Of a DNA stretch of 64,000 nucleotides, positions 1-64,000 are shown piece after piece. The notes below the pieces were generated by a model. The model was not told where the DNA came from. It saw nothing but the letters and a program-made list of their open reading frames with translations, and did no database searches. Source of the DNA: Mobula hypostoma (taxonomy: Eukaryota); NCBI RefSeq assembly GCF_963921235.1, contig NC_086108.1, positions 34,040,001 to 34,104,000 on the forward strand, read 5' to 3'. Position 1 is the stretch's first letter. The number at the start of each line of letters is the position of its first letter. The translations under genes were made by a program, and so were the position numbers.

Positions 1-192
1 AAGCATGTGCTACCGGGCCGTGAGGAAACAATATGATTTGGCAATATGAAACGATATGAGTCAGCTGCACCTTTCTTCATTCCCTGTCACACACTGTTGA
101 ACTTGAACACCACCCCACCCCAGTCGGCCAGTCCGCAAGAATATTGTCAATATTAAACAGGTCCACGGTGCAAAAAAGATTAGGGACCCCTG
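1..192. mobile_element. hAT (Charlie-like) MITE, right-hand end; truncated by window start
   Basis: Ends in GGTCCACGGTGCAAAAAAGATTAGGGACCCCTG, the reverse complement of a CAGGGGTCCC-type hAT terminal inverted repeat. Same end type as the hAT MITEs at 23568 and 55740. Confidence 0.65.
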
Positions 193-435
193 ATGTATGC
201 CATTTACATACATTTACATATAACCCACAATATATCAAGTAAATAACAAAGAATGCTTAATCAAAAAATATATTTACAATATCACTCAAATGTTATACTG
301 AAATGATAAGGACGTGTTTGGGCAGCCTGCAAATTTCGGCACACTTTCCAACACCAACACAGCGTGCCCACAATGCTTGTCGGAATAGCACAGACCACAG
401 CAAAACACAACATACCAAGCAACCAAAGCAAAAAC

Positions 436-620
436 TGATGGAATATACCCCAGATTATTGAAAGGGGTAAGAGGAGATTGCTGGCAACTTGACCAATATC
501 TTTGTGTTCTCCCTAGCCACGGACAAGTTCCTAGAGGACTACTGAGTAGCTAATGCTGTTCCACTATTCAGGATGGAAACAAGGGATAATCCTGGAAACT
601 ATAGACTAGTAAGTCTCACG
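436..620 (+). mobile_element. CR1 LINE ORF2 fragment
   Basis: Degenerate DGIYPRLL...EIAG...PEDW..ANAVPLF...DNPGNYRLVSL segment, homologous to the CR1 copies at 14618 and 61675. Confidence 0.75.
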
Positions 621-624
621 TCAA

Positions 625-1695
625 TAGTATATTCTTGCAGACATACTCAATAAATCGAATAACCATAATAGAATCAATGAAAGACCGCACCATCAGGGTG
701 GAAAAGCAGTGTGCAAAAGACAAAAAAAATGTGCTAATACAAAGGTTAAAACAAAATGCAACAAATGTTGAGAACATGAGATGAAGAGTCCTTGAAAGTG
801 AGTCCATACATTACAGGGACAGTTTAATGATGGGGCAAGTGAAGTTGAGTAAAGTTATCCCCTTTGTTTTAAGACTGATGATGAAGAGGTAAGAACTGTT
901 TCTGAACCTGGTGGTGTGAGTCCTGAGACTCCCATACCTTCTTCTTGATGGCAGCAGCAAGAAAGTGTCATGACATGGTTGGTGAGGGTCCTCGATGACA
1001 GATGCAGCTTTAAGAGGCTGGTCTGACATAACGATGTATTTACATAAAAGGTTTTTAGTACACTTTGAGTTCAGTGTTTATGGTGTTCAATTAATGAGTT
1101 ACTACGGTTTTTCTGAAACATAAAACACCTCCGCTATTTTATTTGTAAAAAACTACAGAGGCACTGCCGTGCTTTCTTTGCAATTGCCCTTCCCTGCTGG
1201 CCCCAGGATAGTTCGACTGAAATGATAACACAGAGGAATTTAAAGTTGCTGACCCTCTCCGTCTCTGAACCCTGATGAGGACTGGCACATGAGCCTCTAG
1301 TTTTCTTCTCCTGAAGTCAATAATCAGCTCCTTGGTCTTGCTGACATTGAGTAAGCAGTTGTTGTGGCACCAGTTTGCCAGATTTTAAATCTCCCTCCTA
1401 TATGCTGATACATCACCACCTTTGATTCGGCCTGTGTCAGCAAACTTAAATATGGCATTGGCGCTATGTTTAGCCACACAGTCATGAGAGTAAAGTGAGT
1501 AGAACAGGGGCTAAGCACGCAGCCTTGTGGTGCACCTGTGCTGATGGAGATCATGGAGGAGATGTTGTCGCCATTCTGAACTGACTGGGGTTTGCAAGTG
1601 AGGAAATGAAGAATCCAATTGCACAAGAAGATTTTGAGGCCAAGGTCTTGAAGCTTACTAATTATTTTTGAGGGTATGATAGTATTGAATGCCAA
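625..1695 (-). mobile_element. Rex1/Babar-type LINE, RT and 3' fragments (interrupted near 1030-1160)
   Basis: ORF 1324..1719 contains [19 protein letters not shown]...CNWILHFLT...[12 protein letters not shown] (RT motifs). 811..1029 carries the degenerate EDPHQP..HDTFLLLPSRRRYGSLRT C-terminus. Confidence 0.8.
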
Positions 1696-1699
1696 TAAT

Positions 1700-3770
1700 T
1701 GGAAACTTTTCTGGGGCACAGGTGACCTGTACCAGAGGGACAGGTTACACCTAAGAAGGAGGGAAACGAATATCCCAGCCAGGTGGTTCAGTAGTGGGAG
1801 AGTTTAAACTTGTTTGGCAGGAGGATGGGAGCCAAAGCACCAGGTCAGAAAGTGAAGTGATGGAGAGGAAGGGAGATGTCAGAGCCAGTGAAGACAGGCA
1901 GGAGCAAAGTAATAGATACGATGAGATGGATAGTTTGGTGTGTGTAACTTAATTTGGGCATCGAGGAAGAGAGGAAGGGGAGAGCCATCTGCAGTACCAC
2001 CGATGCAGCAGAGAGGGCCTCAGGAATACTGTGGCTCAAAAGAGGGGAGCCATGGAGTCATAAATAGCTAGCCATCTGGACACAAGCTGGGGTCTGATCA
2101 GCCCTGGCTGGGTCACCTGGAGAAGGGTGTATGATGTTGAAAGACCTGAAAGACCCGATAATTCCAGGAACATCACTAAAGATGTGTCCAGAGGCATCAG
2201 TAGATATATGTACACAGCAATGCTAAGAGTATTATGGGTAAAGGTGATGAACCTAGAGCATGGATCAGTACATGGAACTATGATTTGTGACCATTATGGA
2301 AACTTGGTTGAAAGAGGGATGGGAATGGATGCTTAATATCGTAGGGTTTTTATTTTTTAGAAAAGATAGAGAGGAAAGTAAAAGAGGTGGGAAAGTTACA
2401 CTACAAATCAGGACAATATTACAGCTGCACCCTGAGGGAACATAATAGAAGGCTCATCCACTGAATCCATACGGATAGACTTCAAAAATAGGTAGGGTTC
2501 AATCACTCTGATGGGATTGAACCACAGACCCTGCACCCCCCAGTAGCCATTGGGTCATTGAGGAACAGATATGCAGGCAGATTAGGAAAGGTGTAAAAAC
2601 AATAAGGTTGTTGTACGGGAGACTTTAACTTCCCTAGTATAAATTGGGACCTGCTTAGTGCAAGTGTTTTAGATGGAGTAGAATTTGTTGGGTGCATCCA
2701 GGAGGATTTCATAAATCAATATGTATGTAGTCCAACAAGAAGAGAGGCTGTACTAGACCTGGTGTTGGGTAATGAGCCTGGACAGGTGACTAACCTTTCA
2801 GTGGGAGAACAGTGATCACAACTCCTTAAGTTTTAAGATGGCTTTGGATAAAGATAAGTAATGACCTCGTGGGAAAGTATTAAACTGGAGCAATGTGAAT
2901 TATGGGAGTATTAGGTAGGAACTACGAGAGTTAATTGGGAACAGCTGTTTTTGGGCAATTCCACACCCAACATGCGGAGGTGTTTAAAGACCAATTGCAC
3001 AGAACACCGATCAGGAATGTTCCAGTTAGAAGGAAGGACAAGGCTGGCAAGGCAGGAGAACCTTGGAAGTTGAGAGAGGTGATGAATTTAGTCAAGAAGG
3101 AGATGTATGTAAAGCTTGTGAAGCTAATGTCAAACAAAGCCCTTGAGAATTACAAAAAAAAACAGAAAAGAACAGGAAGTGAATTAGGGAAGCAAGGAGG
3201 AGCCATGCAAAGTCCTTAGCAGGTAGGATTAAAGAGAATCCAAAGTCATTCTATCAATACATCAAGAGCAAGAGGATGGCTGGGGAGAGGATAGGACCAC
3301 TCAACGATAAAGACGGAAACATTTGCTTGAATGCAGAGGATGTGGTGATGTCCTTAATGAGTACTTTACATTAATGTTTATCGAGGAGAAGGAAGTGGAG
3401 AGCAGTGGGATTGGTGCTGAGCAGATAGCTAAGCTAAGGCATTTTGAGGTAAAGGAGGAGGTAGAGTTTGGTCTCTAAAAGAGTATTAAGGTGGATGCCC
3501 CTGGTCCTGATGGGATATACCCCAACTTGTTGATAGAGGCAAGAGAAGAGATTGTTGGGCCTTTGACCAATATCTTCGTGTCCTCTCTAGCCACAGGTGA
3601 GGTCCCGGAGGACTAGTGAATAGCTAATATTGTTCCATTAGTTAAGAAAGGGACACGGGATTATCCTGGAAATTTTTGAACAATGAGTCTCACGCCAGTG
3701 GTAGGGAAATTATTAGAGAGAATTCTTAGGGATAGGATTTATGAGCATTCGAAATCCATGGCCTTTTTAG
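1700..3770 (+). mobile_element. Degenerate CR1 LINE (ORF1 esterase remnant, endonuclease, start of RT)
   Basis: [19 protein letters not shown] ORF1 piece at about 1707. GDFNFP..NW, PTRREAVLDLVLGNEPGQV endonuclease motifs at 2617-2790. Further ORF2 remnants run to 3770, with many stops and frameshifts. Confidence 0.8.
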
Positions 3771-6089
3771 TAGCATGAAGCTGGACCACAGTGTCCTCCA
3801 ACAATAAAGGTTTATGGTGATTTTCTGGAAAACATGCGGATCTTCTCTTATCTCTGGACTGTGTTGGTTCTGCTTTTGTTTGCCTTACTAAACTGCAACA
3901 CACCATATTTATCTGAATTAAACTCCAATTAGACTCCCATAAACCTCAGACCTATGGTCACCAACAGAGGAAGAGGAGTATTCAAGACAATGTTGAGAAC
4001 CATGAGTTCCTGCATTGGGAGCACTCGGTAGAAGGTGCAGGTCACCTCACAAATGTTCACCTACCCACCCCATTAGCTGAATCTGCCCTATCTGTAGAAA
4101 AGTCTATGATTAACATTATGATGTTTTGAGGCAACTCTGAACTTACAGATGCACTGTTGTTATGTTGTTAGGTAGGTAGTTGTAGGGTTTAGCCCTAGTG
4201 ACAAGAAAGGAACAACAATCTATTTTCCAAAGCACATTAGTGGTTGACTTGGAAGGGAGACCTGCAGGTAATGGTGAAAGTCTTTGAAAGATGATGTCAT
4301 GCCACACACATGAACCCTCAGCACCCAATTGTAACAACTATCCACATCTGACATATGGAATCAAAGTCAACTCGAGTTTCATGATACTGGAGCTTTAACA
4401 ATGGAATCAATGGTGCCACAACATGCTTGTAGGCAGAATAGGAACTGCAGAAAATGCAATGTTAAATGTAAAGTTTACTTATGGGAGGAAAAGTAATAGT
4501 TATGAGGTTGATAGAGCTAAAAGAAAATGGCTAAAATACATTTTGGGATAATCATGGAATTCATGCATAATGCAGGATAGCAAACAGCAATGGAAAGAGA
4601 ATGTGGAAACGTACATTGCTTTTTTAGCTGTGTAAGTCTGAAGAAATCAACACCACATTACACTATGCTGCCGTCAGATCATATCCAAGATCTTTGGTTG
4701 ATTTGGTTGCCAGGGAAATGGGAACAAGCCAATCAAGCATTGAAAGTAGAGCAGAACATGGCCATGAGGGAATAACAGCAAGAACAGAATTTATTTCTGA
4801 TCCCCATTTATGACTGTTTCTGCTTGAAGCCTTGTTGCCCATGTGAGAAAAGTTCTCCCACCGCAGCTGGAAATAGTTACTCAAAGGCTATCACTGACGT
4901 AGCTGTTTCAATAGTTTAAGTTCCAAGGCTTCAATTGTAAGGTAAAATGCAAAGGTTTCACACCATGCATATTAGCCAACAGCTGGCTTTTCAAGCATCT
5001 CCATGTGAATATCTGAATGCTTAGTTTACAATTGTAAAACAAACTTTACTAACTACACTGTCTTCTGCCGAATCACAATTGCTCATTTTAAAACTCATGA
5101 AAACAATTATAAGAAGACAACAAAGGGAGATTGTATGAGACTTGTACTTTAGTATAGTGAGCTGTGTGCAAAACTTCCTTGCAATTGAAATATTTCCATC
5201 CTCCTCCCCCACCAACCCCTAATTCTTGGAAGCCTATGAGTCATCACCACTCAAATGGAGGAAAAGTATTTGAGATGGTGTTGAGAACCTCAAGACCATG
5301 CATTGAATGCAGAGCGAAGCCACAAATAAGAAGCAGAAAGAGGAAACCACTTCACAACCTTTGAACCCACTCACCCTGTCAATTACCCCCTGCCTTTTTT
5401 GTGGAAGAGATAGCTCTTCAGGCTTGGATGGGGAGCCAGAGAGCATTGAACTCTGAGGTTTTTAGAGCACCTGAACTAGTTAATTGATGTTTAACAAAAG
5501 TGTTTAATTGTTGAGAGTTCCTTGTATTTTTTTTCCTGAGTGACTTGCTCTTTGTAATACAGTGTCCTGGTGCTTTCTGTTTAAGCTTGTTAAGTTTATT
5601 TTGATAGTTTCAGAGATTCAGTGTTGCTTGTATTATTTAGGCGGATGCCTAATTAGCACTAATTGTGGGGTCCTAGTTCTGAGAATGTGACATCTCACGG
5701 AGTCACTTGGTCGAGTCACCAACGTTCTGTTGGAGTCCTTATGAATAAATTCTGGTGGCCATCTCTGCATTGGAGTCTGTCTTTCCTCTGCACTTGGGTT
5801 CTGACTTTGCCAGCACACATCGTGAGACTGTCGTTCCTACTTTGACTTCATCAGTGACCTCAGAAACCTCAAAAGTGGAGTGGATGTCATTCTTCATCAC
5901 AAGGGACTGCCTGAAAAGGATATTGTAAATATTGATGAACTTAGGTAAAGGACAAGACAAATATTTAAAATAATTCAATGGTTCTGTGTGATAGCAGTGT
6001 CTTATACCTAAACAAGGGAGACTGCTAGTGCTGACTAGCATAGACTGGGAACACAGGCTACATGGTGGGACAGTTGAGAACAGCGGAAG

Positions 6090-7005
6090 ATTTTCAAATA
6101 CCTTTTCTTCATGGTGCTCAACAGAACTATATTCCAGTTAAAAGCAAGGACAGTAAGGTAGGGAGAGCCAGCCTTGGATAACTAAGGAAATAAAAGATAG
6201 CATCAAACTAAAAGCTCATGTGTACAATGTTACCAAGAGCAGCAGGAAACTGGAAGATTGGGAAAACTTTAAAATCAACAAAAATTCACTCAGCAAAAAA
6301 TAAGGATATTGGAAGATAGATTATGAGCAGAAACTATCCTGAGATATAAAAGCAAATAGTAAAAGTTTTTAATAATTAAATAGAATGGAAAATTGTGGCT
6401 AAAGTGAACATAGGCCCCTTGAAGATGAGAAGGAAAATTAATATTGAGTAACGTGGAATTTAAGAGCAGGAAGGTTATGCTCCAACTGTACGGTGTACTA
6501 GTGAGGCCACACCTGGAGTATTGCATGTAGTTCTGGGGTTACTTGAGGAATGATATACTGTCCTTAGAGTCAGTGCAGAAAAGGTCATCAGGTTGATTCT
6601 GAAGACGAGGGGTTCACCTGTGAGGAAAGATTGAGTCTCCTGGGACTATACTCACTGGAATTCAGAAAAATCAGGGTGAATCTTATTGAAACATATATAA
6701 CTTCAAAAAGGATAGACAAGATAGAAATAGGAAAGTTCTTTCCACTGGTAACTGAGACTAGAACTAGGGGACGTAGCCTCAAGGTCTGGGGGATTTCTCT
6801 GCCCAGGAAAGCTGGAGAAGCTATTTCATTAAATATATTTAACACACAGTTAGATGGAGTTTTGCATAGCAGCGTAATTAAGGGTTATAGAGAAAAGGGA
6901 GGTAGGTCCACGGTCAGCTCATCCATGATGTTATTGAATGGCAGAGCAAAATTGATGGGCCAGATGGCCTACAGCTGCTCCTATTTCTTATTTTCTTATA
7001 ATGAA
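6090..7005 (+). mobile_element. CR1 LINE, internally deleted, with 3' end
   Basis: VRPHLEYC motif at about 6500. ORF 6631..7020 (LGLYSLEFRKIRVNLIETY...TRTRG). 3' tail GGGCCAGATGGCCTAC...TCTTAT. Confidence 0.8.
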
Positions 7006-8199
7006 TTACAGAAGCTTTAAAAAATATCATCCAATCCCATTAATGCCATAATGTATTTGTGTCTATTCTAAGAAATGGCAAAATAAATTTTCCTCCTTTA
7101 TGGATGTGAAAGATCTTCCATTATTTGTGTGTTTTGTGTTTTTGTTTAACAATATATTAGATTTTCCCAAGCCTACGTTTTTGCACCAGTGTTGATCTAC
7201 TTTGTTGTTGTTTAGTCCAAGCTAACGTGGATAGTCTAGATCTGTCTTGTTGTGAGGCCGTTCTGTTTATGTATTTTATGATTATGTGAACTGAATCAGT
7301 GATTGACTTATTTGGCGCTATACCCCATTTTGTGCTTTCATGGAACCTCCACGCTTAAACTTTTTAAACATTCAGTTCTGCATTTCAATTTGTTCTGTTA
7401 ATTCTTTGCAAAATGCCCCTATAACAGACAGAAATAGTGATAATACATAGTTAAGAGATTTTGTGAATGTTTCTAATTGAGTTGGGACCAATTGTTAGCG
7501 AAGCGTATTCAGCATCATTTTCCTAACAGCTCACCTAAATGATGCCAACACTAGCGTTAAGCCCAAAATAGAAAAAGGCAAAATTGAGGACAAAAAGTTG
7601 AAGGCAGGTCAGGAAATGTCTATGGACAGAGAAGTAATCTCACAGATACTGCCTGGTTTGTTGAGCGTTTCCTTTACAATATTTTTAAATCTTAATTAAG
7701 CTTTCCAGCATTTGTTTTTTTAATTTTTTGTGTAATGTCCAAAATTTACTTCTCATGAGTTTGTTGATTCTATTGGTCTGAATCACAACTGGTTCTGTTC
7801 TTTCTCAATAAAAGCAGCTTTTATTAACATTGGAGCTTTATTTGGAGTGATATGCACAGATTCAGGGCTCACCTCATCAGCAGACTTGGGTAGAATGCTG
7901 CATTATTCACTGACAAACCCCAGAAAGACCAATCCAATTTGGGATCCTAGTCACCACCTGCTCCAGGTGTTATCGGCAGGCCCCCACTCAAATTTAAATG
8001 GCCAAAAAATGCCGAAGAAATCCTTAAACAACTGTAGACAAACATCTGACAAAGGAGCTGTCTTTTACTGGCAGGAAGATGTACATACGGAAAGCATGCC
8101 CCCATGAAAGTCTGCACTTTTGGGAACTCTGCTCTACAACCAAATACCCTTTGGGTGCAAAAGTCACAATGACTGAATATGAAAGATCTTCCACTTAAA

Positions 8200-8730
8200 T
8201 ACAACTATGAGCAGCAATAAATCACACAGGCAGAGCTCTGTGAGGGTCCTCAGGCAAGGTTTCTTAAAAGGAGATTTATACTGACTTTGACGAAGAGAAT
8301 GCAGGCATTTGTGCTTGTTAACTGGTCAAACATTGAGCAGCAAACAAACACCAGCACCTACAAAGATCCCGTAAATTGGAGAGAGAGGAGTATTCAAATC
8401 TCACTAATGCTCAGGGAGGCTACACCATCAGATTCAAGGACAGCTTCTATCCTGCTGTTATCCGACTCTTGAAGTCCCTCATATGCTAAAAGATGAATCT
8501 CCCAACTTACTTTGTAGTGGCACTTGCACTGTGTTTGCCTGCCTGCACTGCACTCTTTCTGTATCTGCAATTATATATTCTGCATTTTGTTTTCCTTCCC
8601 TGTATCTGTAATACTATATTCTGTATTTTGTTTTCTTTTTATTTTAACCACCTCGATATACTCGTGTATAGAAAGATCTGTCTGGAGAGCATGATTTTCA
8701 CTATATCTAGGTACATATGGCAGACAGAAC
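8200..8730 (+). mobile_element. Degenerate Rex1/Babar LINE 3' region
   Basis: CCATCAGATTCAAGGACAGCTTCTATCCTGCTGTTATCCGACTCTTGAA is the typical end of ORF2, followed by a T-rich 3' UTR like other copies in the window. Confidence 0.5.
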
Positions 8731-9042
8731 TAATTCCTGCAAAAGGTGTTCTTCAGAAGCCTGTACAGATTCTCTGCTCTCCCATTCCCATCACTGCTCT
8801 CATTCCTCCCCAGCATCTCTTGTTCGCTAAGCATGTCCAGGATAAGAAAAAAATAACCACAGGAAAAGCTATTTAAAAGGATTATCCAACATTGTAGGTT
8901 GGTTGCCAATTGATTTTTGCTGGCCGGTGACATAATTTCCTCATTGCCTGGGACTTTCCAACTGTGTTAAGGATTACTGAAGTGATGGAGCTCAATGGTC
9001 TTTTTTTCCGCTTCAGGACCCGGTTGTGTCACAAACCCAAGA

Positions 9043-9415
9043 AAATCTGCAAATGCTGGAAATCCAAAGCTGCACACGCAAGATGCTGGAGGAACTCAGC
9101 AGGCCAGGCAGCATCTATGGAAAAGAGTAAACGGTCGACGTTGTGGGCCGAGACCCTTCTTCAGTACTGGGAGGGAAGTGGGGAGATGCTTGATTTAAAA
9201 GGTGGGGGCAGGGGGAAAGAGGATAGCTGGAAGGTGATAGGTGAAGCCAGATGGGTGGGAAAGGACAAGGGCTGGAGAAGAAAGAATCTGTCAGTAGTTA
9301 TTCCATTTGGAGAACATCATCCCTCAGGGAATGAGCAGAGGATGCGTAAACAACACACACAAAATGCTGGAAGAACTCAGCAGGTCAGGCAGATTTTCCA
9401 GCATCTCCTGTTTGT
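9043..9415 (-). mobile_element. Penelope-like element pLTR fragments
   Basis: Matches the 24594-25765 element (TGCTGGAGGAACTCAGCAGGCCAGGCAGCATC...GTCGACGTT..GGCCGAGACCCTTC). The hammerhead GAAAC is mutated here. Confidence 0.75.
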
Positions 9416-11049
9416 GAGAGGATATGTAAAGCCTATTTGGTTGTTAGATGAAGTGGGGAAGGGGGGCTCACAGTTAAAGGCCATATCCGCTCTTTCTCCT
9501 GCCTGAACATTAGTGCAAAGCAGTGAATGAAGTGTGTGCTTCACTGAAGTCTGCTCTCTGCTTCAGCAGGTTCTTCGACATCAGAGTCAGCATATCCATG
9601 ACTTCTAGGGTGTTGATGTTCATGGTTGTTTGGAAATTATGTAATGCATATGCACCACATCAGAGTTTGTTACCTTAGTTGCATGAAACCAATGTTGCAT
9701 TCTGTTCCATGTGGCCTGACTGCTTCATTCCTTTTTACTAGAGAATTATAGTTCGGCTGAAAACACTCAACAAGAATTGTAGTTTCCCAATGGTGCAGGG
9801 TGCCATTTTGCACAGAGGTCACTGCATACTGAGCTGGCCTGGTGTATATAGGTGGTCCCTAGGTTATGACGAGGTTCTATTCCTGATATCTGTTCCTAAT
9901 TCGGTAATGAATGAAAACAATGCTTGGGAGAGGATGACAGAAACAGCAGAGGCAGGAGAATGAGCAGAAACAGAGAGTGGCTGCCAGTGAGTGAATCAGT
10001 CTGCTTAGCCATTCCCAGCCTTGCTCAGTGCGACCCAATCCCGGATTGTTGCAGCTTGGCGGGGGAGGGGGAGGAAAGGTTGAGGAGAGAGGGCACATAA
10101 AAATGCCATTTCCACCCAGATGAAGATGCCTGCAGATCTATAGTAGCTGGCAAATTCATCCTGCCCATCTCTCAAATGCCTGAAGAAATGACACCCTATC
10201 CATTCTGAAAAAGACCACTTGCAATCCTGCGGTATCTGGTAAACCCATCCCCATCCATCCTGCCATTCTCCCAATCACTTGATCGTATGAACAGGTATTC
10301 GTACCACGGGGAGGACCTGTAATTCCAGCAAATGGCATTCTACTACCTCAGCCTCCAGCTGGTGTGAATCAAGTGCAGCAAATTTTGCAGTTCAATAGTT
10401 GGTCTCTTCAGGCATTCGTTCCACAGCAGTCTACTTTGCTAACTGTATTTAAGCCATTGTGGCAAACTAACTGATTAGCCATGGGGCACCAGGGACTGCT
10501 TGCCAACAACCTGGCTAATGACATTGGTGTGCAGGCACGCTGGTGAAAACTGTGCTGCCACATGAAACACAAATCAGCAAACCAGAAATATTAACATTCT
10601 GATTGTCCACAGTGCTCCAGAGGGACTCTGCAGTACATAGAGAGCAAACGTCGAAATTTGTGGTGGATTGCTGCGTACTCTGTCCCCATAAAGGCAAGCC
10701 TCTGCCAGCAGCTTTGTAGCAATTGTCTGAGACGATGGACAAGCAATAGGAAGGAGGGGAGGAGACAAGCTGGGCCCCTGCCATATTCAACTCAATTGTA
10801 ACTCGAGGCCACTCCCTACTCCTCTCCTCCTGCTGTAGCTGACCATTCTAAGTCCTCCTGACTACAATGCAAAAATCCAGTACAGCATCCTAATCAAATT
10901 CACAAATGTGATAATGCCGTATTATCTGCAAAACCTAACTGATCACATTTGTATAATCCCTTCATTTTGTGTCTTTGCCTGCCTCAGGGCACCGATACAG
11001 TCTTGCATCAAAGTTCCTGTTGCCTGCGAGCAGAAAAGACTGCAGTTCA

Positions 11050-11190
11050 AAAACAGGAGATGTTCTACAGATGCTGGAAATACAAACCAACACACACAAA
11101 ATACTGCAGGAACTCAGGAGGTCAGGCAGCATCTGTGGAAATGAATAAACAGTCAACGTTTCAGCCCAAGACCCTTCTTCAGGACAGATC
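11050..11190 (-). mobile_element. Penelope-like pLTR fragment with hammerhead motif
   Basis: The minus strand reads GTC-CTGAAGA-AGGGTCTTGGGCT-GAAAC-GTT-GAC, followed by the conserved pLTR tail. Confidence 0.7.
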
Positions 11191-11612
11191 GACTTGGTGC
11201 ATGATCTTGAAGACCGGGTCAAACTTCAGATTGTGACATCTCAGCATGCAAAGTGATTGAACGTTATCGGCTCGGCATTTAGATCCTTTGGAGTTTGAAC
11301 CTTGATATTAATCTACATGGTTATCAATCCTATAACCCTTCACAATTTTCCTCAGCCTCCATAGAGAAAGAGCTTATTTATTTCCTTTACTAATGTTTGC
11401 ATTAAGTCTTGATCAGGTTAAATAAGTACTGCTTATCACATTCCCTGTGAGGGTGGGTGAGAGTGACTATCTGTATTGTGGGAGTAGTCTTGATGAGTGG
11501 TACCCCTCGCTCTGAATTTTCTCAAGCATTTCTTACTTTATAGCTAATTTGTACCTCAAGAATTTGGTTATCATCAGCACGCAGTATTGTTAGAAATATT
11601 ACCTTTATACAT

Positions 11613-12063
11613 TACTGTACAAAAGTCTTGTTCAAATGTAAAAAAAATTCTGCAAGGAAAAGATGCGTTTAAAAATAATGGAATTAAATTACCTAAATAT
11701 CAAAATAATTACTATAAAGAGTTGTGAACAGTTAAAAAAAAACTAACTCTAATCAATATTTGGTGTAACCACGCTTTAAAACTGCATCAATTCTCTTAGG
11801 TACACTGTCACGTAGTTTTATAAGAAAATGACTGGTAGGTTGTTCTAAGCACCTTGGAGAACTTGCCACAGTTTCTCTGCAGACTTTAGCTGTCTCACCT
11901 GCTTCTGTCCAGGTAATCCCAGACAGCCTCGATGATGTTGAGATCAGTGCTCTGTGAAGGCCATACCATCTGAAACCATATAATAGTTATAGTCATACTT
12001 TATTGATCCCGGGGGAAATTGGTTAATCATCTGGGGTGCCTAAGATTTTAGCACAGAACTGTA
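11613..12063 (-). mobile_element. Non-autonomous Tc1-derived element
   Basis: Terminal inverted repeats TACTGTACAAAAGTCTT / AAGATTTTAGCACAGAACTGTA. Internal minus-strand WPSQSTDLNIIEAVW transposase remnant at about 11920-11968. Confidence 0.7.
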
Positions 12064-12364
12064 AAGAATAATTCATTCAAAAACAAACATATTTAACTTT
12101 TACACAGATTACTCAATATATCCTTGTTTTATTTCCATACTAAACTGGGGCAAGGTCATATTTTTTGATTAAAACATTGTAAAGGCATTTCCTTTTCACC
12201 AGACTAATTCATTTGCTTTAAAATAAAACAGCTGTTTATTTTTTTTTGGTTTAGGTTATTGCATTTTTCTTACATAAATTGAAAAAAGACAGTATCATAT
12301 CCCAATAACTTCTCAAAAAAACACTTGGCATCAATTCCAGGAAAAAAAATGACAAGTAGAGTAG

Positions 12365-12585
12365 GCAGTACATACAAAAAATACTGGTGAACGCAGCAGG
12401 CCAGGCAGCATCAACAGGAAGAGGTACAGCCGACGTTTCGGGCCGAGACCCTTTGTCAGGACCCTTCACCAGCATCTTGGCCTGAAATGTCGAATGTTTA
12501 CTTGATGCTGCCTGGCCTGTTGAATTCCTCAAGCATTTTGTGTGCATGGAGTTGATTTCCAGCATTTGCAGATTTTCTCTAGTCT
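12365..12585. mobile_element. Short inverted pair of Penelope-like pLTR ends
   Basis: Left arm is minus-strand (hammerhead core CTGACAA, mutated). Right arm is plus-strand (GGCCTGAAATGTCGA...GATGCTGCCTGGCCTG...TTCCAGCATTTGCAGA). Confidence 0.7.
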
Positions 12586-12804
12586 GGGTTTTGAAACAAT
12601 AGTTATGGTACAATTTGCTCAAATTGTCCCAAATAGGAATAACCTTAATGTAATTGAAAATTACAGCCTGTAAAACCTAAAATAAATTCATAAAAATTGT
12701 CAATTTATTTCTGCTGGAACGCCGTTTTATCTTGATTTATTTTCATTTCTTCTCTTTTCTTAACCTGCTCCCTTTCCTGTTTTGTGCTGTTTTTAAGAGA
12801 TGAT

Positions 12805-13206
12805 CCAGAATTAAAGTCAGGTTTAATATCACTGGCATATGTTGTGAACTATGCTGTTTTACAGCAGGATTACATTCTAAATTAAAAATTATAAATTGCA
12901 TTAAGAAATATATAAAAATTTTAAATTAAATAGGTACTGCAAAAAGAGAACAAAAAAGAAAAAAAACAGTGAGGTAGTATACATGAATTCATTGTCCATT
13001 CTGAAATCTCATGGCGGTGGAGAAGAAACTGTTGCTAATACGCTGAGTGTGTGCCTTCAGGCTCCTGTACTCCATCCTCGATGGTAGTAGTGAGAAGAGG
13101 GCATGTCCTGGGTGATGGGCGTCTTAATGATGTATGCCAACTTTTTGAGGTATCTCCTTTTGATGATTTCTTTGATGCTTGGGAGGCTAGTGTCTGGGAT
13201 AGAGCT
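12805..13206 (-). mobile_element. Rex1/Babar LINE 3' half (host of the Gypsy insertion)
   Basis: Minus-strand SSIPDTSLPSIKEIIKRRYLKK... followed by the 3' tail (reverse complement of AGTCAGGTTTAATATCACTGGCATATG). Ends at the Gypsy target site GAGCT (13202-13206). Confidence 0.8.
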
Positions 13207-13415
13207 TGTGATGCTTAGATCTATTTCTTTTAGAGTGATGATGTCCCCTGCACCCAGCACTTTGTATAGGCTGTTGTCTACGCATGCACATTGATCTGTT
13301 GTCTGTGCACGTGCATTGTTCTTTCTCTCACTTATTGCAATGTGAATACACCATTTAAAGCCATCTCCTACGTACGTGCCTTTATATAATTGATAAGTAG
13401 TTACAAAGTCACAAA
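13207..13415 (+). repeat. Gypsy 5' LTR
   Basis: Starts with TGT right after GAGCT. Aligns by eye with the reverse complement of 18900-19071 (shared CTTTTAGAG, CTGTTGTCTA, TTAAAGCCATCTCC, TGCCTTTA, AATTGAT blocks). Confidence 0.8.
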
Positions 13416-13584
13416 GTGGGAATGAATATGTCAGGGAACATCACCGACTGCGCCAACAGCTATGGGATGACTACAGGATGAAACAGTGACAGGAAAGAGT
13501 TAAACAATACAGAGAAAGCCGTCACAGAAACTAATAAAGGGACGCGTGGATAACTGTATAGTACACTGTACACTCAAAAGTGAA

Positions 13585-14617
13585 AATGGCTTTAGTCGGA
13601 GAAGTTGACAAATTCAATACTGCTAATGAAGGCTGGGAGTTGTATATTGAGAAGGTTGAAATGTGTTGTAATGTAAGCAACGTGAATGAGGAAAAGAACG
13701 ACATTTCTTGACTTAATGGGAACTAGAACATACAGTCTCTTGTGCAACTTCACAACCTCTGAAAAACCAGCAAGCAAGACATCCAACAAAATTATTAATT
13801 TTCTAAATCACATGAACCCTAAACTGCTGGTAATAGCTGAGAGATTTAGATCTGACAAAAGAAGCCAGTCAAAGCATGAAAGCATTTCTGAATACTTAGC
13901 AGATCTGCATAAATGTTCCCACTTCTGTGACTTTAGAGATGGACTTTCTGATGTATTAAGGGACAGGCTTGTATGTGGCATACGTGTTCAAAGCACTCAG
14001 AAAAGGCTCATGTCAGAAAGTGACCTACCTTAAAACGAGCATTGACAATTGCAATACTATTAGAGACTGCAACAAAGGATGCAACAGAACTAATGAAAAA
14101 GGTTTAAGAAAGTGAATTGCACAAAATGTCCCTGAATGGTGCAAAAAGCCAGAAATGTTATCGATGTGGCAAATCCTCCCATGATGCAAATGACTTCTGG
14201 TTCAAAGAAAAAGTCTGTAGAAAATCTCACAGACAAGGTCACATAAAGAGAGTGTGCAAGACAGACAAAAAGCACAACCAAGTGAAATGTTTCAAACACA
14301 AAACTAAGCAAATGCATAAAGTTACCAAATGTAAAACAGAATCAGACAACACAGTCTGACAAAGATGAGCCGTCATGTCGAGAACTACATAGAATTACTG
14401 AAGCAGATCACAAAATCATATGGATCACAATAGATGTATCTGGTGTAAAAATGAAAATGGAACTAGATACATGGTCAACTTTGTCTATAATTTCAGAAGC
14501 TGACCAGCTGACTACAACAGACTATTTTCTAAACTACCATTAGAGAAGACCTTAGTGATACTAAACAACTACACAAGTGAATAATTGTCTCCCAAAGGCA
14601 AACTGAAAGTGAATGTG
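13585..14617 (+). mobile_element. Gypsy LTR retrotransposon gag and protease (degenerate)
   Basis: KPASKT...NPKLLVIAERFR...Q...ESISEYLADL...CDF.DGLSDVLRDRLVCGI (gag). CYRCGKSSH and degenerate CRKSHRQGHIKRVC zinc knuckles. IWITIDVSGVKMKMELDTWSTLSII aspartic-protease motif at about 14417-14492. Confidence 0.9.
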
Positions 14618-16128
14618 ATGGAAGCAAAAGAAATGGGGGAGATCTTAAATGGGTTTTTTGCATCTGTATTCACTAAGGAAACTGGCATGGAGTCAATGGA
14701 AATAAGGAAAACAAGTAGTGAGGTCATGGAACATATACAGATTGAGGAGGAGGAGATGCTTGCTATTTTGAGGCAAAGCAGAGTAGATAAATCCCCAGGA
14801 CCTGACAGGGTATTCCCTCGGACCTTGAAGGAAACCGGTGTTGAAATTGCAGGGGCCCTGGCAGATATACTTTAAATGTCTGTGTCTATGAGTGAGGTGC
14901 CAGAGGATTGGAGGATAACTCATGTTGTTCCATTATTTAAAAAAGCTCTAAAAGTAATCTGGGAAATTATAGGCCAGTAAATTTGACATCAGTAGTAAGT
15001 AAATTATTGGAAGGAGTACAAAGAGATAGGATCTACAAGTATTTGGATAGACAGGGACTTATTAGGGAGAGTCAACATGGCTTTGTGCGTGGTAGGTCAT
15101 GTTTAACCAATCTATTAGAGTTTTTTGAGGAGGTTACCAGGAAAGTGGATGAAGGGAAGGCAGTGGATGTTGTTTACATGGACTTCAGTAAGGCCTTTGA
15201 CAAGGTCCTGAATGGGAGGTTAGTTAGGAAGAGTCAGTGGCTAGGTATACATGGAGAGGTAGTAAATTGGATTAGACATTGGCTCAATGGAAGAAGCCAG
15301 AGAGTGGTAGTGGAGGATTGCTTTTCTGACTGGAGGCCTGTGACTAGTGGTGTGCCACAGGGATCAGTGCTGGGTCCATTGTTATTTGTCATCTATATCA
15401 ATGATCTGGATGATAATGTGGTAAGTTGGATCAGTGAATTTGCTGATGATACAAAGATTGGAGGTGTAGTGGCCAGTGAGGAAGGTTTTCAAAGCTTGCA
15501 GAGGGATTTGGACCAGCTGGAAAAATGGGCTGAAAAATGGCAGATGGAATTTAATACAGACAAGTGTGAGGTATTGCTCTTTGGAAGGACAAACCAAGGT
15601 AGAACATACAAGATAAATGGTAAGGCACTGAGGAGTGCAGTAAACAGGGATCTGGGAATACAGATACAAAATTCCCTAAAAGTGGCGTCACAGGTAGATA
15701 GGGTCGTAAAGAGAGCTTTTGGCACATTGGCATTTATTAATCAAAATATTGAGTATAAGAGCTAGAATGTTATGGTGAGGTTGTATAAGGCATTGGTGAG
15801 GCCGAATTTGGAGTAATATGTGCAGTTTTGGTCACCAAATTACAGGAAGGATATAAATAAGGTTGAAAGAGTGCAGAGAAGGTTTACAAGGATGTTGCCA
15901 GGACTTGAGAAACTCAGTTACAGAGAAAGGTTGAATAGGTTAGGATTTTATTCCCTGGAGCGCAGAAGAATGAGGGGAGATTTGATAGAGGTATATAAAA
16001 TTATGATGGGTATAGATAGAGTGAATGCAAGCAGGCTTTTTCCACTGAGGCTAGGGGAGAAAAAAACCAGAGGACATGGGTTAAGGGTGAAGAGGGAAAA
16101 ATTTAAAGGGAACATTGGGGGGGGGGGC
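14618..16128 (+). mobile_element. CR1 LINE RT region inserted into Gypsy pol, 3' end missing
   Basis: ORFs 14585..14875, 14983..15765 and 15820.. contain [39 protein letters not shown] and FADDTK. The sequence ends in a G-run before the CR1 tail. Confidence 0.95.
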
Positions 16129-16337
16129 ACTCACCAGAGGTTGGCACAGCTGCTTTATGTTAATAAGCTGTTTGAGAAGGGGATTGGTAAACTCAGAGCC
16201 ATGAATGCCAGAACTGAACTGGATGAAGCAGCAACACCAGGAGTCCATAAAGTGTATCCAGTGTCTTATGCGCTGTTCTAAAGTGGGTGCTGAATTGCAA
16301 AGCTTGGAGGTGCCTGGAACTCTCTCCAAGATTGAGT
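16129..16337 (+). mobile_element. Gypsy pol fragment preceding RT
   Basis: LFEKGIGKLRAMNARTELDEAATP.VHKVYPVSYAL / KVGAELQSLEVPGTLSKIE. Stops abruptly at ATTGAGT (16331-16337). Confidence 0.85.
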
Positions 16338-17490
16338 CAATGGTGCTAATTTGGATCTTCAGACGGACTTTGACAAGGTGTTGCACATGAGACTGCTTAA
16401 TAAGAGCCCATGACATTACAGTGAAGGTACTAGCATGGATAGAAGACTGGCTGACTGGCAGTAGGGAAAAGGGTGCCTATTCTGGCTGACTGCCGGTGAC
16501 TAGTGGTGTGCAGGAATAATGTTGGGACTGCTTCTTTTCACATTGTATGTCAATGATTTGGATGCAGAAATTGATGGCTTCGAGGCTAAGCTTGTGGACA
16601 ATACGAAAATAGGTGGAAGGGCAGATAGCGTTGCGAAAGGAGCGTGTCTGCAGAAGGACTTCAGATTGGGGGATTAGGCAAGTGGCATATGGAATATAAC
16701 ATAGGGAAGTGCATGGTCATGCATTTTGGCAGGAGGAATAAAGGTGTGGACTATTTTGTAAATTCAAAAATCAGAGGTGCAGATGGACTCAGGAGTCCTC
16801 GTCCAGGATTCCCTAAAAGTTAACTTGTAGGTTGAATCAGTCATAAGGAAGGAAAACGTAATGTTTGCATTCATTTTGAGAGGACTTGAGTACAAAAACA
16901 AGGATATAATCCTGAGAATTTATAAGGCATTGGTCAGCCCACACTTGGAGCATGTAAGCAATTTTGGGCCCCTTATCTAAGAAATGATGTGCTGACTTTG
17001 GACGGGGTCCAGAGGAGGTTCAGCAGAAGGATCCCAGGAATAAAAGGGTTAACATATGAGGAACATTTAATGGCTCTGGGCCTGGTGTTTAGAAGAATGA
17101 GTAGGAGCATCTCATTGCAACCTATCGATTTTTGAAAGGTCTGGATAACATAGATGTAGAGAGGTTGTTTCCTATAGTGGGGGAGTCTAGAACCAGAGGG
17201 AACAGCCTCAGAATTGAGGGACCTCCCTTCAGAGAAGAAATGAAGAAAATTTCTTTAGTCAGAGGGTGATGAATTCGTGGAATTCATTGCCAAAAACAGC
17301 AATGCAGTCCAAGTCATTGGGTACATAAAAGGTGGAGTTTGATAGGCTCTTGATAAATCAGGTTACGGGGGGAAGGCAGGAGAATGAGCTTGAGGGGGAT
17401 AACAAATTAGCCATGATGGAATAGCAAAGATTCTCAAATAGGCAGAATGGCCTAATTCTGCTCCCATGACTTATGATTTTATCGTCTTAT
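16338..17490 (+). mobile_element. CR1 LINE RT and 3' end (degenerate), beginning at the inversion breakpoint
   Basis: LDLQTDFDKVLHMRLL, PVTSGV and LVSPHLE remnants. 3' tail GAATGGCCTAATTCTGCTCC...TCTTAT. Confidence 0.85.
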
Positions 17491-17539
17491 TAGCTGGATC
17501 AGCAGGAAGGGACTTTTCTGGTGGAGATATCAGTCTTCA

Positions 17540-17775
17540 TCGCTTATGTCAGAGAATCTCTGCTGTATAGTCCCGGTGGGTGTTAGTTTGGTCAGAGTAA
17601 ATGATAGAGTTGTAAGAGATAGGTTAGGAGTCACATGGATTATGTCCACTAGCCTGTGAGATACAACCTCTTGTTGGAAGCGAGGTGAACCAAGGTGAAA
17701 AAGAACAGGGGGAGCACAGTAGAGAATTCTACCATAAGTGTCGGAGGTAAAGTCCTTCATTGAATGTAGATTTTT
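17540..17775 (-). mobile_element. Possible highly degenerate Penelope RT remnant
   Basis: Minus-strand IYSDQTNTHRDY loosely resembles the Penelope IYxKPTxxHxYL thumb motif. Weak evidence. Confidence 0.25.
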
Positions 17776-18594
17776 GTACCTAAGGATGGTGATAAATCAG
17801 TTGTAGTTTTATGGTTTCAGCAATATCAAAGATGATGTTACTGCTAACATGACCAATATATGGATGACAAATAAGAACATCAAATTTTAAAGAGTTGATT
17901 TCCTCATATACAAATTTCAGGGGAAATATGATAATTCAATTGTGAAGATAAATCCTTTCAGTAGCATTTATGGTTTGCAGAAATGCCTCATTAATTATAA
18001 TGAAGAGAGTTTGCTATAACAATAAAATCATCACTCTGTGACATTTGCAAATCAATTGCCCAATATATCTGCCACACGAAGTTCCATTTAGAAATTAATT
18101 ATGTATTCTTTAAACAATTTCTAATCACAGAGTGGGTTATTAGCAAAAGGGTTTCTCATTTCTGTAACACGTAACTTGACATTGAACGGACCTCTTCTAC
18201 TTTAGATTGCCTCTGTCCTTCCTTCTATCTTCTCAAGTCTTTATTTCCATTGGTTAAGAGAATGCCTTGCTTGTCCCATGATGCATCAAGGTCACTGATT
18301 CTCTGTTATCCTAGTGGTTATTTTATCAGCTTGTACAGCACAAGTCTCTGGAGAAAAAAAACTTTAAAGATCTGAGCATACATTCTCTAATTCAACAAAT
18401 AAGGCTCATACTCCATTCTTACAAAACAAATCTTATACAAAGGCGTGAACCTGAAGTGGTATGAATCGATTTTTATGCAGTGCAGCTATCACTCAGATTT
18501 CATGGTGAAGTACAAAGCAATGGCATTAGTTGATGGCCTGAAAGAAAATTGCCCACAATGATTCAGGCCATTCAATTGATTTCCTTTCTTCTGG

Positions 18595-18899
18595 GAACAC
18601 ACATCAGTCTTCGTCGAGGGATCTGCAGTGGAAAGTGTGAGTAGTTGCAAGTTCATGAGTGTCAACATCTCTGAAGATCTATCCTGGGCTCAACATATCG
18701 ATGCAGTTACAAAGATGGCATGTCAGTAGCTATCTTTCATTAGGAGTTTGAGGAAACTGGATATGCCACCAAATATTCTCATAAATATTTACAGATGTAC
18801 TATGGAGAGCATTCTAACTGGTCACAACACCATCTGGTATCGAGGGCCTACGAAACAAGATCGGGAAAAGCTCCAGAAAGTTACAAACACAACCAGCTC
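18595..18899 (+). mobile_element. Rex1/Babar LINE 5' half, partner of 12805-13206 and now inverted relative to it
   Basis: LRKLDMPPNILINIYRCTMESILTGHNTIWY...REKLQKVTNTTSS ends at AGCTC (18895-18899, reverse complement GAGCT). The reading continues as SSIPDTSLPSI in the 12805-13206 piece. Confidence 0.85.
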
Positions 18900-19086
18900 T
18901 GTTGTGTCTCTGCAGCTACACATCAATTCAGTAAAGGCATGCACGCGGGAGATGGCTTTAACTGGGGCGAGAGGGAGCAATGTGTGTGCGAAGACGACAG
19001 TTCAGCACACGTGCATAGACAACAGTCCATATGTCGTGCAAAGAGGAGTCATGGCTCTAAAAGGAATTACACTTCCTCCCCCTTTA
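18900..19086 (-). repeat. Gypsy 3' LTR (18900-19071) with polypurine tract (19072-19086)
   Basis: Minus strand reads CTAAAGGGGGAGGAAG (PPT), then TGTAATTCC...GAGACACAACA, then the GAGCT target-site duplication. Confidence 0.85.
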
Positions 19087-19269
19087 GATTCAGAATCAGG
19101 TTTATTATCACCAGCACGTGTCATGGAATTTGTTAACTTAGCAGCAGCAGCAGTTCAATGCAATTAAAGGAACATGAAACTGAATATGCATAAAACATTC
19201 AATTTCCCCTTCACAAACCATATTCCAAATAAACATGCTTTCACAATAATAGTCCATAACTAACTTCAC

Positions 19270-20872
19270 CACACTAAAGATTGAGTGTTTTTTTGGGTGG
19301 TGCCGTTCCTTTCAGGATAGTGCCTCTGGACCTGTGCAGTGGCATCAGGACTGGTAGGTGTCTTGACTAAGACAATGTTCTCATAGTGTCTCTGGACCTC
19401 TATTATTTGGTACTCATGAACATAAAAGCGGACTCCTAGGAACGTTGTAAATGGGTAGCAGATATCACTAGAATTCCCTTCCTGCGATTGAAAATGGACA
19501 CAAGAGGCTGGTGGTCTGTCACTAGAGTAAACTTTTGACCATAGATGTAGTGGTGGAACTTCCTTATTCCCTATACAAGGTCGATATCTGCTTAATTGCC
19601 TTCTATGCTCATCAGTGATCTTGCAGCAAGCACAATTGGATGTTCAGATCCATCTTTCATAGTGCGTGACAAACAGCCCCAATGCCAGAAGGCAAATCTC
19701 TGAGACTCCAGTCTGATGGGCAGGGATGGGTCATAATGACTGAGCAGTTCTTTGGATGTTATCAGTCTCTGTTTCCCTGAATGCTCTTTCACATCTTTCT
19801 AACCATTCCCACTTTGTTCTTGTCTGCAACAGTATGTTCAATGGATGCAGCACTGTAGCAGTGTTTGGGAGAAAGCAGTGGTAGTAGAGTGGATCTTATA
19901 GAAACATATAAAATTTTGAAAGAGATAGATAAGATAAAAGTAGGAAAGTTGTTTCCATTGGTAGGTGAGACTAGAACTCGGGGACATTGCCTCAAGATTC
20001 AGGGGAGAAGATTTAGGATAGAGATGAGGAGAAACTGTTTTTCCCAGAGAGTGGTGAATCTGTGGAATTCTCTGCCCAGGGAAGCAGTTGAGGCTTCTTC
20101 ACTAAATATATTTAAGACACAGTTAGAGAAATTTTTACATAGTAGGCGAATTAAGGGTTATGAGGAAAAGGCAGGTAGATGGAGCTGAGTTTACGGACAG
20201 ATCAGCCATGATCTTATTGAATGGCGGGGCAGGCTCGATGGGCCGGAAGGCCTACTCCTGTTCTTATGTAGTAGTCTACAAGACCGAAGTATGACCTAAG
20301 TTGTGACTCATTTTTGGATTCAGTCTCCTCTTGTGATTTATACAAGTCATGCTTGTCACTGACACGTTCACAATATGAGATTTCATTCCTGAAAAACCCA
20401 CATCTCTCTCTTTGCACACAGCCCATACTCTCTCAGCCTGGTAAGCTCCTCCAAAGTTCTGAAGGTGTTCTTCATCATTCTTGCCAGTCAGGATGATGTC
20501 ATCAAGGTAGCATTGCGTTCCTGGGACATCTTCAAGCACTTGGTCCATTGCTTTTTGCCAAATTCCTGGAGTCGAAGCTACGCCAAAGATGAGACGATTA
20601 CACTGGAACAGTTCCTTGTGAGTGTTGATTGAAAGGACCTTTCTGTTTGACTCCTCAATCTCCATTTGCAGATAGGCTTGTGCAGTCAATCTTTGAAAAC
20701 CTTTCCCCGCCTGTCAAAGATGCAAAAATGTCTTTTAGTCGTAGCAGGGGATACTGCACAGTATGCAGCACCGGGTTGATGCTCACCTTGAAATCCCTAC
20801 ACATGCGAACAGCCCTAGCCTTCGCTTTCTTAATCACCGGGACAATGGGCATAGCCAATCCCTCCACTCAAT
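19270..20872 (-). mobile_element. Gypsy RT/RNase H region, integrase deleted
   Basis: IEWRDW/AMPIVPVIKK...VRMCRDFKVSINP...QYPL; AYLQME...INTHKELFQCNRLIFGVASTPGIWQKAMDQVLEDVPGTQCYLDDII; GLVDYY; LLSHYDPSLPIRL; EHPIVLAARSL; FTLVTDHQPL. Confidence 0.92.
19888..20267 (+). mobile_element. 5'-truncated CR1 3' end inserted in Gypsy RT
   Basis: DLIETYKILK...TRTRGHCLKI...FSQRVVNLWNSLP. Flanked by the direct repeat GTAGTAG (19881-19887, 20268-20274). Removing it rejoins GLVDYY|HCFLPNTATVLHPLN. Confidence 0.9.
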
Positions 20873-21167
20873 GAGTTATACAGCTCTCGTTACATGCACG
20901 TGCAGTTCAACTGTTTGAGTGATTATGCAAAAAGTTTGAAGTTAATAACTCATCTCCTTCAACCTTAGGCCACTAACTTATCAATCACCCCTGCTGTGGA
21001 CCACTTTCTGGAGGCCCAAGATGCCGACTTCTACAAAGAAGAGATCCGTATGCTCCACGACCGCTGGACTAAGTGTGTACATGTAGGAGGGGACTATGTT
21101 GGAAAATAAATGCGCAAGATTTTCTAAAATTGATTCCTTAGGCCACGAACTTATCAATCACCCCTCA
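20871..21167 (+). mobile_element. Non-autonomous mariner element, left TIR lost
   Basis: Transposase C-terminus FYKEEIRMLHDRWTKCVHVGGDYVGK*. Right TIR CCTTAGGCCACGAACTTATCAATCACCCCTC followed by TA. Internal TIR copy at about 20963-20992. Confidence 0.85.
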
Positions 21168-21305
21168 TATGATCACTGACTCCTAAGGGTTCCTTTATCA
21201 TAAGCTTCCTAATCAAATACGGGTCCTTACATAACTCCCAAACCAGAAATACCATTCCCCTCGTGGGCTCAATCATAAGCTGCTCTAAACAGCATTCTAC
21301 AAACC
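21168..21305 (-). mobile_element. CR1 endonuclease fragment
   Basis: FVECCLEQLMIEPTRGMVFLVWELCKDPYLIRKLMIKEPLGVSDH, ending at the mariner TA site. Confidence 0.8.
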
Positions 21306-22779
21306 AGATTTTGACAATCTTGGGATTGCTTGAAAAAGTTTTGGACATGGGTTTGGTTAAATTACAAGAGGTGTTTTTTTTTTCATTTTTACAGAATGTG
21401 TAAAAGTTCTGAGGGATACCTGAAGTACAATGCAATGCTTTCCCATCATGAATTTTCACAGAACAATGCATGAAAATTCCATATAAATTAAACAACAGAT
21501 TACAAAGTAAGTCTGCAATATGTAACCCAAAGCTAAGCCGTCAGACCAGCCAGTCAATCAACTCGACTAACTACTTAATAAGTTCTCCAACAAATCAAAT
21601 TGAATCTGTTTCTAATTCACATATGGTCTTTATTTCTATATACGTAAGAGTATTAGCAAGCTGGCATCACTTGGTTTTAATACCATATCCTACCCAGAGA
21701 TAAAGTAGCCACAACTTTGTTATATTTGAAGCTACCAACAAGCATTAATGCCCACATATTTGTTTAATAGAACATATACCATTCTCTAGGGCAACAGAAT
21801 TATAAACGACCTACTCGTATACCTATCCGTCTTTAGTTTATGTGACTAATGGACCATAAGAACTATTCCTATATGACTACAATATAATAGAGCCCAGACA
21901 TTCCAGTAAATAGTAATTATAGGACTGATCTACATTTGTACTGAGAAATCCATTCAAATTTACAAGATCAGGGCTTGTTCTGCTTTCCTGCATCCAAAGC
22001 ATCCATTTACTCTTTATTTGTTTTTTACAATGTGAGCATAGCGTATCCCCCAGTTTTAGGTACACTTGCACTGGTACTACTCTCATGGAGTTGTTTTGGT
22101 CAGCCAGTTTTTTCTGACCCATGACTGCTTTTTTTTTGAAGCTGGTTCATTGATACAAATTTTGAAAGCAGCCATGTGTCTGATAAAATCAGGCAGTAAC
22201 TCACACATTGATTGCAAATGTGGGACAGGAGTTTTGCCATGCTATTCTCATTAACGATTTTTCCTTTTGACTTTCATGGTCACACTTATCTTAATGTGTA
22301 GATTCTGGTTAATCGTGTAAAATAAGACCCAGCAGAGAAACTATTTTTAAAAAATCAAAATGAACACTTTCAAATAAAAATGATCTTTTAGTGCCATCAA
22401 AACAAGTAAGTTCCGTTTAATGTACTCTATTATTCTTTGATAGTTCCTGTTCCTGAATAATTCACGATCTAATTATCACCATGGAATTTCTCCTTATTTT
22501 GGTTAATGCAAATTATGTGTATATTTTGCAAAGACATCTGAACAATTTCTGTGCTGTTACTAAAAATTAACAAGTAACTCAGGTGGGCTTTAGACTGATC
22601 AAAGCATGAGAGCCTGTACATGAGTTGAGGTAAGTGCAATCTATAGAAGGCAGGCTGATGCTCATAGTTTGAATCAAAACCCATGGAAACCAACACTGAG
22701 CCATGTAATTTGAACCAGCAGTGTAGCAACATTGTACTAGCAATACTGAGATGGTTGCACTTTTGTCATCTTAAGCATA

Positions 22780-24072
22780 GGATTCCCTAAAGGTTAACTT
22801 GCATGTTGAGTCAGTTGTAAGGAAGGCAAATGCAATGTTAGCATTCATTTTCAAGAGACTCGAATGCAAAAGCAAGACTGTAATGATAATCACACAATAG
22901 TGGGTCATCTCATCCGCAGCAGAGACAGAGAGGAGGCAGAGCAGCTGGTAAAATGGTGCAAGCACAACAACTTGAGTCTGAAGGTGGACAAGACCAAAGA
23001 GGTGACTCTGGATTTTATGAAAGTGCAAGGTTCCTCTCTGCACATAAATGGTTCCTTTGTGGAGAGAGTTAGGAGCACCAAGTTTCTGGGAGTGCACATA
23101 AAGGACGATCTCACCTGTTCCCTCAAAACCACCTCTTTGGTCAAAAAGCACAGTAGTATCTTCACTTCCTGCAGAGCTCTCTCTCCCTTACCATCAAGAG
23201 TGTCCTGGCCAAATGCATCACCATCTGTTACAGGAATTGCAAGGCATCTGACCGCAAGTCACCATAAAGGATTGCAAAGACTGCTGAGAGGATCATTGGG
23301 GTCTCTCTTCCACCCATCAGCAATAGTTATCAGGAGCACTGCATATTCAGGGCACCTAACATTGTCAGTGGTCCTTCCCATCTGTTTAACAACCTCTTAG
23401 ACCCCCTACCATCAGGCAGGAGATGCCATAGCATTTGGACAAGGACAGTTAGGATGGGAAACAGCTTCTTCCTTCAGGTAGTAAAACTACTGAACTCTCT
23501 GCCACCCCTCATATATGAAGCAGCAGTAGAGTTATACTGTTTACTTTTTAACTTGTATCGTATATGCCAGTGGTCCACAACCTCCAGGCCGCAGACCGAT
23601 AACGGGCCGCGAGGAATGCAGCAGTGCAGCGGTAGTCGGAATGCACCCAGCACATCTTTAAGAAAAAAGCCGAAATAAACAAGCCAATTGATTAGCTGCT
23701 GCCCGGCATGTAAATGTCAGTCCAGATCAGCGGCGACGCAATCGGCAATCGCCTCTGATCTGGGCGGACATTTACGTGCCGGGCAGCACCTAATCAATTA
23801 GCTTGCTTATTTCGGCTTTTTTCTTAAAGATGTGCTGGATGTGTTCCGGCTACCACTGCACCACTGCATTCTTCACGGCAATGTATTGGTCCGCGGCCCG
23901 GAGGTTAGACACCACTGGTATATGCAACATTACTTGTTAGTTCATTTGTGTTGATATTACTCTGTGTTATGTGTGTGAGTTATACATATTGTGTTGTGCA
24001 CCTTGGTCTGAAGGAACATTGTCTCATTTGGCAGTATACATGTGTATTGCTGAATAAACATATAACTTGAAC
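22780..24072 (+). mobile_element. Short CR1 piece followed by Rex1/Babar LINE 3' portion (hosting a hAT MITE)
   Basis: ORF 22864..23400 has WCKHNNLSLKVDKTKE...VERVRSTKFLGVHI.DDLT. Continues with LPSGRR..SI..RTVRMGNSFFLQVVKLLN and a 3' UTR ending AATAAAC..AACTTGAAC. Confidence 0.8.
23568..23917. mobile_element. Palindromic hAT MITE with 8-bp TSD
   Basis: CAGTGG...CCACTG ends. Perfect GTATATGC duplication at 23560-23567 and 23918-23925. The two halves are inverted repeats along most of the length. Confidence 0.92.
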
Positions 24073-24654
24073 TATATGATTGAGCTGATGGTGTGGTAGC
24101 AAACCTCCTTATGAGCAGTGGCTATATCCTGCTTTGCTTTCCTTTCTTTAGCAGCTGGCACACTATTTTATTGCTAAAATCTGAGCAATGAGGCTCAATT
24201 GCTTTGCTCTAAATTTAATAACTGATTAGCTTCCTTCTTTTTGATACTAGAAATAATCATAGACTCATTGGTGCAGAGGCAGTTACTAGTTCACCTTCAA
24301 ATAAGGAACAAATGGATTTGACTTTCTAAAGCCTGCCCCAATTCACTCATCAATGTGAAGGGGTTGAAGCATAACCCTAGCAGGACACATTGTGACTTGA
24401 TACTCCTCAGGCTCAACTTTGTACAAGAGCATAAATCAGTTCTTCAGACTGGAGGTTGGAGCACTTTAAAGATTCCCCATTCAATTGCTCTTCATCATGC
24501 TCCTAATGGAAAATTCCAGGGGATTAACACGATGTTCTGTTGGCTTTCATCACTTGAGATGCTTCAACATGAGTAAGTGGATTTAAAGTTAAGCAACACA
24601 CATCAAAGTTGCTGGTGAACGCAGCAGGCCAGGCAGCATCTCTAGGAAGAGGTA

Positions 24655-24692
24655 CAGTCGACGTTTCAGGCCGAGACCCTTCATCAGGACTA
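24655..24692 (-). ncRNA. Minimal type I hammerhead ribozyme motif
   Basis: Minus strand reads AGTC-CTGATGA-AGGGTCTCGGCCT-GAAAC-GTC-GACT: intact CUGAUGA/GAAA core, GUC cleavage triplet, stem I AGTC/GACT. Confidence 0.75.
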
Positions 24693-25629
24693 ATTGAAGG
24701 AAGAGTTAGTAAGAGATTTGAAAGTGGGAGAGGGAGGGGGAGATCCAAAATGATAGGAGAAGACAGGAGGGGGAGGGATGGAGCCAAGAGCTGGACAGGT
24801 GATTGGCAAAGGGGATATGAGAGGATCATGGGACAGGAGGTCCGGGGAGAAAGGATGGGCAAGGGGTCTAGTCAGAGGGACAGACGGAGAAAAAGGAGAG
24901 TGAGAGAAAGAATGTGTGTATAAAAATAAATAACGGATAGGGTACGAGGAGGAGGTGGGACATTAGCGGAAGTTAAAGAAGTCAATGTTCATTCCATCAG
25001 GTTAGAGGCTACCCAGACGGAATATAAGGTGTTGTTCCTCCAACCTGAGTGTAGCTTCATCTTTACAGTAGAGGAGGCCATGGATAGACATGTCAGAATG
25101 GGATGTGGAATTAAAATGTGTGGCCACTGGGAGATCCTGCTTTCTCTGGCAGACAGACCGTAGGTGTTCAGCAAATTTTAATTCCACATCCCATTCCCAT
25201 TCTGACATGTCTATCCATGGCCTCCTCTACTGTAAACATGAAGCTACACTCAGGTTGGAGGAACAACACCTTATATTCCGTCTGGGTAGCCTCCAACCTG
25301 ATGGCATGAACATTGACTTCTCTAACTTCCGCTAATGCCCCACCTCCCCATCGTACCCCATCCGTTATTTATTTTTATACACACATTCTTTCTCTCACTC
25401 TCCTTTTTCTCCCTCTGTCCCTCTGACTATACCGCTTGCCCATCCTCTGGGTTCCTCCCCCCCTTATCTTTCTCCCCAGACCTCCTGTCCCATGATCCTC
25501 TCATATCCCCTTTGCCAATCACCTGTCCAGCTCTTGGCTCCATCCCTCCCCCTCCTGTCTTCTCCTATCATTTTGGATCTCCCCCTCCCCCTCCCACTTT
25601 CAAATCTCTTACTCACTCTTCCTTCAGTA

Positions 25630-25665
25630 AGTCCTGACGAAGGATCTCGGCCTGAAACGTCGACT
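25630..25665 (+). ncRNA. Minimal type I hammerhead ribozyme motif
   Basis: AGTC-CTGACGA-AGGATCTCGGCCT-GAAAC-GTC-GACT. Predicted cleavage after C25661. Confidence 0.75.
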
Positions 25666-27324
25666 GTACCTCTTCCTAGAGATGCTGCCTGGCCTGCTGC
25701 ATTCACCAGCAACCTTGATGTGTGTTGCTTGAATTTCCAGCATCTGCAGAATTCCTGTTGTTTGAATTTAAAGTTAAGACATGTTCTCTGGGTTTCCATA
25801 GCAAACATCAATGTAGCCCACAACAAAAATTAGTTGGACAACCCTGAAAAAGATAGAGAAACAAGACATCAAAATGTATTGCTTTGAGGAAAAAAACAGT
25901 TGCATATAACAGCCCTTGTAATGAAAGGAACAGTTATTTCCTGAGTACTTATTTTCACATTCACTTTTCTTTATTTTGAGAAAAGGTTCTGGCTGTTTTT
26001 TTACATGCTTCATCCAACAAAATTAATCCCAGAGTCACAATCAGAATCAAAATCATGTTTATTATCATTGACATATGTTGTGTTCACAGATTAATCCAAC
26101 TGTGTCAATAGCATGGTAGTTCCAAGCAGTACTTTAATGCTAATTACATATTACATTTGGGGGTAAAATTCATGCTATGCCTACTCCTGGTGCCAAATGG
26201 GAAGAACAATCCCCAACAAGAGGATATTAGCCTGAAGCTCAGACAGAGGAGGGCTTCAGAATGCAATTAAACTGAAATGGCAAACATCACATTGCTTTTA
26301 AAATATTTACAATTTGCTTGTTAAAACTCAGTACAACAGCAAAGTCCTTTTAGAAGAGCTTCCTGTTTCTAGGAACAATTTCTTCTTGAAAAAACAGGAT
26401 GTTCCAGAACCAGGGCGTTGCTGTATTTAAAAAGTCAGAATCCCATCCCCAGTTCAATTACATTTTTCAGTACAGATTCAAACTGTTGGGTCCGTTGGCA
26501 GACAGATGGGCGCCCAACCAGGAGGTCAGGAGTTTAAACCAGACTTGGCTCACATGTCCTGCTCTCAATCACTTGAAGGTTTAGGCTTTATTCAGTCTTG
26601 TGGACCTCTGGGTTATTCAGGAGAATTACAGAGAAGAAGTTGAATTGACATATTGAAACAATGTTATGACTACCTCTGTACTCATATTCCTTCATTCTGG
26701 TGCTGCCAGACAGCTGTAACAGGAGTAACAACAATTGGATTTATGTAGAACTTGTAACATCCCAAAACACTTCACTCTCTTGCATATCCAAAATGTCCAA
26801 CTCTCAATGTGAGCCACATATGGTTTGAATTCAGTGGTGTCCTGACCTCAGACACCTCTGCCAAGGGAAAGATGAGCTTTGCATCTACCCTGTCAAATCC
26901 CTTAAGAACTTTAAACATTTTAGTGAAATTAACTTCAGTTTTCTAAAGTCTAGAGAGTAAATTCTCAGTCTATTTAACCTCTCCTCTTTCAATAAACCTG
27001 CTATTCTCAGTCTAGTAAATCCTTGCTGCATCCTGGAATATTTATATCTTACCTTAGGTAGGGAGACTGGACCTGTTCACAGCAACCCTGATGCACTCTC
27101 ACCAGGGCCCTATATAACTAGCGGAATATATCGCTGTCCTTGTACTTCATTCCTTTCGTTTAAAGGACAATATACCATTTGCCTTCTATAATTGCACATT
27201 TACTCTCAGTAATTTATGCACAAGTACTCCAGATTCCTCTTATCACCAACGCAATTCAATCTCTCCCCACTGAATAAGAAAAAAACTCATGCAGTACTGC
27301 ACTAGTTACTGATTACTAGTCTTA

Positions 27325-28497
27325 TAATGAGCCCATGATCGACAACATTTCTTCTCTGATCTTGCTGATTAAAGCACCGAGGAAGATTGAAATCATCGAG
27401 GCAAGCGGGGGGGGGGGGTCTGCGGTTTCAGTGCCGTCCTGAAGCTCCCAAAGGTCTCTGCGTTTGAATGGTCTCTGTCCCTCGATGCAGTCAGAAGATA
27501 GTGCTGGATTTCTGGGTCTTGGGCAAGATTTAGTTGACGTGGTTTGTGGATTGACCTCCATGTTTCATGTCATGATGTGTTTCTGGTTTCTGGTTCCTCC
27601 TTCCTTTGTTGCTATTTTGGGTGATTTTGATCAGGGCGGCGGGCAGATAACAAACTGAGTTGAACTGAATATGCCTGGACTCTTTCGATTTTATGTTTTA
27701 TATTCTGTGTTTCTCATTTTTTTGTTGTTGCTGCCTGCGTGATTTTTTGCGCGTTGGGGTGGGGGAGTGGTGATGTCTTGGGGGTTTTCGTTGTTTTTTT
27801 TGTTGCTGTTTGCGTGATTTTTTGCGCGTTGGGGTGGGGGAGTGGTGATGTCTTTTGGGGTTTTTGTTGGTTTTTTGTTGCTGTTTGCGTGATTTTTTGC
27901 GCGTTGGGGTGGGGGGAGTGGTGATGTTTTTGGGGGTTTTGTTGGGTTTTTTGTTGCTGTTTGCGTGATTTTTTGCGCGTTGGGGTGGGGGAGTGGTGAT
28001 GTTTTGGGAGTTTTTGTTGGTTTTTTGTTGCTGTTTGCGTGATTTTTTGTGCGTTGGGGTGGGGGAGTGGTGATGTTTTGGGGGTTTTTGTTGGGTTTTT
28101 TGTTGCTGTTTGCGTGATTTTTTTGCGCGTTGGGGTGGGGGAGTGGTGATGTTTTGGGGGTTTTTGTTGGGTTTTTTGTTGCTGTTTGCGTGATTTTTTG
28201 CGCGTTGGGGTGGGGGAGTGGTGATGTTTTGGGAGTTTTTGTTGGTTTTTTGTTGCTGTTTGTGTGATTTTTTGTGCGTTGGGGTGGGGGAGTGGTGATG
28301 TTTTGGGGGTTTTTGTTGGGTTTTTTGTTGCTGTTTGCGTGATTTTTTGCGCGTTGGGGTGGGGAGTGGTGATGTTTTTCTTTGAACAGGTTCCTTTTTT
28401 TTTGGTTTTCTTTGTTTCGTGGCTGTCTGTGGGGAAGAAGAATTTCAAGGTTATAAACATATATACTTTGATAAATGGATTTTGAATCATTGAATCT
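27325..28497 (+). mobile_element. Non-autonomous element with Rex-type LINE tail, containing a minisatellite
   Basis: GC-rich head. Tail GGCTGTCTGTGGGGAAGAAGAATTTCAAGGTT...CTTTGATAAAT..TTTGAATCATTGAATC resembles the tail at 29470-29560. Confidence 0.55.
27722..28378. repeat. G/T-rich minisatellite, 9 copies of a ~75-bp unit
   Basis: The GGGGTGGGG(G)AG block recurs at about 27756, 27831, 27906, 27982, 28056, 28132, 28207, 28281 and 28356. Confidence 0.95.
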
Positions 28498-28949
28498 TAT
28501 TGAGTACCTTCTAGAAGTCCCCAAACAACATAACCTAGTGCCTCTTTATCTGCTAAAGAAAGTTGAGAGGACATTTGACAGATTTTTTTCCTGTCCAGGT
28601 GGGCGTCTTCATATTTTTCCACATTATATTCCATCCATTTCTCTGTCTCAACACAGAGCATCCATGATCCTTTTGATGTCTTTCTACATCCCTCTCATTG
28701 TCTACAATGCCACCTATTATCTGCAAACTTGGATATAATAAACTTGATCCTCTAATCCAAGTAACTCTTTACAGCTGTGTTACCAATAGCACCAAAATAG
28801 GCATAACCTCTCAAACCACAATTTACCCTTACACTTTGTTTATTGTCTATTCAGCAGTGATTATTCAATCCTTTTCAATATAATAACTCATACTGTGTGT
28901 GCTACCTTCATTTGTCTTTATTTTTCTACCTTTGATGTCTCTCTTTTCC

Positions 28950-29562
28950 CTTTTCATGGTGGATGGGGTTCTGTCAAAGACGCTTACCTGAGGTTACACT
29001 TAGACCTAAGTCCTTTGTGGGGCTTACGGCAGGCCGCTTTTTGCTATGCCTAGAAGACTAGAGCCCCTTCAGGGTTCCGAGCTTTGGCGGCCCTGTGGAT
29101 GGGCTGATTCTAAGCTGATTCGAACATGGGGGAATAGCGGATCAGCTGTCAGAGGCTCTGTACTCAGCGAGTTGTTTTGTTATGTCAAGCCTCTCACTGT
29201 GAAAGGGGGACAGCTCTTTTTCTCTCTATTAAGGAGAGAGAGAACCTGTGGCATGTCAAATTGTCAGGTGAATGATTAGTTTTTATTGCAATGCAGATCA
29301 TGGTCATTCTTGGAGGCCTTTACTCTTGCATGCTTGGTGGGTGGAGGGTGCTGATTCTTTTTGTGGGGTGGGAGAAAGTCGTTGCTTTACTGCTGCTTGT
29401 GAGTGGGAGGGGGGAGTGGGGGGGGATTTGGGGTTCTAATGTCTTAACTGTCACTCATTCTGTGGGGCACTCTTCTGTTTTTGTGGATGAATATGAAGAA
29501 AAGGAATTTTGGGCTGTAGATTGTATACATTTCTTTGATACTGGATGGAACTATTGAACTAT
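28950..29562 (+). mobile_element. Non-autonomous SINE-like element with Rex-type tail
   Basis: GC-rich head, G-rich middle and tail GTTTTTGTGGATG...GAAGAAAAGGAATTT...GTATACATTTCTTTGATA...GAACTATTGAAC. Confidence 0.5.
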
Positions 29563-32500
29563 TGTTTAGCACTTTACTGAAAGATTTCTGAAAACCTAAA
29601 TGCTCCAGATCAACTGGTTTCCTTTTATTCAGTCTGAAAGTGACAAGCTCAAAAATTCCAATGGATTTGTCAAACTTGACTTCTTTTTAATAAGTCTTTG
29701 TTGATACTGACCAGATCTATTACTATTTTCCAAACACTTTATTGTTACATTTTTCATCCCAGTATCCAGCATTATCCTCACCACTTAATCTCAACACAAC
29801 CAGTCCATATATCCTTGTTTAACCTCTCCCTCCTTTATTAAATAGTGGGACTACAGTCGCTAGCTCCAAACCTGTGGCAATTGTTTTCGAAGATGGCGAC
29901 CAAACAATCTCCTTTTCAAAATCCTAGGGTGTAGATCATCTGGTCCTGACAGTTTATCACCTTTCAGTCACAATATGTTTTTTTTATCAATTTTATCAAT
30001 TCTGTACCAATGTTACTTTATTTGAGCCCCTTAAATATTCTAGACCGCTAGCCCTCTGCTATTCATGGCAGTTTCCTCTGTCTTCTTCTGTGAAGACATA
30101 CATGAACTATTTGTTTCATTCTCCTTATTCTCCAATATAATTTTTCCTTTCTTAGTCTGCTGGTGATCTGCATTCATTTTAGCTCATTTGACTTCTTTGC
30201 TGGTCTATAGCAGATCCTATAACTTGTTTTCATTTTCTAGGGAGCCTACTCTTGTATTCTCTTTTCCATCTCCTCATCAAAGCCTTCTTTGTTGCTTGTT
30301 GAATTATGTTGTTTTTTTTTCTCATTTCTCTGACTTACTGTTTTCTTTGGCAAATGTTGTAAGCCTTTGCCTTTTGATCGAATACAGTCTTCTATTCTCT
30401 TGTTATGATAGACACAACTGTATCACTTTTGTTGCTGCTGTTTTTCTGCCTTAAAAGATACATAGTAGTTGCAAACTGTGTGGTAGATCCTTTAAAACAT
30501 AGAATTGCTTTTTGTGCTGCCATACCTTTTCTTGTAATTTCCAAACTGACCCTAGTTAGCATTCACTCTGGTGTGACTTCTGTTTCATAGACACCACTGC
30601 CTTAGGATAGTCATGTGCCTGATATCTCATCATCATTATCATATCCACATTGCTGGCAGATAGGTTTATTCACTGGACATGCTGGATAAACCTGCACATT
30701 ATGCATTTTTTCGCATCCTTCTGGGTTTTGGAGTTCGGAATCTTGTTTTGGATCTTGTTTCCTAGACTATTCCCCTTCACTACTTTCCATTAGAAGACTT
30801 GCCCTATGACTGTCTGTCCCTCGGCAGCTTTTCTCATGACCTCTGTCTTCACTGGGCCACTTCAAAGCCTATCTGTACTTACTTAAGCGACTCCATACTG
30901 AGCAAACTCCACCAATGATTTTCCATTCTCTGTCTCTTTGAACTGGTCTAGCTTTGCATGTGAGATATTGATCCCGCAGATGCAGTGCTGAAGTGCCCAA
31001 TTCCATTTATAATTCAGGAATTCTGTGATCATCAATAAGCAGAAGGAAGACACATACCTGACCAACATGTTTGAGTTGGATTTTATTTTAACTCTCATGT
31101 TAGGTGGGACCTTATTTTACACTTGTTTCATGCCCACAGCTAACTCTTCTGTGAACACTCTTGCCCATGATCTTCTCTACCTCCTTTGCATTCCTCCAGT
31201 CTGACAGAAATCCCAGAATCTGATCCCTCCCATTCCTGTCTCTCCAACCTAGAAAGGTTCAAAGAAACAGTCCCATCTTTCGTACATGGCAAGATCACTG
31301 CTCACCCAATGCCTCCCAAAATAAACTTTCCTCTTGTATATATTAGCATCAAGGGAGTGTGCTTTATTGTTATGGCAAATAGCTTTCAATTGAAGTATGA
31401 CACATACATTATTGCAATACTATACCACAGGACTCGGTTTCTTAAGAAAATATCAACTCTTCCTGTCTTAATGTAACAATTGCACTTAAACAGTTAATGT
31501 ATATGAGTCTACATACAAATACCACAGTGGAGAAAATTAAAATTAAGGACCAGAGATTTACAACTGACACTGTGTTTAATGAGGAACCACTTCAGGCCTG
31601 CACGTAGATGAGTAACTAGTGAACAAGATTTAGTATGGGTTATGACATAGTACAGTTTTGGTTTACATTTTTAATAGACAGTAGACTTCAGGAAGCTGGC
31701 TGCAAGTATTGTGGGACAGTCAAGTCTAGAGGCAACAAAAGGAAGAATGAGGGATCAACACAAATGGGAGTATTTCTCCAATGTAACATTTTTCTTAAGC
31801 AAAAATATTACACTCAATGGTCCCTCTGTGGAATTTAAACAAGAGTAATTTGATAGTCATTCCATATTTTAATGATTTAGAGAATAATAGATAACAACAA
31901 GCTATTACGGTTGCAGTCAACCAGGGAAACCGATTATTGCATATTTCAGGAAAAACGTGCTGGTATTTTTTCACCAAAGGAATCTGTTCATTGGCATGTT
32001 TGACTGATGTATCACTCTGATACTTAAAAATTATTTAATCCAGCAAAGTTGCAGGAAGTGATATTAGAGTGTATTCACAAACCAAAGTGACGGAAAGCAC
32101 CAGATTCTCAGGAAAATAATGGTTAAAGGTTTAAAGTACCAGAATATTTGTTCACAGGTCTAATTCCACTGTGTCTGCAAAAATAATGACAAGAACCACA
32201 ATTATTCGTTCACACAGAACACTCAACCACAGAAACACTGAAATAAAAATAACTTCCCTTTGTAACTTGATATATAAAACTCCAGATGTTGTATAGTTCT
32301 TACGAACGCTCCATTTAATACCGACTTCTACCCTAAATCTTTAATAGCCTGTTACCATTTGTATTTGAATTATTTCTGTTTCCATTCTGCATTTTATCAT
32401 GTTACTTATCTACCCTAGATCAGCCTCCTGTTCTGGGAAAACTCACAAATGCTTTTCAAGTTACAATTTCCTTCATCATTAGCAAGTTTTGACTGCAGCT

Positions 32501-32819
32501 CACAAGTTGTCTGTTTTTAGCATGCCTACTGTGCACTTGGAAATTCCTTCACCTGTTTTCTTTCGCTAACACGTAACAAGTCTTGAATTTTCAAACATTC
32601 TAAGGACATGCACAGCATGTAGATCACTAAATACAATGAATTCCTCCTGAAGATCATTTTGGATCAAGGAAAATGTGTTTTTTAGAAAACTATAACCAGA
32701 TTTAATCTTTTAACCATCTGTGGAACTTGTTTAAAAAAAAATTATTTTCTTGCCACTGTAATTGACCTTTCCATTTCTACTGCTGGAGGCTATAGTCTAC
32801 AGACCCCTCTTCGCAGAGC

Positions 32820-33000
32820 GACTTTCACGTACTCCCTGGACTATAATCACTTCTGAAAGATTTAATTGGCTGACCAGCCGGCGTCACTCAAGAGGAGAGT
32901 GCCTGTATATAATCTGCAAAGCTCAACAGTGCACTCTAGAAGGAGCTCAAGTTTAGGCAGACATCACTTTGGTGAGAAACAATAAGACCGAGCCAGCAAA
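32820..33000 (+). promoter_or_regulatory. RGS5: RGS5 proximal promoter and 5' UTR
   Basis: TATATAA at 32906-32912, inverted CCAAT (ATTGG, 32865-32869), CRE half-site CGTCA (32882-32886) and TACGTG on the minus strand (32826-32831). Locally CpG-enriched and TE-free, immediately upstream of the ATG. Confidence 0.7.
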
Positions 33001-33044
33001 ATGTGCAAAGGGTTAGCTGCATTACCAGCAACATGCCTCGAAAG
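33001..33044 (+). CDS. RGS5: Regulator of G-protein signalling 5, coding exon 1 (MCKGLAALPATCLER)
   Basis: AAAATG start, near-identical to the R4-family N-terminus (human RGS5 MCKGLAALPHSCLER). Phase-2 donor AG|GTGAGA at 33045. Confidence 0.93.
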
Positions 33045-33961
33045 GTGAGAAAGTGTATTTCTGCTCTGGTTTAAGCATATGTCCAGCTATTAAGTATGTC
33101 CTTGTTCGAATGCTTCATGATTTTCAATCAATGTGAATGAGCTGGTGTTATTGTGAGAGATTCATTTTTCTAGTAGTAATTAATATGGGCTCCTATCACT
33201 TAAACTGTAGACTTGTTGCACGGAGCAGCATCTAGAGCTAATCTTAATTGTAAGAATATCGGCTGGGATTTAGGTACCTTCTAAATGGGACAAATAATTA
33301 CATTTAACAATTGTCTTGTTACCTCTCAGGTCTTGGGACTTTCACTGCTTTGGGATATTTAATGGAAAACTCCAGGACTCAGGCAACAATTCATAGTTAA
33401 CTGTAAATATTTTGAGATATATTATAAACTGTCGCCCTCTTAAAATACTTCACAGCACTAATGAATCGATGGAGCAGAAAAAAGTTTATGTTAGTGTTAC
33501 ATGAAAGGTCTGTTGACAATAAGGCGACTTCAATTCAACAGAGATAGATCTGAGAGGAGTCCTGTACTTTTAACTCCAGAAGCAAGTAAATAAATGTGAT
33601 GAATTAAATATTTAGATTGTTGGAATTATCTTCAATTTGTAGGACTTCAAATTGTTCATTAAGTGAAAGAAAATCAATTACATTTTTATCAGAATAGTTG
33701 CAAAGCCAATGTTTTTGTTAAGAATGCAGCCCTTTTTGTTTTAGTCATTTGGCCTCAAACTGTATTGCAATTGCAATTAATATATGAGTAATGGTTCATG
33801 TTATTATGTTGATACATACCATGATTTTTTTAAAAACATATACTATTATTAGCTTCATTATAATGTTCTCCACAAGAAAGAATGCATCTTTATGATAAAA
33901 ATGCACAAGCTGAAACCACAGAAAATTATTTAGGGAAGATTATAAGATTAAATGATTTGGG

Positions 33962-34210
33962 GGTATTGGGTAGTGGTTAGCACAACACTTTACAATACCA
34001 ATGACCCAGGTTCAATTCCCTCTGCTGCCTGTAAGGAATTTGTGAGTTTTTCCCATGACCATGTGGTTTTCCTCTGGGTCCTCAGGTTTCCTCCCATTAG
34101 GTTAATTGGTCATTGTAAATTGTCCTGTGGTTAGGCTGGGGTTGCTGGGTGGAATGGCCCAAAGGACCAAAAGGGCCTATTCTGTGCTGTATCTCAATAA
34201 ATAAAAAAAA
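33962..34210 (+). mobile_element. tRNA-derived SINE
   Basis: A box (GTAGTGGTTAGC), B box (GGTTCAATTCC), central GGTTTTCCTCTGGGTCCTCAGGTTTCCTCCCA block, CR1-like tail and AATAAA/poly-A. Confidence 0.8.
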
Positions 34211-34212
34211 AA

Positions 34213-34380
34213 CAAAGTGCTGGAAACACTCAGCACATCAGGCAGCATCTGTGGATAGAGTTAAAGTTAACAGTATTGGTCTGTGACCCTTCATCAGAAC
34301 CGGTAAAAAGAGCAACAAGTTAGAGTTCAGTCAGAGAGAAGGAGGGGAAGGGATGGTTAAAACAAAGGGAATATCTCTAA
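34213..34380 (-). mobile_element. Degenerate Penelope-like pLTR fragment
   Basis: GTGCTGGAAACACTCAGCACATCAGGCAGCATCTGTGGA...GACCCTTCATCAG. Confidence 0.6.
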
Positions 34381-35859
34381 GACAGTGAGTCTATATGAGT
34401 TAACATGGATGGTAATATGCACATTAGACTTCTTTGTGTAATGTGTTTAATCTCATTTCAGCAGAATCTGTAATCATAGTTTATCATTGAACTGTAATTT
34501 TGCAATTTAGCCAATCAAGCAGCACAACTATTCAAATAATACAGGGGTTATTTTAACACTGGATATTCATGTCAATGAAGCAATGGAAATTGGGAGACAT
34601 TTTTAATGTAAAGGTGTATGATCTGATATTACCTATTTTACATATACCTGGTTAATGTTACCTAATCTAATACAATCTTTCACATGAGTATAATGTCCTG
34701 CTTTTCCTCTGTTGAAATGCAATAAATGCACATTAATAATGTGCTGTAAGTTGACTTAAATGGAGTGATCTTATTGACCTTCAAAGTAAAATATTGGCAT
34801 GATCTGTAAATGTATGATTTACGCAACAGTGACTGTAAGATTCAGCTAATGTATTATTTAAGCACTTCAGACAATTCAATTCTTTCTATCTCATTGTTCA
34901 GATTTGACTTTGAAATTCTTTTCCATTCCCATTATGCTGTTCATTACAGCATGCTCTGTTCAAGTGAGCACAAATTCAGCACAAAATTATGAATTTAATC
35001 ATGTTTCTCTAGAATGCAATACAAGTTGTACTTCAAACGTAACAGAGTTGAAGATGTCTTTCATTAAAAATGTAAAATTAAGTTTATAGACAGGTGCAAT
35101 ACAAGACAGATGGGCATAATCTCAGGTAATGTGCTAAGATGTAAAAATATAATTAAAAATTGATCATTTTTGTCAATTTCATTTCTCTAATCCAAAATAG
35201 CTATTATAATATAAAATAAATGTTTATTTTCCTTTTCGAGTACTAATACAACTAGCAAGTCTTATAGTCACAATTTGGTTCCTGAGATAGTAATAATATA
35301 TGAGTACTTCATTTGCCATTTCATTTGATGTACAAGAGAAAATGGTATCATTAAAGTTACGGATTGCTAACAAGTGGACAGCTTCGCAAATTTCCAATAC
35401 ACTGGCAGCTGAGGTTGGGGTCTGACAAAGCAGGAATAGTCCACAAACCAGCGCTATCTGTCAGTGGCTTTAATCCCTTGTAATATTATATACTGTTTGA
35501 GTTTTGCAAGCAATTCATGGACATATGCTATTGATGACACAGGTAAGCCAATTTGTACAATGACTGTCCTTCAAATCTGAAATTTGATGGATTCCGAAGA
35601 TGAGAATAAAAGGTGCCTGCATGTTCAAAACCTTTGCCTCAGTTTGGTGACTCTCCCCTGGATAAAACTATTGATTGTTATGCGTTTCAAGGGCAAAACT
35701 CTTGCCCAATAATAGAAGAAGGAGCTTGCTAGTGCAACAAGTCTATGGGCACAGGTTGCCCAAGAGCTAACCAGTCATTCTGGATCTGTCGCCATTCTGG
35801 ATTTAATAGTTAAACCATTTTAATGACCAATCCAGGTAAGGTGGCATTGTACTGAGATA

Positions 35860-36741
35860 CACTCAGTGGGCACTTTATTAGGTACCTCCTGTCACCTTCC
35901 TGCCAGTTTCAACCAGTCTGCCCATTCTCCTCGGACTTCTCTCAATAACAAAGCATTTTTGCTCTCAGAACAGCCGCTCACTGGATTTTATGATTTCTGA
36001 ACCATTCTCTGTAAAGTCCAGAGACTGTTGTACATGAGTTTATTCAGAAGAAATCCAAGAGAAGTTTGGTGGCTCGGCCAAATGACACCACAAGACATAA
36101 AATTCTCAAAACTAGGACCTAAAATCCTAAAGGGATTGGACAGGTTAGATGTAGGAAGATTGTTCCTGATGTTGGGGAAGTCCAGAATGAGGGGTCACAG
36201 TTTGAGGATAAAGGGGAAGCCTTTTAGGACCGAGATTAGGAAAAATTTCTTCACACAGAGAGTGGTGAATCTGTGGAATTCTTTGCCACAGGAAACAGTT
36301 GAGGCCAGTTCATTGGCTATATTTAAGAGGGAGTTAGATAAGGCCCTTGTGGCTAAAGGGATCAGGAGGTATGGAGAGAAGGCAAGTACAGGGTTCTGAG
36401 TTGGATGATCAGCCATGATCGTACTGAATGGCAGTGCAGGCTCGAAGGGCTGAATGGCCTACTCCTGTACCTATTTTCTATGTTTCTATGTTTCTATGAA
36501 AATCTCAGGGATCAGATTACTCAAACAATCCCGTCTGGCACAAACAATCATTCCAGGGTCAAAGTCGCTTGTATCACATTTATTCCCCATTCTGTTGTTT
36601 GGTCTGAGCAACAACTAAAGCTCTTGATGATATCTGCTTTTATGCATTGAGTTGCTGCCACATGATTGGCTGATTAAAGAGCATTAAGAGCTTCAATTTG
36701 CATTAAAGAGCAGGTGTACCTAATAAAGTAGCCACTGAGGG
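35860..36741. mobile_element. Tc1-derived MITE with a nested CR1 3' end (about 36120-36500, +)
   Basis: TA-CACTCAGTGGGCACTTTATTAGGTAC ... GTACCTAATAAAGTAGCCACTGAGGG-TA termini. The nested CR1 reads KILKGLDRLD...FFTQRVVNLWNSLP with a (TTTCTATG)n tail. Confidence 0.85.
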
Positions 36742-37744
36742 TATATTCACTTGCACCCTGATGTGTGCATCATTCTAATCTGCTCACTCGGAACTCTCCA
36801 ACCTGCTCCCAAACATTACTGTGTGCACTTTTCTACAATACACGCATTTCTTCACACATGCCTCCCCGTTCAGCCATCGGTGACACTTCCCTTCAGCTTT
36901 ATGCAGCAGTGTGCATTTCCTTCATATTTACCCCCAACAAGCATTCATGTATGTATTCCGCTACTCTTACTCATGGATCTCTTGCTTCCCTTCTCTCAGG
37001 TGAAGATAGCACAGAGCATGACGAGAAGGCAGAGTTCCGAAAGTGGCCCTTCGGCCAACTCTCAGCTGCATGGGGAGGGGTCGGATCCTAGTGCTGGACA
37101 TTAGGGGACAAGAGTATGGGAGTCTCGTGGTGATGGAATTAAATATTTGGTTATTTTGGCTTTGATGTCTACAATAAGTGAACTACGATCATGTGCAAAA
37201 TTCATTTTGTGACCTTGATAGTTCCATTGTAGAGAATTAATCTCACTAGGGATATCCAAACAATCTTCTGAAGTTGTAGCAAAGGACAGTTAATATCCCC
37301 TCCAGAGAAGTCATTCCCTGTGAGGGTGTTCCATCAGATCAGAACCCGAGACCCTCTGTCTCTAGTGAGGTTGATAAAGCAGACATTGGGTTCTACCTGA
37401 CAACTCGCAGATCCCCAAGATGTAAGATCAGATGGCCAATGCAGGGGGCAGTCTTGAAACGTTCAGGTCAGAGCCCAGAAGATTGTTTAAGCTCAGCTGG
37501 ATCCAGATGCTGCACTTGAGGACCTGTCGATGTACTATGTAGTTATAAAGCAGTAAAGAACGCAAACCATTTCTGCAATGAACACACTAACGGGAAGAAG
37601 AGATTGTCCATCTCAGCCCTTTGCTGTGGAAAGGGTGCCACACAACAGGGATCCCAGCATGGATCTGAAGCGGTAGTGTCTAGCTAGTATAATCAATTAT
37701 ATGGCATAGGAGTATACTATTTTATTATTTAATTAGTTCAGGTA

Positions 37745-38790
37745 CTGTAGAGAAAGGGCCCTTCCAACCCTTTGGGCCACATTGCCCAGCAACCCCTGAT
37801 TTAACACTAGCCTAATTACAACAACTTACAATTATGAGGTGGCCTACAGGGAAGAAGTCATCCATCTGACACAGTGGTGTCAAGAAAACAACCTCTCCCT
37901 CAATGTTGCAAAAACAAAGGAGCTGGTTGTGGACTACAGGAGGAATGGAGACAGGCTAACCCCTATTAACATCAGTGGATCTGGGGCTGAGAGGGTAAAC
38001 AGCTTTTAAGTTCCTCGGCATCCACATCACTGAGGACCTCGCATGATCTGTACACACCAGCTTTGTGGTAAAAAAAGGCACAACGATGCCTCTTTCACCT
38101 CAGACCATTGAAGAAGTTTGGTATGGGCCCCCAAATCCTAAAAACTTTCTACAGGGGCACAACTGGGAGCATCCTGACTGGCTGTATCACTGCCTGGTAT
38201 GGGAAATGTATCTCTCTTAATTGCAGGATTCTGTAGAGAGTGGTGCAGACAGCCCAGCGCATCTGTAGTTGTGAACTTCCCATGATTCAGGACATTTACA
38301 AAGACAGGTGTGAAGGAAGGATTATTAGGGGCCCACATCACCCCAACCATAATCTATTCCAAATGCTACCATCTAGGAAGCGGTACCATAGCATAAAAGC
38401 CAGGGCCAATAGGCTCTGGGACAGCTTCTTCCACCAGGCCATCAGACTGATTAACTCACGCTGATTAGAGTGCATTTCTATGGGTTACATTGACTGTTCT
38501 ATTTATTATAAGTTATTATAAATGACTATGATTGCACATTGCACATGCAGATGGAGCTGTACGGTAAAGATTTTTACTCCTCATGTATGTGAAGGATGTA
38601 AGAAATAAAGTCAATTCAATTCAATTACCAATTAACCTTCCTCCAAGAATCTTTGGACCCTTGGAGGAAAGCAGAGTACCCAGAGGAGACCCAGGCTGTC
38701 GTGGGGAGAACATACAGACAGTGGCGGGAATTGAACCTAGCTTGCTTGTACTGTAAAGGATTGTGCTATTCACTACTCTACCAAGCCGCC
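37745..38790. mobile_element. tRNA-derived SINE (minus strand) split by a Rex1/Babar LINE insertion (about 37835-38622, +)
   Basis: SINE head at 38630-38790 and tail at 37745-37830. The insert reads WCQENNLSLNVAKTKELVVDY...VQTAQRICSCELP...LPSRKRYHSIKARANRLWDSFFHQAIRLIN with a (CAATT)n tail. Confidence 0.8.
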
Positions 38791-39569
38791 CATCCTTTGC
38801 ATAATTTTGTTTCATCATCCTTACAGATAGTGAAGTCCTCTTATTACATAAATCTGTTTCTCCTCGTACCTACCCTTGTTTAGTAACCATCACTTTAAAT
38901 TATATACCCTCAGATCTATGAAAACACAGCAATGGGAACAAATTCTCTCTCCTGCCCCTATGTAATTGTTAATGATATTGCACACCTCTAACAGTTCTTT
39001 TGAAAGCACAGGCATTACATCACATATAACTCCGTAGGAGCGGAAGGATTTGCATCTGGTGAGTTAGATACGGTTTTATTGATGCGACTGTTCTACGATT
39101 ATCCCATGTGAAAGAATTTTTTTTTCATATTTTGCCTCTCCTTGTGCTGAATGGAGAGACATGAATTGGTCATGGACAATAAAGAGACTGGAGAAGAGGT
39201 GCTTACCTGGAATCAGGATTGCTTCGTGTGGGAGAAGATGGGGACACAAGGGGAGGAGTCACTTTTGCACATCAATGTCAGATGGATGAACTGCTGATGC
39301 CCAGGAGAACCAAGCAATAAAAAGAGCAACTCAAAGATTTCTGCTGCTGTGTTAGCCTCATTGTACTCTCCTTCATTCTTAGAATTAACTGGATCCTTAA
39401 CTTCCTGATACTGATCTTCTGAGACCACAGTCTATGTGGATCGGAAATGATATCTCCTCCTCACTGTCACAACCCAAGGATGCAGGCATAGCCCACTTCT
39501 CTACTCTCTCTACACCCATGACAATGTGGCTATAAATTTGTTGGTAGAATTTCAGATGGTGCCGAGGAG

Positions 39570-40384
39570 ACTTACAGGAATAAGACAGATCAGCTGGTTG
39601 AGTGGGGTCGCAGCAATAACCTTGCACTCAACATCAGTAAGACCAAGGAGTTGATTATGGACTTCAGAAAGGGTAAGTCGAGGAAACGCACACCAGTCTT
39701 CATCGTGGGATCAGAAGTGGAACTGGTGAGCAGTTTTAAGTTCCTGTGTGTCAATATCTTTGAGGATCTACCTTTGCCCGAAAATATTGATGCAATTATA
39801 AAAAAGGCATGACAGCAGCAGTATTTCATTAGGAATTTGAGGAGAAATAGTATGTCACCAAAGGCACTTGCAGATTTTTACAGATGCAGCTTGGAGAGCA
39901 TTCTAACTGGCTGCATCACCGTCAGGTATAGTGGGGCCACTGCACAGGATCGGGGAAAAGCTGCAGTAAGTTGTAAACTCAGCCAGCTCCATCATGGGCA
40001 CTAGACTCCCAGCATCCAGAAAACCTTCGAAAGGTGATGCCTCAAAAAGGCAGCATTCATTATTAAGAACCCCCATCATCCAGGACGTGCGCTCTTCTCA
40101 TTGCTACCATCAAGCCGGTGGTATGGGAACCTCGAGACATACACTCAACATTTCAGGAACAGCTTCTTCCCCTCCGCCATCAGATTTCTGAATGGACGTT
40201 GAACCAATGAACAATTCCTCAGATTTTTTTTTCCTTTCGTTTTGCACTACTTCTTTAATTTTTTTTTATAAACACTTATTGTAGGTTATAGATTTTATTA
40301 TGATGAATTGCAACAAACTGCTGCTGCAAAACAAAAAGATTTCACAATATATGCCCGTGATATTAAACCTGCTTTTGATTCTAT
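39570..40384 (+). mobile_element. Rex1/Babar LINE 3' portion
   Basis: NNLALNISKTKELIMDFR...FKFLCVNI.EDL, YRCSLESILTGCIT and a TATTAAACCTG..TTGATTCT tail. Confidence 0.85.
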
Positions 40385-43300
40385 AAGACCACAGGAGCAG
40401 TATTAAACCATTTGACCTATTGAGTTTGCTCTGCAATCTATCATGGTTGATTTATTATCCCTCTCAAGGCTATTCTCCTGCCTTCTCCTTGTAACCTTTG
40501 ACACCTTGATTAATCAAGAACATGTGAACCTCCACCTTAAATATTCCCAATGTTTAGGCATGTACAGTCATCTATGGCAAAGAATTCCACAGATTCACTA
40601 CCCCCGGCTAAAGAAATTCCTCCTCAAATCTGTTGTAAATGAACGTCCCTCAATTCTGACGCTGTCCTAGACTCCCCCACAATAGGAAACATTCCTTCCA
40701 CATCCACTTAATCCACACCTTTCAATATTCAATAGGTTGCAATGAGATCCCCTCTCATTCTTCTAAACTCCAGTAAGCACAAGCCCAGAGCCATCAAATT
40801 CTCCTCACTTGTTAAACCTTTAATTCCTGACATTATTCTTGTGAACCTCCTCTGGACCCTCTCCAATGCCAGCACATCTTTTCTTAGATGAGGGGCCCAA
40901 AACTGCTCACGATACTCCAAGTGCAGTCTAATCAGAGCCTTATGAAGACTCAACATTACATCCTTGCTTTTGTATTCTTGTCTTTTCAAAATTAATGCTA
41001 ACATTGCATTTGCCTCCCTTACTGCTGACTCAACCTGAAAGTTAACATTTAGGGAATCCTGCACGAGGGCTCCCAAGTCCCTCTGGGCCTCTGATTTATG
41101 AATTTACTCCCCATTTAGAAAATAGTCCACACCTTTATTCCTTCTGTCAAAGTGTATGACCATACACGTCCCTACACTATATTCCCTCTCCCACTTTTTT
41201 GCCCATTTCCCCAATCTGCCTAAGTCCTCCTGCAGACACCCTGCTTCCTCAACACAACCTGCCTCTCCCCCTATCTTCGTATTAACTGCAAAGCTATCAC
41301 AACACAACCTGCCTCTCCCCGTATCTTCGTATTAACTGCAAAGCTATCAATTTCTTCATCCAAATCACTGACATACAGAGTGAAACAAAGCAATCCCGAC
41401 ACCAACCCCTGCAGCACATCACTGGTCTCCGACAGTCAACCAGAAAAGGCATTCTTTTTTTCCCATTATTTGCCTCCTGCCAGTCAGTCAATCTTCTATC
41501 CATGCTAATACCTTTCCTGTAATACCATGGGCTATTTCCTTGTTAAGCAGCTTTATGTGCGGCACCTTGTCAAAGGATTTCTGAAAATCCAATTCAACAA
41601 CATCTACTAACTCTCCTTTGTCTATACCTGTTGATTGTTTCCTCAAAGAATTCCAACAGATTCTTCAGGCAAGATTTTCATTTTAGAAAACCATGCTGAC
41701 TTTGGCCTATTTTATCATGTGCCTCCAAGTACCCCAAAACCTTATCCCCAATAAGACTCCAACATCTTTCCAACCAATGAAGTCAGGCAAACTGGCATAC
41801 AGTTTCCTTTCTTTTGCTTTTGTCCTTTTCAGAGTAGAGTAAAATTTGCAGTTTTACAGACCTCCTGAACCATTCTTGAATCTAGTGGATCTTGAAAGAT
41901 CATTACTAATGCCTCCACAACGTCTGTAGTTACCTCTTTCAGAACTCTGGGGTGTAGTCCATCTGGTTCAGGTGACTTATTGACCTTTAGGCTTTTCAGC
42001 TTCAGAGCACCTTCACCTTGGTAATAGCAATGGCACACGCTTCTATTCTGCTAGTAGGTTCCACAGTGAAGATTGACACAAAAAAACTTAATAATTCCCA
42101 CTGCCATTTCTTTGTCCCCCAACAATACCTCTCCAATATCATTTGCAGCGGTCCGATCTTCACTTTCATCTCTCTTTCACTCTTTATTTATCTGAAATTT
42201 TTTTTGTATCTTCACTGTGGGCTCAAACACAAGTTTCTATAAAAAGCCATCTTGTAGGCTTTTCTACAAATTCTCCCTCTTGGAATCCAGCACCAATCTA
42301 ATTTTCCTAATCTACCTGTGTATTGAAATCCCCAATGACCATCGCAACATTATCCTTTTTACATGCCTTTTCTAACTCTCATTGTAATTTATAATCCATA
42401 TCCTTGCTACTATTCAAAGGCCAGTATATGATTCGCATCAGGGTCCTTTTACCCCTGCCATTTCTTAACTCTACCCACAATGATTCTATTTCTTCCATCC
42501 TATCTCACCAATTTCCAAGGATTTGATTTCATTTTTTTACCAACAAAGCCTCTCCACCCTCTCTGCCCACCTGCCTGTCCTTTCGATACAATGCGTATCC
42601 TTAGATGTTAAGTTCCCAACTATGATCTTCTTTCAGCCATGACTCAAATGCCCACAACGTCATACTCATCAATCTCTAACTGCACCACAAGATCATCTAT
42701 CTTATTCTGAATACTGTGTGCATTCAAAAACAAAACTTTCAGTCTTGTATTCAGCACCGTTTTTTGATTTTTGCCTCCACATTACTCTTTAACACATCCC
42801 ACCAACAGCAATTCTGCCCTGTCATCTGCCTGTCCTTCCTCACAGCCTCGCTACATCCTACATCTAGTTGTACATCAACTGCCCCATCCTTGGCCCTAAC
42901 ACTCCGATTCCTATTGCTCTGCCAAATTAGTTTAAACCCACCCCAAACCTGCCTGCAAGGACGTTGGTCCCACTCGGGTTCAGGTGTAACCCATCCTTTT
43001 GTACAGGTCATTTCTTCCCCAGAAGAGATCCCAATGACCCAAAAATCTGAAACCTCGCCCCCTGCATTAATTCCTCAGCCAAGTATTCATCTGCCAACTC
43101 ATCCTATTCTTGCCTTCATTGACAAGTGGCATAGGTAGCAATCCAGAGATTACCACCCTGAATGTCCTGTTTTACAGCTTTCGACCTATCTTCCTATATT
43201 CTCTCTTCAGGACCTCCTCCCTCTTCCTATCTGTCTTTTGACCAAAATGTACCATGATTTCCAGCTGCTCACCTTCCTCCTTTAGAATGCTGTGGACTCA

Positions 43301-44320
43301 ATCCAAGATGTCCCTGACCCTGACCCTGGCATTGGGAGGCAACATACCATCCGGGTGCCTCTTTCAGCTTTCTGCTCCTCTAGTTATGGAGTCTAGTTCT
43401 AGTTGTGTAGCGTGTGACCAAGTGGTTAAGGCGTTGGTCTAGTGATCTGAAGGTCGCTAGTTCGAGCCTCAGCTGAGGCAGCGTGTTGTGTCCTTGAGCA
43501 AGGCACTTAACCACACATTGCTCTGCGACGACACTGGTGCCAAGCTGTATCGGCCCTAGTGCCCGTCCCTTGGACAACATCGGTGGCATGGAGAGGGGAG
43601 ACTTGCAGCATGGGCAACTGCCGGTCTTCCATACAACCTTGCCCAGGCCTCGGTCAACATTGAAAATCGATGGACAGCCAAAGAAGTAGTTATGGAAATC
43701 CCTATCACCACTGCACTTCTCTTCTTCCCCCCCACTTCTCTTCTGAGCTGCAGAGTCAGACTCAGTTCCAGAGACCTGGTCACTGCTGCTTCCCCCAGTA
43801 GGTCATCTCCCACAACGATATTCAAAGCTCAATGCTTACTATTGAGTGAAATGACCACAGGTATACGCTGCACTGGCTGCTTATTCCGTTTCCCTCTCCT
43901 GACAGTCACCCAACTACCTGTATCCTGGAATTTAGCAGTGGCTACCTCTCTGTAGCTTCTTTCTATCACCTCCTCAGTTTCTTATAGGAACCAAAGGTCA
44001 TTGAACAGCAGTTCCAGTTCCTTAACATTGTCTCTAAGGAGCTGCAGCGTGATGCATTTCATGCAGATGTAGTTATCAGGGAATCTTCAGGTCTCCCAGA
44101 TTTCCCACATCTCACACAAAGAAAATACCACCACCTCCAGATCCATTCTCAGTGCACTGGCTATATACTAACAGAAAAAAAAAACTTACTAGAAACTTTC
44201 TTACCTTACTTACTTAGAAACTCTGCCTGTGCTTGCCCAAGCCTGTTGTGCCAACACCAGACTACTCTAACACTGGCCGGCTCCAACAATGGCTGCTCTA
44301 CCTACATCTTCTTTCCTTTT
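40385..44320 (-). mobile_element. Nearly full-length but decayed CR1 LINE (5' UTR, ORF1, endonuclease, RT, 3' end) with internal deletions
   Basis: RT and C-terminal ORFs 40729..41076, 41104..41307 and 41829..42038. Endonuclease remnants at 42240-42720. ORF1 esterase remnant (reverse complement of TTCAGGTGTAACCCATCCTTTTGTACAGGTC) at about 42980-43010. Confidence 0.85.
43391..43686 (+). mobile_element. tRNA-derived CORE-type SINE with 10-bp TSD
   Basis: A and B boxes (CAAGTGGTTAAGGCG; AGTTCGAGCC), CORE-like GTGTCCTTGAGCAAGGCACTTAACC and an AAGAAG tail. TAGTTATGGA at 43381-43390 and 43687-43696. Confidence 0.85.
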
Positions 44321-45471
44321 ATTGGTCCCTCGCTGAAAGAAAGCTGAAAGTTCCAAAGCTCTTTTGAAACTTCACGCTGTGTCACCAACCAATGCCCTCT
44401 TGCTCTGATTTCAGCCTGCTGAAAATTCTGATTATGAATTACATCAGGCTCTGTACTCAGTGCCTTATACCTTCCGCGGGTCAAACTTTGCATGCAATAT
44501 TCACTAGAGTACAATCTGGTGTTGTGCAATGAAGATAATATTTACTGTAGGAGGAGGTGGATGAGGAGAACCATTTGGTAGAGAACGAGGAAATCCCTGC
44601 TTTTTTTCCAGGTTGCATTAAAAGGTCTCTTTGGCCAGATCTACAGCTTTCTGGGATAAGATGTGCGTGCTAGCAGCATGTCAGTTCCATGGTAGAGTCA
44701 AGGAGATCTGCCGCTGCTTGGAAGTGAAAATTGCCTTTGTGACATTTTTTTCATGTGGAGTGCCATTACACAGAGTGACACTTCAAGCTTGTTCTCAACG
44801 GAGCCTCTGTGAACAAACTCTTTCTCACAAGCAAGCAAGGAAACAGCTGGGCCATTTCGCTCTCTCTTGTATATTTCCGTGCTCTGTCTTCAGTCCCCTC
44901 CAATCACTGTTACATAATTTCCTTACTTCCATGAGAAGTCTGAGAAATGTTTAGACTACAGGTAAACTGCAAGAGTCATGATGATATCACTGTAATTATA
45001 CAACTATCATATTGAAATTGGTACGTGTCTCTTCAGAAGCATTCGTTCCCATGTGACTCAAAGTGTTCTTAATGAGACCTGAGGAAATGGTCCTACTTAT
45101 TGACTCCCACCATGAATCTTCACAAAAACCTAAGGCAAACTTACTTGCCCCAGCCTGGCTATGAATTAATAGGGTTTTACCCAGCCAAGGACTTCCATTG
45201 GCTTTGATGAAAATATCAGGCGGGTTCAATCTAACCACCAAGGCTACCCAACAAAATACGTCTGGTTTCAAAAAAAAGGGATAAGCAATCAGGATGTGGT
45301 AGGAATTAATCAAAACGTCTGTCCACTCCATCTGTCACAGGTGCAGAGTGGCCTTAATATAGCAACAATTGCTTGATATGTTATTTAACACTGCAAGTCA
45401 GAGATTTGAGCTGCACAACTAACAACATGATTTACTTTTCTTTTAATTTTCTTTATAACATACAGTGCTGT

Positions 45472-45993
45472 GCACATACATATGGCTAGAGTGCCTACGA
45501 CCTGTACAGTACTGTAGTGATTTTATATATTGCACCGTACTGCTGCCACAAAAAAAAGGCAATTGTCATGACATGTATGAGTGAGGTAAAGCTGATTCTG
45601 ACATAGGTCTCTATTGTGGACTGAGAACGGGAAGAGGGCAGCGAGAGGGGAATCATAGTTGGGAAAAGGGGAAGGGAAAGAGGAGTGAGCGGGAAGCAGC
45701 AGAGGTGCATTCTGTAATGATGAATAATCCAATTGTGTGGAATCAAATGACCTTGCCTGGTGCTTCAGGGCTGGGCGTGCCTGTACCCATGCCACCCCCT
45801 ACCCCGACATTCCTTCTCTGCTACCTGTCTCACACCCCTCCTTTGGCACTCCATGCTCACTATTCCCAACATCCTTTCTTCCTGCCAGATTTACAAACTC
45901 GTTCTCCACTCCACGTTGACAAATAGAATGCTGTGCAAAGGTCTTCGACATCCTGCCTATAAATAAGTGCCTAAAACTTTAGCACGTCCTGTA
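45472..45993. mobile_element. Composite Tc1-type MITE
   Basis: CAGTACTGTGCAAA(A)GTCTT / GTGCCTAAGACTTTTGCACAGTACTG-like modules. Internal segment 45510-45690 is the reverse complement of 51940-52085. Confidence 0.65.
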
Positions 45994-46549
45994 GAAGGGA
46001 GCCATTATGTCAATTCTCTGAATAGTCCATTCATTCCATTCTCTGATCTATTTCCTCATGGCCCACTCTCTCACGCATACATAAAATCATCTCAGGGATT
46101 CTCCTTCCTCCTTCATTACCACAGGGAACAATACACAGGAGCCAATTAATCTGACAACCCATGTGTGTTTTTGGTCTGTGAGAAGAAATTGGACCACCTA
46201 AGGGAAGTCCATGCATTCACAGGGGATTGAGCGAAATCCACACTGATGGCACCCAAGATCAGAATCAAAACCATGGTTCTACCTTCAGCACCATTATTTC
46301 ACTCCTTAAATTGCTCTGGAAAATAAATTCAAATACTCAGTTACAAAGTAACTGCAGTTTCACTTGTACATTATGATTGTACTTATATCTATGTGTTCTT
46401 AACAGCAAGAGAATAAAAATCTCCAAATTGCCACCTTGCCGAGTTAGCCTTCACACTTAATGCATATTTAAGCCACTAAAGAATTCGGTTATTTATAGCA
46501 TCTCTCAGCTACAATGTAGACAATAGGAATTGTTGTGCAGAAATGGCTG

Positions 46550-46685
46550 ACGGTGCTGATGAAGGGTCTCAGCCCGAGACGTCGACTGTAGGCTTTTCCA
46601 TTGTTGCTGCCAGGCCTGCTGAGTTCCTCCAGCATTTTGTGGGCGTTGCTCAGATTTCCAGCATCTGCAGATTTTCTCTTCTTTG
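46550..46685 (+). mobile_element. Penelope-like pLTR fragment with mutated hammerhead
   Basis: CTGATGA-AGGGTCTCAGCCC-GAGAC-GTC-GACT (GAAAC changed to GAGAC), then GCCTGCTGAGTTCCTCCAGCATTTTGTG...TTCCAGCATCTGCAGA. Confidence 0.75.
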
Positions 46686-46769
46686 TGAATGTACTGGGGG
46701 GGGGGTCACTTTGTGCCCAAGTTCCGAATGGTTCCCGTATTAAAAAGGCGCCACAGTACCGTCGCTGCT

Positions 46770-47035
46770 GGGGCGATGCTATAATAGCTCAGGGCGTTCC
46801 AGCATTCAAAGCTCAATTCTGGAGCCGTTCTGTACATCCTCTCCGTGGAATTCATGGGTTACTCCGGGTCCTCCAGCTTCCTCCCACAGCCAAAGACAGC
46901 CTGGGTAGGTTAATTGGTTATTGTAAGTTGTCCCGTGATTAGTTTAGCGTGAACCGGGTTTGTCGGAGGTTACTAGGCTGGCGTGGCTCGATGTGCTGGA
47001 AGGGTCTTCTCCGCATTGTGCTGCAAAATAAATAC
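46770..47035 (+). mobile_element. tRNA-derived SINE (same family as 33962)
   Basis: GGGTTACTCCGGGTCCTCCAGCTTCCTCCCACAGCCAAAGAC...GGTAGGTTAATTGGTTATTGTAAGTTGTCC...AAATAAA. Confidence 0.75.
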
Positions 47036-48813
47036 TGAAGCTGCAAATTTGCCGTAAACTTCGCTGCATTCATTACCATAGTTCTGCAATGGGCAAGGGA
47101 ATTGTGATGTAATGAATCTCATCCCTTAGACCTATTGTTCATGACTGGATGTGAATTGTCTACTTAAATATTCTTTCTATATTACAAGTAATACCTCTGA
47201 TCAATCTGTAGGGTGTGCAGGTAATGTAAAAAGCCATAGGCAGCGCTGTCTTTCAAGATCACCTACAATATGTTGAAAGGAGCCTTCAAGAAGTAAATTG
47301 CCACAAAGGCAAGTCTTGTATGGAAGATGGAAGGGATTATAAGATATAAGAGAAACGCTCCTCAAACCCATTCCCCCATAGTTAGATCATTCCTGAATTG
47401 TACCACACTTCCATGTTCAAGTTTTGATCTGTAACACTCAAAACAAACTTCTGTTAAACTGATAACTAAAGTCTTACAGGCATTTTGATTACCATAACTA
47501 TCTAGAAAGGGAGTAAATTAAAGCCATACTTTATGTTGGCACTCTATAAAATAAATCTGATAGATAAGTATCATAGTCATCCTTTGACAACATTCAGGAG
47601 AGTTACTTTAGGACAGGATCGTAATGCTATACTACCAAAATAAATCACAGTTTATTGAATTGGCTGGAATAGAAGTTTTCTCATTTTGTAATATTATCAC
47701 TGTAGTTCAGATGTATTTGTCTTTAAAGGAACAGAAAAGTAGTTTTTATGGGGGAGGGAGGAAATCAGAAATGATTAATTAATCCCATGCTTCACGTTGC
47801 CATGGATTAGAGGAAAATAAATTTTAGTAGATTATGTTATAGCTTTGTCTAGGACTTAATAGTTACTGTTCTGGATGTAAAAGTATCTCAAGTTGTTGGT
47901 GAGGCCAAATTTAAGCAACTATAATTTCATGTTTGCACAGTGTCCCATGTGTCTAATTTGTTCGAAAAATTCTCATAAAAGAAATCTCAAGGAAAAGAAT
48001 GTTCTTCTCTTATAGATTTTGGTCTAGAGGACACTAATGAATTTACAGTGTGTGTCTGTCTTTGAAGCTTTACTTATGTAAATGCTTAAGTAGCTGAAAT
48101 TCTTTAATTCTTTAAGAGTTACTGCATTATTATAAAATTGTTTGCAACTAGTACAATGTACAGATCCTTTTTGTTAAATCCCTTTACTGTTGGTAAGTTA
48201 AAACCCGTAAAACTGATATTATATTTTACTGAGGAAGTTGTTTTTAAATAAAGTGCACTTCCTTTGAAGTTCGGACAGCTTAGTTTCATTCTCTGTTAGG
48301 AGATTTGTGATGAGGTTTGGGTCTCATTGGAATGACAACAAAATGTATCCTTTAACTTTGGTTTCCCATCTCCCACCCATGTTCTAAACAAAACATTTCC
48401 CACTTCCCTCGGTGCTCTATCTGTGGTTTCCTAATTCTCGACTCATAATGAGGCAGCTCATTTCGATCTTGAATGCAGTTTCTTCCATAAAACTTTAGTT
48501 GAAGTGGAGGTCAGATTATCAATGAGAGGGATATTTAGGCAATATGTCAAATAGGGTGTTAATTTGATCTTCTGTCCATTTATTTGCATAGAAATTAGAT
48601 TATATTGTGTAAATTATAGCAACGCTTTGCAATTAAAAATTTGTGTTATTCAGAGGAATTTACCGTACCAATCACTTTAGTGAGAATACATCTGTTGTAC
48701 AGTACAATTGAAACAGACGCTTCCTCTTGGAATTCCACCTACATATCTGAAATCAGGCATGCACCCAGCGGCATCAGTTTTCCCACATGTCATGTCTAAA
48801 GGTATCTGATATA

Positions 48814-50327
48814 CAGTGGCATGCAGAAGCTTGGGCACCCCTGGTCAAAATTTCTGTTACTGCGAATAGTTAAGTAAGTAGAAGATGAACTGATCTTCAA
48901 AAGTCATGCAGTGGAAGATGAAAATTTCTTTTCAACATTTTAAGCAAGATTAGTGTGTTATTTTTGTTTTGTACAATTTTAGAGTGAAAACAAGGAAAGG
49001 AGCACCATGCAAAAGTTCGGGCACCCCGAAAGATTTGAGCTCTCAGATAACTTTTACCAAGGTGTCAGACCTTAATTAGCTTATGATGGTTATGGCTTGT
49101 TCACAGTCATCATTAGAAAAGGCCAGCTGATGCAAATTTCAAGGCTTTATAAATACCCTGACTCCTCAAACCTTGTCCCAACAATCAGCAGCCATGGTCT
49201 CCTCTAAGCAGCTGCCTAGCACTCTGAAAATTAAAATAAATGATGCCCACAAAGCAGGAGAAGGCTATAAGAAGATAGCAAAGCGTTTTCAGATAGCCAT
49301 TTCATCAGTTGATAATTAAGAAATGGTACGGTGGAGGTCAAGTTGAGGTCTGGAAGACCAAGAAAACTTTCCAAGAGAACTGTTCGTAGGATTGCTAGAA
49401 AGGCAAATCAAAACCCTATTTCACTGCAAAAGACCTTCAGGAAGATTTAGAAGACTCTGGAGTGGTGGTGCACTGTTCTACTGTGCAGTGACACCTGCAC
49501 AAATATGACCTTCATAGAAGAGTCATCAGAAGAAAACCTTTCCCATGACCTCACGACAAAATTCACCATCAGAAGTTTGCAAAGGAACATCTAAACAAGC
49601 CTGATGCATTTTGGAAACAATGCGGGGGGGGGGCACAGCGGGGGGGGGGCATGGATCAATCATGCTTTGGGCTTGTGTTGCACCAGTGGCACGGGGAACA
49701 TTTCACTGGTAGAGGCAAGAATGAATTCAATTAAATACCAGCAAATTCTGGAAGCAGACATCACACTGTCTTTAAAAAAGCCGAAGATGAAAAGAGGATG
49801 GCTTCTACAACAGGATAATGATCCTAAACACACCTCAAAATCCACAATGGAGTACCTCAAGAGGTGCAAGCTGAAGGTTTTGCCATGGCCCTCACAGTCC
49901 CCTGACCTAAACATCATCGAGAATCTGTAGACAGACCTCAAAAGAGCAGTGCATGCAAGACGGCCCAAGAATCTCACAGAACTAGAGGCCTTTTGCAGGG
50001 AAGAATGGACGAAAATTCACTAAACAAGAATTGAAAGACTCTTAGCTGGCTACAGAAAGCATTTACAAGCTGTGATACATGCCAAAAGGTGTGTTACTAA
50101 GTACTGACCATGCAGGGTGCCCAAACTTTTGCTTGAGGCCCTTTTCCTTTTTTGTTATTTTGAAACTGTAAAAGATGGAAATAAAAAAGTAACCTTGCTT
50201 AAAATATTATAGAAATGTATCATCTTTAACTTTATGCCTTTTGGAAATCAGGTCATCTTTTACTCGCTTAGCTATTCACACTAACAGAAATTTTAACCAG
50301 GGGTGCCCAAACTTCTGCATGCCACTG
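48814..50327 (+). mobile_element. Tc1 (DD34E, IR/DR-type) DNA transposon with defective transposase
   Basis: TA-flanked long TIRs (CAGTGGCATGCAGAAG.TTGGGCACCCCTGG) with inner direct repeats at about 49006 and 50116. ATG at 49195, GYKKIAK and SGRPRK motifs, QQDNDPKH...SPDLNIIE with 34 residues between D and E. Contains stops, frameshifts and an internal deletion. Confidence 0.95.
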
Positions 50328-51835
50328 TAAATTTGATCTCCTGGGTCTAGAAAACAACCACTATGTGGTGCACAAAATAAAAATTTATAAAGCCAAATGA
50401 GTTCTGGACTTTGACAGTATTTCAAAGGCCTTTGTGCAAATGGTGGGACTAGCACACGGCAATCTAAAACTGGACACTGGTCACATACCTTGCAAAGCAC
50501 TCGGACTGTTCAAATTCGCATTTAACAAATTAGGATTTAAGTACTGAGGAATTCATTTAACAGGAGCCTCTGGGGTCCCTCCGCTCATCAAGGGGCAGGC
50601 CCTCTCCTCCACTGTGGTGAGCCCTGTGTTTTTAAGTACCCTAACCACCCTTACACAACCACACACAAACACCCCTACATGCCTATAGGCTGGATGGCTT
50701 TCTTCACAAGCTTGCCAGTTTCTACCTCAGTGGAGAAAATGAAGCAAATGTCTTTTTGTTTTACAGAAATGCACTGGTTCAACTTATGTACAGGGGATGT
50801 ATGAGTGGTTATGAGAGGCAAGGAATGCGCATGTGTATAAAAGAGATGCTGCCAAAAAGATGATATGATTTTTTTTGATGTTTTTCCATTGCTTGTGTAG
50901 TACTTTATTCATCCACACTTCAGTGCGTTTTTCAGACACTCTTGGTCCTGCCCAATGCTTGCTCCAGCTTGTCTAGCTAGAAGCAACAGATGCCTGGTGC
51001 TTCTAGCTAGTTGCCATGGGGAGTGTGCATTTAAGGGTCTATTAGCCTCCTCTAATTACTGTTCTGTGTTGGTAGCAGTGATAAATTGAGTGCATTCCTA
51101 CTCAAATTTACACTGTGGAATCATTGCTAACACAGTCACAATGAAACGATAAAATGCTGAAGATACTCAGGAGATCAGATGGCATACATGGGGAGAGAAG
51201 CAGAGTTCACATTGCACCTCAAAGACCATTCCAACTTTGCTGCCCTCTTGCTAGTCTTGTGAACTCTTGGATGGGCATCCAATTTGCATTTGCACGAACT
51301 GCAGTAACATTTGAGCTCAACAAAGGCATTTCCTTGTGAAGTGACTTTAACCCAGAATGAAGATTAAAATGCTGGAGATTCAGGGCAGAAAGCAAGCGAA
51401 TTGTTTATGCATAAAGTTAGTGATTAAATCAGAAGTTGTGTCAATATTTAAAGACAGATTAAGGTGGCTGTAAGAAACAAAATTAAGAGGATATGGCAAG
51501 ATGGTATATTTGCGAAACTGGAACAACTGCTTGTCTGTAATGCAGACAGCGTTGGAGACAGGCTGAGCCAAACAAAAATATTTTAAGATGATAGTTTATT
51601 ATAAGCAGTCAACAGAATCATCAGAGAAACTGTGTATTTAAATTTTGGCAAGCTTGCTCTGCACTTATTGAGATTTAGTTACATACAAATGTTGTTGCTT
51701 TCCCAGTGCATTTATCATGTTCTATTCTGCTAATGGCATTTCTTTGCTACTTTAAGCAGGACAATTTGAAATTGTGAGCCATAATCTGTGTTTTCACCCA
51801 ATTCCCAGCAAAGCTGGTAACATACATGTAAGATC

Positions 51836-51859
51836 TACAGTACTGTTCAAAAGTCTTAG

Positions 51860-51918
<59 letters not shown>

Positions 51919-52140
51919 AATAAAAAATATATACTTCCCACTCCCTTCCCTCCCCCTTTCTCCAACCATGATTCCCCTCTCTCTGCGCCCTTCCCTTACT
52001 CAATCCACAATAGAGAATCAGGCTTATCATCACACACATCATGAAACTTGTTTTTTTCTTTCATGGCAGCAGTACAGTGCAATACGTAAAATTCCTACAG
52101 TACTGTGCAAAGGTCTTAGGCAACCTCTCTCTCTCTCTCG

Positions 52141-52171
<31 letters not shown>

Positions 52172-52202
52172 ATCATGCCTAAGACTTTTGCGAAGTACTG
52201 TA
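51836..52202. mobile_element. Composite Tc1-type MITE containing (TG)n, (CT)n and (TA)n microsatellites
   Basis: TA-CAGTACTGTTCAAAAGTCTTAGG ... GCCTAAGACTTTTGCGAAGTACTG-TA, with a second left TIR at about 52078. (TG)n at 51865-51910. Confidence 0.85.
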
Positions 52203-52589
52203 TCAACAACTTTTCAGTAGAACACGCAGTTTTGTTGTCCCATGCAATTTCACAAAATGATCAATAAATGGACTTTGAGATTGTTGCTGCTAACTCTTTA
52301 ATACCTCTCAAATTGAGCCAGCAACTCCAGACCTAACTTTAACATCTCAGCCGCAGTAGGTATTTCTGGTAATGCAGAACCCCTGTACTATTATCCTTGA
52401 ATTCCAGACTAGAGTTTGTATTAGCTAGTAAATGTTGGACTTGAATCCAAAACCCTATAACTCCTAGGCAATGAGCTGCTAATTGAGCCTCCTCTATGAC
52501 GCGGCTATTAACTTAGATGGTGCCGGAAAATTACAAGCAGCCACAACTAGCCCATGTCGAAGAAGCCTGTGAAACATCAGTGGGGACAT

Positions 52590-52930
52590 AAGAAACTGCA
52601 GATGCTGAAATTTGGAGCAACAGACAATCTGTTAGGGGAACTCAGCGAATTGGGTTGTATCTGTGGGAGGAAAGAACTTGTGAGTGTTTCAGGTCAAAGC
52701 CCTGTGTAGGACTGAGAGTGGAGAGGCAAGGTAGTCACCATAGAGAGAAAGAGTGCGCCGAAAAGGAATTTCCTAGGTGAATGGTGTAAGGTGACAGGCA
52801 GGTAGTGCCTCTGTCTATCAATCACCTGCCACAGTCTTCCAACTCTGCCTCCGCTCACCTCCTCTACCTGACTCTGCCTGTCTGTCATCCTCTTTTCCTG
52901 TTTGTTGCTGTGAAATATCAATCTGCTATA
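52590..52930. mobile_element. Degenerate Penelope-like fragments
   Basis: AAACTGCAGATGCTGAAATTTGGAGCAAC...GAACTCAGC...GTTTCAGGTCAAAGCCCTG, and an opposite-strand CTATCAATCACCTGCCA block. Confidence 0.55.
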
Positions 52931-53839
52931 CTGGAGTCTGAAATTTGATGACTGAAGAAGATTTGATGGGTTTCTTTTGCACGCGTGTGTTTCAAGTGAG
53001 TTCGTTCTTTCCAGTATTCCTGTGGGCAATGCCTCTGTTCTGCTATCAGGAGTCCCCTGGCACTATTTAACATGAAGTGCAGCTTCTTTTGAGCCTAGGA
53101 GGAAAGTTGCTGCACTGGTTAAGCCAGGAGAGGGGAAGGAAGGGATTGCATTTTCGTCTTTCTGGTTCTGAAGCTGTGGGGTTATCCATTTTACATCCAG
53201 ATGGGAGGAGGATCAACAACATATCATGGAAACTTTCGTGGGGAATTATAACATTCAATATACATCTGTCACAAGGAATTTCCCCATATGATGGGAAATA
53301 ATCTAGAGATGTTCGAACTATGAAACATTTTAATATAATTCATACAAATATCTGATCTAAAGCTTTTTTAATACCAAATCAAAATGAAGCACAGACTACC
53401 AAAATGGAACAAGGAACTTCACTTTAATAAAGAGAGGCATTAAAAAAAAAGTACATTTAATACACAAATCTTGCAGAATTAGTGTTCAATAGAAATATAT
53501 AAGTTCCTTTCAGGATCTGGATAAGAATAAATTGTTGGAACTCTGGTACAACATATTTTCCCTTTTCTACTTTGAAATATTATTCTCACTTCACATAAAG
53601 TTTCAGCCTGCCTGTTATTGGTTAGATATTGATACTTAATCATTGAAGGAGAATTGTCACATTCCTCGTATAGCCAAACTGATGTGGTATGGAATCAATT
53701 GGTTATTTTTGGTATACACAGAAGCAGAATTATTATTGGTTAATATTATCTATCATGAAGAACACTTGTCTGTATTTGCTGCTGTAGAATGAGAGTATGT
53801 TCATTGTGTTCAGGAGACAGAACAATGATATCTCAGTAT

Positions 53840-54700
53840 ATATATATCAATATTACAATGGAGAAAGTGTTGGTGTTCTTGAACTGTATCAAAGTGGATA
53901 AATCCCTAGGGCCTGACAAGGTGTATCCAGTGAGGTTATGAGAGATAAGAGGAGATTGCTGGTGTTTTCACTGAGATTCTTGTATCTTCATTAGCCTCAG
54001 GTGAGCTACTGGAAGACTGGAGGACCAATAATGCTGTGCCTTTATTTAAGAAGGGTAGCAGGGATAAGTCAGAGACATCAGGCTGGTGAGCTGGAACATG
54101 GATTGATGAAGCTATATGGCATGCTTGCCTTCTTGGCGATGAAGAGTTGGAGTGTCTTGTTACATCCATACGATATGTTGGTTTGGAATGTTGTGTGAAG
54201 TTCTGGTCACCACACAGTAGGAAAGGTGTGATTAAGCTAGTGAAGGAGCAGAAAAGACTCATAAGGATGTTTCTTGAATTGAAGTGCTTGTGTTACAAGG
54301 AGATGATGGATAAGCTAAGTCCTTTTTCCCTAGAGTGAAGGAGGTTGAGGTGTGACATAATATACGTATATAGAATTGAGTCATGGGTGGGGCAAATAAC
54401 CATGGTGGTGGCAAATAATGCTGTGGGGGATCAACTTTATGGTACAAATGAGGAAGCTTAAAAGGGATCTGTGGGTTTAATGTTTCACAAAGTGTTATTG
54501 GTAGTTGAATCAAGTGGACAGAGTGGAGGCAGGAAGAGTAACACCATTTGACAGACATCTTGAGAGGTATTTGAATAAACAAACCATAGATAGACATGGA
54601 ATTAACACAGCCAAGTGTGGTAGTACCAATAGGCATGATGGTCAGTTGAGACACGATACCCTGAAGGTCTTGTTTCTAGGTTTTACAACTGTGTGACTAA
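53840..54700 (+). mobile_element. Degenerate CR1 LINE with internal deletion
   Basis: IKVDKSLGPDKVYP, EDWR..NAVPLFKKGSRDK and LECCVKFWSPHSRK remnants, plus a 3' end. Confidence 0.75.
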
Positions 54701-55739
54701 TGCAATGAGATAAATTATCTTTTGTTGTAGTACTATCCATTTGGAGTTCAATGATTCTTATTTCATATGTAAAAGAAGGAAGTGTATCTCCGCTATTCTT
54801 CACTTAAGCCTCAGAGGAAAGAGCATTGTCAACATGATAATTGTAAATCGGAGATTTAATAGAGATGAAATGAATGGTCACATTTCAATCTGTTGCTTTA
54901 TAAAATGTGAATAAACAAGCAGAGCTTTTAATCCTTTCATTAAACATGTAAAAACTCTGCAGGATTAGATGGCCTCTGCATTTAGTTAATATGTGCACAG
55001 GTTATGCTTGGTCCCATATGTGTCTGTCAATTCTAAGAGATTAGGGCATACACCAATATTAAACCTATTAAGGGGAATGCAGTGATATTGGATTGATGCA
55101 GAAGAGTAACGGTTGGGTAAAAGATCAGCCATGGAGGGAGCAGGTGTGAGAGGCTGAATTGCAGTTGTTTGCTTCTGCTCTTATGCTTTTCCCTTTCACC
55201 TGAATTTGCAATGCAAAGCCGAGCTGGAAATTTTCATTCACTGCCTCAAACTATGTATGTTTTTCTTTGAGTCACCAAAAGCAAACAGACATTAGAGAGT
55301 GAAGTAAAAGCAGGGAATGCAGCAAAACATCCAATAGGCTCACTGGTTATTAATCACAGATCTATATGGCACAAAAACAGGCCCTTCAGCCCGACTCGTC
55401 CATGGTGACCATCTTAGCCCAAGTCAACCATTCCAGTTAGCCAACCCCTTCTATCTATTACTCAGCCACTGCACTGCACATAAACACTTACAACCATTTT
55501 TTATAATTCTGTTTACATTGTGCATGCATTTTATTCCATATCCATAATTCTAACTTTATTTTTTATTATTCTTTATTCTCTGCAATTGTAGAATGTTGTT
55601 ATTGTCATTTTTGGTTCATGGCATTTCCAATGCAGCACAGCAAATTCCCTAATACATGTAAATGTATGTGATGAATAAAGCTGATCCTTGTGAATTTGAG
55701 CCAATCTATTCCTCTGAGCTTAGCCATATCCCTCTAAAC

Positions 55740-55819
55740 CAGGAGTTTCCAACCTGCGGTGAACGGACCCCTTGCTTACTGGCATTGGTACCTGGTATAA
55801 AAAAGGTTGGGAACCCCTG
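55740..55819. mobile_element. 80-bp hAT MITE
   Basis: CAGGAGTTTCCAACCT / AGGTTGGGAACCCCTG termini. 8-bp near-TSD CTCTAAAC (55732-55739) / CTCTAGAC (55820-55827). Confidence 0.8.
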
Positions 55820-56659
55820 CTCTAGACCTGTTCTACCTATGTACTTGTCCAAATGTGTTTTAAACAATGTCTATTATGGGGATAGAAACCAGGTTAGTGT
55901 CAGGTATGGATGACCATTCAGATCAAAGATAATTGACCTGAGTTGTTTGCTCTGTTTCTTTCTCACTTAATATTTTGAATCATAAATTTATTTGCAAGCT
56001 TGACATTGTGGGTATCATACGGATGTTTCCTTGGCTGAAACCAAAGCTTTGTGTCGTAGTAGACAAACAATTTATCTGCCCTTAAATTCCTCCCAACTTG
56101 TAGCATTAAATGGGTTAAAATTAGCATCTTGAAACTCTTTAATTTTACAAAAGAAGCCAGAATCTTCTTCTTTTGTAAAGGTATTCATTGCATTTTATTT
56201 TGGCACCTCGCCTTCTATCACAGTGTCCACATTCTTTATCAGTTACAGACTCCCTAACATGGGAGATGCTGGCCAGCTTCATCTGATTAGCTGATGTTCC
56301 ATTATCCCATTTTATATCCAGATTCATATATTGTTTTCAAGGCAAAAATGTGGTTTTGGTATTTTGACAGCATTCTCTGATTCCTTGGTTGTACTCTGAG
56401 TTCCAGCCTTTGACTTACATCATGCTGATTTCCTTGATAGAACCTGGAACTAAGATCTTAGAAACAAGTTCTTTGGCCAACAATTTTGTATTTTTGTTTC
56501 TGTGCCATACTTGCCTACTGCTGTTCTACTTTGCAATAGATGACCTGCTTTTTCTCCGAACAAATTGTACCTCTGTGTTCTTAGCTCGATGACGTTCATT
56601 TGCCATTTCCATATATAGTTCACAAGTTTATTGGAGTCTTCATGTATTTGATGCGCAAT

Positions 56660-57520
56660 ATCATAAAAATATAGGAACAAGAGTAGGCCACCTGGTCCAT
56701 CAAATTTGCCAAAGAAGTGGTGGCTGATCACCCCAGGCCTCTATTCCCTTTTGGCAAGAGTTCTCTATTGATGTCAATTACATCTCTAGCTCCCCTTTAA
56801 ATATCTACAGTGATCTAGATTGTATAACCAAATGGGATAGGGAATTCCACAGCCCTCTGCAAGATGAACTACCTTCAAACACCAGTTTTTCTTTACCTTT
56901 AGAAGACCAAAGGGCTATATGATCCAGGAATAGAGTTGGGCCATTTGGCCCATTGAGTCTGCTCTGCCATTCAATCATGGTTAATTGTTTTTTCAAATCC
57001 ATTCTCATGCCTTCTCCTTATAACTCTTAACCTCTTTACTACTCAAGAACTTATCAATCTCTGCCTCGCTGGTAAGGAATTCCAGATTCATCATCCAACG
57101 GCTGAAGAATTCCTTCCTCATCTCGATTTTAAAAAGACATTCCTTTTATTCTGAGGCTGTGCCCTTAGATAGCATACTCTCCACGTCCACCGTCTCCAGG
57201 ATTTTCAGTATTCAGTAGCTTTCAATGAGATCCCACATCATCCTTCTGAATTCTATTTTCTATGTTCCCTTGTTTGACACTCTCCTGCACATGAAAGTAT
57301 CTTAAGGTTTCAAAATGATTACCCCTTATTTTTCAAAACACTAAAGCACACAGATCCAACTTCCTCAGTGGCTCATGACAGGATTACCTTCTCATCCCAA
57401 GAATTATCCTGAGGACTTCATCTGGACTGTGTCCTAAGCTAGTATATCCTTTTCTCAATAAGGGGACCAAATCTGTACAGTTAACCAAGGATGGCTTCAC
57501 CAACTGTAACAATGTAACTT
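56660..57520 (-). mobile_element. Nested CR1 3'-end fragments
   Basis: Two minus-strand CR1 tails (reverse complements starting near 56665 and 56900) with GAATTCC and AATGAGATCCC motifs. Confidence 0.7.
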
Positions 57521-57539
57521 CGCTATTTTGTATCAAACT

Positions 57540-57690
57540 AATCGTATATGGTGTGTTGTCTGTTATTTGGCGGGGTGGGGTACATCACACAGCATCCACA
57601 CAAACTTAGTTACCCAGTTTGGCGGGGCCAAAAGCTGCTCCCTCTAGACGAAAGCGAGTTGAGCGAGCCTGAGGCTTACCAAGTGGGCTA
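57540..57690. repeat. Short GC-rich interspersed repeat, possibly a DIRS/Ngaro-type terminal fragment
   Basis: TTTGGCGGGG occurs twice, and the CpG-rich GCGAGTTGAGCGAGCCTGAGGCTTACC sits in AT-rich surroundings. The family assignment is from memory and unverified. Confidence 0.3.
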
Positions 57691-59751
57691 CATTTGGTCA
57701 GCCACATTTTGAAATTGGACTTCCAGCTTTTTCTGAGCAATAATGTTTAAACATTTCATTTTTTTATATATCTGTTGCTATGTTTTAAGTCTGTGCATTT
57801 GTAAACAGTGCTTGATAGCAAACAAAAGTAGTTGTTCAAATAGTACTTAAACCACCAATGTTAATGTGTTTATTATTCAAAAAACTGTTTTAAGGAATCT
57901 TAAATCTGAGATAAACATTAAAATAGTTGAAATTTCAACATGCGAGGGGGCAGCTGTCCAAAGCGTTGTTTGTAAACCTCTTGATTGTTAAACATGCAGA
58001 TCTTGAAAGTGAATTAGACTCATCAGTCTCTATTTTTGAGCACTGCAGGAACATGTAGGTCCATAATGGTGCCTCATATGCACTACGTAACACATGCTAG
58101 ATGTTACATTGGTGAGGGTAATAGCAACTGAAGACTAAACACCTGCTGGAATCATATGAGTGGGAAGAGCATCATGGTGGTCCAAAATCGCTGACCAACT
58201 TTTAGGTGCAAGAGAGAACATACTGACTTATGGAGTGACAGTGTGGTACCTTAGTTTAAGCAGGCAGATTACAAAGCACTCCAACAGTCATTCAGACAGC
58301 TCAGCACATCACTGGGACTCAACTGCCAGACCTGGAGACAATCGACAGCTCTCAATACCTATGGTGCACTCATAACATCACTAAAGATCCACAGCCTAAG
58401 GTTCCATGGCAGCTTGGAATTTGAATTAAATTAATAGCCTAGTTTTAAAATGACCATTTATAAGTAATAAGAAATGCAAAACCACAAGTATTCATTAAAA
58501 AAAAATCTACTTAGTTCACTAAAACCCTTCAGAGAAGGGATTCTTGACTAGAATCCAGGGCACTGGTTTGGTTGACTCTGACACGGCCCAGCAAGGAATT
58601 CAGCTAGAACTGGGTAAATCCCCTAATATACCCTGGGCACCATGTCAAAGTTCCCAGCATGGTTTGCATGGCCCTCTACACAACCATTTCTGGACTACTC
58701 TCTATACTAGCAGAGTGTTCCACAGATCTGCCTGCCTTGCTGTGCCCATCGACAATGTGTGAGACTCCTCCATGAAATTCTCAACTAGTCCAGCTACAGG
58801 TGGGATGAACTAGCTTTGGGACTCATCAGCATTGACTCAGTATCTCACGGTGTCTATTAGCATCAGGTAAACACTTGCATGTTCGAACACCTGACAAATT
58901 ACTGTCCATTGGTACGCCATAGCAGTCACTGAGTCTATGTTTAAAGAGAGCTTTCTTTTTAGAGACCAAATGAAAAAGAGAATTTCGTTTGGATTGCATC
59001 TTTTCTTATGTGTCTAGCATGCACATTGTATAATGGGAATGGCGCATCAGCTCTGGCCGCGACTGGAGGCAGAAAGACTTCATTTCTCCCAACGTACAGC
59101 CAGTGTGTAGCTGGAAAGAGCAAATGGGTGAATGCAGAGTATCCTAATGATGTCCAAATTCGATCACATCACAGGCATTTCCTTTGTTTTCTGTGCACCC
59201 CAATGCCACCACTTGAAATAAACTTGTTTTTCCAGTTTTGTTGAAAGGGCGTAGACGTGAAGGATTAACTGCATTCCTCCCTCCCTCTCCACTCTTGTTG
59301 CACTTTGAATGAATGAGAGGTGTGATGTAATGTGGTACATTGAGCAGTTTTCTGCTTCAGGGGTATAAATTGGCTGGAAGGTCATGGCATTGTAGCAGCT
59401 TTTACTGACCTCATTTGCTCTTGAGAAGGAACGTAATATTTTGGGATGGCACAAAGGTTAGCATGGATGTTTTACAAACACGAGAAACTCTGAAGATTTT
59501 GGATGTGTTAGGCTGAAGGGACAGGTCCTTTGTGATGCGATTCTTGTGGAATATTCACTCGATGAACTGAGCAATTTGCAGTCAGAATGTATGATATCTA
59601 TTAGGTAGCATGAAGTGTGATGGATTACATGCTAGATATATGTAATCCATCACACTTTGCTCCTTCTGTCCCCCTTTTTTTGTGACATTTTATTAAATAG
59701 ATATCCATTCAGAAACCAATATATTTTAGATTATGGGGACACTCAGTCTGC

Positions 59752-60250
59752 ATTTATTGTCATTTAGAAATGCATGCATTAAAAAATGATACAACGTTCT
59801 TCCAGTATGATATCACCGAAACACAAGACAGACCAAGACTAAAACTGACAAAAACCACATAATTATAACATATAGTTACAACAGTGCAATGCAATACTGT
59901 AATTTGATAAGAGCAGACCATGGGCATGGTAAAAAAAAAGTCTCAAAATCCGAATAGCCCCAATATCTCACGCAGATGGTAGAAGAGAGAAACTCTCCCT
60001 GCCATGAGCCTCCAGCACCGCAAATCTGCCGATGCAGCATCCTGGAAGCACCTGACCACAGCCGACTCTGAGTGTGTCCGCAGACTTCGAGCCTCCGACC
60101 AGCCCTCCGACACTGAGCATCAAGCACCATCTCTGCCAAGCGCTTCGACCTCGGCCCCGGCCGCCAAGCAACAAGCAAAGCCGGGGATTCGGGGCCTTCC
60201 CCTCCGAAGATTTCGGATCACACAGTAGCGGCAGCAGCAAAACAGGCATG
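59752..60250 (-). mobile_element. Non-autonomous element with LINE-type tail
   Basis: Begins with the reverse complement of an AATAAAT tail (ATTTATTGTCATTTAGAAATGCATGC). CpG-rich head at 60000-60250. Confidence 0.6.
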
Positions 60251-60511
60251 ATATTTAAGATATCATAGAAGCAAAACTTGTACCAGAAGCCATATCAACT
60301 TGTCTCAATAAAAAAATATTTCTCCAGAAAATTTTATTGAGTGGAGGATAGTACCTTGGAAATCACACACAAAATATCTGTTGTTTGCTTCTATTTGATT
60401 GCCAGGAGAATTACCCAATTGTCTCCACAATGGCTGGGAAGAGTATTGCAAGTGCATAAATTTTATCGAATGAACTGCAGCGATGCTAACTTTTCTGTAT
60501 TATCTTCCTAG

Positions 60512-60622
60512 GGCCAAAGGAATAAAAACAAAGTTAGGAATCCTGCTGCAGAAGCCGGAAATCATCAGTGACTACATCATCCCATATTCTGATAAAGCGG
60601 AGAAGCCAGCTAAGCCTCTGAG
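60512..60622 (+). CDS. RGS5: Regulator of G-protein signalling 5, coding exon 2 ([36 protein letters not shown])
   Basis: 111-nt phase 2-2 exon with acceptor TTCCTAG| and donor AG|GTAATG. Matches human RGS5 [34 protein letters not shown], which favours RGS5 over RGS4 or RGS16. Confidence 0.93.
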
Positions 60623-61674
60623 GTAATGAATATTTGTTCTATTTGAATGAAGGAATTGGACAGTAAAGGAAGGGAGTGGGATGGAGTTCGGTTGTTAGAA
60701 GTAGGGAAGTAAGGCAACGAGGCACATAATGACCAAGAAGGCACAAAGATACAGTACGTTAGAGGCTTTCCTTCTTCCAGCGGTCCTCCTAAATACTCAC
60801 CATCTCCTAACCTCAGCACCAACATCTGCCATACATAACACATATGAGGTAAAAATAATTTTGGTCATCCTAAATTTTTTTTACCATTTTAATGGAAATC
60901 ATCAAAAATATTACTGTTTACTTCTGGTGGGGTGAGTAAATTGGAAGGAACGCACCTTTGAGGGTAAGTGGAAAGGGCTTCTCATTTCATCATTTTTGGT
61001 CTCACAATTAGATCTGGATTTTGAGTGCAAACAGGGCAGTATTATGGCAGAAGTGATCCCTTCTGTAGTTCTGGCAAAATATCATGGCATGATTACAGCA
61101 GGCAAGGTGACAATTCAGTCCATTGTGTCCTTGCTGATTCTTTACCAGAGCAGCCCTGAGTATTTCCATGTTCGGGCCCCTTCTCTGGTGCTATACGAGT
61201 TTTCCCTCACTAAATATTTACCCATTTCCCTCCTGAGGGTGACAGTAGATTTCATGTTATAAACGTTGAAAAAGAAAGTTACTTAATTCAATTTGAGTCA
61301 GCCATGTTCCTCCCTCACTGTCTTCTACGCACTGGCCCTTTCACAATGACATGAAATAAAATTGTGCCACATGGAAAAGATTGACCCAAACTCACAAACC
61401 ACCATGGGTGTTCAAGCTCCATGTTGCCGTTGGGATTTAACATAAACAATTCAACTAGCTGATAAATGTTACAGTACAAGGAATATACCACTGTTCATAG
61501 GTAGGATGATGGATTTCACATTTGAAAGGATGGGTTCATTTGGATGGTAAGATCGGAATCTGGTTACAGACAGGAAGTGATCAATTGTCCGTTTACCTCT
61601 TCATCACAGATGAACTATGCTGAAAACTTCCATAAATTGGAAGAATTGGCTTGGGCACCTCTGGATGCGTTAAG

Positions 61675-64000
61675 AGAACATAGAATAGTACAGCACTGCA
61701 CAGGCCCTTTGGCCCATAATGATGTGCAGCCCCTTAAACCCTGCCTCCCATATAACCCCCCACCACCTTAAATTCCTCCATATACCTGTCTAGTAGTCTC
61801 TTAAATTTCACTAGTGTATCTGCCTCCACCACTGACTCTGGCAGTGCATTCCAGGCACCAACCACTCTCTGAGTTAAAAACTTTCCTCTAATATCCCCCT
61901 TGAACTTCCCACCCCTTACCTTAAAGCTATGTCCTCTTGTATTGAGCAGTGGTGCCCTGGGGCAGAGGTGCTGGCTGTCCACTCTATCTAATCCTCTTAA
62001 TATCTTGTATACCCCTATCATGTCTCCTCTCATCCTCTTTCTCTCCAAAGAGTAAAGCCCTACCTCTCTTAATCTCTGATCATAATGCATACTCTCTAAA
62101 CCAGGCAGCATCCTGGTAAATCTCCTCTGTATGCTTTCCAATGCTTCCACATCCTTTCTATAGTAAGGTGACCAGAACTGGACACAGTACTCCAAGTGTG
62201 GCCTAACCAGAGTTTTATAGAGCTGCATCATTAACTCGCAACTCTTAAACTCTATCCCTCGACTTATGAAGGCTAACACCCCATCGGCTTTCTTAACTAC
62301 CCTATCTACCTGTGAGGCAACTTTCAGGGATCTGTGGACATGTACCCCGAAATCCCTCTGCTCCTCCACACTACCAAGTATCCTGTCATTTACTTTGTAC
62401 TCTGCCTTGGAGTATGTCCTTCCAAATTGTACCACCTCACACTTCTCTGGGTTGAACTCCATCTGCCACTTCTCAGCCCACTTCTGCATCCTATCAATGT
62501 CTCTCTGCAATCTTTGACAATCCTCCACACTATCCACAACACCACCAACCTTTGTGTCATCTGCAAACTTGCCAACCTACCCTTCTACCCCCACATCCAG
62601 GTCGTTAATAAAAATCATGAGAAGTAGAGGTCCCAGAACCGATCCTTGTGGGACACCACTAGTTACAACCCTCCAATCCAAACATACTACCTCCGCCACG
62701 ACCCTCTGCTTTCAGCAGGCAAGCCAATTCTGATTCCACCTGGCCAAACTTCCCTGGATCCCATGCCTTCTGACTTTCTGAATAAGCCTACCGTGTGGAA
62801 CCTTATCAAATGCCTTACTAAAATCCATGTAGATCACATACACTACAGTACCCTCATCTATATGCCTGGTCACTTCCTCAAAGAACTCTATCAGGCTTGT
62901 TAGACACGATCTGCCAAGCATCAGACCATGATTCTCTAAATGCCTATAGATCCTATCTCTAAGAATCTTTTCCAACAGATTTCCCACCACAGACGTAAGG
63001 CTCACTGGTCTATAATTACCCGGACTATCCCTACTACCTTTTTTGAACAAGGGGACAACATTTTCCTCCCTCCAATCCTCCGGTACCATTCCCGTGGACA
63101 ACGAGGACATAAAGATCTTAGCCAGAGGCTCAGCAATCTCTTCCCTCACCTCGTGGAGCAGCCTGGGGAATATTCCGTCAGACCCCGGGGACTTATCTGT
63201 CCTAATGTATTTTAACAACTCCAACACCTCCTCTCCCTTAATATCAACATGCTCCAGAGCATCAACCTCACTCATATTGTCCTCACCGTCATCAAGCTCC
63301 CTCTCATTGGTGAATACCGAAGAGAAGTATTCATTGAGGACCTCACTCATTTCCACAGCCTCCAGGCACATCTTCCCACCTTTATCTCTAATCGGTCCTA
63401 CCTTCACTCCTGTCATCCTTTTTCTCTTCACATAATTGAAGAATGCCTTGGGGTTTTCCTTTACCCTACTCGCCAAGGCCTTCTCATGCCCCCTTCTTGC
63501 TCTTCTCAGCCCCTTCTTAAGCTCCTTTCTTGCTTCCCTATATTCCTCAATAGACCCATTTGATCCTTGCTTCCTAAACCTCATGTATGCTGCCTTCTTC
63601 CACCTGACTAGATTTTCCACCTCACTTGTCACCCATGGTTCCTTCACCCTACCATTCTTTATCCTCCTCACCAGAACAAATTTATCCCTAACATCCTGCA
63701 AGAGATCCCTAAACATCGACCACATATCCATAGTACATTTCCCTGCAAAAACATCATCCCAAATCACACCCACAAGTTCTAGCCTTATAGCCTCATAATT
63801 TGCCCTTCCCCAATTAAAAAATTTTCCTGTCCTCTCTGATTCTATCCTTTTCCATGATAATGCTAAAGGCCAGGGAGCAGTGGTCACTGTCCCCCAGATG
63901 CTCACCCATTGAGAGATCTGTGACCCGACCTGGTTCGTTACCTAATACTAGATCTAGTATGGCATTCCCTCCCATCGGCCTGTCAACATACTGTGACAGG
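61675..64000 (-). mobile_element. Relatively young CR1 LINE ORF2 (RT), antisense in RGS5 intron 2; runs off the window
   Basis: Long ORFs 62712..63905 and 61734..62537 with YRPVSLTSVVG, YMDFSKAFDKVPH, LVRPHLEYCVQFWSP and QRVVGAWNALP. Contains frameshifts and a deletion of the SQHGF motif. Confidence 0.95.

Follow-up and report, generated by a model that had tools for sequence, protein, structure and literature searches.

Inversions of kilobase size that are joined on microhomology and flanked by a deletion form a class already described and well known in humans. In the available part of one account of human DMD rearrangements, patient 2 carries a 4,260-bp inversion flanked by deletions, with 2-bp microhomology at both junctions (PMC4303224). 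For small inversions between human and chimpanzee, the accessible portion of the comparison gives 75 of 252 (~30%) with deletions of 94 bp to 11 kb, and 63 with a retrotransposon at one breakpoint only, for which microhomology was proposed (PMC2603318). Inversions made by transposition with reversed ends are recognised, in the available text of PMC8225341, by intact transposon termini at both junctions and by a target duplication of the element's own length.

Here we describe an inversion, most probably of the microhomology-joined class, that lies in dead repeats, in a window of 64,000 nt from Mobula hypostoma (the whole stretch of DNA analysed). Segment 16338-20872 is a real inversion, known to the base at both breakpoints, with an order of events and an age bracket. 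It is an ordinary repair scar, legible only because it cut recognisable elements. The inversion is of little weight alone; its value is that of an unusually complete worked example, and it is a possible presence/absence marker among related species. A literature search, mostly outside subscription papers, found no report of this locus among the entries listed.

16338..20872, strand not assigned: inverted segment of 4,535 nt, recognised from pol, from the layout of the host LINE and CR1 pieces, and from a bridging contig at the proximal junction

Nested elements cut by the inversion

The largest broken element is a Gypsy copy, now distributed over both strands.

13207..13417 (right edge approximate), plus strand: 5′ LTR; agrees with the 3′ LTR at 122/172 aligned positions
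13586..14617, plus strand: gag-protease part of the Gypsy polyprotein, decayed (tblastn, P0005 aa 1-350)
16120..16337, plus strand: Gypsy pol piece up to the proximal breakpoint (P0004 aa 419-486)
19308..20872, minus strand: Gypsy RT and RNase H (20872-19442) with a weak C-terminal remnant (19379-19308) (P0004 aa 485-847)
18900..19071, minus strand: 3′ LTR, preceded on that strand by a polypurine tract (19082-19072)

The original prediction had pol stopping on the plus strand at 16337 and restarting on the minus strand at 20872, and alignment to related proteins bears this out. On P0004 the plus-strand piece ends at aa 486 and the minus-strand piece starts at aa 485. Among 39 Gypsy relatives tested, 31 map to both sides, and 30 of these show 1.4-2.0 codons of overlap; the single exception is P0008, with 14.4 codons. 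The two halves have no other part of the polyprotein in common, and all pieces are colinear on P0004 aa 1-847, a protein in which the order protease-RT-RNase H-integrase is seen. A rank test for membership in the same family gave a weak 0.47 (p 0.09, n = 14; 14 of 39 relatives usable). The RT is recognised by Pfam RVT_1 (E 8.5e-09) and the remnant at 19379-19308 by P0011 aa 1275-1305 (E 0.007). Two LTRs, a 5-nt target duplication (4-6 nt expected) and a polypurine tract place the element in Ty3/Gypsy. The copy is dead: it is split by the inversion, interrupted by two CR1 insertions, frameshifted and deprived of most of its integrase.

The LTRs and their 5-mers face opposite ways, as had been claimed (13207-~13417 on plus, 19071-18900 on minus). 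This arrangement is due to the inversion, and an element of such appearance is open to mis-annotation as two fragments. The LTR pair aligns with a score of 160.5; the highest score among 500 shuffles is 82. The two are 71% identical with 39 gap columns (K2P 0.38), a divergence that the first reading of the sequence had passed over and that is consistent with an old insertion. Contigs at least 90% identical to either LTR are few (summed depth 0-116 at the LTR places listed), which points to age in both LTRs and not to a foreign origin of one of them.

The Gypsy copy sits in a LINE that we take to be Rex1/Babar-like.

12807..13206, minus strand: host LINE 3′ half, outside the inversion (window 39985-40382, 298/388 identical)
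13202..13206, plus strand: 5-nt target-site duplication, left copy; single in the unbroken host copy (39985-39989)
18593..18899, plus strand: host LINE 5′ half (window 39682-39989, 234/306 identical), ending in the second target-site duplication (18895-18899)

That its halves lie on opposite strands had also been predicted; both align to the unbroken in-window copy at 39682-40382, and they tile it with an overlap of exactly the 5-nt duplication at 39985-39989. The Pfam PF09004 match is weak (E 0.008, below the cut-off) and concerns a C-terminal remnant only. Of the 23 sequencing runs X1-X23, four were compared (X1, X5, X6 and X9). Contigs bridge the left host-LTR junction in X5 and X9 and the second in X1 (18796-19110) and X6 (18792-18962). 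Host LINE and Gypsy show the reversed orientation of the segment with respect to the left flank, and CR1 pieces on opposite strands show it with respect to the right flank.

14615..16110, plus strand: CR1-type LINE inserted in Gypsy, without 3′ end (Pfam RVT_1 E 4e-30; P0044 74-88% identical)
16338..17490, plus strand: second CR1-type LINE, RT and 3′ end, starting at the breakpoint (72.7% to window 41614-40394; P0147 aa ~632-996)
19887..20267, plus strand: third CR1-type LINE, 3′ end, inserted in pol, which goes on at both sides (P0147 aa 903-1002, 69%)
20871..21169, plus strand: Mariner-like DNA transposon, non-autonomous; its right terminal repeat and TA are complete, and its left terminal repeat lacks ~41 nt
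21168..21305, minus strand: CR1 endonuclease piece, outside the inversion (P0147, a CR1-type ORF2, aa 229-277, 49%, E 8e-12)

The endonuclease piece has no adjoining 3′ part, and the RT piece begins at the break. As geometry, the claim that flipping the segment brings the two into one orientation holds on P0147. Of 120 proteins, 26 matched the endonuclease piece, and within this set P0147 is the top match to that piece as well as to both RT stretches. The gap between endonuclease and RT pieces is ~355 codons on P0147, P0102 and P0113. The two pieces were likely once one CR1 element, judging from this protein mapping, in which case ~355 codons would have been lost beside the distal breakpoint. 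A one-family rank test had no discriminating power: Spearman was 0.34 for the two pieces and 0.38 for a control CR1, on the 26 usable proteins of 120. A word-index search with the endonuclease piece returned no candidate; an exhaustive search gave four matches, and P0162, the one scanned, has an endonuclease domain.

Three broken nested elements had been counted. Nested and broken they are, and the count rises to four, since the Mariner-like element was cut too. It is this element (20871-21169), and not CR1 as first thought, that adjoins the distal break; it sits in CR1, and the break falls inside its left terminal repeat. A 46-aa frame matches the C-termini of the SETMAR (E 2e-4) and Mos1 (7e-3) transposases, and copies of its repeat lie at 20963 and 21136. 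Transposase homology, terminal inverted repeats and a TA target agree with Tc1/mariner, of which the right end and its TA are visible here.

The two junctions

16331..16337, plus strand: proximal-junction 7-nt word, of which the final 3-4 nt are probably in common with the CR1 piece (alignment to an in-window CR1 copy)
20866..20872, minus strand: 7-nt word at the distal junction, 20871-20872 in common with the Mariner-like element

The identical 7-mer ATTGAGT occurs at 16331-16337 (plus) and 20872-20866 (minus). In 82 of 5000 random draws of two window positions (1.6%), an inverted common word of at least 7 nt lay no more than 10 nt away. None of the 10 inverted-repeat pairs of at least 20 nt found in 10000-25000 spans the breakpoints, and self-comparison agrees: the breakpoints are without long homology.

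The proximal junction adjoins CR1 coding sequence. Microhomology there probably accounts for 3-4 nt of the 7-nt repeat, an overlap read from one in-window CR1 copy that is 73% alike. The first reading had not noted the microhomology at either junction. With part of the repeat being microhomology with the partner element, a duplication of as little as 1-2 nt would suffice once the common letters are subtracted. A 252-nt contig (16210-16461) spans this junction in X5 and X6 with 6 differences, at depths of 13.4 and 48.2, respectively, compared with 12.1 and 39 in the single-copy stretch described below. X5 and X6 derive from one sample, of organism B, which has diverged by ~1.5% from the window. 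In X1, the run closest to the window, depth is zero at 16279 and the proximal junction was not seen. Misassembly is unlikely, as two runs from a second organism each have one contig that bridges the junction.

At the distal junction the microhomology is 2 nt, as seen from the loose ends that X5 and X6 have at 20871. Other Mariner-like copies match from 20871 and then continue leftward. No contig bridging this junction is among the 32 of >537,000 records listed, and none of the 15 of >4,100 joints listed is a strand change, which carries no weight for or against the inversion. At this end ~1.1 kb was probably lost, of which the CR1 part would amount to ~1.06 kb. Microhomologies of 2 nt are common by chance.

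Age, single-copy stretch and neighbouring gene

The proximal junction shows that organism B has the same flip. In none of the organisms covered by the four runs was an un-inverted allele seen; in organism C, at ~9% divergence, there is little coverage inside the inversion at 90% likeness. The inversion postdates the Mariner insertion and predates the split of organisms A and B.

17491..18592, strand not assigned: single-copy stretch inside the inversion (depth 13-19 in X1 and X5)
33001..33044, plus strand: first coding exon of the RGS5-like gene, given for context; putative second exon near 60513-60623

Depth in the repeat bins runs from thousands to >1 million, against 13-19 in the single-copy stretch. 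Within 17491-18592, there was no match to six Gypsy proteins below E 0.05, and six-frame reading gave nothing clear. The gene downstream is one that we take to be RGS5; a PDB search with the putative second exon returned chance matches to designed repeat proteins and no RGS, so that the name stays an assumption of ours. The inversion does lie upstream, as predicted, at 12.1 kb from the RGS5-like start codon (33001), but a functional link finds no support, and there is no evidence of an effect on the gene 12 kb away. If ~1.1 kb was lost distally, then by coordinate arithmetic the event left the distance of the single-copy stretch from the start codon unchanged, at ~14.4-15.5 kb. Only its orientation would then have been altered, and the geometry by itself makes a regulatory effect unlikely. 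That the flipped 1.1-kb stretch is a regulatory element of the gene is a weaker addition to the long-shot Mariner proposal given below, and the inversion was presumably neutral.

Origin of the inversion and known systems

An inversion with deletion at the distal junction had been put forward; it is the simplest reading, and protein colinearity, host-LINE continuity and the proximal contig in the second organism support it. On the basis of these results, we consider it highly probable that a single germline event, a microhomology-joined inversion with flanking deletion, arose here by end joining or template switching. The Gypsy element first inserted into the Rex-like LINE, as the target duplication shows, and the Mariner-like element into the neighbouring CR1, as shown by the TA and the right end that it has kept intact. 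These already dead elements would later have been struck by two breaks, or else by two template switches, one in Gypsy pol and the other spread over ~1.1 kb comprising the CR1 middle and the Mariner-like left end, and both new joints would have formed on very short microhomologies. The common letters in both joints, the proximal ones presumably, occupy the 3′ tip of the strand that stems from Gypsy, as they would be left by a 7-nt staggered break followed by polymerase-theta-type end joining; FoSTeS/MMBIR switches could leave them equally. The two pathways predict the same junctions, and no templated insertion is present to tell them apart.

A role of the Mariner-like element as trigger, its transposase cutting at the left end, with resection on both sides and mis-joining to the break in Gypsy pol, is unlikely. 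The distal deletion covers exactly that left end, the family occurs in very high numbers in each of the four runs compared, and this copy is close to others (28/30 letters of its inner repeat equal the X5 loose-end consensus, compared by eye); however, neither junction has a transposon end, a 1.1-kb deletion in such repeat-rich DNA would often cover some element's end, and a single event gives no statistical test. The wider proposal, that a one-ended Mariner transposase cut began the rearrangement and that the abundant family left many kilobase inversion-deletions in the lineage, is a long shot; if true, structural change in a slowly evolving group of vertebrates could be dated from broken nested elements.

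The 71% LTR identity with its 39 gap columns, and the distal junction, unbridged among the records listed, might suggest two oppositely oriented Gypsy copies, a two-subfamily chimera or a misassembly, but it is very improbable that any of these mimics the event. The target duplications match and host continuity is exact, the two parts of pol come to within 2 codons of each other in 30 of 31 relatives and share no other polyprotein part, both LTRs look old, and contigs of another organism contain the proximal junction.

Mariner elements duplicate TA, not 7 nt. We give scarcely any credence to transposition with reversed ends, with the 7-nt inverted repeat as target-site duplication and the deletion as a piece lost between transposon ends. 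It would produce a like geometry (inversion, duplicated target at the junctions and loss at the other end, in the available text of PMC8225341) but needs intact termini at both junctions, where the neighbours are CR1 coding sequence (proximal) and the interior of a terminal repeat (distal). Ectopic recombination between inverted repeats has a negligible chance, even though the region is repeat-rich and the process accounts for 49 human-chimpanzee inversions in the accessible portion of PMC2603318, since the junctions join unrelated families (Gypsy-CR1 and Gypsy-Mariner-like) and no inverted pair, among the 10 found in 10000-25000, spans the breakpoints.

Two further candidates were rejected. 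DIRS-type elements have naturally inverted terminal repeats, no target duplication and pol on one strand; here a 5-nt duplication is present and pol changes strand. LINE twin-priming is ruled out by the inverted piece, which consists of several elements and single-copy DNA and not of one LINE's 5′ end.

The inversion and its elements can be set beside described systems. In its gag-protease-RT-RNase H order, polypurine tract and 5-nt target duplication the Gypsy copy resembles fish Ty3/Gypsy elements (K02A2.6-like polyproteins), its matched pieces being 38-77% identical to P0004; unlike them, it is dead, split by the inversion and without most of its integrase. The main human-chimpanzee class, in which two copies of a single family recombine (PMC2603318, accessible portion), is not applicable here. 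As in Drosophila staggered-break inversions, the sequence of one breakpoint is found inverted at both junctions and no inverted repeats are involved; the Drosophila duplications measure 46 bp to ~1.9 kb (PMC1885836), whereas ours is at most 7 nt, of which up to 5-6 may be microhomology. Closest is DMD patient 2, as far as the available part of PMC4303224 describes it, in size (4.3 versus 4.5 kb), non-recurrent breakpoints, 2-nt microhomology and a ~1-kb flanking deletion. In contrast to that case, a 7-nt inverted duplication takes the place of a deletion at one end here, and the event is old, common to two organisms and wholly contained in dead repeats.

The Gypsy polyprotein and its host LINE

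The window is repeat-rich vertebrate DNA, and we compared it with its own repeat copies, with protein relatives and with contigs from four of the 23 listed public runs. Using the minus-strand reverse transcriptase (RT) piece as query, we recovered 39 fish-type Gypsy polyproteins, eight of which were mapped in detail. As determined by mapping of the relative P0004, the only part of the polyprotein to occur twice is that at the break.

Gypsy polyprotein pieces, from protein mapping of P0004
13595-14617, plus strand: amino acids 1-360
16138-16336, plus strand: amino acids 419-486
20872-19442, minus strand: amino acids 485-847, with a CR1 3′ end interposed at 19887-20267

Both sides of the break were matched by 31 of the 39 proteins, with an overlap of 1.4-2.0 codons in 30 and of 14.4 in one. 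An identical 7-mer is present at 16331-16337 (plus) and 20872-20866 (minus); an equally long inverted shared word within 10 nt was found for 82 of 5,000 random position pairs. Elsewhere in the element, a second, separate deletion at 16090-16135 has removed about 50 Gypsy codons (amino acids 350 to 400 of the relative P0005), and the CR1 inserted at the same spot has no 3′ end (about 50 codons plus tail). At 19379-19442 about 430 polyprotein codons are missing, corresponding to most of the integrase.

The LTRs at 13207-~13417 (plus) and 19071-18900 (minus) are homologous (score 160.5, compared with a best of 82 among 500 shuffles) and identical at 122 of 172 aligned positions (K2P 0.38). LTRs start identical at insertion and then drift apart, and later recombination may upset the dating, according to PMC2672092. 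Since few contigs among those listed, other than the locus itself, are at least 90% identical to either LTR, we read this divergence as reflecting the age of the insertion; conversion may be an alternative source. The two halves of the host LINE align on opposite strands to an intact in-window copy at 39682-40382 and overlap there at 39985-39989, exactly the 5-nt target duplication, which on this alignment shows a single Gypsy insertion into the host LINE that was split afterwards. The original prediction had the Gypsy pol switching strand with 7 bp inverted at both breakpoints, LTRs and target duplications facing opposite ways, and host halves on opposite strands; all of this is borne out.

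The distal junction and the CR1 pieces

Beyond 20872 the sequence does not belong to a CR1. A 46-amino-acid frame (20969-21106) matches the C termini of the SETMAR and Mos1 transposases, and the terminal repeat of this Mariner-like element ends in TA at 21168-21169. Other copies, in contigs of X5 and X6 (two runs of one sample, organism B), match the window from 20871 and extend leftward with the mirror of the terminal repeat. This places the break some 41 nt inward of the left terminus of the element; positions 20871-20872 are compatible with both sides of the joint. Within the element (20871-21169), a third, internal terminal-repeat copy (20963-20992) precedes the transposase remnant; given this copy, the left part by itself resembles an entire miniature element.

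The Mariner-like element is embedded in a CR1 endonuclease piece (21305-21168, minus) corresponding to amino acids 229-277 of P0147, and the CR1 RT piece at the proximal breakpoint begins near amino acid 632. As predicted, flipping the segment co-orients the two, leaving a gap of about 355 codons (three references). P0147 is the best match of both, but a rank comparison across 26 proteins could not tell this result from that of a control CR1 (0.34 versus 0.38). The anatomical complementarity is the stronger argument: the endonuclease piece lacks its 3′ part and the RT piece begins exactly at the break, which makes a loss of about 1.1 kb at the distal end likely. An intact host-LINE relative (39682-40382, plus) and an almost complete CR1 (40394-42780, minus), which belongs to the family that the inversion disrupted, are arranged tail to tail; because this CR1 copy bears an internal deletion of its own (about 180 codons), the loss may be smaller. 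The predicted inversion is supported and its distal deletion likely, and the proposed list of three broken elements needs one addition, the Mariner-like element. One CR1-type LINE of the window has its closest named matches in sharks, at 65% (P0106) and 62% (P0125), from which the window probably derives from a cartilaginous fish. P0109, a CR1-type ORF2 on a 3-kb contig that is also 65% identical, is labelled as a Carnobacterium maltaromaticum protein, probably through host contamination of the record.

Other organisms and the RGS5-like gene

Run X1 (organism A) differs from the window once across its eight listed pieces, a near identity that may mark organism A as the window's source, and has zero depth at 16279; for organism B, the single-copy stretch shows 18 differences over 1,233 letters. 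A 252-letter contig of X5 and X6 spans 16210-16461 with six differences and about single-copy depth, reaching 128 letters to the left and 124 to the right of the proximal junction. None of the 32 listed contig records bridges 20872/20873. The host-LTR junction is bridged on the left in X5 and X9 and on the right in X1 and X6. Its presence in an organism C contig (28 differences in 318 letters) places the Gypsy insertion before the split from organism C. In X9 record 25 (13103-13418), the organism C contig matches to the 5′ LTR end and continues with 39 non-matched letters, which could mark a solo LTR or different sequence there.

The gene with its start codon at 33001, 12.1 kb from the distal break, is presumably RGS5-like; a PDB search with its putative second exon did not bear out the name. 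The sole non-repeat DNA within the inversion is 17491-18592, which, assuming a loss of 1.1 kb, would lie about equally far from the gene in the original and in the inverted arrangement. We saw no sign of a regulatory effect on this gene. Its first intron would span about 27.5 kb (33045-60512) if the putative exons are correct. Upstream are a tandem array at 27721-28378, some 4.6 kb from the start codon, in which a G/T-rich unit of 75 nt is repeated 8.8 times with 94% matches, and an inverted repeat (23562-23923; 175-nt arms, 84% complementary, 12-nt spacing) that is probably a miniature DNA transposon.

Mechanism and known rearrangements

At the proximal junction, the alignment to the in-window CR1 copy enters the Gypsy side by 9 nt, of which seven match and the last three are contiguous; a gapped version shares 4 nt. 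This is suggestive of a 3-4-nt microhomology, as judged from a copy only 73% alike. At both joints the shared letters occupy the extreme 3′ end of the strand that derives from Gypsy. A staggered break of 7 nt, rejoined through terminal microhomology, would put them there; two template switches would yield the same pattern. The inversion very probably belongs to the microhomology-joined class, which both routes fit. That a transposase cut at the Mariner-like element triggered it is unlikely, even though the deletion spans the element's end. Reversed-ends transposition, though alike in geometry, requires intact transposon ends at both junctions (PMC8225341), and neither junction has them. Ectopic recombination is excluded, because the junctions link unrelated families without long homology.

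The literature matches listed contain no report of this locus. In human cells, a peak of 2-bp microhomology at junctions is a signature of polymerase-theta joining (PMC11541566), and PMC4303224 describes a 4,260-bp inversion in the dystrophin gene with flanking deletions and 2-bp microhomology at both joints. Deletions accompany 75 of 252 human-chimpanzee inversions (PMC2603318). The inverted duplications in Drosophila inversions, for which PMC1885836 proposes staggered breaks as the origin, measure at least 46 bp, whereas the inverted word here is 7 nt. This kind of rearrangement is already known, and the locus is a further example of it.
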